DNA from: Acutalibacteraceae bacterium
GTDB lineage: Bacteria; Bacillota; Clostridia; Oscillospirales; Acutalibacteraceae
Direction of reading: 5' to 3'
Assembly (NCBI GenBank): GCA_045661365.1
Contig: JAZRFL010000028.1
Location: forward strand, 1-44,073
Length of the DNA stretch: 44,073 nucleotides
Within the stretch, counting starts at the first letter, position 1. Every line of letters begins with the position of its first letter. The position numbers were made by a program, and so were the translations under genes. Positions 1 to 44,073 of the stretch are shown in pieces. A model generated the notes under the pieces. It saw nothing but the letters and a program-made list of their open reading frames with translations. It did no database searches and was not told where the DNA came from.

Positions 1-71
1 CCATTTGGACAAGAGCTTGTCGTTATAGTCCCGTTGGCCATACCCATTCAAGGTATGTGGATCGGGTCGGG

Positions 72-100
72 TTGATTTATTTTTTAAAATATGGTATACT
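72..100 (+). promoter_or_regulatory. SigA-type promoter TTGATT-N17-TATACT (TG-extended) for the SEDS/PBP operon
   Basis: TTGATT at 72-77, a 17-nt spacer, then TGgTATACT with TATACT at 95-100. The leader has a perfect 9-bp stem GGGTGACAG/CTGTCACCC (112-120/131-139). Confidence 0.55.
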
Positions 101-160
101 AAATAAGTAGCGGGTGACAGATGTAGGAATCTGTCACCCCATTTACCATCTCACAAGGAG

Positions 161-1819
161 GTGAACACGGTGGTTTACGGATTGATTTTGTTGCTTTCCC
201 GGTGGGTCTTGCCTGTACTTTCGTTATTGTTGGCAGTTTGCTGGGTGGTGAAGTTTCGCAACGCTCGGTTGCCACGAACGGCGCTGGCATATTTGGAGAC
301 TCGTAGCGGACAGATCTTGCCAATCTATGCCCGCGAAGGGTATATCGGTCGCAAGCGTTGGTGTGACGTGTGTTTGCCGTCGATCACCGTTTCGGGAAAA
401 CACGCCGTGTTTTTTGAACAAGAGGGCAAGTGGTTTTTGGCATCTGCCAAGGGTGCCGTGTATCACTGCAGTCGTCTATTGAAGCAAGCAACCTACATTG
501 CCGACGGGGATATGGTGGTCATAGCGGGGGAGGAACTGTTTTTTTACTATGGAGCACCTCAACCGATTTCACCGCCTGCTCCGGCTACCGGTGGCGGTAT
601 GCTGTGGGTGCTGACCGTGTTTCAGGGAATCATGACCCTACAGCTTTGTTTGCGGTTTGCCGATTCTCTTCCTGTTTTGTTGCCTGTTTGCACCGCTGTA
701 TTGGTAGTGGGACAATGGGTGTATTATTTTACTTGTCGATTCATGCATTCCAACTGTATGCTATGCGAAATACCCGTACTGTATCTGCTGACCCTTGGGC
801 TGGCGGTATGTACCTGTTCGGCACCGCAGGTGTTACCGAAGCAATTGATCTGCGGTATGCTTGGTGCGGTAGGATTTGTTTTGTTTACGTTGTTGCTGTG
901 CAAAGAGCAACTTTGTTATCGGTTGCGATACGGCATAGCCTTTTTGGCGGTAGTTGCCTTGTGGGGTACCGTAATGTTTGGTACGGTGATCAACGGCTCG
1001 CGTAACTGGTTGAGCTTTGGCGGATTGCTAACGGTACAGCCGTCGGAATTTGCCAAGGTCGCATTTTTGGCGGTGGGGGCATGTGCTTTGCACGTCGCCA
1101 CGAAAAAAATCGACCGTTTGTTCTTTTTGACTTTTTCCGCTTTGCTCATGGGGGCGCTGGTGCTCATGGTGGATTTTGGCGGGATTCTCATTTTTTTTGT
1201 TGCCATGTTGATTGTTTTGCTTATGCGGTTAATGCCCACTTGGACGGTGGTTGCCATGGCAGTAGGGGCGGTGATCGCCGGGGGCGTGGTGCTTTTACTG
1301 TTCCCTCATGTGGCACAACGGTTTGAAGCATGGCTTCACGTGTGGGAATACCCTGCTTCGTTAGGGTACCAGCAAACCCGTACCATGGTTGCCGCCGCCA
1401 GCGGTGGTCTGCTGGGGGTAGGAGGCGGCAACGGTACGCTGTTGTCGGTAGCCGCCGCCGACACCGATCTGGTATTTGGGGTACTGTGTGAGGAATGGGG
1501 CGGTATAATTGCTTTGTGCGCCGCCTTGTGTTTTGTGGCGTTGGGGATCTATGCCCTGCGAGTAGCCAAGGAATCGGGTAGTGCTTTTTACGCGATCGGT
1601 GCATGCGGTGCGGCGAGTATGATGATTTTTCAAACCGCGCTGAATGTATTCGGCTCGGTGGACTTGTTGCCGTTGACCGGTGTGACTATGATGTTCGTCA
1701 GTCGCGGCGGCACCAGTTTGATCGCCGCTTTTTTGATGATCGCATTGATTAAAGCTGCCGAATGCAAAGCAAGAAGTCGCTCGTACCGAGGGAGGGAATC
1801 GTATGAATCGCGTATTTAG
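161..1819 (+). CDS. FtsW/RodA/SpoVE-family (SEDS) glycosyltransferase with an N-terminal TM segment and FHA-like domain
   Basis: 552-aa ORF. The FHA-like stretch reads GRKRWCDVCL..VSGKHAVFFEQEGKWFL..DGDMVVIAGEELFFY and is followed by a roughly 10-TM SEDS-type core. AAGGAGG at 155-161 suggests the true start may be the in-frame GTG at 170. The 3' end overlaps the downstream PBP gene by 17 nt. Confidence 0.88.
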   Translation: MNTVVYGLILLLSRWVLPVLSLLLAVCWVVKFRNARLPRTALAYLETRSGQILPIYAREGYIGRKRWCDVCLPSITVSGKHAVFFEQEGKWFLASAKGAVYHCSRLLKQATYIADGDMVVIAGEELFFYYGAPQPISPPAPATGGGMLWVLTVFQGIMTLQLCLRFADSLPVLLPVCTAVLVVGQWVYYFTCRFMHSNCMLCEIPVLYLLTLGLAVCTCSAPQVLPKQLICGMLGAVGFVLFTLLLCKEQLCYRLRYGIAFLAVVALWGTVMFGTVINGSRNWLSFGGLLTVQPSEFAKVAFLAVGACALHVATKKIDRLFFLTFSALLMGALVLMVDFGGILIFFVAMLIVLLMRLMPTWTVVAMAVGAVIAGGVVLLLFPHVAQRFEAWLHVWEYPASLGYQQTRTMVAAASGGLLGVGGGNGTLLSVAAADTDLVFGVLCEEWGGIIALCAALCFVALGIYALRVAKESGSAFYAIGACGAASMMIFQTALNVFGSVDLLPLTGVTMMFVSRGGTSLIAAFLMIALIKAAECKARSRSYRGRESYESRI

Positions 1820-3143
1820 GAATTCTCTCAGCGTGCCGGCCTTGATTGTGGTGTTTTGCTTGGGATTGTTGTTGTTTTACGGCAGGTTGGCTTTTTACGG
1901 TCAAGAATGGGCGGCATATCCCACAAACGGTCATTTGTACAGCGATGGACGGTTGGTGCGTGCAGGTATGATTACCGACCGAAACGGGGAAATTTTGGCG
2001 CAAACGATAGACGGCAAACGGGTGTTTCACCAAGAGGCATCGATCCGTAAAGCCACCGCGCATGCAGTGGGCGACCTGCAGGGGTTTGTGTCCACCGGTG
2101 CCCATACCGCTTTTTGGCAACAATTGACCGGTTATGATTTGCTTAACGGCGTCTATACCTTCGCAGGAAAAGGACAAGATCTGCAATTGACCATAGATGC
2201 ACAGCTGTCCTTGATTGCGTACGAAGCCTTGGGCGATTATGCAGGAACGGTAGGGGTTGTGAATTACCAAACAGGGGAACTGCTTTGCATGGTCAGTACG
2301 CCCACCTTTGACCCTTCGCAAGTGTGTGACGAGGGAGAACGGGGTGTATACGTAAACCGTCTGCTTTCGGGTAGTTACGCACCCGGTTCGGTGTTTAAAT
2401 TGGTAACTGCGTTATCGGTGCTGGAGCATCGTACCGATGCCCCTGTTTTGAAGCACACTTGTAGCCGTGGGGTAACGTTAGGAGGAGAATGGCTCAGTTG
2501 CTTGGGCAACCACGGTCAATTGGATCTGACACAGTCGTTGGTTCGCTCTTGCAATGCCGCTTTTGCCCAGTACGGCGCCGACGTGGGACGAGAAGCCATG
2601 ACCGAAACCGCTCGGCGGTTGGGATGTGATCGGTCGGTGACCATCGACGGCATTTCGTGCCGTGCGGGAAGCTTTGCTATGGAACAAGCCAACGATATTG
2701 ATTTTGGCTGGTCGTGTATTGGTCAGCATCAAGACACGGTCAACCCATTTCAGTATTTGACCTTTATGGCCGCTATTGCAGGGAACGGCACCTGTGTGTG
2801 GCCCTATTTGATTCGCAATCTCGATAACAGTATTTCCAATGAGACCAGTCCGCGAGACGAAGAGTTGTTGGATTCGGCACACGCCAAAACCCTTTCGGAT
2901 ATGATGCGGGCGTGTGTTACCGAGCATTACGGAGAAGAACGATTTGGCGGACTGGAATTGTGTGCCAAAACCGGTACGGCAGAGGTAGGCGACCAAAATC
3001 CCCACTCGTGGTTTGTCGGTTTTTGCCGTAATCCCCGGAAACCGTATGCTTTTGTGGTGGTGGTAGAAAAAGCGGGGGCAGGCTTGGGAGAAGCCGCTAC
3101 CATAGCGGGAAAAGTGTTGCAAGCCGCTCCCAAAGCCGATTGA
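1803..3143 (+). CDS. Class B penicillin-binding protein (transpeptidase), PbpA-like partner of the SEDS protein
   Basis: 446-aa ORF with an N-terminal TM anchor and the motifs SxxK (SVFK), SxN (SCN) and KTG (KTGTAE). A GGAGGGA RBS precedes the ATG at 1803. Confidence 0.9.
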   Translation: MNRVFRNSLSVPALIVVFCLGLLLFYGRLAFYGQEWAAYPTNGHLYSDGRLVRAGMITDRNGEILAQTIDGKRVFHQEASIRKATAHAVGDLQGFVSTGAHTAFWQQLTGYDLLNGVYTFAGKGQDLQLTIDAQLSLIAYEALGDYAGTVGVVNYQTGELLCMVSTPTFDPSQVCDEGERGVYVNRLLSGSYAPGSVFKLVTALSVLEHRTDAPVLKHTCSRGVTLGGEWLSCLGNHGQLDLTQSLVRSCNAAFAQYGADVGREAMTETARRLGCDRSVTIDGISCRAGSFAMEQANDIDFGWSCIGQHQDTVNPFQYLTFMAAIAGNGTCVWPYLIRNLDNSISNETSPRDEELLDSAHAKTLSDMMRACVTEHYGEERFGGLELCAKTGTAEVGDQNPHSWFVGFCRNPRKPYAFVVVVEKAGAGLGEAATIAGKVLQAAPKAD

Positions 3144-3239
3144 TTGCCGAGTTGCATCATAAATATAGTAGGTGAAGGCAAGGTTGTTCCACAATATCTG
3201 CTTGTTTGAAAAAAACATGAAAAAACATGAAATTTTTTC

Positions 3240-3268
3240 TTGCATTTTGCAATGGTTTGTGGTATGAT
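3240..3268 (+). promoter_or_regulatory. SigA-type promoter TTGCAT-N17-TATGAT upstream of rpmE
   Basis: TTGCAT at 3240-3245, a 17-nt spacer ending in TGg, and TATGAT at 3263-3268. Confidence 0.6.
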
Positions 3269-3303
3269 ACTTGTCGATGGTTTAGACGAAAGAGGTGACA
3301 GGA

Positions 3304-3507
3304 ATGAAACAAGGAATTCATCCGAATTACGAAACGACCACCATTAAGTGTGCTTGCGGGAACGTGATCGAAACCCGCTCCACCAAAAAAGATCTCCATG
3401 TTGACATCTGCTCCAGCTGCCACCCCTTCTTTACCGGCAGACAGAAATTGGTCGACACCGGCGGTCGTGTTGAACGCTTTAACAAACGTTTCAACCTGGA
3501 CAAATAA
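3304..3507 (+). CDS. rpmE: 50S ribosomal protein L31, Zn-ribbon (type A) form
   Basis: [20 protein letters not shown]...[13 protein letters not shown] is the canonical L31 sequence with the CxC...CxxC cysteines. I used the ATG at 3304, after an AGAGGTGA RBS, rather than the ORF-track start at 3295. Confidence 0.95.
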
Positions 3508-3519
3508 ATTTGCAAATGG

Positions 3520-3547
3520 CGATGCCCCCGGGCATCGTGTTTTGTTT
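3520..3547 (+). terminator. Rho-independent terminator after rpmE
   Basis: 7-bp GC-rich stem CGATGCC/GGCATCG with a 4-nt loop, followed by TGTTTTGTTT. Confidence 0.7.
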
Positions 3548-3567
3548 CAAAAGGAATCGGATATACA

Positions 3568-4218
3568 ATGGCTATGGAACAATACACTACCCTTGCCCGA
3601 GCGGGCGAGGGGGAATATGTGGAAAAACGCTCTCGGTTTATCGGTGTGGCGGCCCCTGTTTCCACTTCGGAAGAAGCGGCGGCATTGGTCAGCGAGATCA
3701 AAGCAAAATACTATGATGCACGGCATCATTGCTATGCGTATCGCCTGCGGGACGGAGGACAACGCTACGCCGACGACGGGGAACCCCAAGGTACGGCGGG
3801 CTTGCCAATTTTGGATATTTTGGAACGGCGAGATTTGACCGACTGTATTATTATTGTAACCCGTTACTTTGGCGGTACGCTGTTGGGAACAGGGGGACTG
3901 GTACGGTCGTATTCTGCGGCGGCGGCCGACGCACTTGCCAATGCGGCTTTGCTGACCATGCAACAATATATTAAAGGTACCTTTTCTTGCCGTTACCCCA
4001 TGCAGGGACGGTTGCAACCCTTGGTAGAGCAATACGAAGGGCTAATGGAGCAAATTGATTATACCGAGCAGGTGACATTTTCGTTTTTGTTGCCGATCGC
4101 CCGCCAACAAGCCTTTGCCGAGGCCCTTCGGGAGATGAGCTACGGCGAGGTGACTGTCACCTTTGGCGAAACGTTGTACGGCGGTGCGGCTGAGGGTAAG
4201 TGGTTTTCTGCCCCTTGA
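3568..4218 (+). CDS. YigZ / IMPACT-family (UPF0029) protein
   Basis: 216-aa ORF with the family-typical KSRFIG and ARHHCYAYRL motifs, an IMPACT N-domain and a DUF1949-like C-terminal half. Confidence 0.8.
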   Translation: MAMEQYTTLARAGEGEYVEKRSRFIGVAAPVSTSEEAAALVSEIKAKYYDARHHCYAYRLRDGGQRYADDGEPQGTAGLPILDILERRDLTDCIIIVTRYFGGTLLGTGGLVRSYSAAAADALANAALLTMQQYIKGTFSCRYPMQGRLQPLVEQYEGLMEQIDYTEQVTFSFLLPIARQQAFAEALREMSYGEVTVTFGETLYGGAAEGKWFSAP

Positions 4219-4243
4219 CATTTTTCGACAAAAATAGTATGAT
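4215..4243 (+). promoter_or_regulatory. SigA-type promoter TTGACA-N17-TATGAT
   Basis: TTGACA at 4215-4220 overlaps the yigZ-like stop codon. A 17-nt spacer leads to TATGAT at 4238-4243. A GGGAGG RBS precedes the ATG at 4277. Confidence 0.6.
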
Positions 4244-4276
4244 AAATTTAACCGATTTAAGGGAGGAATTTTCATT

Positions 4277-5578
4277 ATGAAACGATTACTCAGCTTGACT
4301 TTGATTATGACCTTGCTTATGGCAACGTTCGGCTTGACCGCTAACGTGTCTGCCGCCGAGCCCGACGTGTTTATGCTGTATGACGGCGAGCGAGATGACG
4401 GGAACGGTTTCCAAAACCCTTGGGGCGAATTGGCAGGGTATGACGATATGTATTTTGTGGAGGGCACTTGCGGTTATGCGGTGCAATCCTTCTTTAACGG
4501 TGCATATTTCTTCCAAAACACCGGCACGTATTTGGGATTGAACGAAGGAGAAGGCGTTGACCTTTCGGGTTATGACTACATTGAGTTTGACATTATGTCT
4601 TACTACGACATGGTAGGACATTTAGAGTTGTCCTTGGTTCGCAACACGGCGGCACACCACGGCAGCGATATGGAACTGTATAATATGTATTTCCCTGCCG
4701 AAACCTTTGTGCACGTAAAGTTGCCCCTAAAGGATTTTATTACCCGCGATATGGATCATCGTGATTTGTGGGACACCCAAGAAACTTTTAATCTCGAAGA
4801 CTTTGCCCATTTTTCCGGCTATGCCATTGACCACGTGGAACGGATCCGCTTCCAGTTGACTTATTGCAAAACCTTGGACGGTCAAGATTGTGATGATATT
4901 TACCTTGTATTTGACAACGTAACCGCTACCAAAAACGGAGCGACCCATACGCACGGTGGTAGTCAACCGGAAGTGAAGGCGATCCAAACGTACGAGGATT
5001 TTTTGGCAGAAGACAATGCGAAAAAGGTAACCTTCCAAATCAATAACCTGCCTGCCTCCCCGGTGCTGGCCGATGAAGCCACCGTTGTGGCAGTACGTCA
5101 AGCGTACGATGCTTTGTCCGACCATGGAAAATCTATGGTTACCAACTATTCCGTTCTTGTGGCCGCTGAATCCAAAATTGCCGAATTAAAAGCCGCCGCA
5201 GCCGAGGATATTGCCGCCGCGCAGGTGGTAATCGAGCAAATTGATGCTTTGCAAGCAGGCGATACCGCCGCCATCGCCGCCGCCCGTGCGGCCTATGACG
5301 CATTGACAGATGCACAAAAAGAGTTCGTGACCAATCTGGCGCGGTTAGAAGAATTAGAAAACACCGCCTTGGATTACGGCAACGTAGACGGTCAAGGGGA
5401 ACCCAATGCAGCCGACGCTTTGCTCATACTGAAATCAGTGGTAGGTAAAGTGGCTTTGACACCCGATCAAGCTCGTTTGGCAGACGTAGACGGCAATGGT
5501 TTGGCCAATGCTACCGATGCTTTGATCGTTTTGCAATATACCGTAGGGAAAATTGACAAATTTCCGGTAGAAGGATAA
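4277..5578 (+). CDS. Secreted dockerin protein: unknown beta-sandwich-like N-domain, two helical AYDALT-type repeats, C-terminal dockerin
   Basis: Signal peptide MKRLLSLTLIMTLLMATFGLTANVSAA. Repeats VRQAYDALSDHGKSMVTNY and ARAAYDALTDAQKEFVTNLARLEELE. The C-terminus has duplicated Ca-loop/helix segments DGQGEPNAADALLILKSVVG and DVDGNGLANATDALIVLQYTVG. Confidence 0.85.
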   Translation: MKRLLSLTLIMTLLMATFGLTANVSAAEPDVFMLYDGERDDGNGFQNPWGELAGYDDMYFVEGTCGYAVQSFFNGAYFFQNTGTYLGLNEGEGVDLSGYDYIEFDIMSYYDMVGHLELSLVRNTAAHHGSDMELYNMYFPAETFVHVKLPLKDFITRDMDHRDLWDTQETFNLEDFAHFSGYAIDHVERIRFQLTYCKTLDGQDCDDIYLVFDNVTATKNGATHTHGGSQPEVKAIQTYEDFLAEDNAKKVTFQINNLPASPVLADEATVVAVRQAYDALSDHGKSMVTNYSVLVAAESKIAELKAAAAEDIAAAQVVIEQIDALQAGDTAAIAAARAAYDALTDAQKEFVTNLARLEELENTALDYGNVDGQGEPNAADALLILKSVVGKVALTPDQARLADVDGNGLANATDALIVLQYTVGKIDKFPVEG

Positions 5579-5612
5579 GCACGTGATCTTGCGAACGTAA
5601 ATTGTATTTGAA

Positions 5613-5650
5613 ACACCCTTACTTGGTGGTACAAGTAAGGGTGTTTTTTG
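5613..5650 (+). terminator. Rho-independent terminator
   Basis: 13-bp perfect stem ACACCCTTACTTG/CAAGTAAGGGTGT (5613-5625/5632-5644), loop GTGGTA, then TTTTT. Confidence 0.85.
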
Positions 5651-6050
5651 ATGGTGAAAGATGATTTGAATGGGAAAATTTGCTGTTTTCCCTTTGAAAA
5701 AACAGACAAAGTGGAGAAAAAACGGTGAAATTTTCAACTTTTGGTTATTTTGTGGAAAAATTTTTTAACCAAAAAGGACGAGGTTTTCCATGAATTCAAC
5801 CTAAAAAAACGGATATGAGCACGCCGATTGTTCAAAATAAACAAAAACCTCTTTTGGTTTATGCTATGAGTTGGTCAATATTTTTGTTGTGGTTGTATTT
5901 GAAAATAAAGAAAACGGAAGAAAAATAAAGAAATAACAAGAAACAAAAAGAAAACAGATTAAAATAATGAATCTTTTAGGGCAGCGAAATATCTTCGTCA
6001 AATCGCCACAAGCCTTGTGGTTTTAAAATGTGTAAACACAAGATATAGAA

Positions 6051-6086
6051 AAGGTTACAACTTTGTAACCTTTATATTTCTTTTTT
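6051..6086 (+). terminator. Terminator-like hairpin inside the long noncoding spacer
   Basis: Arms AAGGTTACAA/TTGTAACCTT (6051-6060/6063-6072) followed by the T-rich TATATTTCTTTTTT. It is not attached to any annotated gene. Confidence 0.45.
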
Positions 6087-6135
6087 CGCAAAATAAATTC
6101 GTGAAATCCTACAAAAATTAATTGGAACAATGTGG

Positions 6136-6164
6136 TTGACAAATCCAAAACACCTGCATATAAT
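6136..6164 (+). promoter_or_regulatory. Consensus SigA promoter TTGACA-N17-TATAAT for the YabE-like gene
   Basis: TTGACA at 6136-6141, exactly 17 nt of spacer, and TATAAT at 6159-6164. This leaves a leader of about 85 nt containing a GGTTCG...CGAACC stem. Confidence 0.7.
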
Positions 6165-6255
6165 TCCCATGGTTCGGTAAAAATAGCCTTGCAGAGCGAT
6201 TTTTCCGATTGTTTGACTCCAAGCGAACCACTATGAAAGGTGATTTGGTATATTT

Positions 6256-7335
6256 ATGAAACGTATTGTACAATGGGTGGCAGACAAACAACTGACCAAA
6301 CGGCAAATGGTATCTTACGTTTGTGTATTTGGTTTGATCATGGCCACCATGGGACTGCTTGCTACCGGTGCGACCCGTCGGTTGACCGTGTTTTATAACA
6401 GTCGTTGTCAAGTAGTTCATTCTTTACACGCCCCCGATCAAGCATTGCAAAACATGGGGATTCCCACCCACAGCGGCTACGACGTACGCCATACCGACGA
6501 CGGTACGGTGTTGCGGGTCGGTCCCGAGCTACGGGTAAGTGTGACTGCCGACGGTATGACCCGTAGCGTGATTACCCGTACCGACCGCGTGGAAAACGTA
6601 TTGGCAGAAATGGGCATTGTTTTGTCGGCAGACGACTTGGTACTGCCTGCCAGACAAACCATTTTGTCCCAAGACACCCAAATCACGGTACAACGTGTTA
6701 CTTACCGTGAAGAGGTACGAAATGAACTGATTTCTTTCGAAACGGTTTACGAGCCTACCGAAACCTTGCCTGTTGGGTCCGAGCAGATCAAAAGCCGTGG
6801 ATTAAACGGGAACAATCAAGTGACCTACTGTCAAAAATTCGTGGACGGTCAATTGGTTTCCGAAACGGCGGTAGCTACCTTGGCGGTTCGCCACACCAAA
6901 GCACAAGTGGTGTTAAAGGGAACGGCCCCCAAAGAATGGTTTGATCCCAAAGCTACCACCAATGCTGCCATCAATAGCCAATTGATCTCAAAATTGGAAA
7001 TGGAAAGCCCCATTGCCGTAGACCAAAACGGAGTGCCGCTTTCCTATAAGCAATGCATCAAAGGGTTGGCAACCGCATATTCCGGTCCTCCCACCGATTT
7101 TACCGCCATGGGTACCCGTGTGCAGGTAGGTTACGTAGCGGTGGATCCCAAAGAGATCCCCTACGGTACCATGCTGTTTATTCGTACGCCAGACAATCGG
7201 TATATTTACGGCGTTGCCAAGGCAATGGACACCGGTGGATTTATTTCCGGTCCGGTTACGGTCGACCTGTTTTTTACCACCGAAGAACAATGTGAACGCT
7301 TTGGCGTGCGCAACGTAGAAATTTACGTGTTGTAA
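6256..7335 (+). CDS. YabE-like cell-wall protein (TM anchor, DUF348-like, G5, C-terminal 3D domain)
   Basis: 359-aa ORF. The G5-like segment is YREEVRNELISFETVYEPTETLPVGSEQIKSRGLNGNNQVTY. The 3D-like C-terminus is GYVAVDPKEIPYGTMLFI...AKAMDTGG...VDLFF. Confidence 0.8.
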   Translation: MKRIVQWVADKQLTKRQMVSYVCVFGLIMATMGLLATGATRRLTVFYNSRCQVVHSLHAPDQALQNMGIPTHSGYDVRHTDDGTVLRVGPELRVSVTADGMTRSVITRTDRVENVLAEMGIVLSADDLVLPARQTILSQDTQITVQRVTYREEVRNELISFETVYEPTETLPVGSEQIKSRGLNGNNQVTYCQKFVDGQLVSETAVATLAVRHTKAQVVLKGTAPKEWFDPKATTNAAINSQLISKLEMESPIAVDQNGVPLSYKQCIKGLATAYSGPPTDFTAMGTRVQVGYVAVDPKEIPYGTMLFIRTPDNRYIYGVAKAMDTGGFISGPVTVDLFFTTEEQCERFGVRNVEIYVL

Positions 7336-7348
7336 TTTCATTGATTTC

Positions 7349-7388
7349 AATCACCGCCGGCCGTGCGCTTGCGGTGATTTTATTTTTT
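7349..7388 (+). terminator. Rho-independent terminator
   Basis: Stem AATCACCGC/GCGGTGATT (7349-7357/7371-7379) followed by TTATTTTTT. Confidence 0.75.
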
Positions 7389-7399
7389 AAAGAAACTCT

Positions 7400-7427
7400 T
7401 TGTTTTTTTGTCGAATTGTGGTATACT
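7400..7427 (+). promoter_or_regulatory. Putative SigA promoter TTGTTT-N16-TGgTATACT
   Basis: TATACT at 7422-7427 has a TG extension. The -35 element TTGTTT at 7400-7405 is weak. Confidence 0.45.
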
Positions 7428-7463
7428 GAATCCATGAACTATGAAATAAGAAGAGAGTAGCAT

Positions 7464-8585
7464 ATGGAGCAATTACAATTTTGTGCCCCTTGTTTGTTTG
7501 GATTAGAGGGGTTGTTGGCAGAGGAACTGCGGAAAATCGAGGCCGCCAACGTGCAAGCCGAAAACGGGCGGGTACTGTTTGCCGGTGACCAAGCCTTGTT
7601 GGCACGCGCCAACTTGTGGCTTCGTACTGCCGAACGGGTAGAAATTTTGGTGGGCAGTTTTACTGCCAAAAGCTTTGAAGAACTGTTTCAAGGGGTCAAA
7701 GCGTTGCCGTGGGAGCGATTCATCGGCAAGCAAGACGCCTTCCCCGTGAAGGGGTGGTCGTTGAATTCGACTCTTCACAGCATTCCCGATTGCCAATCCA
7801 TCATCAAAAAAGCAGTGGTGGATCGCTTAAGCGGCGCTTACGGAATTGGTTGGTTTGAAGAAGACGGGCCCACCGTACCCATTCGTTTTTCTATTTTAAA
7901 AGACAAGGTTTCGGTTATGATCGACACGTCGGGAGTCGGACTGCACAAGCGGGGTTACCGTGCCAATGCGTCCGAGGCACCTATTAAAGAGACCTTGGCG
8001 GCGGCTATGGTCATGTTGGCTCGTCCTTATGACGATTCGGTGTTGTACGATCCGTTTTGCGGATCGGGTACGGTGTTGATCGAGGGTGCGTTGCAAGCGG
8101 TCAACGTGGCACCGGGATTGAAACGGCGATTTATGGCAGAATCTTGGAACACCATTCCGCAAACGGTATGGCAACAAGAGCGTACCCGTGCCATGGATTC
8201 CATTCGCCGTGAGGTGACCTTTCGCTGTGTGGGAAGCGACATAGACCCCGCCATGAGAGAGCTGGCGCTTGCCAATGCTAAAAAAGCGGGGGTGGCAGGT
8301 CGTTTGAGTGTGACCACCGCCGAGGTAAAAGATTTTGCCCCCGACACTCCGCGGGGCATCGTGGTGACCAATCCCCCTTATGGAGAACGGTTGCTGGACA
8401 TAGAGCAAGCCCGTTCGCTCTATCGGCAAATGGGAAAGGTCATGACCCAAAAGCCGGGTTGGCGATATGGGATTATAAGTCCCGATGAAGAATTTCAACG
8501 CTTTTTTGGACGGGATGCCGACAAAAAACGAAAGCTGTACAACGGTATGCTTAAATGCAATTTGTATTTGTATTTTAAAGGGTAG
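7464..8585 (+). CDS. THUMP-domain class I SAM-dependent RNA methyltransferase (RlmL/YpsC-like)
   Basis: 373-aa ORF with a THUMP-like N-half, a SAM-binding DPFCGSGT motif and a catalytic NPPYGERL motif. Confidence 0.85.
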   Translation: MEQLQFCAPCLFGLEGLLAEELRKIEAANVQAENGRVLFAGDQALLARANLWLRTAERVEILVGSFTAKSFEELFQGVKALPWERFIGKQDAFPVKGWSLNSTLHSIPDCQSIIKKAVVDRLSGAYGIGWFEEDGPTVPIRFSILKDKVSVMIDTSGVGLHKRGYRANASEAPIKETLAAAMVMLARPYDDSVLYDPFCGSGTVLIEGALQAVNVAPGLKRRFMAESWNTIPQTVWQQERTRAMDSIRREVTFRCVGSDIDPAMRELALANAKKAGVAGRLSVTTAEVKDFAPDTPRGIVVTNPPYGERLLDIEQARSLYRQMGKVMTQKPGWRYGIISPDEEFQRFFGRDADKKRKLYNGMLKCNLYLYFKG

Positions 8586-8595
8586 GCGAAGTGAC

Positions 8596-9519
8596 GTGAA
8601 ACACATTTTCATCATCAATCCCAAAGCGGGAAAATCCTCTTCCTTTCGGGCGTTGAAAAAGCAAATAGAAGATTGTTTTGCCGCCTATCCTCAAGAAGAA
8701 TATGAAATTTGTTTGACCCACCACGCTGGCGAGGGGACAGACATTGCCCGTCGATTTGCCCAAAGCGGTGAAGCGGTGCGTGTTTATGCTTGCGGGGGTG
8801 ACGGTAGTGCTTTTGACGTGCTCAACGGAATCGTAGGGTACGACAACGCCGCCATGGGGGTCATTCCCCGAGGAACGGGCAACGACTTTTTAAAGATCTT
8901 TCGTCATGGGGAACGATTTGCCGACATTCACAGCCAATTGGCGGGGGAAACCGTGCGGTTAGATGCGATCTTGGCAGGGGACAAATATTGTCTGAACCAA
9001 GCCTCTATGGGGCTAGACGCTCAGGTGTGCGCCCATAAAGACAAGTTTCGCCGTTGGCCGCTGGTGGGCGGGCAGGTTGCCTACGTGCTGGCGTTGCTGT
9101 ATTGTTTTTTCTCGGCTATTCGCAATCGGTTTACGGTGACGGTGGATCACAAGCCCGTAGCCCAAGGAGATTATTTGCTGGCGGTGGCCGCCAACGGTCG
9201 GTTTTACGGCGGGGGATTTCAAAGTGCTCCTACCGCCATGCCAAATGACGGTGAAATGGAATGCATGACCATAAAAAGCGTTTCTCGGTTTCGCATTTTG
9301 TCGTTACTAAAAAAGTATTCCAAAGGCAAACACGTGGGATTGCCCATTTGCCAATACGGCAGAGGCAAAACCATGACCGTGCGCTCCCAAAAACCCACGG
9401 TCTACAATTTAGACGGTGAAGTGTTTTACGCCCAAGAGATCACCTTTCAAATGGTACCCGACGCGGTGCGGTTTGTGGTGCCAAAGGGATGTGAAATGGC
9501 ACCGCCTGCTGATCTGTGA
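8596..9519 (+). CDS. Diacylglycerol-kinase-family lipid kinase (YegS/BmrU-like)
   Basis: VKHIFIINPKAGK, ACGGDGS and PRGTGNDF motifs. I used the in-frame GTG at 8596, just after the upstream stop at 8583-8585. The ORF-track start at 8485 would overlap the methyltransferase gene by 100 nt. Confidence 0.85.
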   Translation: MKHIFIINPKAGKSSSFRALKKQIEDCFAAYPQEEYEICLTHHAGEGTDIARRFAQSGEAVRVYACGGDGSAFDVLNGIVGYDNAAMGVIPRGTGNDFLKIFRHGERFADIHSQLAGETVRLDAILAGDKYCLNQASMGLDAQVCAHKDKFRRWPLVGGQVAYVLALLYCFFSAIRNRFTVTVDHKPVAQGDYLLAVAANGRFYGGGFQSAPTAMPNDGEMECMTIKSVSRFRILSLLKKYSKGKHVGLPICQYGRGKTMTVRSQKPTVYNLDGEVFYAQEITFQMVPDAVRFVVPKGCEMAPPADL

Positions 9520-9530
9520 TACATAAAAAG

Positions 9531-9566
9531 ACCTACCGCAAGGAACCTCTTACGGTAGGTTTTTTG
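9531..9566 (+). terminator. Rho-independent terminator
   Basis: Stem ACCTACCG/CGGTAGGT (9531-9538/9553-9560) followed by TTTTT. Confidence 0.8.
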
Positions 9567-9658
9567 TTTGTGAAGGGATGATATGACGAAAATCAGGTTT
9601 ACATAACGCCAAGTTCGTGCAATTCAGGTCCAAAAATGCATCATTCGCGCCCAATGCA

Positions 9659-9687
9659 TTGACACAGATTAAACATTGTGTTACAAT
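9659..9687 (+). promoter_or_regulatory. SigA promoter TTGACA-N17-TACAAT upstream of the S8 protease cassette
   Basis: TTGACA at 9659-9664, a 17-nt spacer ending in TGt, and TACAAT at 9682-9687. Confidence 0.7.
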
Positions 9688-9776
9688 AAACATACCATAA
9701 AGAAAGAAGGTGAGTCCAATGCAACAAGAACAAGAAATTAAACCATTTATTATTTTTTATTTAGGAGGAAAAACTC

Positions 9777-11801
9777 ATGAAAAAATTGATTACCGCTTTA
9801 TTGTGTGTTGCATTGGTCAGCACAACGATTATTTCAGCAACCGCCGAATCACAATCCACTCTCATCCCATCTATAGAACCTATTGTAAATGAACAGTTAA
9901 TCCCATGCGAAGCCACCGTGTCTGATGATTATGTAACCGGTGAAATTATGGTGGGTATCAAAATGGCATATAGTGCCGTAAACAAAATTTGGACTGCCGC
10001 CGATTTCCCCGAACTTTCCGGTATCACATCCATTGAAGATTTAACATATGCTGATACCGAACAGGCAGCTGCCAAATATAACGCCACCGAAAATTTCCGA
10101 CAACTGCTAAAAATCAATATTGCCAATACGACCAAAGCGGCTGTTATTGCCGGTATTGACGCCTTGGAACAAAACGAAAAAATTTATTTTGCCGAGCCGA
10201 ACTATGTTCTTGAACCGACAAATATTTCTGCACCGTCGAACTTAAATATGCGAGGTGCACTGTCGTATGATAACAATAATCGTTACCAAAAATACACAAA
10301 TGACAAATATCTTGAAGATCAATACGGTTTGTTTTTACACAATGTTGATAAGGTTTGGAATGCTTTTACAACCGGATCTTCTTCCGTTGTAGTAGGAGTT
10401 GTGGATCAGGGCATTTCTTATCATGAGGACTTGCAATTTAATTTGGTGCCCGGATACTCTTCGTACGAGGACGCCGTGGACACAGACTACACCTATGCTG
10501 GGTCGCATGGGACGTCAGTAGCTTCTGTTGTAGGGGCAACCCCAATGAACAACAAGGGAATGGTTGGTGTTTGTCAGCGGGTAACATTGAAATCTTACAA
10601 TATGCATAATCCGGATAGCATTTATTTTAATGCAGAGTATTATGCGCGTGTGTTTACCCAAGCGATGGAAGACAACGTTCCCATATTGGTGTGTTGTGTC
10701 GGATGGGCAAGCGCTACCGGAGGCCCCCCTTCACCGCATAATGCAATAAGAATCAGCATGGATATGTACGATGGTCTTATTGTCGTAGCGGCAGGCAATG
10801 AAAGCGAAGAGATATCTGCAACTAACCCTAAGTATCCTGCGTCTTACGATTTGGATAATATGTTGGTCGTAGGTGGAGTGAATGTCGATGGAACACGCAA
10901 TGTTGACTTTTGTTATAGCAAAACTATCGTCGATATTATGGCTTTATCGAGCAATGTCTATGTATGTAATCCTCCTAATCCGGACGATGAGATAGAGCCC
11001 CATACGCAGGATTGGTATGGGCTAAGTAGGGGGACATCTTTTGCGGCGCCTTTTGTTGCCGGCGTTGCCGCTTTGTTGTTATCGTATGATAGTACACTAA
11101 CTACTGCCCAATTAAAACAGTACATTGTGGAGGGCGCTTATACAACGAGGGCGCTAACAGACTATTGTGTTTCTGGTGGGTATTTAGATGCATATGGAGC
11201 CTTTTTGGCTATGCTTGAAAATCAAACCAAAAGTATTAATGTCCCGATTTATCCTTATATGACACAACAAAACGGGAACGATGTATTTGCTAATACTTAT
11301 ACCTTTAACATTTACTATGATGAAGCTCATGTAAGATTAAGTGAAATACAGTTGTTTGTAGATATAACGCCTGGTAGCTCGTTTACTGTTAGTAGAGTTA
11401 AATACAACGGGCACCCATGTTACATGATTCGTTTGACATTATCAAGTCGGCCCGATGATATGTCAAAACCTTTGTTTCAATTGCATTTTATTTCATATTC
11501 TTCGATTACAACTGCAAAGTCGAGTATTGTATTTTTGACACAAACACTAAAAGACTATGCAGGAAACACGATTAATAATGTACCGGATTTATATCATCCG
11601 ATATATATGGGTGATGTAACCGGCGATAATGCTGTAACCATAGAAGATGCTAATTTGATATTGTCCCACGTGGTTGGAAATTCAACGATAAGTTCGGCTT
11701 ATATCAAAGCGGCTGATGTAAATAGTGATTTATCCATTGGGGCCAACGATGCTATGAATGTACAGAGTTATTGCAATGGTACATTTAAAAGTTTTTATTA
11801 G
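9777..11801 (+). CDS. Secreted subtilisin-like (S8) serine protease with I9-like propeptide, a cohesin-like beta module and C-terminal dockerin
   Basis: Signal peptide present. The propeptide ends YFAEPNYVLEP. Catalytic motifs are VGVVDQGIS (Asp), GSHGTSVASVVGA (His) and SRGTSFAAPFVAGVAALLL (Ser). The dockerin segments are GDVTGDNAVTIEDANLILSHVVG and DVNSDLSIGANDAMNVQSY. An AGGAGG RBS precedes the start. Confidence 0.9.
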   Translation: MKKLITALLCVALVSTTIISATAESQSTLIPSIEPIVNEQLIPCEATVSDDYVTGEIMVGIKMAYSAVNKIWTAADFPELSGITSIEDLTYADTEQAAAKYNATENFRQLLKINIANTTKAAVIAGIDALEQNEKIYFAEPNYVLEPTNISAPSNLNMRGALSYDNNNRYQKYTNDKYLEDQYGLFLHNVDKVWNAFTTGSSSVVVGVVDQGISYHEDLQFNLVPGYSSYEDAVDTDYTYAGSHGTSVASVVGATPMNNKGMVGVCQRVTLKSYNMHNPDSIYFNAEYYARVFTQAMEDNVPILVCCVGWASATGGPPSPHNAIRISMDMYDGLIVVAAGNESEEISATNPKYPASYDLDNMLVVGGVNVDGTRNVDFCYSKTIVDIMALSSNVYVCNPPNPDDEIEPHTQDWYGLSRGTSFAAPFVAGVAALLLSYDSTLTTAQLKQYIVEGAYTTRALTDYCVSGGYLDAYGAFLAMLENQTKSINVPIYPYMTQQNGNDVFANTYTFNIYYDEAHVRLSEIQLFVDITPGSSFTVSRVKYNGHPCYMIRLTLSSRPDDMSKPLFQLHFISYSSITTAKSSIVFLTQTLKDYAGNTINNVPDLYHPIYMGDVTGDNAVTIEDANLILSHVVGNSTISSAYIKAADVNSDLSIGANDAMNVQSYCNGTFKSFY

Positions 11802-11812
11802 GAGGATTTACC

Positions 11813-12559
11813 ATGAGAAAAAGTATCTTATTATTATGTTGCTTGGTATTGCTGCTTAGTTGCTTTACCGGTTGTAACAGTCAGACAGTTACGTCTACCG
11901 ATGTAACTCCTGTGGATTCCTCAAAAACAAGCAAGGCAGAATTGGCATTGACGGTGTCGTCAAAAGAGGATGTTTCGGCACCGCAACCGACTCAATCGGT
12001 ACCGCAACCGACTCAATCGGAACCGCAAACGGAAGTTTCTCCCCCTGCGGCACAACCGAAAACAGTTTCGTTTGATCAACACATGTCGTATAATGACGGT
12101 TCATATATTAAACATGCCAATCGCGAAATGGGCGCTTTTGCTGTTTTGTGCCGTACGTATCAGGAATTGGTAGACTTATTGGACAGTCAGCGCCTTTGCT
12201 TTTTGGACAATGGATACCAAAAATCAATAGCTCTTGAACAATATTCAAAAAGCTATTTTGAATCCGGTAATGCCTTGTTGCTGTATTATCTGCATTGCAC
12301 TTCATCATCGCGCACCATTTTGGTTGAGGGTATGACCTTTGATGAAGGAACGTTGCATGTTGTCTTGCATGACAGACAGAATTCGCTTGTTACTTATGAT
12401 GCAATTGATAAAGTGTATGTTGTTGAGTTGCCTGATTTTTCCGAAAATGTGAACAAGATCCACGTTACCTCAGAGGTGTTTGAGGCACTTCTTTTAGAAG
12501 ACGGAAAATGGGGTTGGCAACAGAAAACCACCGAAGAATATGATTTTGCGATTGATTAA
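11813..12559 (+). CDS. Lipoprotein of unknown function, co-transcribed partner of the S8 protease
   Basis: Lipobox LLSCFTG-C, a P/Q/T/S-rich linker, and a globular C-domain of about 160 aa. An AGGAGG RBS lies 11 nt after the protease stop. Confidence 0.8.
   Translation: MRKSILLLCCLVLLLSCFTGCNSQTVTSTDVTPVDSSKTSKAELALTVSSKEDVSAPQPTQSVPQPTQSEPQTEVSPPAAQPKTVSFDQHMSYNDGSYIKHANREMGAFAVLCRTYQELVDLLDSQRLCFLDNGYQKSIALEQYSKSYFESGNALLLYYLHCTSSSRTILVEGMTFDEGTLHVVLHDRQNSLVTYDAIDKVYVVELPDFSENVNKIHVTSEVFEALLLEDGKWGWQQKTTEEYDFAID
11980..12032 (+). repeat. Tandem 21-bp coding repeat (2.5 copies) encoding (A/V)PQPTQS
   Basis: ACCGCAACCGACTCAATCGGT (11980-12000) is followed by ACCGCAACCGACTCAATCGGA (12001-12021) and a partial third copy. 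Confidence 0.85.
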
Positions 12560-12628
12560 ATAAACTTTATCAATCCCCAAGAAAGAATGGTAACCCAGCC
12601 ATCATAGGAAACAAATAAAAAACATTAC

Positions 12629-12658
12629 GGCCGAGGAGACCATCTCCTCGGCTTTTTT
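12629..12658 (+). terminator. Rho-independent terminator
   Basis: Stem GCCGAGGAG/CTCCTCGGC with loop ACCAT, followed by TTTTTT. Confidence 0.85.
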
Positions 12659-12824
12659 CGTAGAACAACTACCGGCTATGCCGGTGGGAAAAACGTTTGC
12701 GACGGACAGAATAAAACCTCCTTGATATATTGGTAGTTGAGGTTGGCCAACCCAACAAAAATATATCAAGGAGATCCTAATTGCGGGTGTTTCACCGCTC
12801 ATAAATCGTATAGGCTCGGCAATA

Positions 12825-13421
12825 CTAAAACCGTGCGATCACTTCGGCTTTGTAGCCACGCATCCATATACCGGGGGTGACGCGCAAGGTGTATCCGTGG
12901 CCCGGGGCGCAAAACCAATCGCTGGGGGTACGTTCGGGAATGCCGCATTGCGCCAAAATTGCCATAATGGAACCGCCGTGACAGCACACCGCCACGTCGG
13001 TGGTGCCTTCTTTCATGGCTTGCTCCACGATCTTGGCAAAGGCTACCACACTGCGTTTGAAAAACCGTTCTCCCGTTTCGCCACCGGGAGGGGTTCCTCC
13101 CGACAACCATTCGGTATAGCGGGGGTCATCTTTCAGCTCTTGCGGGGTTTTGTCCTCGAATTCACCGAAATCACATTCGGTCAAGCCTGGTTCCACAACG
13201 GGGGTGTGTTCGGGGTATAAAATTTCCACCGTTTGCCGACAACGAAGCAGGGGACTTGTGTACACCGCCTGCACGGGAGGAAAGGGTTCTTCCGTTACCA
13301 TGTCGGTCAATTCTTGCCGCCCTTTGGCGGTGAGGGGCAGATCGGTGCGGCCGATGTAGCGCACCACCCCTTCGGCACTTTCTCTGCCGTGACGGATCAG
13401 GTGGATAAGGTAAGTTTTCAT
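12825..13421 (-). CDS. Histidine phosphatase family protein (phosphoglycerate-mutase-like / CobC-like)
   Basis: LIHLIRHGRES (RHG motif) plus a downstream CCHGGSI. I preferred the ATG at 13421, which has a GGGGA RBS, over the ORF-track start at 13457, which has none. Confidence 0.8.
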   Translation of the reverse strand: MKTYLIHLIRHGRESAEGVVRYIGRTDLPLTAKGRQELTDMVTEEPFPPVQAVYTSPLLRCRQTVEILYPEHTPVVEPGLTECDFGEFEDKTPQELKDDPRYTEWLSGGTPPGGETGERFFKRSVVAFAKIVEQAMKEGTTDVAVCCHGGSIMAILAQCGIPERTPSDWFCAPGHGYTLRVTPGIWMRGYKAEVIARF

Positions 13422-13436
13422 TGAAAAAAGTTCCCC

Positions 13437-13486
13437 TTTACAAATAATCTTTTTCATATTATAATATACTAATAGTATAAATACAA
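13437..13486. promoter_or_regulatory. Back-to-back divergent promoters with a central inverted repeat
   Basis: Plus strand: TTTACA (13437-13442)-N17-TATAAT (13460-13465). Minus strand: TTGTAT-N17-TATAAT (13486-13458). The inverted repeat TATACT-aat-AGTATA sits at 13465-13479 between them. Confidence 0.5.
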
Positions 13487-13516
13487 GTTTTTTTGAAAAA
13501 AGGAGGGGAAGATGCT

Positions 13517-14137
13517 ATGGTCAAGGTCTTTGCCAAGCGTATGACCGAGTTGCGGCGAAAAAAAGGAATTACCCAAAAGCAAGCGGCATTGAGCTTGGGC
13601 ATCTCCCAAGCGTTGCTTTCCCACTACGAAAACGGGGTACGGGAATGCGGACTGGATTTTTTGGTCAAAGCCGCCAAGTTTTACGACGTTTCTTGCGATT
13701 ACCTGTTGGGACGGGAAAAAAAGGAAAAAGCAGTCGTTACCCTTGCCACCAAAGAAAAACAACGGTTGCGGGCGGCGGACTATATTTTGTTTGACCTGCT
13801 TGACAAATGCGGCAGCTCCCAATTGGTAGAACAAGCCACCGATTTTTTGGCACTGGCGTATTATCGATTGTACCGCCGCATTTATTGTGGGGGACACGCT
13901 CAACCGGGGGAATTCCACGTGCCCGATTATACCTACCGTGCGTTGGCCGATGCCGCCATGCAGGTGTCCGAAGCACAGATCCGCTGTGTGCTGGACGGTA
14001 TGGAGCTGGAAGGGTTAGAAGCTGTAGATGCCGCTCCCCTTATGATCGATCAAGCCACCCTGGCGCAGGTGTACGGAAACGACTATATTTTATTGACCCA
14101 GTTGTTGGAAAAAGCAGAACACCAATGTAAGGTGTAG
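13517..14137 (+). CDS. XRE-family helix-turn-helix transcriptional regulator with an uncharacterised C-terminal domain
   Basis: LRRKKGITQKQAALSLGISQALLSHYENG is a typical HTH_3 segment. I used the ATG at 13517, which lies 8 nt after AGGAGGGG. Confidence 0.85.
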   Translation: MVKVFAKRMTELRRKKGITQKQAALSLGISQALLSHYENGVRECGLDFLVKAAKFYDVSCDYLLGREKKEKAVVTLATKEKQRLRAADYILFDLLDKCGSSQLVEQATDFLALAYYRLYRRIYCGGHAQPGEFHVPDYTYRALADAAMQVSEAQIRCVLDGMELEGLEAVDAAPLMIDQATLAQVYGNDYILLTQLLEKAEHQCKV

Positions 14138-14152
14138 TAAGGAGTAGCTATC

Positions 14153-15550
14153 ATGGAAGATAAAACCCAAGCCGCCATGCTGAAAGAAAAATTAATGCCC
14201 AAGACCCAAAACGGCTGGTATCGTATCGACGAAGCCACCAAGCAAGAGGTGATGGAGTTTGCCAAAGGATACATGGATTTTTTGACCCGTGCCAAAACCG
14301 AGCGGGAAACGGTAGACGCCACGGTGGAGCTGTTGGAAAACGAGGGCTTTGTGCCGTTCCGAGCTGACGGTAACTATCAACCGGGCGATCGGGTGTATAC
14401 GGTCAACCGCAACAAAAGCGTGATTGCGGCGGTGATCGGCAAGCAACCCATTGACCAAGGGGTCAAGCTGGTGATCGCCCATGGCGATGCCCCTCGGTTG
14501 GATCTGAAGCAACACCCGTTATATGAGACCGACGAAATGGCGTATTTCAAGACCCATTACTACGGCGGGATCCGTAAATACCAATGGGCCACCGTACCGC
14601 TGGCCTTGCACGGTGTGGTGGTGCGTGCCGACGGCAGTCGGGTAACGGTCAACGTGGGAGAGGAAGAGGGCGATCCTCAATTTGTTATTACCGATCTGCT
14701 TCCCCACCTGAGCGCCGAACAAAATAAACGCACATTGGCTGAGGGGATCAAAGGGGAAGAACTGAATCTGCTCATTGGTAGTCGTCCCTTTAACCAAGAT
14801 GCCGAATCTGACATGGTCAAGCTGAACGTAATGCACATTTTGTTTGAAAAATACGGCATGACCGAAGCCGATTTTCTGTCGGCGGAATTGGAAGTTGTGC
14901 CTGCTGTCAAAGCGGTAGACGTGGGATTTGACCGTTCTATGATCGGCGGTTATGCCCACGACGACCGTGTGTGCGTTTACAGCGCCATTATGGCTACCAT
15001 GGACGTAGCGATTCCCGACACTACCGTGGTGACGGTGGTGTGTGACAAAGAAGAAACCGGCTCCGACGGCAACACCGGACTGCAGTCACGGTTTGTGGAA
15101 TATTTTATTGCCGATCTGGCCGATGCCATGGGCGGCGAGGTTCGTCGGGTACTGTCGGCTTCTCGTTGCTTGTCTGCCGACGTCAATGCTGCTTTTGACC
15201 CCACCTTTTCCGATCCGTATGACAAACGTAATTCTTGTTACCTGAACTACGGTGCGGTCATTACCAAATATACCGGCGGACGGGGCAAATACGACACCTC
15301 GGACGCTTCGGCAGAATTCATGGGCAGTATTCGCCACATGCTGGATCAAAACGGTGTGGTATGGCAGACCGGTGAATTGGGTAAGGTGGATGCCGGCGGC
15401 GGTGGTACGGTTGCCAAGTACGTTGCCAATTTAAATGTAGACGTGGTAGACCTGGGTGTACCGGTGCTGTGTATGCACGCGCCGTTTGAAATTATTTCGA
15501 AACTGGACTTGTATATGACCTACAAAGCAATGGAAGCGTTTTACCGATAA
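14153..15550 (+). CDS. M18-family aminopeptidase
   Basis: 465-aa ORF with IAHGDAPRLD, YAHDDRVCVY and CDKEETGSDGNTG metal-ligand-type motifs. An AAGGAG RBS precedes the start. Confidence 0.85.
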   Translation: MEDKTQAAMLKEKLMPKTQNGWYRIDEATKQEVMEFAKGYMDFLTRAKTERETVDATVELLENEGFVPFRADGNYQPGDRVYTVNRNKSVIAAVIGKQPIDQGVKLVIAHGDAPRLDLKQHPLYETDEMAYFKTHYYGGIRKYQWATVPLALHGVVVRADGSRVTVNVGEEEGDPQFVITDLLPHLSAEQNKRTLAEGIKGEELNLLIGSRPFNQDAESDMVKLNVMHILFEKYGMTEADFLSAELEVVPAVKAVDVGFDRSMIGGYAHDDRVCVYSAIMATMDVAIPDTTVVTVVCDKEETGSDGNTGLQSRFVEYFIADLADAMGGEVRRVLSASRCLSADVNAAFDPTFSDPYDKRNSCYLNYGAVITKYTGGRGKYDTSDASAEFMGSIRHMLDQNGVVWQTGELGKVDAGGGGTVAKYVANLNVDVVDLGVPVLCMHAPFEIISKLDLYMTYKAMEAFYR

Positions 15551-15566
15551 AAAAGGAGGAAAAATC

Positions 15567-15902
15567 ATGGCAAACAAAATTCGTTTGGTAGTTGGCGGGA
15601 TCGAGTACATGGTGCTTTCGGAAGAAGATGAAACCTTTGTACGCAAGATCGGTGACGACCTGAACAAAAAATTAGACGATATTAAATTGGCCAATCGTTA
15701 CCTGTCCACGACCATGGTGGCGGTGATGGCGGCGCTGGATTACAGCGAACAACTGGCCAAATGCAAGGAAGAGTGCGAGCATTTGCGGTTGCAACTGAAA
15801 AATGCGGTGGAAGATGCCGCATGCGCTCGCTTAAACGGAGAAGAAGCCCGCCGTGAGATCTTGCGGTTGTCCGAAGAAATTAAAAACCAGCGGCTTGGTT
15901 AG
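15567..15902 (+). CDS. zapA: Cell division protein ZapA
   Basis: 111-aa ORF. IRLVVGGIEYMVLSEEDETFVRKIGDDLNKKL is followed by a C-terminal coiled coil. An AGGAGG RBS precedes the start. Confidence 0.8.
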   Translation: MANKIRLVVGGIEYMVLSEEDETFVRKIGDDLNKKLDDIKLANRYLSTTMVAVMAALDYSEQLAKCKEECEHLRLQLKNAVEDAACARLNGEEARREILRLSEEIKNQRLG

Positions 15903-16043
15903 TCATTTTGACGAATTTTTTGGGATCATTCCCCCAAAAAGGCGAAATTGGTCGACGAAATCCGAAAAATATGCAACTTGCACAAAAAACTCCATAAAGT
16001 ATTGTTCATAACATGGAAAGCAAGGGGCGAAAATATATTTCTG

Positions 16044-16072
16044 TTGACTTTTCTTTGAATTTTTTGTAATAT
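16044..16072 (+). promoter_or_regulatory. SigA promoter TTGACT-N17-TAATAT for the ABC/Yip1 block
   Basis: TTGACT at 16044-16049, a 17-nt spacer, and TAATAT at 16067-16072. This leaves an untranslated leader of about 160 nt. Confidence 0.6.
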
Positions 16073-16241
16073 ATATGTGTGCGAAATGTGCCAAAATGGG
16101 CAATTGTCTTTTGTGAAAATTACATATTTCGTTGTCAATTTTGCACATATTCCGCAAATATTTTTATTGGAATCGCCAAATGGTACTGCATTTGGTCGGT
16201 TTTGTTGTCTTTATTTTGTATCCGGAAAGGGCGATGAACAA

Positions 16242-19202
16242 ATGAAATTCATGAAACGCAGTTTGGCAATGCTGCTCATGCTGGTCCTGGTAGTGACCGT
16301 GTTTGGCAGTAGCTATATGGCTGCGATAGCAACCGAAACGAGTACTGACGTTACGGTAGAGGACGAGGGCCTGCTGAACAAAACAGGTGGTTCTGCCAAA
16401 TATAAGTACTCAGATTATGAGCGGGATCACAGAGGGGTGGCGTACGCTACCGCTGCCGATGAATTTACCATCGCCGCAAATACATATGAACAAGAAAGTG
16501 CCAAGGGGGTAACCGACGGTACTGCCTACGAGCTGGAAGATGCTGAAACCTTCGCGGCTTTGGGCGGTATTACCAACGCTACCGTGGTGACCGGTGAAGA
16601 TGCCGAACTTTCTTGGAAAATCAACGTACCCACCGAAGGCCTGTATGCCATTAACGTATTGTATTACACCGTTAAGCATAAGGACTCCGATGCGGAACGT
16701 GCCTTTTTGATCGACGGCAAAACTCCTTTTACCGAAGCAGGTGCTTTGGTATTTCCCCGTACTTGGAAGGATGCCGGTGATTTTGAAAAGGACATTCACA
16801 ACAACGACATTCGTCCCCAAGCACAAGAAGTAATCGGTTGGTACGACATTGACTGTCGCGATGCCAGCGGTAACTACGGTAAATGCTTGTATTTCTATTT
16901 TACCGCCGGTGAACACACCGTTACCTTGGTTTCGGAACGCGAAGTGATCGCTGTTAACCGTCTGACCTTCTATGCACCCGAACAAGCCATTTCTTACAAA
17001 GATTATATTGCTCAAAACGAAGCTGCTTTGGGTGGTGCTTCTGCTGCGTATCCCGCAGGGGATTCTTTTACTGTGCAAGCAGAAAAACCCTACCAAAAAT
17101 CTTCTACTACCTTATACGCGGAATCGGATCGCTCCAATCCCGCTACTTATCCTTCTTCTCCGGACGAAATTCGCTTAAACAAAATCGACGGCAGTAAGTT
17201 CACCACACCTTACCAATGGATGACTTGGGAAGTCAGCGTGAAAAAGGCCGGGTTATATCGAATTGCCACCCGTTTCCAACAAACTGCCAAAGACGGTTCG
17301 TTCAGTAACCGCACCGTCTATATCAACGGCGAAATTCCTTTTAAAGAAGCCGAAAACATTCGTTTTAATTACGACAGCGACTGGCAAGTGGAATGCTTGA
17401 CCAACGCCAACACCGGCGAAGCGCTGTATTTCTACTTAGATGCAGGTAAAAACTACATCACCATGGAAGTTACCTTGGGTGAGTTCGGTGGTATTTTGGA
17501 CCGTGTCGATACCTTGGTTTACGATTTGAACCAATGCTACCGTGAGATCTTGATGATCACCGGCTCCAGCCCCGACGCCTACCGTGACTACAACTTCCCT
17601 TCTTTGATTCCCGACACTTTGGACAAATTGGAAGAATGCTCGGTAGAGATCAAACGCATTATTTCCGATATCGAGGGCTTGGTGGAAGATGCCGGTTCTT
17701 ATACCAGTAGCTTTAAAACCCTGGTGCAAGATATTGACACCATGACCGACGACCCCAACATCATTGCCAAACGGTTGGAAAACTTTAAATCCAACATGGG
17801 TACCATTTCTACTTGGTTGTTGAACGCAACTGCTCAACCGGTCAGCTTAGACTGGATCATGGTTGCTTCTCGTGACGGTGTGGAATTGCCCGAAGCCGAC
17901 CGTGGCTTCTTTGAAGAACTGTGGCATCAATTCCTGCTGTTCCTTGCTTCCTTCTATATGGATTATGACGAAGTAGGCTTGCGCGAAGACTTTTCTAAGA
18001 GCGAACAAGAAGAAATCACCGTTTGGGTTACCACCAGCTTGGACCAATCCCAAATTATTCGTACCTTGATCGACAACAATCGACAGAACCTAAAATCAAA
18101 GGTCAACCTACAGCTGGTATCGGCGGCCACGGTGCTGCCCTCTATTGCGGCGGGCACAGGGCCTGACGTGGTATTGGGCGTAGCCGCGACCGACCCCATG
18201 AACTATGCTATTCGTGGTGCTGTGGTCGACATGTCTCAGTTCGACGGCTTTGAAGAAGTGCTGGCTCGATACGAGAACGAACAGATCACCCGTCCTTACC
18301 AATATAAAGGCAAGACCTACGGTCTCCCCGAAACCTTCTCATTCCCCATGCTGTTCTATCGCGAAGACATTTTGAACGAGCTGGAAATGGAAATTCCCGA
18401 CACTTGGGAAGAAGTATACGACTGCATTGTAAAACTTAACATGAACTCCATGCAGTTCGGTATCCCCTCTGCTATGACCACCTACGGTACCTTGCTTTAT
18501 CAAAACGGTGGCAGCTTCTATAATGAATTGGGTAACGGCGAAGCAGTTTCGGCTTTGACCCCCGAAAGCGGTGCTGTTAAGATCTTCCGTGAATGGACCG
18601 AATTCTTTACCGCATACAACTGCCTTGTAACCTATGACTTTGCCAACCGTTTCCGTACCGGTGAAACTCCCATTGGTATTGCTGAATACACTCAATACAA
18701 CCAATTGAGCGTATTTGCTCCCGAAATTAAGGGTCTGTGGGGCTTTACCAAGGTACCCGGTCTGGACAAAGACAAAGACGGTAAACCCGAAACCCAATTG
18801 ACCTTGGCATCCGGTACCGCTTCGGTTATTTTGGCTTCCTCCAAGCATCCCGAACTGGCTTGGGACTTCTTGAATTGGTGGACCAGTACCGATATCCAGG
18901 TAGCATATGGCCGTGAAATTGAAAGTATTTTGGGTACGGCTTCTCGTTACAACACCGCCAACAAAGAAGCGGCGGGACAATTGCCCTGGAGTACCAAAGA
19001 CTTTAACGAGATTTCGGCCGCTTGGGACGAAGCAATGGCTCTGCCTGAGTACCCCGGCAGTTACATCCTTGGTCGTTACATCAACTTCGCTTTCTTGGAA
19101 TGTGTTAACAACGAAGGGGATCCCGGTGAAGAACTTCTCGACTATGTAAAAATGATCGACGAAGAGCTGAAGAGAAAACAAGCTGAATTTGCCGGAAAAT
19201 AA
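16242..19202 (+). CDS. Giant (about 986 aa) extracellular solute-binding protein: signal/anchor, two CBM-like modules, helical linker, family-1 SBP domain
   Basis: I used the start at MKFMKRSLAMLLMLVLVV (16242). The ORF-track start at 16077 only adds non-protein-like sequence inside the leader. The duplicated modules contain PTEGLYAINVLYY..FLIDGKTPF and KKAGLYRIATRFQ..VYINGEIPF. The C-terminal roughly 400 aa is SBP-like (YGLPETFSFPMLFYRED). Confidence 0.8.
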   Translation: MKFMKRSLAMLLMLVLVVTVFGSSYMAAIATETSTDVTVEDEGLLNKTGGSAKYKYSDYERDHRGVAYATAADEFTIAANTYEQESAKGVTDGTAYELEDAETFAALGGITNATVVTGEDAELSWKINVPTEGLYAINVLYYTVKHKDSDAERAFLIDGKTPFTEAGALVFPRTWKDAGDFEKDIHNNDIRPQAQEVIGWYDIDCRDASGNYGKCLYFYFTAGEHTVTLVSEREVIAVNRLTFYAPEQAISYKDYIAQNEAALGGASAAYPAGDSFTVQAEKPYQKSSTTLYAESDRSNPATYPSSPDEIRLNKIDGSKFTTPYQWMTWEVSVKKAGLYRIATRFQQTAKDGSFSNRTVYINGEIPFKEAENIRFNYDSDWQVECLTNANTGEALYFYLDAGKNYITMEVTLGEFGGILDRVDTLVYDLNQCYREILMITGSSPDAYRDYNFPSLIPDTLDKLEECSVEIKRIISDIEGLVEDAGSYTSSFKTLVQDIDTMTDDPNIIAKRLENFKSNMGTISTWLLNATAQPVSLDWIMVASRDGVELPEADRGFFEELWHQFLLFLASFYMDYDEVGLREDFSKSEQEEITVWVTTSLDQSQIIRTLIDNNRQNLKSKVNLQLVSAATVLPSIAAGTGPDVVLGVAATDPMNYAIRGAVVDMSQFDGFEEVLARYENEQITRPYQYKGKTYGLPETFSFPMLFYREDILNELEMEIPDTWEEVYDCIVKLNMNSMQFGIPSAMTTYGTLLYQNGGSFYNELGNGEAVSALTPESGAVKIFREWTEFFTAYNCLVTYDFANRFRTGETPIGIAEYTQYNQLSVFAPEIKGLWGFTKVPGLDKDKDGKPETQLTLASGTASVILASSKHPELAWDFLNWWTSTDIQVAYGREIESILGTASRYNTANKEAAGQLPWSTKDFNEISAAWDEAMALPEYPGSYILGRYINFAFLECVNNEGDPGEELLDYVKMIDEELKRKQAEFAGK

Positions 19203-19238
19203 TCAACGCCATTTGTGATATGAATTGAGGGAAAAATT

Positions 19239-20183
19239 ATGAAGCTGTTCAAACGCAATCGTGACGATGAACCGCGTCGCAAACTGACCCGCAAAGAGGT
19301 CGCTACCCGTATTTGGAACGATCGGGTAGGGTATATGATGGTCTTGCCCTTCTTTGCTTTGTTCGTTTGCTTTACGGTAATTCCGGTTGTTATTTCCATA
19401 TACTATAGTTTTACTGACTTTAACATGATCCAAGACCCCAACTTTGTGGGTGTGGAAAACTATACTCGCTTGTTCCTGCGAGATGATATTTTCTTGACTG
19501 CTGTACGTAACACCGTTATTTTGGCAGGTGTTACCGGTCCTGTGGGTTACCTTATGTGCTTCTTCTTTGCATGGGCACTGAACGAATTCACCCCCAAGGT
19601 ACGTGCGGTTTTGACCTTGATGTTCTACGCACCCTCTATTTCGGGTAACGCGTACTTGATCTTTACCCTGTTGTTCTCGGGTGACAGCTACGGCTTTATC
19701 AACGCTTGGTTGATCAAGTTGGGGGCGATCAACTCACCGATTCTGTGGTTCCAAGATGCCAACTACATGATGCCGTTGGTTATCGTTGTATTGCTTTGGA
19801 CCAGTTTGGGTACTTCGTTCCTTAACTTTATAGCAGGTTTCCAAGGGGTTGACCGTTCTTACTACGAAGCGGCGGCGGTTGACGGCGTTCGCAACCGTTG
19901 GCAAGAACTGTGGTTTGTAACCCTGCCTTTGATGAAAGAGTCCCTTATGTTCTCGGCGGTTATGAGTATTACCGGCGCCTTCAGCATTGGACCTACCATC
20001 GACGGTTTGGTTGGCTTCCCCAGTACCGGTTACGCTGTACACACCATTATGCACCACTTGAACGACTACGGTGGACAACGGTTTGAAATGGGTTATGCCT
20101 CTGCCATTGCTACCTTGCTGTTCCTCTTGATGGTTGTTTGTAACAAGGTAATTCAAAAAATGATCAGAAAGGTAGGTAACTAA
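19239..20183 (+). CDS. Sugar ABC transporter permease (CUT1, MalF-like)
   Basis: 6-TM profile with the EAA loop YEAAAVDGVRNRWQELWFVTLPLM. Confidence 0.9.
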   Translation: MKLFKRNRDDEPRRKLTRKEVATRIWNDRVGYMMVLPFFALFVCFTVIPVVISIYYSFTDFNMIQDPNFVGVENYTRLFLRDDIFLTAVRNTVILAGVTGPVGYLMCFFFAWALNEFTPKVRAVLTLMFYAPSISGNAYLIFTLLFSGDSYGFINAWLIKLGAINSPILWFQDANYMMPLVIVVLLWTSLGTSFLNFIAGFQGVDRSYYEAAAVDGVRNRWQELWFVTLPLMKESLMFSAVMSITGAFSIGPTIDGLVGFPSTGYAVHTIMHHLNDYGGQRFEMGYASAIATLLFLLMVVCNKVIQKMIRKVGN

Positions 20184-20185
20184 GC

Positions 20186-21046
20186 ATGGCAAGAGTGAAA
20201 CAATCCCGTGTTAACCGTTCTGCCGGCGGCGATATCTCCCTGTTGGTCATCGTTCTGTTGTTTGCCTTCCTCATGGTAATCCCCATGTACTACGCAATCA
20301 TTCAGTCTTTGAAACCGCTTGACGAATTGTGGATATTCCCTCCTCGTTTTTGGGTTAGCAATCCTACCTTTAAGAACTTCCAAGACTTGTTCCAAAACTT
20401 AAACGATTCTTGGGTTCCTTTTTCCCGTTACATTTTCAATACCCTGTTTGTATCAATCGTCGGTACTGCCGGCCACGTTATTATCGCTTCTATGGCTGCT
20501 TACGCTTTGTCCAAAAAGCGGTTTTACGGCTCCGGATTTGTATTCCGAATCATTGTATTGTCCTTGATGTTTACCACCGCTGTAACCGGTATCCCCACCT
20601 TTATGGTTATGAAAAACCTGGGGTTGATCGATACATACTGGTCCATTATTTTGCCTGCTTTCTCCGGTTCGTTGGGTCTGTACTTGATGAAACAACACAT
20701 GGAAGCCATGGTAAAGGACGCCATCATCGAAGCCGCCAAGATCGACGGTGCCGGCGAAATGCGTATTTTCTGGACCATTGTTATGCCCATGGTAAAACCC
20801 GCTTGGCTGACCTTGATCGTGTTCTGTTTCCAAGGTTTGTGGAACGCCACCGGTGCTACCTACATTTATAGTGAGGAACTCAAGAGTTTGAACTATGCTG
20901 TTTCCCAGATCGTTTCGGCCGGTATTGCCCGTGCCGGTACTGCGGCGGCGTCCATCGTGTTTATGATGATCTTGCCTATCGCGGTATTCGTATTCTCCCA
21001 AAGCAGCATCGTAGAAACCATGTCGTCTGCCGGTATTAAGGAATAG
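20186..21046 (+). CDS. Sugar ABC transporter permease (CUT1, MalG-like)
   Basis: EAA loop IEAAKIDGAGEMRIFWTIVMPMVKP. The start is 2 nt after the upstream stop. Confidence 0.9.
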   Translation: MARVKQSRVNRSAGGDISLLVIVLLFAFLMVIPMYYAIIQSLKPLDELWIFPPRFWVSNPTFKNFQDLFQNLNDSWVPFSRYIFNTLFVSIVGTAGHVIIASMAAYALSKKRFYGSGFVFRIIVLSLMFTTAVTGIPTFMVMKNLGLIDTYWSIILPAFSGSLGLYLMKQHMEAMVKDAIIEAAKIDGAGEMRIFWTIVMPMVKPAWLTLIVFCFQGLWNATGATYIYSEELKSLNYAVSQIVSAGIARAGTAAASIVFMMILPIAVFVFSQSSIVETMSSAGIKE

Positions 21047-21080
21047 TACGACAGAAAATCTGATAAAGGGAGAAAAGTTT

Positions 21081-23531
21081 ATGCGAAGAATAAAACGTCA
21101 TATCAACATTTTAGTGATAGCCGCACTTTTGCTGACTGTTACGCTAATGCCCGCCTCCGCTGCCGGTGTTAGTAAAAATATTTCTTCGTCGGTACCGTAC
21201 GATACTTATATCTACGACTATGCCGGCAACCCGGTTATTACCCCGCACGCCTATATTCCCGACAGTGTTATTGACTTGGGTGAAATGGGCTTGGGCGGTA
21301 TGACCAGTCCCTCTGACTTGGAAGTGGACAAAAATGACAATCTTTACTTGGTCGACACCGGTTACGGTGTCAGCCAAGACGATTTGTCCGAGTATCTTGC
21401 CTCTCTGCCGGGCGCTCCCGAAGAGATCCCCGGTGAAGAAGACGAGATGGTGGATGAAGAGCTCGACGTAGAAACCGATGCAGAAATTGACGCCGAGACC
21501 GAGGAAGAAACCGAACCGGTGGTGGAAGAAGTTCCCGATTCCACTCCCCAAGAGGATATTCCCGCTGAACCCAAAGAACCCGCCACCCCCGAACAAATCG
21601 AGTATTACAACAAACTGAGCGAATTAGCCTTGGAAGCCGACGTTGCCTTTACCGGTCGTGTGATCGTGCTTAACCCCGACAAGACCGAAAAGTTCCATGT
21701 TTCTGTGTTCTACAACACCGAAACCAAGAGTTTTGACGGGTTTGACAATCCGCAAGGTATTACCGTAACCTCCAAGTACATTTACGTTGCCGATACCGGC
21801 CACCAACGAATCGTTCGCTTTAACTTAGACGGTAGCTTCTCTCGTGCATTTGGTGACCCCAACATTGCTTATTCCGACGAAGCAACTCCTTATACCCCCA
21901 CCAAGGTGGCAGTTGACCGCAACGAAAATATGTATGTTATCTCCCAAGGTGAGATCATGGGTATTATCTTGCTGGACAAAGAAGGGGAGTTTGCCGGTTA
22001 CGTTGGTGCTCAACAAGTTAGCTACAGTGTCGTGGACTATATTTGGAAAAACATTTTGTCCCAAGAAGCCCAAGACCGTATGGAAGCTTTCGTACCTACC
22101 GAATACAACAACGTAAAGATCGACGAACAAGACTTCTTGTACGCCACCACCGAAATTGAAGGGGAAGACATTGACGGCGCGGTTATGTCCAAGACTGCCG
22201 ACACCAAATCTTCACCCATCAAACGGTTGAACCCCACCGGTAATGACGTTTTGGTCCGTAAGGGTTACTTCTCTACCGTGGGCGACGTTTCTTACAAGAC
22301 CGACCCGGTTCGCGGTCCTGACATCTCGATCATTGTCGACGTTGCCTTGGGACCCAACGGTCGTTACACCTTGTTGGATGAAAACTACAACCGTATGTTT
22401 ACCTACTCTGCCGACGGTGAATTGATCTATGCCTTTAGCGGTGAAGGGTACCAAGTGGGTAACTCCCGTACCCCTGTGGCTATTGCATATGACAGCAACT
22501 ACGATTTGTATTTGCTGGACTATGACACCGGTTACATTACGGTGTTTAGCCGTACCAAATACGGTAAGCTGATCGACGAAGCTTACAGTTATTACAGAGA
22601 CTACGACTTTGAAAACAGCGTAAAGAAATGGGACGAAGTTCTCAACGAAAATGCCAACTTCGACATTGCATATGACGGTAAAGGTAACGCCTATATGCAA
22701 GACGAAAACTACGATGAGGCTATGAAGATGTTCCGTTACTCCAACAACAAGCAACGGTACTCCGACGCCTTGGCACAAAGCCGTGCCACTTCGATCGAAG
22801 ATCATTTGATAGTTATCGTTTTGGTTGTAGTTGTGATCTTGTACCTGTTGGTCAAGCTGTTTGGCTGGATCGGCAAGCGGAACAAATCTCCCAAATATGC
22901 CGACAAGCACGGTACTTACCTCAACCAAGTGCTGTATGCGTTTTACATTATGCTCCATCCCTTCGACGGTTTCTGGGATGTGAAACATGAAAAACGCGGT
23001 AGCGTAAAAGCGGCAACCACCATTGCCTTGTTCTTGATTTTTGCCAATTTGGTTTCTGCTTTCTTTACCAACTACCTGTTTAACGATGCCTACGGTACCG
23101 AGATTTCGATCATGAGTGAATTTTTGATCGTTCTTATGCCTTTGGGACTGTGGACCTTGTGCAACTGGTGTGTTACCACCCTGGCAGACGGTGAAGGCAG
23201 CATTAAAGACGTTTATGTCTTTACCTGCTACGCTCTGCTTCCCATGGCCATGTTTACCATTGTAAACACTGTGCTTTCTCATTTCATTGTGTTAGACGAA
23301 GGTATGTATATCACCTTCTTTAGTTCCTTGGGTGTTATTTGGAGTGGCTTCCTGCTGTTCTCCGGTAACACACAAACCCATCGATATACTGTGTCAAAGA
23401 GTGTACTTTCTATTTTGATGGCCGCCATCGGTATGTGTATTGTGGTATTTATTGCATTGGTTATCTTTACCACCTACCAACAAATTTACGGCTTTATCGA
23501 TAACATTGTAAAAGAATTGACTTATCGATGA
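21081..23531 (+). CDS. Fusion membrane protein: signal peptide, NHL-type beta-propeller, acidic linker, TPR-like segment, C-terminal 5-TM Yip1-like domain
   Basis: NHL-like blades: LYLVDTGY, IYVADTGHQRIVRFNLDGSF, MYVISQGEIMGIILLDKEGEF and LYLLDYDTGYITVF. The D/E-rich linker spans about 21420-21560. The TPR-like segment is NAYMQDENYDEAMKMFRYS. Five hydrophobic helices follow HPFDGFWDVKHEKRGS. Confidence 0.7.
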   Translation: MRRIKRHINILVIAALLLTVTLMPASAAGVSKNISSSVPYDTYIYDYAGNPVITPHAYIPDSVIDLGEMGLGGMTSPSDLEVDKNDNLYLVDTGYGVSQDDLSEYLASLPGAPEEIPGEEDEMVDEELDVETDAEIDAETEEETEPVVEEVPDSTPQEDIPAEPKEPATPEQIEYYNKLSELALEADVAFTGRVIVLNPDKTEKFHVSVFYNTETKSFDGFDNPQGITVTSKYIYVADTGHQRIVRFNLDGSFSRAFGDPNIAYSDEATPYTPTKVAVDRNENMYVISQGEIMGIILLDKEGEFAGYVGAQQVSYSVVDYIWKNILSQEAQDRMEAFVPTEYNNVKIDEQDFLYATTEIEGEDIDGAVMSKTADTKSSPIKRLNPTGNDVLVRKGYFSTVGDVSYKTDPVRGPDISIIVDVALGPNGRYTLLDENYNRMFTYSADGELIYAFSGEGYQVGNSRTPVAIAYDSNYDLYLLDYDTGYITVFSRTKYGKLIDEAYSYYRDYDFENSVKKWDEVLNENANFDIAYDGKGNAYMQDENYDEAMKMFRYSNNKQRYSDALAQSRATSIEDHLIVIVLVVVVILYLLVKLFGWIGKRNKSPKYADKHGTYLNQVLYAFYIMLHPFDGFWDVKHEKRGSVKAATTIALFLIFANLVSAFFTNYLFNDAYGTEISIMSEFLIVLMPLGLWTLCNWCVTTLADGEGSIKDVYVFTCYALLPMAMFTIVNTVLSHFIVLDEGMYITFFSSLGVIWSGFLLFSGNTQTHRYTVSKSVLSILMAAIGMCIVVFIALVIFTTYQQIYGFIDNIVKELTYR

Positions 23532-23631
23532 TCATCGGTCGGGACGGCAGGTAGCCGCCTGCCACCCGCCTACTCGAAATTGAAAACACGCACAATCTTA
23601 GCCGTAAATACGGCGGAACGGATGGGAGTTT

Positions 23632-26316
23632 ATGAAGATATTATATAAATCAATACTCGTTCTTCTTTGTGTCGGCTTACTGATGTCGATCATCGGTTGC
23701 AGTGAAAACGAAGACGGAACGGTAGACGGCGTCAAACAATGGACGCTGGCAGAATTAAACACCGGCATTCAATATAAAGCGTTGAGTGTCGATGCCGAAA
23801 CCGGTATGGACGTGGTTGCTTCCAACGATGCTTATGATATGTTGTTTGATCAAGTCAATGCAACCATTGGCATTCGTGACAAATCTACCGGCTACGTGTG
23901 GAAAACCAATTCCACCCCCGATGACTTTACCGGCAATATGTACAGCTTGAGTGAACAAGAACGTGAATATTGCTCGCAATTACAATTGACCTACTATGAC
24001 CACCGTCATCAACCGGTTAACTACAACAGCTTTGAGCATGCGGTTATGCAAAACCGTGACGACGACAAGCGGATGTATTTTTACGGCTTGAACAACGGTA
24101 TGCGTATCGTTTACGTCATTGGTCAAAGTGAAGAAGCATTCTACGTACCCACCTATATTTTCAAAGAAGATTTCGACGCTTTGGTAAATGCTATTCCCCA
24201 AGAAGCAATTGACAAGTTTATCGAAGAAGGTTCCGACTACGGTGCCAGCACCTTGGACGTTTACTATGATGAATTTGACTATGACTTTGAAATTCAAAAT
24301 ACCGACCAAGCGATCATCAATTCTTTGACCAATTCTTGCGAAAACTTTGGTCCCGGCAAGATCTTGTACAAATTCAGTGCCGCTTCTAACTTTGTTACCA
24401 GCGAAATTTATCGCAAACTGTTGCGTGATTTGAAAGATGAAAAGGGCAACCCCATGATCACCAACGAGTATATCCAAAAGATCTACGAAAACGTTGGCTA
24501 TGAATACGAGGAACCCGATCATCCCAAATTCACCGTTGCTATGGACTTTGTACTGACTGCTGACGGTTTGAAGGTTGACGTAGATACCGAAAAAGTAATT
24601 TACGAAGATTCCTTTAAACTCAACAATCTGCAAATTTTGCCCTGCTTTGGTACGGTGCTTGACAACAAAGAATCCAAAATTCTGTTGCCCGACGGTAGCG
24701 GTACCTTGGTAGACGTGCTGAATCCCTCTTCTGACAAAGCTTTGTCCTTGCCCTTCTACGGCAACGATTACAGCTATGAAGTTACCGACTACGCCTTGGG
24801 TATGCAACAAGCCAGTCTGCCGGTATACGGCTTGACCAGAGGGGACAACGCTTTTGTTGCTTACGTTTCTGACGGGGAAGCGATCGGCTCGGTCAAATGC
24901 CAACCCGTTACCGAGACCTATGCTCACTCATTTGTAGGTTGCTACTTTACTGTGCAACCCTTTGAAGAACGCCGCTCTAACGGTGCTTCGGCTCAAACCA
25001 CCATGAAAATGTTTGCCTCCGATCCTTATCGCGGCAAGATCACGCTGGAATATATGTTCCTGGGCGATCAAAACGGCGGCATTGATTACGTGGAAATGGC
25101 ACAAGCAGTTCGCAACAAATTGTTTAAGAGCAAAGCCAAGGTTGCCGACGACACCACTCGGTTCTATATGGAAACCTACGGTGCTGTTTTGCGTAAAGAA
25201 AACTTCTTAGGCTATGCTTATAACGACACCACTGCATTGACCACCTTTGATCAAGCGAAATCCATGTATACCACGTTGAACGAAAACGGCATTACTAACA
25301 TTGCCGTGCGTTACAACAACTGGTACGGTGACGCCTTTGTTAACCAAATTTCCGATATTGGTAAGGTGGAAAGTGAAGTAGGCGGTAGCGACGGCATGAA
25401 AGAGTTCATGAGTTTTGTTGCCGGCAAAAAAGGCCTTGTTTACCCCAACATTGAACTGATTATGGAAGAATATTCCAACAGTTTGATCGACGCTACTTGG
25501 CACTCCAAATACATGGGCGGTACCATGGTTGCTTACTCTGACATGAACCTCTATGCCGAAGGCGTAACCTCTGATTTCGAACGTTTGGTGGTTAAGAGTG
25601 ACGTTATGTTAGAAGACCTGCCCGACATTATGGAGCGCGTGGGTAAATTGCAAACCACCGGTCTTTCGGTTTCAACCTTGGGCGATCAATTGTTCTCTGA
25701 CTATACCAGCGACGAAGTACGTTACCGCGATACGGTCAAAGACGATTATGTGACCGCTATTAAGCAACTGAAAGAAACCAACAAACAAAAATTGCTGTTT
25801 GACGGCGGTAATGCTTATGTGTTGCCTTATGCCGATGATTTGATGAATGTGGCGATCAGCAGCAGCAACCACTATTTGTCGGAAACAGACGTTCCTTTCA
25901 TGCAAATTGTGTTGCACGGGTACATTCCCTATACCGCATCTTCCATGAACCTGTCCGACAACTATGATGTGCAATTGCTCAAGAGTGTAGAATACGGTGC
26001 TAACCTTGCCTACACCTTGAATTACGCAAATGCCGAAATGGTGAAAAACACCAACTATTCCGAATTGTACTCTACCAACTTCGATCACTGGAAATCCCAG
26101 GCGGTTGCAGACTACAAAAAGGTAGCGGCCGTGCTTGACGGTTGTCAATCGGCCACCATTCAAGATCATACCCAATTAGCAGACGGTGTGTACCAAACCA
26201 CCTATGACAATGGTGTTGCGGTCTTGGTCAACTATAACAACCAAGCCTATACCGATGCCGCCACCGGTACTACGGTAGAAGCTATGAACTTTGCACGTGT
26301 GGGAAAGGAGGGCTAA
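23632..26316 (+). CDS. 894-aa lipoprotein of unknown function (possibly DUF5696-like, possible glycan-active fold)
   Basis: Lipobox MSIIG-C. I recognised no catalytic signature. The DUF5696 guess rests only on my recollection that Yip1 and DUF5696 genes neighbour ABC genes in other Firmicutes. Confidence 0.6.
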   Translation: MKILYKSILVLLCVGLLMSIIGCSENEDGTVDGVKQWTLAELNTGIQYKALSVDAETGMDVVASNDAYDMLFDQVNATIGIRDKSTGYVWKTNSTPDDFTGNMYSLSEQEREYCSQLQLTYYDHRHQPVNYNSFEHAVMQNRDDDKRMYFYGLNNGMRIVYVIGQSEEAFYVPTYIFKEDFDALVNAIPQEAIDKFIEEGSDYGASTLDVYYDEFDYDFEIQNTDQAIINSLTNSCENFGPGKILYKFSAASNFVTSEIYRKLLRDLKDEKGNPMITNEYIQKIYENVGYEYEEPDHPKFTVAMDFVLTADGLKVDVDTEKVIYEDSFKLNNLQILPCFGTVLDNKESKILLPDGSGTLVDVLNPSSDKALSLPFYGNDYSYEVTDYALGMQQASLPVYGLTRGDNAFVAYVSDGEAIGSVKCQPVTETYAHSFVGCYFTVQPFEERRSNGASAQTTMKMFASDPYRGKITLEYMFLGDQNGGIDYVEMAQAVRNKLFKSKAKVADDTTRFYMETYGAVLRKENFLGYAYNDTTALTTFDQAKSMYTTLNENGITNIAVRYNNWYGDAFVNQISDIGKVESEVGGSDGMKEFMSFVAGKKGLVYPNIELIMEEYSNSLIDATWHSKYMGGTMVAYSDMNLYAEGVTSDFERLVVKSDVMLEDLPDIMERVGKLQTTGLSVSTLGDQLFSDYTSDEVRYRDTVKDDYVTAIKQLKETNKQKLLFDGGNAYVLPYADDLMNVAISSSNHYLSETDVPFMQIVLHGYIPYTASSMNLSDNYDVQLLKSVEYGANLAYTLNYANAEMVKNTNYSELYSTNFDHWKSQAVADYKKVAAVLDGCQSATIQDHTQLADGVYQTTYDNGVAVLVNYNNQAYTDAATGTTVEAMNFARVGKEG

Positions 26317-26319
26317 TCC

Positions 26320-27381
26320 ATGGCAAATGAACCTTATGAAAATGATCAAGTGGTAAACGACGTGGAACAACCGGTTTCGCAACCGGAAGCCCAACCCCAA
26401 CTGCAAGAGGTATATACCACACAAGAGGCATTAAGTCATCCTCAAACCAAGCAATTGAAAAAGTTGCGGTATTTTGACTTGTCCACCCGCAGAAACTTCA
26501 TGGGTTATTGGTTTATTTTACCCTTTGCCATTGGTTTTCTGCTCATCTACTTACCTGCATTGATCGAAGCCTTCCGCTTCAGTACCCACGACATTATTAC
26601 TTCTTCCGGTACCATGTACACCCTGGAAACCAACAAAGAAGGTTTGTGGTACTACTACAACACCGCTTTGGTCAAAGACCCGGACTTTATCCGCGGTATT
26701 TGGGAATCCATGGCAAGCATGTTGCTCAACGTGGTGATCATCATCATTTATTCCTTGCTGATGGCGACCATTTTGAACCGAAACATTGCCGGTAAGAGCT
26801 TTTACCGTGCTATGCTGTTCCTGCCTGTTATTGTAGCGACCGGTATTATTGCCACCGCTGAAAACTTCGAGGTTACCACCAACATGGTACAAGATATTGA
26901 AGCGGCTTCGGCAGGTGCTTCGGGCAGTATCTTTAACGAATTCGGTATTGAACAGCTTATGATGTCGCTGAATATTAACGATACCTTGTCAGGAATCGTT
27001 GTAGCGGCAATTGGTAACTTGTACGGTATCATTACCTGCTCGGGCGTACAGCTCATCATCTTCTTGGCAGGTCTGCAATCCATTTCTCCCTCCATTTACG
27101 AGTCGGCTACCGTAGAAGGTGCCACTTGGTGGGAAAGCTTTTGGAAAATCACCATCCCCATGATCAGCCCCTTGATTTTGGTAAATACGGTGTATACCAT
27201 CGTTGACTCCTTTACCCAATACGGCAATCAGGTTATGGATGAGATTTACAAATTGATCAGCGAAAATGCATCTTACTCCGACGCGGCTGCCCGTTCCTTT
27301 GTGTACTTGGCTGTGGTTGGTGTACTGATTGCCATCGTTGTGCCCGTTGTCAACAAGTTTGTTTTCTATGAAAACAAGTAG
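26320..27381 (+). CDS. Sugar ABC transporter permease (CUT1, MalF-like) with a roughly 60-aa acidic/Q-rich N-terminal extension
   Basis: EAA loop YESATVEGATWWESFWKITIPMISP. The start is 3 nt after the upstream stop, and a GGAAAGGAGGG RBS lies inside the upstream gene end. Confidence 0.9.
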   Translation: MANEPYENDQVVNDVEQPVSQPEAQPQLQEVYTTQEALSHPQTKQLKKLRYFDLSTRRNFMGYWFILPFAIGFLLIYLPALIEAFRFSTHDIITSSGTMYTLETNKEGLWYYYNTALVKDPDFIRGIWESMASMLLNVVIIIIYSLLMATILNRNIAGKSFYRAMLFLPVIVATGIIATAENFEVTTNMVQDIEAASAGASGSIFNEFGIEQLMMSLNINDTLSGIVVAAIGNLYGIITCSGVQLIIFLAGLQSISPSIYESATVEGATWWESFWKITIPMISPLILVNTVYTIVDSFTQYGNQVMDEIYKLISENASYSDAAARSFVYLAVVGVLIAIVVPVVNKFVFYENK

Positions 27382-27408
27382 TCCACTCAATGATTTGGAG
27401 GTGTTAAA

Positions 27409-28392
27409 ATGGAAGCTACTGAAAAAATGCCGGTAAAGAAACAATCTCGGTTGGCTCGTAAAATGCGCAGTAAAATGGCAAAATCGGGCTTGGTACAAAT
27501 GTCCAGCAATTTCCTTTGCCACATTATCTTGATCGGTATTGTATTTATGATACTGTTTCCGTTTATTGAAAAACTTTGCACCATGTTTTTGAGCTATGAG
27601 GACCTTGCTGACACCACGGTACAATACGTTCCCAAAAACTGGTCGTTAGACACGTTGCGCGAAACCATGGACGCCATGAAATATTGGACTTCCTTGACCC
27701 ACACCGTTTTGCTGTGCGTACTTAGCTCGGTTCTGCAAACTTTGAGCTGTACTTTGGTCGCTTACGGTTTTGCCCGTTACAAATTCCCTGGCCGTGGCAT
27801 TTTGTTTGCCTGCGTGCTGTTGGTATTGTTGATTCCGCCCCAGGTTATCATGACTTCGTTGTTTATGAACTTCAGCTTCTTTAACTTCCTTGGTCTGCCA
27901 ACCTTAATTGCCGGCGCACCCATCAACATTACCAAAGGTGTATGGCCCTTTATCCTTATGTCGGTTACGGCCATTGCCTTTAAAAACTCGCTGTACATTT
28001 ACATGCTCCGTCAGTTCTTCCGTGGTTTGCCCACCGAAATTGAAGAAGCCGGCATGATCGACGGTTCGGGTCACTTTGGTGTGTTCTTCCGTCTTATGCT
28101 GCCCAATGCGGTTCCTATGATGGTTACGATCGTTCTGTTTGCCTTCTCTTGGCAATGGACCGACAACTACTACTCCGCATTGTTCCTGGACGGCGGCGAA
28201 TTTTTACCCTTGTCGTTGCAATTAAATGCCATTAAGGCTTATTTGCCCAACGACACTCGTATTACCCCCAACTACCGCGAAGCTTTGGTTGGTACCGGCA
28301 TTTTGCTGGTAATCGCTCCCTTGTTCCTGCTCTACTTGGTAGGTCAACGTTTCTTTGTACAAGGGATTTCACAAAGTGGTATTGTGGGATAA
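27409..28392 (+). CDS. Sugar ABC transporter permease (CUT1, MalG-like)
   Basis: EAA loop EIEEAGMIDGSGHFGVFFRLMLPNAVP. A GGAGG RBS precedes the start. Confidence 0.9.
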   Translation: MEATEKMPVKKQSRLARKMRSKMAKSGLVQMSSNFLCHIILIGIVFMILFPFIEKLCTMFLSYEDLADTTVQYVPKNWSLDTLRETMDAMKYWTSLTHTVLLCVLSSVLQTLSCTLVAYGFARYKFPGRGILFACVLLVLLIPPQVIMTSLFMNFSFFNFLGLPTLIAGAPINITKGVWPFILMSVTAIAFKNSLYIYMLRQFFRGLPTEIEEAGMIDGSGHFGVFFRLMLPNAVPMMVTIVLFAFSWQWTDNYYSALFLDGGEFLPLSLQLNAIKAYLPNDTRITPNYREALVGTGILLVIAPLFLLYLVGQRFFVQGISQSGIVG

Positions 28393-28400
28393 AAAACCAC

Positions 28401-28429
28401 TTGTTTTTTGGGCAAGGTTGTGTTATAAT
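28401..28429 (+). promoter_or_regulatory. SigA promoter TTGTTT-N17-TGtTATAAT dedicated to the second SBP gene
   Basis: TATAAT at 28424-28429 with a TG extension at 28421-28422. The -10 element lies inside the inverted repeat GGGCAAG/CTTGCCC (28410-28416/28434-28440). Confidence 0.6.
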
Positions 28430-28507
28430 GATCTTGCCCCGAAATACTCTGTTTAGAAATATGGGTATACATATTTTTAATAAAACAAATTTAAGGAGAT
28501 GTCACAC

Positions 28508-30307
28508 ATGAAAACAAACCTGATGAGATTGATTTCCCTGGTATTGGTTCTCATGGTTGCTCTGGTTGCCTTTGCAGCTTGCGGCGCTGAAGAAGAAGCT
28601 CCCAAAACTTCTGCTCCCGCCTCTACTGCTCCCAGTACCCCTGCACCCGAAACTGAACCTCCCGTAGAGGAAATCGTTGACGCCGTAGAAGGCGACCCCT
28701 TCACCCTTGGCGCCGAAACCACCGACGTCTTGTTGATTATGAACAACGAGACCAATGAACGTTCTGTTCAAGTTTTGGAAAAATCCACCATGGACAAAGT
28801 TCGCGCTTTTGTATTGCCCGTAGAAGGCTTTACCATGGAAATCCTTGACAAAGACGGCAAAAAGGTAGAAGATACCGCTGTTGTTGCCGAAGGCATGACC
28901 ATTCAATTCGTTGCCGCTGACGGCACCGTAAGCGATGTTAAATTGCCCATCGTGATCAAAACTGCCGAGGAATTGGAAGGCGTTGTATCCGATAATCTCC
29001 CCCCTGTTGTTACTCCTCCCGCTGACGGCGGAAATAACGGTGGCGGAAACAATGGCGGCGGCACCGTTACCCCCCCTCCCAGTGGTGGCACCAACCACAA
29101 CATCAGCATCAACTTGGCCTCTATCTGGGTTGCCAACTACTCCGCTGCTGATGCCAACGGTAAAGCTTGGGCCAATGCCTTGAATGCTATGAAAAACAAG
29201 GGCATCAAAACCAACATTAGCGCTTTGGATGCCAACTCCGCTACCGACACCATCGTAAAAGAAGTTATGGCCGGTAAATCCAGCGCTGACGTTTATGACA
29301 TTTCTCAAGTTATGTGCCGCAACGTTGCCAAGAAAAAGGCCGCTGCTAATATGTATGCTTCTACCACTTTGAACAAATCTTTGTTCCAATGTGCCGCTAC
29401 CGAATCGGTTACCTTTAAAGGCAAAGCTTACGGTGTAACCTGGGCTTCCAAATCGGTTAACCCCATGGGCGTTATCTACAACAAAGACTTGATCAAAAAA
29501 TACGCTGCCAACTATGACATCGTAAAATTGTACAACGAAAAGAAATGGGATTTCGACAACTTCCAAGCTATCGCCAAAGCTTGCACCGTTGACACCGACG
29601 GTAACGGCAAATCCGATATCTACGGTTTCACCTCTAACACCAACGTTATCGGTATGGCTTTGACCTCCAATGCCGGTGGTACCGCTTTGAAAGTAAACGA
29701 AAAAGTTGAAGCCACCATGTGCAACGAAGCCGGTATCAAAGCTCTTGAATGGTGCAAAGAAATGTTCAAGACCGACAAATCCTGGCTGTACAAAGCTGAC
29801 ATCAACCAATGCGTAAGTGAATTTGCAGGCGGCAAAGCTGCTATGTTCGTTTCTTACTTGCAATTCTATCCCCAAATCGCTGCTCAAGCCAACTTCAACA
29901 TCGGTTTCGTTCTCATGCCCAAGGGCCCCGCTCAAAGCAACTACAGAAACGGTGTTTATGATGGTGCCTACTACGTAGTTCCCACCACCAAAGTTGCTCG
30001 CTTGAACGACGTAGGTACTTGGTTGAACGAATTGGCTACCGGTACCAGCTCTGCTTTCTTGAACAACAAAGTAAAAGACTTGGCTAAGAACGGTTTCGAC
30101 GCCAAATCTCAAGAAATCTACAAATGGGTAGTTAACAACATGACTCCCGAATACTCTTCCGGTGTATTCTCTTCCAGCATTTCTTCTGAAGTTGACAACT
30201 CTGTTACTTCTGCTGCCAAACAACCTGCCAAGGTTATGGCTTCTATCAAAACCAAGGCTCAAAAAGAATGCGACGACTACTATGCTGAAATCTACGCTTT
30301 GAGCTAA
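28508..30307 (+). CDS. Extracellular solute-binding lipoprotein (family 1) with an N-terminal low-complexity linker, extra small domain and G/N/P linker
   Basis: I used the ATG at 28508, 9 nt after AAGGAG. The ORF-track start at 28499 abuts the RBS. Lipobox VAFAA-C. The SBP-like core runs from about aa 200 to the end. Confidence 0.85.
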   Translation: MKTNLMRLISLVLVLMVALVAFAACGAEEEAPKTSAPASTAPSTPAPETEPPVEEIVDAVEGDPFTLGAETTDVLLIMNNETNERSVQVLEKSTMDKVRAFVLPVEGFTMEILDKDGKKVEDTAVVAEGMTIQFVAADGTVSDVKLPIVIKTAEELEGVVSDNLPPVVTPPADGGNNGGGNNGGGTVTPPPSGGTNHNISINLASIWVANYSAADANGKAWANALNAMKNKGIKTNISALDANSATDTIVKEVMAGKSSADVYDISQVMCRNVAKKKAAANMYASTTLNKSLFQCAATESVTFKGKAYGVTWASKSVNPMGVIYNKDLIKKYAANYDIVKLYNEKKWDFDNFQAIAKACTVDTDGNGKSDIYGFTSNTNVIGMALTSNAGGTALKVNEKVEATMCNEAGIKALEWCKEMFKTDKSWLYKADINQCVSEFAGGKAAMFVSYLQFYPQIAAQANFNIGFVLMPKGPAQSNYRNGVYDGAYYVVPTTKVARLNDVGTWLNELATGTSSAFLNNKVKDLAKNGFDAKSQEIYKWVVNNMTPEYSSGVFSSSISSEVDNSVTSAAKQPAKVMASIKTKAQKECDDYYAEIYALS

Positions 30308-30331
30308 TAGTCAAGTATAATTTGTAATTCG

Positions 30332-30367
30332 TCTTGTGCCGAGGTTTCCTCGGCACAAGATTGTTTT
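30332..30367 (+). terminator. Rho-independent terminator
   Basis: 13-bp perfect stem TCTTGTGCCGAGG/CCTCGGCACAAGA (30332-30344/30348-30360) followed by TTGTTTT. Confidence 0.85.
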
Positions 30368-30401
30368 AAACACAAGTATAACCCTAAGGAGGAAGTAAAC
30401 T

Positions 30402-31994
30402 ATGAAACGCATTATTAGTGCTTTGTTAGTTGTCATGCTTCTTTGCTCCATGTTTGTTGTAAGTGTTGCCGCTGAAAATGCTGACAGCACCATTATGATT
30501 CCTGCCAGCAAATTGGAAAAGAAGTTTGTGGTTGACGGCAACCTGGATATTTGGTATCTCAATGCCGATGACGAAACTCCCAAAAATGACGGCAACTACT
30601 ATCAATATGTGGCTTTGAGCCCCATTGAAAAATCCGATGGTGTTTCCTATTACGCCGACCCTGTTACCTTTGCTCAAGGTTGGACCGCATGGGATGATGA
30701 CTATGTATATATTTACGTAAAAGTATGGGATGATCATCTGGTTAAGTTTGACCCCAGCGGCGCTCATGCCGGTATGGACTCTTCGGCTGCTGACTGTGTT
30801 GGTGTCTTCTTTGACCCCGACCCCAACAGCCAAACCCATGAATTTGTTTATGATACCGACAAACATAACGGTAACATTATCGACGAAATCCAAAAAGAAG
30901 CTCCCCTGGACAACTTCTTTGCTCAAACCAGCGACCCCGAACAAGGTGATACCCAGTTCCGTTGGCGTCCTTTGGAAGACCAAATCGACGACTATCACAA
31001 CGTAGTTAAACCCGGTTACAACGGTGTAACTTTTGCTGATTACATCACCAACACCGACAACCTGGTTACTTTTACTTTTGAAAACGATCCTATCATCGTA
31101 GAAGAAACCGGTACCGAAGTTACCTCCGGTTTTGGTTTTGAAGTTCGTTTGCCCCGCAACAACGACAAATCCAATTCTTATCGTTTCCATTTGTATGCTG
31201 CCAACTCTTCCGACGAAAACTGGAGCCGCTATACCTTGGCTACCGGTAACGCTTGGTGGATGCAATACGATACCGCATGGGGCGTATATTATTATGATGA
31301 TGCTCCCTTCTTCAACCAAAGTGAAGAACAATTGGCTACCAAAGGCGTAATGTATACCGATTCTGAAATCAACTTGCGCGGTCCTGCCGGTGCTGTGGTT
31401 GAAAAAATCAAGGCATTGGGCAACGTAACTGCTGCCGACAAAGACAAGGTTTTGGCTTTGAAAGCTGAATACGATGCTTTGACCGTGATCGAAAAAGGTT
31501 ACGTAGAATACAAAGATTGCCTTGAAACCTTGGAAGCTGCTGTAGAAGCCGTTGGCGGAGATGTAACTCCTCCCGACAACACCGACCAAGAAGCCGCCGA
31601 TGCTGTTATGGCTCAAATCGATGCTTTGAACGTACAATCCTTGGACGATGAAGCCGCTGTTGTAGCCGCTCGCACCGCTTATGATGCTTTGACCGATGCT
31701 CAAAAAGCTTTGGTTACCAATTTGGCTAAATTGGAAGCCGCCGAAGCCGCTATTGCTGCTTTGAAAGCTGACGTTCCCGGCCCTGCCGTAAAATACGGTG
31801 ACGTAAACGGCGACGGAAAAGACGATGCTGCCGATGCTTTGGACGTTCTGAAATCGGTTGTTGGTAAAGTAAGCTTTAATGCAGATCAATTTAAAGCTGC
31901 CGATACCGACGGCGACGGCAAAGCCGATGCGGCTGACGCTTTGAACATCCTGAAAAAGGTTGTAGGCAAATTGGATAAATATCCCGTAGAATAA
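30402..31994 (+). CDS. Secreted CBM9-like (DOMON-type) domain protein with one helical repeat and C-terminal dockerin (paralog 1)
   Basis: Signal peptide present. CBM9-like signature: KKFVVDGNLDIWY...TAWDDDYVYIYVKVWDD...FFDPDPNSQTH. Repeat: AARTAYDALTDAQKALVTNLAKLEAAE. Dockerin: YGDVNGDGKDDAADALDVLKSVVG...DTDGDGKADAADALNILKKVVG. Confidence 0.85.
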   Translation: MKRIISALLVVMLLCSMFVVSVAAENADSTIMIPASKLEKKFVVDGNLDIWYLNADDETPKNDGNYYQYVALSPIEKSDGVSYYADPVTFAQGWTAWDDDYVYIYVKVWDDHLVKFDPSGAHAGMDSSAADCVGVFFDPDPNSQTHEFVYDTDKHNGNIIDEIQKEAPLDNFFAQTSDPEQGDTQFRWRPLEDQIDDYHNVVKPGYNGVTFADYITNTDNLVTFTFENDPIIVEETGTEVTSGFGFEVRLPRNNDKSNSYRFHLYAANSSDENWSRYTLATGNAWWMQYDTAWGVYYYDDAPFFNQSEEQLATKGVMYTDSEINLRGPAGAVVEKIKALGNVTAADKDKVLALKAEYDALTVIEKGYVEYKDCLETLEAAVEAVGGDVTPPDNTDQEAADAVMAQIDALNVQSLDDEAAVVAARTAYDALTDAQKALVTNLAKLEAAEAAIAALKADVPGPAVKYGDVNGDGKDDAADALDVLKSVVGKVSFNADQFKAADTDGDGKADAADALNILKKVVGKLDKYPVE

Positions 31995-32072
31995 TTTAAT
32001 TCCGCAAAAACCGCTTTCCGTTTGGTAAGCGGCTTTTGTGGATTTAGGTTGGCAGACCTTATATCTGCCAAT

Positions 32073-32117
32073 CTCTCCGTGCACCGAGGTTACCGCCTCG
32101 GTGTACGGAGAGGTTTT
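32073..32117 (+). terminator. Rho-independent terminator (17-bp stem)
   Basis: CTCTCCGTGCACCGAGG / CCTCGGTGTACGGAGAG with one G-U pair and loop TTACCG, followed by GTTTT. Confidence 0.85.
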
Positions 32118-32183
32118 AAACAAAAGCACATAAGGTCTATCGGTAATGGTAACCGTTTGTGCTTTTAGTAGGAGGAATTCAAA

Positions 32184-35153
32184 ATGATAAAACGAATTTT
32201 GAGTGCGTTGCTGGTTATGGCATTGCTTTGCTCTATGTATGTTGTAGGCGTACAAGCGGAAAATGCCGACAGTACCGTGATGATTCCCGCAAACAAATTG
32301 GATAAAAAGTTTGTGGTAGACGGTAACTTAGATATTTGGTATATCAACGACGGCGAGGAAGTCGGCGCCAACGACGGTAACTATTATCAATATATCGAGT
32401 TATCCCCTATTGAAAAAATTGACGGTGTTACCTTCTATTCCGAACCCGTTACCTTTTCTCAGGTGTGGACCGCTTGGGATAGTAATTACGTATACATTTA
32501 TGTAAAAGTATGGGACGATAAACTCATCGACTATGACCCCAGCGGCATTCACGCAGGCCAAAACTCCTCGGCCGCTGACTCACTTGAAATTTGGTTCGAC
32601 CCCGACCCCAACAGCCAAACCTACAATTTCACCACCGATGCCAACGGCAAAATCATTGGCGAAACCAAAAAAGCCAATCCTACCGACGGTTTTTATAACC
32701 AAACAGGCGATACCGCTCAAGGGGACGTGCAGGTTCGTTTGATTGCTTACGACATGGAACGTCACGACTATTACGACAAAGTTAACCCCGGTTACAACGG
32801 AGTCAATTTTGCTAACTGGGTATGGAATAAAGAGAACTTCTGTACCTTTACCTTTGAAAATGACCCCGTGGAAGTGTCTACCGGCGCCACTGTTTCCAAA
32901 GGGTACGGGGTAGAAGCCCGCTTCCCCCGTCGGGATGACTCCACCGGCCGTTATCAATTCCACGTTGCCGCCAACAACTCTGCCGATGAAACCGGTTTGC
33001 AATATGCTTTGGCAACCGGCGAAGCATGGTGGATGCGTTACGACACCGCTTGGAGCGTAGACTATGTAGATAATGCCCCCTTCTTTAACCAAAGCGCCGC
33101 CCAATTGGCCACCAAAGGCGTTATGTATACCGATTCGGAATACAACAAAGCCAGCGCCGGCGGTAAATTGGTAACCAAAATTGCCGCGTTGGGTAACGTT
33201 ACGGTGTCTGACAAAGATAAGGTAAATGCCTTGAAAGCCGAGTACGACAAACTGTCTGTGTTGGATCAAGGTTACGTACAATATAAAAACTATGACGTAC
33301 TGGAAGAAGCCTTGGAAATCGTCAATGCAGTTGTGGTTGACCCCAACCAAACTGCCGCCGATTCGGTTATGGCAAAGATCAATGCCATTCCTTCCACCGT
33401 TACCTTGGCCGCCAAAAGCACCGTAACTGCCGCTCGTACGGCTTATAATGCTTTGACCGACACCCAAAAAGGTTTGGTTACCAATCTTGCCAAATTGACT
33501 GCGGCGGAAAAAACCATTGCCGATTTGGAAAAAACCGAGGGAGACAAAGCCGCCGCCAAGGTGGTAAGTGATAAGATCGCCGCCTTGCCTGCCAACATTG
33601 CTTTGACAGACAAAGCCGCCGTGACCGACGCTCGGTCTGCTTACAACGGTTTGACCGACCTGCAAAAGACCTACGTAACCAATTTGAGCAAACTGACCGC
33701 CGCTGAAAAGGCTATTGCCAATTTGGAAATCCAAGCAGGGGACAAAGCCGCCGCCGACGAGGTGGTTGCTAAAATTGCCGCTTTACCCGACACCATTACC
33801 TTGCAAAATGAATCGGCTGTTGTAGCCGCTCGTACCGCTTACGAGCAACTGAACGTGACGCAACAAGCCTTTGTGGACAATTTGGAAAAGCTGGAAGCCG
33901 CCGAAAAAACCATTGCTACCTTGAAAAAGGTGGAGGCAGACAAAGCCGCCGCCGGGGTAGTGATCGACAAGATCGCCGCTTTGCCCGATGAAATTACCGC
34001 CGCCGACAAGTCTGCCGTTGCCGCTGTGCGAACTTCCTACAGTTTGTTGACCGACGAACAAAAGGAATACGTAACCAACTACCAAAAATTGGTAGATGCC
34101 GAAAAAACAATTGCCGAATCGGAAGCTACCGGTGCTGACAAAGAGGCCGCAGAAGTGGTTGACTATTTGATCGATGCCATTCCCGAAACGGTTACCATAG
34201 GTGACAAAGCTTATTTGCAAATTGTGCGGGATGAATATGAATTGCTCAATGACACCCAAAAAGCATTGGTTTCCAATTATTTAAAATTGGAAAATGCCGA
34301 AAAAGCCATTGCTACCATGGAACAGTCTGCCGCCGATCGTGCCGCCGCCCGTGTGGTCAGCGATCAGATCGCCGCTTTGTCCGATCCCATTGCGTTAGAG
34401 GACAAAGCCGCTGTGGAAGCCGCCCGTGCCGCTTACAAAGAACTTTCCGAAGCGCAACAAGCGTTGGTTTATAATTTGGCGGCATTGGAACAAGCCGAGC
34501 GAGATTTGGTGGATCTGGCAAAAGCAGAGGCGGACAAAGCCGCCGCCAAAGCAGTCAGCGACCAAATTGCCGCCTTGCCCGAAACCGTTACGGCCGAAAA
34601 CGTGGCCGACGTGGTTGCCGCAAGAGAAGCGTATACTTTGCTGACCGAAGAGCAAAAAGTGTTAGTGACCAATTATCAGACGTTGTTAGATGCCGAGCAA
34701 ACGCTTGCCGATTTGGAAAAGAGTGAAGCCGACAAGCAAGCCGCCCTTGCGGTAGAGGCTATGATCGAGGCGATTCCTGCCGAGGTTACCTTAGACGTAA
34801 AAGAAGCGGTAGCCGCCGCACGATCTGCCTACAACGATTTGACCGATCTGCAAAAGACCTTGGTTGGCAATTACCAAAAATTGGTGGATGCCGAAAAAGT
34901 CATAGCTGATTTGGAAAACCCCGTCGTTCCGCCTGCTCCGCAAGTGGTTTACGGCGATATAGACGGAGATGGCAAGGTTACCGCCGCCGATGCGTTGGAA
35001 GTTTTGAAAAGCGTAGTTGGCAAGACCACCTTGACCGACGAACAATTCACCGCCGCCGACACCGACGGAAACGACAAAGCCGATGCCGCCGATGCTTTGA
35101 ATATCCTCAAAAAAGTGGTTGGCAAGATCGATAAATTCCCCGTAGAAGGCTAA
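32184..35153 (+). CDS. Secreted CBM9-like domain protein with eight 66-aa helical repeats and C-terminal dockerin (paralog 2)
   Basis: 989-aa ORF. Its N-terminal 380 aa is collinear with paralog 1. It has a repeat array and a dockerin YGDIDGDGKVTAADALEVLKSVVG...DTDGNDKADAADALNILKKVVG. Confidence 0.88.
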   Translation: MIKRILSALLVMALLCSMYVVGVQAENADSTVMIPANKLDKKFVVDGNLDIWYINDGEEVGANDGNYYQYIELSPIEKIDGVTFYSEPVTFSQVWTAWDSNYVYIYVKVWDDKLIDYDPSGIHAGQNSSAADSLEIWFDPDPNSQTYNFTTDANGKIIGETKKANPTDGFYNQTGDTAQGDVQVRLIAYDMERHDYYDKVNPGYNGVNFANWVWNKENFCTFTFENDPVEVSTGATVSKGYGVEARFPRRDDSTGRYQFHVAANNSADETGLQYALATGEAWWMRYDTAWSVDYVDNAPFFNQSAAQLATKGVMYTDSEYNKASAGGKLVTKIAALGNVTVSDKDKVNALKAEYDKLSVLDQGYVQYKNYDVLEEALEIVNAVVVDPNQTAADSVMAKINAIPSTVTLAAKSTVTAARTAYNALTDTQKGLVTNLAKLTAAEKTIADLEKTEGDKAAAKVVSDKIAALPANIALTDKAAVTDARSAYNGLTDLQKTYVTNLSKLTAAEKAIANLEIQAGDKAAADEVVAKIAALPDTITLQNESAVVAARTAYEQLNVTQQAFVDNLEKLEAAEKTIATLKKVEADKAAAGVVIDKIAALPDEITAADKSAVAAVRTSYSLLTDEQKEYVTNYQKLVDAEKTIAESEATGADKEAAEVVDYLIDAIPETVTIGDKAYLQIVRDEYELLNDTQKALVSNYLKLENAEKAIATMEQSAADRAAARVVSDQIAALSDPIALEDKAAVEAARAAYKELSEAQQALVYNLAALEQAERDLVDLAKAEADKAAAKAVSDQIAALPETVTAENVADVVAAREAYTLLTEEQKVLVTNYQTLLDAEQTLADLEKSEADKQAALAVEAMIEAIPAEVTLDVKEAVAAARSAYNDLTDLQKTLVGNYQKLVDAEKVIADLENPVVPPAPQVVYGDIDGDGKVTAADALEVLKSVVGKTTLTDEQFTAADTDGNDKADAADALNILKKVVGKIDKFPVEG
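33339..34928 (+). repeat. Eight tandem coding repeats of about 198 bp (66-68 aa)
   Basis: Each unit reads DKAAAxVVxxKIAALPxxITLxDKxAVxAARxAYxxLTDxQKxxVTNxxKLxxAEKxIAxLExxEA. The units are diverged at the DNA level but strictly in phase. Confidence 0.9.
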
Positions 35154-35420
35154 GTTTATCTAAAAAAGCCGCCGAACTTGATTTGGCGGCTTTTTGTGTA
35201 TTCATTGGTTGGTTCGTTTGGGATTATATCTCCCCAAAAATCGTATAAAAGGAGGATCTCCTATGAAAAAAATCATTAGTATCTTTTTGATCATGGCTTG
35301 CTTGGCAACTGTGTTGGTTTTGCCTGCTACTGCCGCTACCGATCCGGTAATCGCCATTCCTGCCGGCAGGTTGGAAAAAAAGTTTGTGGTTGACGGTAAC
35401 TTGGATATTTGGTATTTGAG
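34710..35420 (+). repeat. Copy A of a near-identical segment (last repeat, dockerin, terminator, spacer, RBS, signal peptide)
   Basis: It aligns without indels to 36811-37521 at a constant offset of 2101 nt. Only scattered substitutions are seen through 35160, and divergence increases after about 35290. Confidence 0.9.
35162..35195 (+). terminator. Rho-independent terminator
   Basis: AAAAAA-GCCGCC...GGCGGC-TTTTT (stem 35168-35173/35185-35190). Confidence 0.75.
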
Positions 35421-37254
35421 CGAAGAAGATGACTATGCCAACGGGGACAGCAACTATTATCAATATGTGGCTTTAAGCCCTACTGAAAAGTCAGACGGTG
35501 TAACTTATTACGGAGACCCCGTTACCTTTGCGCAAGCTTGGACTGCATGGGATGACGATTACGTGTATATTTACTTAAAAGTGTGGGACAACGAATTGGC
35601 TCAGTACAGTCCTAAACTGCACGAGGATTCGTCTTATGCAGACTCGTTGGAAATTTGGTTTGACCCCGATCCCGACAGCAGAACTCATGATTATATCTAT
35701 GACGAAAACGGCAATATCATTGACCACATCCTGAAGGAAGATGGTGTGACTGATGTTTATCTTCCGAATGATCCCTATCAAGATGCCGCACAAGGGGACG
35801 TGCATTTGCGGGTGCTCGCGTACGATATGGAGCGGACGTTTTATGAGGATATTGTAAAACCGAACTATGGTGACGTTACGTTTGGTCAATGGGTCAACGA
35901 TCCGCAAAACGTTTGCACCTTTACCTTTCAAGGGCAACCTATGGAAATTGAAGAGACCGGCTTGACCGTTACTTGCGGGTATGGGGTAGAAGCACGCTTC
36001 CCCCGCCGTGACGATCTTTCAAACAGTTACCAAATCCAGCTTGTCGCAAACAATTCTTCTGAAAACGAATGGGAAGAATATGCATTGACAACCGGCGAAG
36101 CATGGTGGATGCGTTACGACACCGCTTGGAGCGTAGACTATGTAGATAATGCCCCCTTCTTTAACCAAAGCGCCGCCCAATTGGCTACCAAAGGGGTCGT
36201 GTACACCGACTCTGAAATCAATGTAAATGGCCCTGCGGGTGCGGTGGTGAAAAAGATCAATGGGTTGCGTAACGTGACCGAAGCCGATAAAGAAAAGGTA
36301 ATGGCACTGAAAGCCGAATATGATGCGTTGACCGTGTTAGAGCAAGGATATGTGCAATACAAAAACTATGCTGTTTTGATAGAAGCTGTGAAAGCTGTAA
36401 ACGGCGGGGTGGTTCCTGTTGATCCCGATCAACAGGCTGCTGATGAGGTCGTAGCAAAAATTGATGCTTTAAATGTACGATCTTTAGACGATGAAGATGA
36501 TGTGGTTGCCGCACGTAGTGCCTATGATCATTTGACCGAGAAACAAAAGCCCTACGTATATAATCTTTATAAATTGGAACAAGCTGAAAAGCGAATTGCC
36601 GAGTTGCGTGCCCAAGCTGAAAAAGATGCTGCTGACAAGCAGGTCGCCCAATCGGTGATCGATCTGATCGACACTTTGCCCCAGCCGATCACGTTGGCAG
36701 ACAAAGACAAGGTGACCGCCGCGCGGGAAGCTTACGATGGATTGACCAAAGACCAAAAAGAGTGGGTGACCAACTATCCTGTATTGCGGGATGCCGAGCA
36801 AGCCATTACCGATTTGGAAAAGAGTGAAGCCGACAAACAAGCAGCCCTTGCGGTAGAAGGTATGATCGAGGCGATTCCTGTCGAGGTTACCTTAGACGTA
36901 AAAGAAATTGTAGACAGCGCACGATCTGCCTACAACGATTTGACCGACCTGCAAAAGACCTTGGTTGGCAATTACCAAAAATTGGTGGATGCCGAAAAAG
37001 TTATTGCCGATTTAGAAAACCCCGTCGTTCCGCCTGCTCCGCAAGTGGTTTACGGCGATATAGACGGAGACGGCAAGGTTACCGCCGCCGATGCGTTGGA
37101 AGTTTTGAAAAGCGTAGTTGGCAAGACCACCTTGACCGACGAACAATTCACCGCCGCTGACACCGACGGAAACGACAAAGCCGATGCCGCCGATGCTTTG
37201 AATATGCTGAAAAAAGTGGTTGGCAAGATCGATAAATTCCCCGTAGAAGACTAA
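35263..37254 (+). CDS. Secreted CBM9-like domain protein with three helical repeats and C-terminal dockerin (paralog 3)
   Basis: I used the start MKKIISIFLIMACL at 35263, after an AAAGGAGGA RBS. The ORF-track start at 35194 lies in the terminator/spacer. It has the same architecture as paralog 2. Confidence 0.88.
   Translation: MKKIISIFLIMACLATVLVLPATAATDPVIAIPAGRLEKKFVVDGNLDIWYLSEEDDYANGDSNYYQYVALSPTEKSDGVTYYGDPVTFAQAWTAWDDDYVYIYLKVWDNELAQYSPKLHEDSSYADSLEIWFDPDPDSRTHDYIYDENGNIIDHILKEDGVTDVYLPNDPYQDAAQGDVHLRVLAYDMERTFYEDIVKPNYGDVTFGQWVNDPQNVCTFTFQGQPMEIEETGLTVTCGYGVEARFPRRDDLSNSYQIQLVANNSSENEWEEYALTTGEAWWMRYDTAWSVDYVDNAPFFNQSAAQLATKGVVYTDSEINVNGPAGAVVKKINGLRNVTEADKEKVMALKAEYDALTVLEQGYVQYKNYAVLIEAVKAVNGGVVPVDPDQQAADEVVAKIDALNVRSLDDEDDVVAARSAYDHLTEKQKPYVYNLYKLEQAEKRIAELRAQAEKDAADKQVAQSVIDLIDTLPQPITLADKDKVTAAREAYDGLTKDQKEWVTNYPVLRDAEQAITDLEKSEADKQAALAVEGMIEAIPVEVTLDVKEIVDSARSAYNDLTDLQKTLVGNYQKLVDAEKVIADLENPVVPPAPQVVYGDIDGDGKVTAADALEVLKSVVGKTTLTDEQFTAADTDGNDKADAADALNMLKKVVGKIDKFPVED
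36421..37029 (+). repeat. Three tandem coding helical repeats (71+66+66 aa)
   Basis: Same consensus as 33339-34928. The last unit is nearly identical to the last unit of paralog 2. Confidence 0.85.
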
Positions 37255-37521
37255 GTTTATCTAAAAAAGCCGCCAAACTTGATTTGGCAACTTTTTGTGT
37301 GTTCGTTGGTTGATTTATTTAGGATCATATCCCCCAAAAAAACGCATATAAGGAGGAGTCTTTATGAAAAAAATCATTAGTATCTTTTTGATTGTGGCTT
37401 GCTTGGTAACCATGTTGGTTTTGCCTGTTACTGCCGCTACTGATTCGGTGATCGCCATTCCTGCCGACAAGTTGGAAAAGAAGTTTGTGGTAGATGGGAA
37501 TTTAGACATTTGGTATATGAA
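36811..37521 (+). repeat. Copy B of the near-identical segment
   Basis: See copy A at 34710-35420, offset 2101 nt. Confidence 0.9.
37263..37297 (+). terminator. Probable rho-independent terminator (degenerate copy of the one at 35162-35195)
   Basis: The GGCGGC arm is mutated to GGCAAC. An alternative stem GCCAAA/TTTGGC (37272-37277/37283-37288) is followed by CTTTTT. Confidence 0.5.
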
Positions 37522-38968
37522 TAACGATGATGCCGTTGCCGACGGAGATGCTAACTATTACCATTACATTGCACTTAGTCCTTATGCTAAAAGTGACGGT
37601 ACCTCTTATTATTCTGAACCCCAAACTGCCGCACAGGTTTGGACTGCGTGGGATGACCAATATGTGTATATTTACGTAAAAGTATGGGACGATGACGTGG
37701 TGGCCTACGACAAAAACGGCATTCACGCGGGTCGTAATTCTTCGGCTTGTGACTCTATTGAAATTTGGTTTGACCCAGACCCTAACAGCCAGACTCATAC
37801 CTTTGAGTATGACGAAAATGGCAATGTGGTTAAAGAAATTCCTCGTCCACCCAAGGGAACCATCAATAAAAACGATTATATGCTGGAATCGGAATACAAG
37901 CAAGCGGTAGAAGATTCGGGCGAGATCGAAGATCTGTTTTGCAATCAAACCAACGATGCCGACCAAGGGGACGTGCAGGTGCGTTGGATGGCAAAAGAAG
38001 ATTCGCTTACCGACTACCATAACATTGTCAATCCCAACTATGGTGGTGTTAAATTTGCCGATTGGGTGAAAAAACCCGAAAATTTCTGTACCTTTACCTT
38101 TCAAGATGAGCCGATCGTGGTGGATGAAACCGGCATAGAACTCACCTCCGGTTTTGGGGTAGAAGCTCGTTTCCCTCGTCATAACGACTTGTCCAATAAC
38201 TACCAATTGCACGTGGCGGTAAACAACTCCGGTGTAGAAATGTGGGAGTGGTATGCCTTGGCTACCGGTGGTGCATGGTGGATGAGTTACGATACCGCAT
38301 GGAAGGTCGGCTATGTGAAAAATGCCCCGTTCTTTAACCAAAGCGAAGAACAACTGGCTGCCAAAGGGGTCATGTATACCGACTCCAAAATCAATAAAAC
38401 AGGCCCTGCCGGTCAGGTGGTTGACAAAATTGCCGCTTTGGGAACCGTTACCATGGCCGATAAAGAAAAAGTGCTTGCCCTCAAGGCGGAATACGACTCC
38501 TTGACGGTTTTGGAAAAAGGGTATGTAGAATACAAGGGTGGCACACAAACGCTGGAAGCCGCTTTGCAGGTGATTTCCGATGGGGATAATGCCGCCGAAG
38601 CGGACAAACAAGCCGCCGAAGCTGTGGTTGCCTTGATTGACAAAATTCAAAGCAAAGATCCCGAAGCAATCGATGCCGCTCGCACGGCATATGATGCCTT
38701 GACCGACACTCAAAAACCCTTGGTAACCAATTTGGCAAAATTGGCGTTTTGGGAAAACCTAACCTACGGCGATCTGGACTCGGATAAAAAAGTTACCGCT
38801 GCCGATGCGCTGGAAGTGCTGAAAAGCGTGGTGGGCAAGGCGACTTTGACCGACGAACAATTCACTGCCGCCGACACCGACGGAAACGGCAAAGCCGATG
38901 CCGCCGATGCTTTGAATATTCTGAAAAAAGTGGTTGGCAAGATCGACAAATTCCCGATAGAACAATAA
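37364..38968 (+). CDS. Secreted CBM9-like domain protein with one helical repeat and C-terminal dockerin (paralog 4)
   Basis: 534-aa ORF whose signal peptide is nearly identical to that of paralog 3. The CBM9-like signature carries an extra insertion of about 30 aa (PRPPKGTINKNDYMLESEYKQAVEDSGEIEDL). Dockerin: YGDLDSDKKVTAADALEVLKSVVG...DTDGNGKADAADALNILKKVVG. Confidence 0.88.
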   Translation: MKKIISIFLIVACLVTMLVLPVTAATDSVIAIPADKLEKKFVVDGNLDIWYMNNDDAVADGDANYYHYIALSPYAKSDGTSYYSEPQTAAQVWTAWDDQYVYIYVKVWDDDVVAYDKNGIHAGRNSSACDSIEIWFDPDPNSQTHTFEYDENGNVVKEIPRPPKGTINKNDYMLESEYKQAVEDSGEIEDLFCNQTNDADQGDVQVRWMAKEDSLTDYHNIVNPNYGGVKFADWVKKPENFCTFTFQDEPIVVDETGIELTSGFGVEARFPRHNDLSNNYQLHVAVNNSGVEMWEWYALATGGAWWMSYDTAWKVGYVKNAPFFNQSEEQLAAKGVMYTDSKINKTGPAGQVVDKIAALGTVTMADKEKVLALKAEYDSLTVLEKGYVEYKGGTQTLEAALQVISDGDNAAEADKQAAEAVVALIDKIQSKDPEAIDAARTAYDALTDTQKPLVTNLAKLAFWENLTYGDLDSDKKVTAADALEVLKSVVGKATLTDEQFTAADTDGNGKADAADALNILKKVVGKIDKFPIEQ

Positions 38969-38982
38969 AACAACCGTGCATG

Positions 38983-39012
38983 AAGCGGATTGCTGTTGGC
39001 AATCCGCTTTTT
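38983..39012 (+). terminator. Rho-independent terminator
   Basis: 11-bp stem AAGCGGATTGC/GCAATCCGCTT with loop TGTTG, followed by TTT. Confidence 0.8.
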
Positions 39013-39013
39013 G

Positions 39014-39042
39014 TTGCATTGGTAGAGAAAAGATGATATAAT
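39014..39042 (+). promoter_or_regulatory. SigA promoter TTGCAT-N17-TATAAT
   Basis: TTGCAT at 39014-39019, a 17-nt spacer, and TATAAT at 39037-39042. Confidence 0.65.
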
Positions 39043-39076
39043 CAACCAAAACAGAATCAGATAGGATGAGATTTTT

Positions 39077-40015
39077 ATGACCCCTTCGGCAGACCAACTG
39101 CGTGAACAATACCAAGCCACCGATCCGTTTTGGACGGATTGGGTATACGACTATACTCCAACGGTCGGTGAGTATTCTGTTGTGGTGATTCCCGACGTGC
39201 AAGAGCTGACTGCCATTTATCCCGAAAAACTCAACCGTTTAATGGATTGGATCGTAGCCAACAAGGAAAAAGAAAACATTCGGTTTGTTATTGACGTAGG
39301 GGACGTAACCTGGAACGGTCATGCTATGAATACCGAGGAATATGAAACAGCGGCCAAAGCGTTTCAAAAATTGCGATTGGCAGGGGTGGAATATTCGGTC
39401 TGTTACGGCAACCACGACTATACCCCGGGAGACGAAAGGGACACCCGCTTGTTTAATCAATATTTTCCTTGGTCGATCTTAAGCCGATTTGACTCCTACG
39501 GAGGTTCCATGTTGCCGAACAATTCCGAAAACACCTATTTTTGCTTCGAGGCAGAAGGAGAACGGTACATGGTGGTATCGTTGGAAATTTCTCCCCGACC
39601 ATCTACCGTAGCGTGGGCAGAGCGGGTGATTGCCGAACATCCCGACCACAAGACGATCGTTGTGACCCATCAATATTTAAGCAATCAGTACGGACAGTAC
39701 GCCCCCAACGGCCAAGCGCTTTGGCACGACCTGATTTGTCGGCATTCCAATATCATCATGGTGATCTGCGGACATGATCGCATGGCGCATGATCCCGGTT
39801 CTCTTAATTATAGGGTCGATCGGGGCGACCATGGCAATTTGGTGCATCAAATTATGGCGAATTCACAGGATGTGGACGGTACAAGAGGCGGCGTGGGATT
39901 GTTGTTGATGATGCGCTTTCATGACGGCGGGAAACGGGTAGATCTGAATTACTTTTCTCCCGTGCACGATTGCCTTGCTTTTAAAAAGCAAAATCAGTTT
40001 TCTGTTAGTTGGTGA
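39077..40015 (+). CDS. Calcineurin-like metallophosphoesterase
   Basis: VVIPDVQ, GDVTWNGH, YGNHD, VVTHQY and CGHDRM match the canonical MPE metal-ligand motif series. Confidence 0.85.
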   Translation: MTPSADQLREQYQATDPFWTDWVYDYTPTVGEYSVVVIPDVQELTAIYPEKLNRLMDWIVANKEKENIRFVIDVGDVTWNGHAMNTEEYETAAKAFQKLRLAGVEYSVCYGNHDYTPGDERDTRLFNQYFPWSILSRFDSYGGSMLPNNSENTYFCFEAEGERYMVVSLEISPRPSTVAWAERVIAEHPDHKTIVVTHQYLSNQYGQYAPNGQALWHDLICRHSNIIMVICGHDRMAHDPGSLNYRVDRGDHGNLVHQIMANSQDVDGTRGGVGLLLMMRFHDGGKRVDLNYFSPVHDCLAFKKQNQFSVSW

Positions 40016-40121
40016 ATCTACCGCCCGCAAAGAAACTCATTTCGGACGGTGTGGTGTCGACAGAAACAGAAGGTACGCTTTTGTTTCTTGTTGAAAATCA
40101 CCGATTTTTCGCCAAAGGTTA

Positions 40122-40150
40122 TTGATTTCCCGTGGACGAAATGGTATACT
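40122..40150 (+). promoter_or_regulatory. SigA promoter TTGATT-N17-TGgTATACT
   Basis: TTGATT at 40122-40127, a 17-nt spacer, and TATACT at 40145-40150. The hexamers match those at 72-100 and 41690-41718. Confidence 0.6.
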
Positions 40151-40202
40151 GAACTGTATATTACATGCGGTGGAAAGCACATCACCGCAAAAGGAGTAAT
40201 CT

Positions 40203-41216
40203 ATGTACAACCAACGACCCCCTGTTCCCTATTATGCGCAAGCGCCCATTGACCCGGTGTTACAACAGCAACAGCGGGCATATAAAAAGCGTTTGTTTGG
40301 CGTCGGTAATCGCTTGGGCGCCGGTTTGCTGTTTTTGCTTGTGATCGGTCAAGTGGTAGTTGCGATCCTTGAAAACGTGTCGGAACAAGTGTTTCCCGGA
40401 ATTGTCAACAGTGGCTTTTTTTACTCCACGATCGAGTACGTGGTTTATGCTACCGTTAGTATGGGATTGGCATTTTTTCTGGTGGCATTGATGGGTCGAC
40501 AGTCGATTTTTTCATTGATTCCCTTTGAAAAATGCTCGTTTCTTTTGGGCTTTTCCTGTGTTATGTTTGCCTTTGCAGGTATTTGGGTAGGCAACTTTGT
40601 TGCAGGGGTCATTTCTTCCCTGTTGCCGCAGGTAGAAGAGAGTTATCAATTGGTTGCGGGACCTCAACCCAACACCTATTTGCAGTTGGCGCTGGATCTG
40701 TTGCAAACTGCCGCCATTCCTGCTTTGGCAGAGGAATTTGCCTTCCGTGGGGTGGTTTTGGGAATATTACGCCCTTACGGTGACAAGTTTGCTATTATTA
40801 TTTCTTCGGTACTGTTTGCGGTGGTACACGGCAATTTTGTGCAAATTCCCTTTGCATTTTGTACCGGCGTTATGCTGGCGTATTGTGTGGTGCGTACCAA
40901 CAATTTATGGCCTGCTGTATTGGTGCATTTTATCAACAATGCTTACAGTGTGTTGGTTACGTTTTTTGCCGATGACTTGAGCACCTTTGCTACCTTTATT
41001 CTTGCCTATATGTGGTTGATATTTGGCGGGATCGGCGTCATGCTGCTGCTTGTAACCAAACAGGGCGTGTTTAGTGGTTTTCGCCCCTATGCGGGGTGTA
41101 TTACTCCTGCTAAACGAACATGTATGATCATATTCTCACCGGCATTTGTTGTATCGTGCTTGGTTTACCTTTGGACCGCGGTACAGTTGATTTTGAAAAC
41201 CATGGTGCCGTCATGA
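40203..41216 (+). CDS. CPBP-family (CAAX/Abi-like) intramembrane glutamic protease
   Basis: Multi-TM ORF with LAEEFAFRGV (EExxxR), FAVVHG (FxxxH) and HFINN (HxxxN) motifs. Confidence 0.85.
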   Translation: MYNQRPPVPYYAQAPIDPVLQQQQRAYKKRLFGVGNRLGAGLLFLLVIGQVVVAILENVSEQVFPGIVNSGFFYSTIEYVVYATVSMGLAFFLVALMGRQSIFSLIPFEKCSFLLGFSCVMFAFAGIWVGNFVAGVISSLLPQVEESYQLVAGPQPNTYLQLALDLLQTAAIPALAEEFAFRGVVLGILRPYGDKFAIIISSVLFAVVHGNFVQIPFAFCTGVMLAYCVVRTNNLWPAVLVHFINNAYSVLVTFFADDLSTFATFILAYMWLIFGGIGVMLLLVTKQGVFSGFRPYAGCITPAKRTCMIIFSPAFVVSCLVYLWTAVQLILKTMVPS

Positions 41217-41671
41217 TGGTGGATTATTACAACGACATTCCCTATATGCAACAAGCTCTGACCTTGGCAGAAGAAGCCGCAAAATCGGGCGATGTGCCGG
41301 TGGGCGCGGTGGTGGTCAAGGAGGGGGAGATCATAGGCATGGGGTACAACCGTCGCGAAGCAGACGGGCGTGCCTTGGCACATGCCGAATGCGAAGCCAT
41401 AGCCCAAGCTTGCCAAACGGTGGGCAGTTGGCGGTTGAGCGGATGTACGCTGTACGTTACCTTGGAACCCTGCGCCATGTGTGCCGGCGCTATTGTCAAT
41501 GCCCGTATTGATCGGGTGGTTTACGGTGCCGCCGACCCCAAAGCGGGGTGTGTTGGTTCAGTGATCAATTTGTTTGCTTTGGATTTAAATCATACACCAA
41601 AACTAACGGTAGGGGTGTTGGCAGAGCAATGCGGCAGAATTTTGTCGGATTTTTTTGCCAAACAGAGGTAA
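41213..41671 (+). CDS. tadA: tRNA-specific adenosine deaminase
   Basis: HAECEA and PCAMCAGA zinc-ligand motifs. I used the ATG at 41213, which overlaps the CPBP stop as ATGA. The ORF-track start at 41120 would overlap the CPBP gene by 97 nt. Confidence 0.9.
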   Translation: MMVDYYNDIPYMQQALTLAEEAAKSGDVPVGAVVVKEGEIIGMGYNRREADGRALAHAECEAIAQACQTVGSWRLSGCTLYVTLEPCAMCAGAIVNARIDRVVYGAADPKAGCVGSVINLFALDLNHTPKLTVGVLAEQCGRILSDFFAKQR

Positions 41672-41689
41672 GGAATGTACGAAAACCCC

Positions 41690-41718
41690 TTGATTTTACA
41701 ACTGAAATGTGATATACT
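41690..41718 (+). promoter_or_regulatory. SigA promoter TTGATT-N17-TATACT
   Basis: TTGATT at 41690-41695, a 17-nt spacer, and TATACT at 41713-41718. Confidence 0.6.
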
Positions 41719-41776
41719 GAATCGACTGAATGTGGCTTGATGGCAACATGGAATCTTGTGTGAAGGAGGGTGCCCG

Positions 41777-42598
41777 ATGCGACCGGCTCATTTAAAGCGT
41801 TCTTTGTTTGGTTTTAAACGCAAACAGGTGTTACAGTACATTGATCAACTGTGTATTGAATGTGACAAAAAGCTCAAAGACCAAGAGCAACAATATACCG
41901 GGAAAATGCAGGCGTTGACCGAAGAGTATGAATCCAAATTTTCCACGCAAGAGCATGCCATTGCTTTGCAGGTTGAAGCCAACAAGCATTTGGAAAGTCA
42001 GTTAAATGACATGGCCCTTTCTTTGGATGAAAAGTACGTTGCTTTGCAAAACGAGGTTACTCGTGCCGACGCCTTGGCCGAACAGGTTACTACACAAACC
42101 AAGCAGATCGAGCAATTGCAACAGCAATTGTTTGCCAACACCAAGTTGGAACAGACCGCATCTTTGCAATTGGGTGCCTGTTTGACTCAGTTGGCACAAA
42201 AGGACGAAGAACTCGCCGCACGAACCGCCGAGGTGGAGCGTTTGCAACAAATGATCGCCCAACTGGAACAACAGTTCGATTCTTTGCGGGGAGATGCCGA
42301 ACAAGACACCGCTATGGTCAATTGCTTAAATGTGTTGCATGGTCGCAACCGTGCTTTGGCACAAAAGGTAGCGCGATTGGAAGCTGAACTGGAGCATTCA
42401 CGTTCTACCGACGAAATTGACCAATATGTGAAAACGGTCAACCAAAAGCAGGAAGCGGTCAAATCCACCGAAACGTTGTTTTCGGCGGTACGCAAAGAAA
42501 TTCAAGATGCTTTGGCGTCTATTTCGCAAAAGATCGAAGATGGTGCGATTTCGCAAACCGAAGACGGCAACTACTTCGTGGATATGGCGACTTTATAA
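41777..42598 (+). CDS. DivIVA-like coiled-coil protein
   Basis: I used the start MRPAHLKRSLFGFKRKQVLQYIDQL at 41777, after a GAAGGAGGG RBS. A DivIVA-like N-terminal motif (F-GF-K..V..YI) is followed by about 230 aa of Q/E/L-rich heptad-type sequence. Confidence 0.65.
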   Translation: MRPAHLKRSLFGFKRKQVLQYIDQLCIECDKKLKDQEQQYTGKMQALTEEYESKFSTQEHAIALQVEANKHLESQLNDMALSLDEKYVALQNEVTRADALAEQVTTQTKQIEQLQQQLFANTKLEQTASLQLGACLTQLAQKDEELAARTAEVERLQQMIAQLEQQFDSLRGDAEQDTAMVNCLNVLHGRNRALAQKVARLEAELEHSRSTDEIDQYVKTVNQKQEAVKSTETLFSAVRKEIQDALASISQKIEDGAISQTEDGNYFVDMATL

Positions 42599-42635
42599 AC
42601 GTAACGTGGGCGACTGCTCACATACCCTTATTTTG

Positions 42636-42801
42636 CGGGGCAACCTCATATATTTCGGCGTGCGCATGCATGGGCCCTGGGCGACCGGGCGCTGTGAACC
42701 ATGTCAGGCGGGGAACCGAGCAGCATTAAGCGGTTTGCTTGGTGCGACGCAGTCAGTCTGTGCATGCGTGCTCCGAAGTGTATGAAGTGCTCCGTTTTTT
42801 T
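42636..42801 (+). ncRNA. ffs: Signal recognition particle RNA (single long hairpin, no Alu domain evident)
   Basis: GUGAACCAUGUCAGG-CGG-GGAA-CCG-AGCAGCAUUAAG at about 42695-42732 matches the conserved helix-8 GGAA tetraloop and AGCAGC motif of bacterial SRP RNA. The 5' arm CGGGGCAACCUCAUAUAUUUCGGCGUGCGCAUGCA pairs with the 3' arm UGCAUGCGUGCUCCGAAGUGUAUGAAGUGCUCCG. A U7 run at 42795-42801 follows. The gene sits in the conserved tadA...ffs-dnaX position. Ends are good to about 10 nt. Confidence 0.85.
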
Positions 42802-42821
42802 GTAGTCAAGGGGGAAATGAA

Positions 42822-44073
42822 ATGTATCAGGTGTTATATCGCAAATGGCGTCCCAAAACCTTTTCCGACGTGTCGGGGCAGGATCATATTACCGTAACCT
42901 TAAAAAACGCCATAAAAAGCGGTCGGCTTTCCCATGCTTATTTGTTCACCGGCTCTCGGGGAACAGGCAAGACCTCTTGTGCCAAAATTTTGGCAAAAGC
43001 GGTCAACTGTTTACATCCGGTAGACGGCGACCCTTGCAACCAATGTGAAATTTGTAAAGGGATCGACGATGGCACCATTTTAGACGTAGAAGAAATCGAC
43101 GCCGCCTCCAACAACGGGGTAGACAATATTCGTGCCCTGCGGGAAGAAGTGTATTTTACCCCCACGGCAGGCAAATATCGGGTGTATATCATCGACGAGG
43201 TGCACATGTTGTCTGTGCCGGCATTTAATGCCTTGCTCAAAACCTTGGAGGAACCGCCCGAGCACGTAATCTTTGTATTGGCAACCACCGAGGTGCACAA
43301 GGTACCTGTAACGGTACTTTCCCGTTGTCAACGGTTCGACTTTGGTCGTATTGCCGACAGCGCCATTGCCGCAAGGTTGCATTTTGTGGCAAAACAAGAA
43401 CAGTTTTCACTACCGAACGATGCCGCCGAATTGATTGCTCGGTTGGCAGATGGTGGTATGCGAGATGCGTTGTCCATTTTGGATCGTTGTGCGGGAACCG
43501 ACGTGGTAGACGTAGAACGGATCAATCAAATCGTGGGTCTGCCCGGCAACGATCGACTGCATACGTTGGCTACGGCAGTGGCAACGGGTGACATAGCAAC
43601 CTGTTTGGCAAACTTGGAAGACTTACATCGCAATGCGGGTGACATGACTCGCTTGTGTGACCAAATGATCACCTATTTTCGCAACGTTATGTTGGCAAAA
43701 GCAGTCCCCAACCCCGCCAACCTTATGGTGTGCTCGGCCGAAGATCTGCGAGGGTTTATGAATGCCGCTCACCAATTTTCCATGGAACGAATTTTGCAGG
43801 TGTTGCAGGTGTTGCAAGAGGCACGGGAACACATGGCAGGGGCGGTCAATCAGCGGGTGGAATTGGAAATGGCCATGATCCGCTTAACCATGCCCACAAG
43901 CCAAACGGTTGTGCCAACACCCCAACCCGTTGAAAGACAGGCACCTCCTCCTATTTCTCCTGCACCGAACCCCCAACCGCAGGCGAAACCTGCCCCCCCA
44001 CCACCCAAGGAAGAAATTCCTGCGATTTTCAGAGCTGACCCTGTGGCGGAAGTTGATCTTCCGTGGAAAGAAG
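42822..44073 (+). CDS. dnaX: DNA polymerase III subunit gamma/tau, 5' part (runs off the window)
   Basis: MYQVLYRKWRPKTFSDVSGQDHI...GSRGTGKTSCAKILAKAVNC...YIIDEVHML. A GGGGGA RBS precedes the start. The frame is open to the window end, so the gene is absent from the stop-delimited ORF track. Confidence 0.95.
   Translation, partial: MYQVLYRKWRPKTFSDVSGQDHITVTLKNAIKSGRLSHAYLFTGSRGTGKTSCAKILAKAVNCLHPVDGDPCNQCEICKGIDDGTILDVEEIDAASNNGVDNIRALREEVYFTPTAGKYRVYIIDEVHMLSVPAFNALLKTLEEPPEHVIFVLATTEVHKVPVTVLSRCQRFDFGRIADSAIAARLHFVAKQEQFSLPNDAAELIARLADGGMRDALSILDRCAGTDVVDVERINQIVGLPGNDRLHTLATAVATGDIATCLANLEDLHRNAGDMTRLCDQMITYFRNVMLAKAVPNPANLMVCSAEDLRGFMNAAHQFSMERILQVLQVLQEAREHMAGAVNQRVELEMAMIRLTMPTSQTVVPTPQPVERQAPPPISPAPNPQPQAKPAPPPPKEEIPAIFRADPVAEVDLPWKE

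Follow-up and report, generated by a model that had tools for sequence, protein, structure and literature searches.

A conserved Bacillota gene cassette that combines two pairs of sugar ABC permeases with a Yip1-propeller membrane protein and a lipoprotein of predicted glycosidase fold

Introduction

Among the closest described relatives of the locus analysed here are the CUT1 sugar importers (TC 3.A.1.1) that share an ATPase of the MsmX/MsmK type. They have the same SBP_bac_1-type substrate-binding protein (SBP) and the same MalF/MalG-like permeases with EAA loops, and no ATPase is encoded in the locus. The cassette described below differs from them in having two permease pairs per conserved, putative operon and usually a single SBP. 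Moreover, this SBP is about 1,000 aa long, carries two CBM35-like modules and has no lipid anchor, and the permease pairs enclose two obligatory further genes, here called X and Y.

A gpPUL comprises a degrading enzyme, a transporter and a transcriptional regulator. Like the gpPULs and the Sus-like systems of the Bacteroidota, the cassette would bring together genes for binding a glycan at the surface, for an enzyme located there and for a dedicated importer, but the block contains no regulator and no member of a recognised CAZyme family, and it lies in a core-genome housekeeping context. Its Yip1-propeller membrane protein, X, has no counterpart in the described PULs.

With respect to the Yip1 domain, the studied precedent is YknW of the Bacillus subtilis YknWXYZ system, which modulates the assembly of an ABC transporter (PMC4887032). 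A Yip1 membrane protein is thus encoded with an ABC transporter in both cases, and the precedent invoked in the initial annotation of this DNA is a real one. Nevertheless, the analogy is only a loose one, because YknYZ belongs to the MacB-type exporters and is accompanied by a membrane-fusion protein, whereas the cassette is of the type I importer kind; YknW also lacks an ectodomain, whereas X has a predicted 540-residue extracellular part composed of a propeller and TPR. No MacB-type/FtsX or HlyD-type genes accompany X in the block, where its partners are BPD_transp_1 permeases and SBPs.

Finally, Y invites comparison with the GH129 enzymes NagBb (an alpha-N-acetylgalactosaminidase, 5wzn) and DagB (ZGAL_3152, a 3,6-anhydro-D-galactosidase, 5opq) and with the GH101 endo-alpha-GalNAcases. 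In DagB the three domains follow the order beta-sandwich, barrel, beta-sandwich (PMC5698469).

The cassette is undescribed in the literature searched. Searches for DUF5696 or PF18952 returned no paper naming either, and searches for Yip1 together with a carbohydrate ABC transporter, GH or NHL returned nothing relevant to the cassette. The public annotations of X and Y are placeholder names only ("YIP1 family protein" and "DUF5696 domain-containing protein").

Results and Discussion

Organization of the block

The window, that is, the whole 44-kb stretch of DNA that was analysed (44,073 nucleotides), contains eight co-directional open reading frames on the + strand between positions 16242 and 30307 (Table 1), just as the initial annotation had described. 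The intergenic spacers are 36, 2, 34, 100, 3, 27 and 106 nt, P2a starting only 3 nt past the Y stop codon; the genes are thus tightly spaced as had been claimed, but the range is 2-106 nt and not 2-115 nt. Considering these short spacers together with the promoter-like site ahead of the first gene and the terminator behind the last one, the best explanation is that the eight genes form one operon. Pfam recognises SBP_bac_1, four copies of BPD_transp_1, NHL and Yip1 (both in X) and DUF5696 (in Y); the TPR families, which had also been suspected, emerge through the homologues of X.

Table 1. Coordinates of the block and its flanking features in the window
Feature	Position	Strand	Basis or remark
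HTH_3 protein gene	13493..14137		upstream of block
Promoter-like site, TTGACT-17-TAATAT	16044..16072	+	upstream of gene 1; consensus scan, pattern match alone
SBP1, giant secreted substrate-binding protein, 986 aa	16242..19202	+	Pfam SBP_bac_1
P1a, MalF/UgpA-like permease, EAA loop	19239..20183	+	BPD_transp_1; NCBIfam
P1b, MalG/UgpE-like permease, EAA loop	20186..21046	+	BPD_transp_1; NCBIfam
X, 816 aa, signal peptide, NHL propeller, TPR-like part and Yip1	21081..23531	+	Pfam; AF2 model
Y, 894-aa lipoprotein, DUF5696, lipobox IIGC	23632..26316	+	Pfam; AF2 model
P2a, MalF/UgpA-like permease, EAA loop	26320..27381	+	BPD_transp_1; NCBIfam
P2b, MalG-like permease, EAA loop	27409..28392	+	BPD_transp_1; NCBIfam
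SBP2, 602-aa lipoprotein, lipobox FAAC, divergent sugar-SBP domain	28499..30307	+	weak similarity
Terminator-like hairpin, 14-bp stem, 8 G-C pairs	30331..30361	+	closes unit; graded strong

Conservation of the cassette

In 77 of 90 independent related loci the core genes are colinear (giant SBP, MalF-like, MalG-like, X, Y, MalF-like, MalG-like). The remaining 13 keep the order with one or more genes missing, mostly at contig ends. These loci span Oscillospiraceae, Paenibacillus, Alkalihalobacillus and Mahella, cultured Bacilli among them. A relative of X, sought with a narrowed X alignment as the query, occurs in at least 578 species genomes, most of which belong to uncultured Clostridia of the gut and rumen and others to Paenibacillus and its relatives; the Y family comprises 5,843 clusters at 50% identity (E<=1e-10). 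The carriers amount to hundreds of Gram-positive species from gut, rumen and soil. Paired CUT1 permeases accompany X and Y in all 11 loci that were seeded with Y (identity as low as 23%) and in every X-seeded locus of sufficient length. Furthermore, the X/Y and Y/P2a gene pairs overlap or abut in many loci, which suggests translational coupling.

It could be argued that the block is only a chance juxtaposition of two ATPase-less importers and two unrelated genes: the permease pairs are not closely related, and each of them stands, in the window, next to an SBP of its own. However, the seven-gene order is identical in those 77 loci from different Bacillota classes, and neither X nor Y was found outside the cassette among the loci examined. 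The conserved gene order already refutes such an accident, to which we assign practically no probability. Judged by these comparisons, the block appears to be a conserved functional unit, with a core of seven genes that is best explained as an ancient Bacillota cassette passed on by vertical descent. The symmetric arrangement with an SBP at either end is, by contrast, lineage-specific, with a small second SBP within 10 kb in only about 18 of the 90 loci.

Permeases and the missing ATPase

The CUT1-type EAA loops that had been noticed in all four permeases, through which such subunits couple to their ATPase, are genuine and conserved, with the E, G and P positions kept in 97-100% of the homologues (78-88 for each permease). 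Two distinct membrane subunits, each with an EAA loop, as is characteristic of CUT1 importers, are therefore present twice over. The P1a/P1b pair is the best-conserved part of the cassette (P1a has a median identity of 57% across loci), and P2a carries a cytoplasmic N-terminal extension of 50 residues. The initial annotation spoke of a duplicated importer, but P1a and P2a are only 31% identical over 62 residues and P1b and P2b only 23% over 179. A recent duplication is ruled out by these low values; the two are ancient and distinct pairs of the MalF/MalG type.

No nucleotide-binding subunit is encoded in the block, as previously remarked, nor is there one elsewhere in the window. The same absence extends to the other loci, none of which has a transporter ATPase within 10 kb; the sole ABC_tran matches there carry ABC_tran_Xtn and are therefore of the ABC-F type. 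This consistent absence fits the use of shared MsmX/MsmK-type ATPases.

Substrate-binding proteins

SBP1 matches PF01547 (E=7e-20), as expected for the SBP of a CUT1 importer, but the SBP_bac_1 match is restricted to residues 616-886 (SBP_bac_8 extends to 905). This C-terminal CUT1 oligosaccharide-binding domain (residues about 600-986) is nearest, among solved structures, to the oligosaccharide SBPs Lin1841 (E=1.6e-12) and Lmo0181. The N-terminal part contains two beta-sandwich modules resembling CBM35/CBM6, followed by a helical, coiled-coil-like linker. Its profile matches the CBM35 of CITase 5x7g (E=8e-10), and among 30 members CBM_35 is matched by 12 and Golvesin_C by 21. The N-terminal extension of the giant SBP is homologous across all the loci. 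The signal peptide of SBP1 is of the Sec kind and lacks a lipobox, as in 71 of its 78 homologues, so a tether of some sort would be needed.

SBP2 matches nothing in Pfam. It is weakly similar to the sugar SBPs Lin1841, UspC and AbnE from about residue 228 onwards, and a homologue in one other locus (L002), 57% identical, carries SBP_bac_1. The extra N-terminal modules that had been ascribed to both SBPs correspond to extensions of ~600 residues in SBP1 and about 200 in SBP2. Because of its limited occurrence, SBP2 is a lineage-specific accessory outside the universal core. A simple two-importer picture does not account for the single SBP found in about 72 of the 90 loci.

Y, a lipoprotein with a predicted glycosidase fold

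Y is, as first described, a lipoprotein. It matches DUF5696 (PF18952) over nearly the whole profile (positions 6-612 of 612, E=7.7e-141, 471 bits against a gathering cut-off of 25.6), and this is the only domain detected even in the long variants of 1,300-1,980 aa. All its homologues have a signal peptide or a lipobox. The AF2 model (pLDDT 88, pTM 0.86) consists of an N-terminal beta-sandwich with a helical insertion, a (beta/alpha)8 barrel at about 510-835 and a C-terminal beta-sandwich, which is the layout described for DagB and shared by the GH129 and GH101 enzymes. Foldseek retrieves 5opq (E=1.7e-30, TM on target 0.66) and 5wzn (E=3.6e-24, TM 0.71), followed further down by GH101 (about 1e-17) and GH31 (about 1e-12). 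A single-sequence phmmer search of PDB with Y gave no match; the remote homology is seen with family profiles, which match ZgGH129 (E=1.3e-7) and NagBb (E=2e-6 to 6e-5); in both cases the alignment takes in no more than the first part of the N-terminal domain plus barrel strands 1-3, at about 10% identity. Y had been considered an orphan, and the block devoid of any identifiable glycoside hydrolase. This no longer holds: sequence profiles and the model alike indicate that Y is a distant relative of the GH129/GH101-type glycosidases, from which it differs by the large helical insertion of its N-terminal domain and by being always embedded in an ABC-transporter cassette. The fold family would favour an alpha-linked glycan as the substrate.

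The position of the active site is a more delicate matter. The catalytic Asp is Asp435 in NagBb and Asp486 in DagB, the latter with Asp202 and Glu517 as partners, and their equivalents in Y are only candidates; the HMMER profile alignment to both enzymes, which covers the N-terminal domain together with strands 1-3 of the barrel, maps no equivalent of the GH129 catalytic Asp. The NagBb metal-site residues (HLD...THD) are not kept in the aligned stretch of Y. Candidate acids are D690 (>=90% conserved, though not kept in the distant sequences from Mahella and Alkalihalobacillus), D735 (76%) and the invariant E787; D354 and D379 lie in the N-terminal domain, as does the best-conserved motif, PDGSG.

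Could Y instead be a catalytically inert glycan-binding protein that acts as the receptor for the second permease pair? This would explain why most loci have one classical SBP, about 72 of the 90 being without a second. Y is, moreover, always immediately 5' of P2a and often overlaps it, its candidate catalytic acids are not universally conserved, and with a median identity of 25% it is the fastest-evolving core component. However, D354, D379, E608, D690 and E787 are 85-99% conserved, R699 and N727 likewise, a pattern that looks like an active site. To our knowledge, there is no precedent for a GH-fold protein that docks on a type I ABC importer. We regard such an inert receptor as rather improbable, and an enzymatic Y as the preferred interpretation.

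X, a propeller, TPR and Yip1 membrane protein

The initial description of X as an exported beta-propeller and TPR segment joined to a Yip1-like five-helix membrane domain is borne out by Pfam and by the AF2 model (pLDDT 87). X matches Yip1 (PF04893) over profile positions 2-172 of 173 (E=1.4e-15, 58 bits; gathering cut-off 28.6) and NHL (PF01436) with E=1.4e-8 (34.8 bits; cut-off 20), and its homologues match the TPR families PF13432, PF07719 and PF13414. In the model a six-bladed propeller, predicted to be extracellular and interrupted by a lineage-specific, disordered acidic insert (119-159), is followed by four TPR-like helices (two pairs, residues 493-553), a predicted transmembrane helix at about 573-595 and the five Yip1 helices (642 to about 795). 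X is modular, since in three loci (L013, L014 and L072) it is split into genes of 502 and 207 aa. When the Yip1 domain alone was used as the query for other architectures, it found five matches, all of them fragments in the same context.

Foldseek relates the propeller to generic NHL propellers only (TRIM71, Thin and the PknD sensor; TM on target 0.7-0.8), which gives no hint of carbohydrate or protein binding, and single-sequence phmmer against PDB likewise finds only generic NHL matches. The HTCS sensor BT4663 is also among the Foldseek matches. As in PknD-type sensors, a six-bladed propeller would lie outside the membrane of a monoderm, but X lacks an output domain such as a kinase and is fused to TPR and Yip1 instead.

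This resemblance raises the question of whether X might mainly be a transmembrane sensor or gate, in which a ligand of the propeller/TPR part is relayed through Yip1 to switch the permeases or ATPase, or to signal. PknD is the closest bacterial structural analogue and BT4663 is a sensor as well; the loci have no conventional regulators; and the strongest conservation in X is found in the cytoplasm or the membrane (the invariant motif HPFDGFWD-KHEKRG of the cytoplasmic linker, the conserved cytoplasmic DGEG loop of the Yip1 domain, E740 and E812). Against this, X has no recognisable kinase, DNA-binding or cyclase domain, the Yip1 proteins that have been studied act in complex assembly (PMC4887032), and the genes for X, Y and the permeases are so tightly ordered, often with overlaps, that a structural partner in fixed stoichiometry is suggested. 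A sensory X therefore seems to us unlikely, though not outlandish, and a role as a membrane scaffold is preferred.

Genomic context and possible substrates

There is no regulator in the block, as originally reported; an HTH_3 gene lies upstream, from which the block is separated by an M18 peptidase gene and zapA. A census of about 240 flanking ORFs found no enriched GH, regulator or ATPase. The flanking genes are mostly heterogeneous housekeeping genes; beyond these there are ROK (9/193) and PfkB, with no recurring regulator and only occasional LacI or ROK genes in the flanks of the 90 loci. The core-genome neighbourhoods include iscS-mnmA upstream and alaS or rplM-rpsI downstream, and in Alkalihalobacillus the cassette lies between spoVID/ysxE and valS-folC. 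It is unusual for a locus that serves nutrient foraging to lie among housekeeping genes and to lack a regulator.

One reading of this context is that the cassette trims or recycles a glycopolymer of the cell's own envelope or capsule (a secondary cell-wall polymer, the glycosyl decoration of teichoic acid, or EPS), with no external polysaccharide involved. The conserved neighbourhoods, the lack of a dedicated regulator and of accompanying catabolic GHs, and the position of the block in the window, behind zapA and cell-wall genes, all speak for it. However, catabolic enzymes do flank some loci (GH65/GH31, LacI with GH94, GH16 with fucosidase, ROK/PfkB kinases), the host taxa differ greatly in their envelopes, and both the CBM35-type modules and the SBP for oligosaccharides are of a kind typically seen in nutrient capture. 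On balance we consider such recycling doubtful, and uptake of an external glycan the better candidate.

As for the identity of that glycan, the hints conflict with one another: the GH65 and GH31 neighbours and the CITase CBM35 match point to an alpha-glucan, the GH94 neighbour and the similarity to Lin1841 to a beta-1,2-glucan, and in one locus (L004) the cassette is flanked by GH16 and fucosidases.

A possible mechanism

We think it reasonably probable that the block is an operon for a self-contained, extracytoplasmic system that captures, cleaves and imports a glycan and in which X serves as a scaffold in the membrane. The model proposed at the outset, in which a glycan is captured at the surface, processed and imported, fits both the CBM35-like modules of SBP1 and the predicted glycosidase fold of Y. 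At the surface of the cell the CBM modules of SBP1, possibly with the help of the X propeller, would capture a polymer, which Y would cleave. The products would be bound by the SBP domain (plus SBP2 where present) and would enter through the two translocators, which probably carry products of different size or type and would be driven by a shared MsmX/MsmK-type ATPase encoded elsewhere. X may hold the unanchored giant SBP near the permeases through its TPR and propeller, as well as Y in those cases where Y has no lipobox, while its Yip1 domain would touch the transporter in the membrane.

A bolder proposal, which we hold to be a long shot, is that X, Y and the second permease pair constitute a novel type of ABC import unit that couples hydrolysis physically to translocation. 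X would then dock the GH129-like Y and the unanchored giant SBP onto a MalF/MalG-type channel, and the transporter would receive the products of Y with no dedicated binding protein in between. If this were true, the bacterial Yip1 domain would serve ABC transporters generally, as a subunit for their assembly or coupling, and DUF5696, with its thousands of members in Bacillota of the gut and rumen, would be the founder of a new glycoside hydrolase family.

More generally, an active Y would found or extend a GH family of several thousand sequence clusters, and its target would be a glycan for whose uptake a large share of the Bacillota of animal guts are permanently equipped. The cassette also bears on the function of the bacterial Yip1 domain and on how importers are organised at the monoderm surface, with two translocators, an unanchored CBM-bearing SBP and a Yip1-propeller protein.

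The four genes that directly follow the block were rejected as part of the system; they lie behind the strong terminator and are found only in close relatives. Their products had been called dockerin-tethered CBM9-like proteins. All four match Dockerin_1; CBM9_1 is absent from one and sub-threshold in the other three (20-22 bits against a cut-off of 23.4).

Layout and conservation of the cassette

ORF listing and translation recover the eight co-directional genes of the initial annotation (see table), in the order SBP1 (a giant substrate-binding protein), the permease pair P1a/P1b, X, Y, the permease pair P2a/P2b and a second, smaller substrate-binding protein, SBP2. The spacers between them are 36, 2, 34, 100, 3, 27 and 106 nt. 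This tight spacing, a promoter-like site in front of the block and a hairpin behind it fit a single transcription unit that would exclude the four downstream dockerin genes.

Features of the window, by position
Feature	Position	Match or remark
FtsW/RodA-family gene	161-1819	N-terminal FHA domain
PBP transpeptidase gene	1803-3143	start overlapped by the preceding gene
Two dockerin proteins outside the block	4277-5578, 9777-11801	one an S8 subtilase with C-terminal dockerin
HTH_3 protein	13493-14137	upstream of the block
Sigma-70-like site	16044-16072	pattern match only
SBP1	16242-19202	SBP_bac_1/SBP_bac_8, confined to residues 616-905 of 986
P1a, P1b, P2a, P2b	19239-21046, 26320-28392	BPD_transp_1 in 4/4
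X	21081-23531	Yip1 58 bits, NHL 34.8 bits
Insert in X propeller loop	21435-21557	residues 119-159
Tandem repeat in that insert	21465-21510	24-nt period
Y	23632-26316	DUF5696, E=7.7e-141
SBP2	28499-30307	no Pfam match
Antisense ORF	28502-30262 (-)	586 aa, opposite SBP2
G+C-rich hairpin, 14 bp	30331-30361	between last stop codon and first dockerin gene; pattern match only
Four paralogous dockerin proteins	30402-38968	
Antisense ORF	30426-32255 (-)	609 aa, opposite first dockerin gene
Dockerin genes with near-identical ends	32184-35153, 35260-37254	
Rce1-like CAAX protease gene	40203-41216	
tRNA-adenosine-deaminase-like gene	41120-41671	

Look-ups seeded with Y homologues at 63, 46, 27, 24, 28, 25, 27, 25 and 27% identity all led to the same neighborhood, as did those seeded with X in Paenibacillus and Alkalihalobacillus trypoxylicola: giant SBP (907-1094 aa), permease, permease, NHL/Yip1 protein, DUF5696 protein, permease, permease. 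Homologues of X and Y co-occur with paired permeases in every one of these cases. In a survey of 90 related loci (numbered L001, L002 and so on) by ORF calling and BLAST, 77 had all seven genes in colinear order; in the remaining 13 the order is kept with one or more genes missing, for the most part where a contig ends. At least 578 genomes, in a scan that took one per species, have a relative of X, and an exhaustive profile search for the Y family returned 7,616 representatives of 50%-identity clusters at E<=1e-3 (4,233 at E<=1e-30). It follows that the cassette is ancient and occurs very widely in Bacillota; very probably it is a genuine functional unit.

The cassette is flanked by heterogeneous housekeeping genes (an iscS-type aminotransferase, mnmA, alaS, rplM-rpsI, aconitase, carbamoyl-phosphate synthase, secA). 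Among about 240 flanking ORFs there was no enriched glycoside hydrolase family and no transporter ATPase, the only ABC_tran matches carrying ABC_tran_Xtn and thus being of the ABC-F type; regulators appear sporadically (ROK in 9 of 193 ORFs, a few LacI). Given such surroundings, the cassette has the look of a self-contained unit within the core genome. In many Oscillospiraceae-type genomes (L017, L020, L025, L036, L046, L058, L024, L042, L073, L003 and L095) it has a stable core-genome position, directly after genes for an iscS-type cysteine desulfurase and mnmA and ahead of alaS or rplM-rpsI; the A. trypoxylicola copy has spoVID/ysxE-like genes on one side and valS-folC on the other. A "foraging" system that has no regulator and resides among housekeeping genes would be odd, and this speaks for a less probable alternative, that the cassette recycles a glycopolymer of the cell itself.

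The DUF5696 protein Y

The initial annotation saw no identifiable glycoside hydrolase in the block, a view that the predicted structure of Y overturns. An AlphaFold2 model built with a 47-sequence alignment is confident (pLDDT 88.2, pTM 0.86) and shows a (beta/alpha)8 barrel between two beta-sandwiches, the N-terminal one carrying a helical insertion; the same three-domain layout is described for DagB (PMC5698469). Foldseek against the PDB places Y closest to the GH129-like ZgGH129/DagB (5opq, E=1.7e-30) and the GH129 enzyme NagBb (5wzn, E=3.6e-24), followed by the GH101 enzymes EngBF and SpGH101 (E about 1e-17) and, more weakly, by the GH36-like FpGalNase and several GH31 enzymes (E about 3e-14 and below). 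At the sequence level, too, the Y family profile matches GH129 chains (E=1.3e-7 and 2e-6), and a profile of just the barrel again finds NagBb (E=6e-5).

In DagB the essential residues are Asp202 of the N-terminal domain, Asp486 (equivalent to NagBb Asp435) and Glu517 (PMC5698469). Among 125 homologues of Y, D354, within an invariant PDGSG motif, is kept in 98%, N727 in 94%, D379 in 92% and an Asp or Glu at position 608 in 85%; D690 is present in 87-90%, the Mahella and Alkalihalobacillus rows having another residue there. R699 is invariant, as is E787 in the barrel alignment. The homologues all carry an N-terminal lipobox or Sec signal peptide, so Y works outside the membrane. On this modeled fold, Y is a glycosidase-like protein and a candidate for a glycan processing step.

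The Yip1 protein X

Profile searches confirm Yip1 and NHL domains in X and DUF5696 in Y; Pfam TPR families were matched in several X homologues. According to an AF2 model (pLDDT 87) and hydropathy, the signal peptide of X is followed by an NHL propeller of six blades (residues 42-491), four TPR-like helices (493-553) and a single TM helix (~573-595); then come a cytoplasmic linker, rich in lysine and arginine, with an invariant HPFDGFWD-KHEKRG motif, and a Yip1 domain of five TM helices, with a conserved DGEG loop on the cytoplasmic side. One propeller loop bears an acidic, disordered and partly tandem-repeated insert, found only in the closest relatives. Foldseek matches X only to generic NHL propellers, the PknD sensor domain among them, and hence nothing points to catalysis. 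In the Hungateiclostridiaceae-type loci L013, L014 and L072, X is split into two adjacent genes, one for the NHL/TPR ectodomain together with its TM helix (502 aa) and one for the Yip1 protein (207 aa); the halves are thus separable modules. The 775-aa homologue in L094 has a Rubredoxin-type match in place of NHL. X/Y and Y/P2a frequently overlap by a few bases, which suggests that X, Y and P2a are translationally coupled.

Substrate-binding proteins and permeases

The ~600-residue N-terminal extension of SBP1 is homologous in all loci. Its profile (30 sequences) matches the CBM35 domain of a cycloisomaltooligosaccharide glucanotransferase (5x7g, E=8.4e-10) and, weakly, other CBM35/CBM6 modules; Pfam recognizes CBM_35 in 12 and Golvesin_C in 21 of the 30 members. 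The repeat pattern indicates two CBM35-like modules. The helical region that follows, at residues ~470-600, matches designed coiled coils, and the C-terminal domain has its closest counterparts in Lin1841 and Lmo0181, which bind oligosaccharides. Since 71 of 78 SBP1 homologues have a plain AxA-type signal peptide without a lipobox, SBP1 would need another tether in a monoderm cell.

SBP2 has a lipobox (FAAC) and from residue ~228 weakly resembles sugar SBPs (Lin1841, E=0.007; UspC; AbnE); its homologue in L002, 57% identical, carries SBP_bac_1. The symmetric SBP...SBP bracket holds in this lineage but not in general: an iterated HMM detects another SBP, of ordinary size, no more than 10 kb away in only about 18 of the 90 loci, and just 5 of the 39 downstream genes that run in the same direction match SBP_bac_1 in Pfam. 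The symmetry is thus a lineage-specific elaboration; roughly 80% of loci have a single SBP beside two permease pairs, and this is the core of the cassette. A conserved ORF of about 627-631 aa downstream of P2b in L018, L030, L040 and L048 (83-85% identical among the last three) has no Pfam match and was not recognized by the SBP HMM.

Each of the two permease pairs forms the canonical heterodimeric core of a type I importer, P1a and P2a being nearest to UgpA/MalF and P1b and P2b to UgpE/MalG in NCBIfam. The EAA loops reported for all four are real and under selection, their E, G and P positions being 97-100% conserved (78-88 homologues per permease). The supposed duplication of the importer is not a recent one, as P1a and P2a align over only 62 residues (31% identity) and P1b and P2b over 179 (23%). 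As first noted, the block encodes neither a nucleotide-binding subunit nor a regulator, and the 44-kb window as a whole has no ABC ATPase gene. That CUT1 systems of Firmicutes share ATPases is established.

Proposed mechanism and substrate

The initial annotation proposed a surface capture, processing and import machine for a complex glycan. The conserved unit and the CBM35-like modules agree with this, and with the glycosidase-like Y its processing step gains a concrete candidate. A polymer would be captured at the surface by the CBM modules of SBP1, possibly also by the X propeller, and cleaved by Y; the oligosaccharides would be passed by the SBP domain, plus SBP2 where present, to two translocators powered by an MsmX/MsmK-type ATPase encoded elsewhere, X acting as a membrane hub that keeps the anchor-less SBP and Y beside the permeases. 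We somewhat favor this overall picture; the specific scaffold role of X is a tentative assignment. The parallel drawn with YknW, a Bacillus Yip1 protein that modulates ABC transporter assembly (PMC4887032), is loose, its partner being a MacB-type exporter, and serves as an analogy only.

Hints as to the substrate conflict. The Y fold family (retaining alpha-glycosidases), the CITase-type CBM35 match and the GH65 and Lmo2446-like GH31 genes flanking L092 point to an alpha-glucan; GH94 genes, one adjoining the cassette in L006 and one ~7 kb downstream of it in L095, along with the Lin1841 match, point to a beta-1,2-glucan; and the GH16 and fucosidases flanking L004 point elsewhere.

The searchable literature held no mention of DUF5696 or PF18952, and searches combining Yip1 with ABC, SBP, GH and NHL retrieved no description of this cassette; public annotation calls X a "YIP1 family protein" and Y a "DUF5696 domain-containing protein". 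The parts (CUT1 importer, GH129-like fold, CBM35, NHL, Yip1) are known and their conserved combination is undescribed. Enzyme-coupled, Yip1-organized ABC import would be new in kind if true, but we consider it distinctly improbable.

Neighboring genes

The initial annotation placed four dockerin CBM9-like proteins directly after the block. The dockerins stand; the CBM9-like N-terminal domain is a sub-threshold Pfam match, absent in the second protein, and the hairpin separates these genes, which follow the block in close relatives only, from the cassette. The four proteins contain about 1-6 helical repeats of 198 nt (66 aa) each, and the dockerin-coding ends of two of the genes share 98% DNA identity, suggesting a recent gene conversion event. 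The dockerin-bearing S8 subtilase implies that the organism would display non-CAZyme proteins on a cohesin scaffold; the window has no cohesin gene.

Antisense ORFs similar to the two long ones in the table turn up in many related loci in naive ORF calling, and we assume both to be composition artefacts. The CAAX protease gene overlaps the tRNA-adenosine-deaminase-like gene by about 100 nt, and these two genes also come after the cassette in L001.
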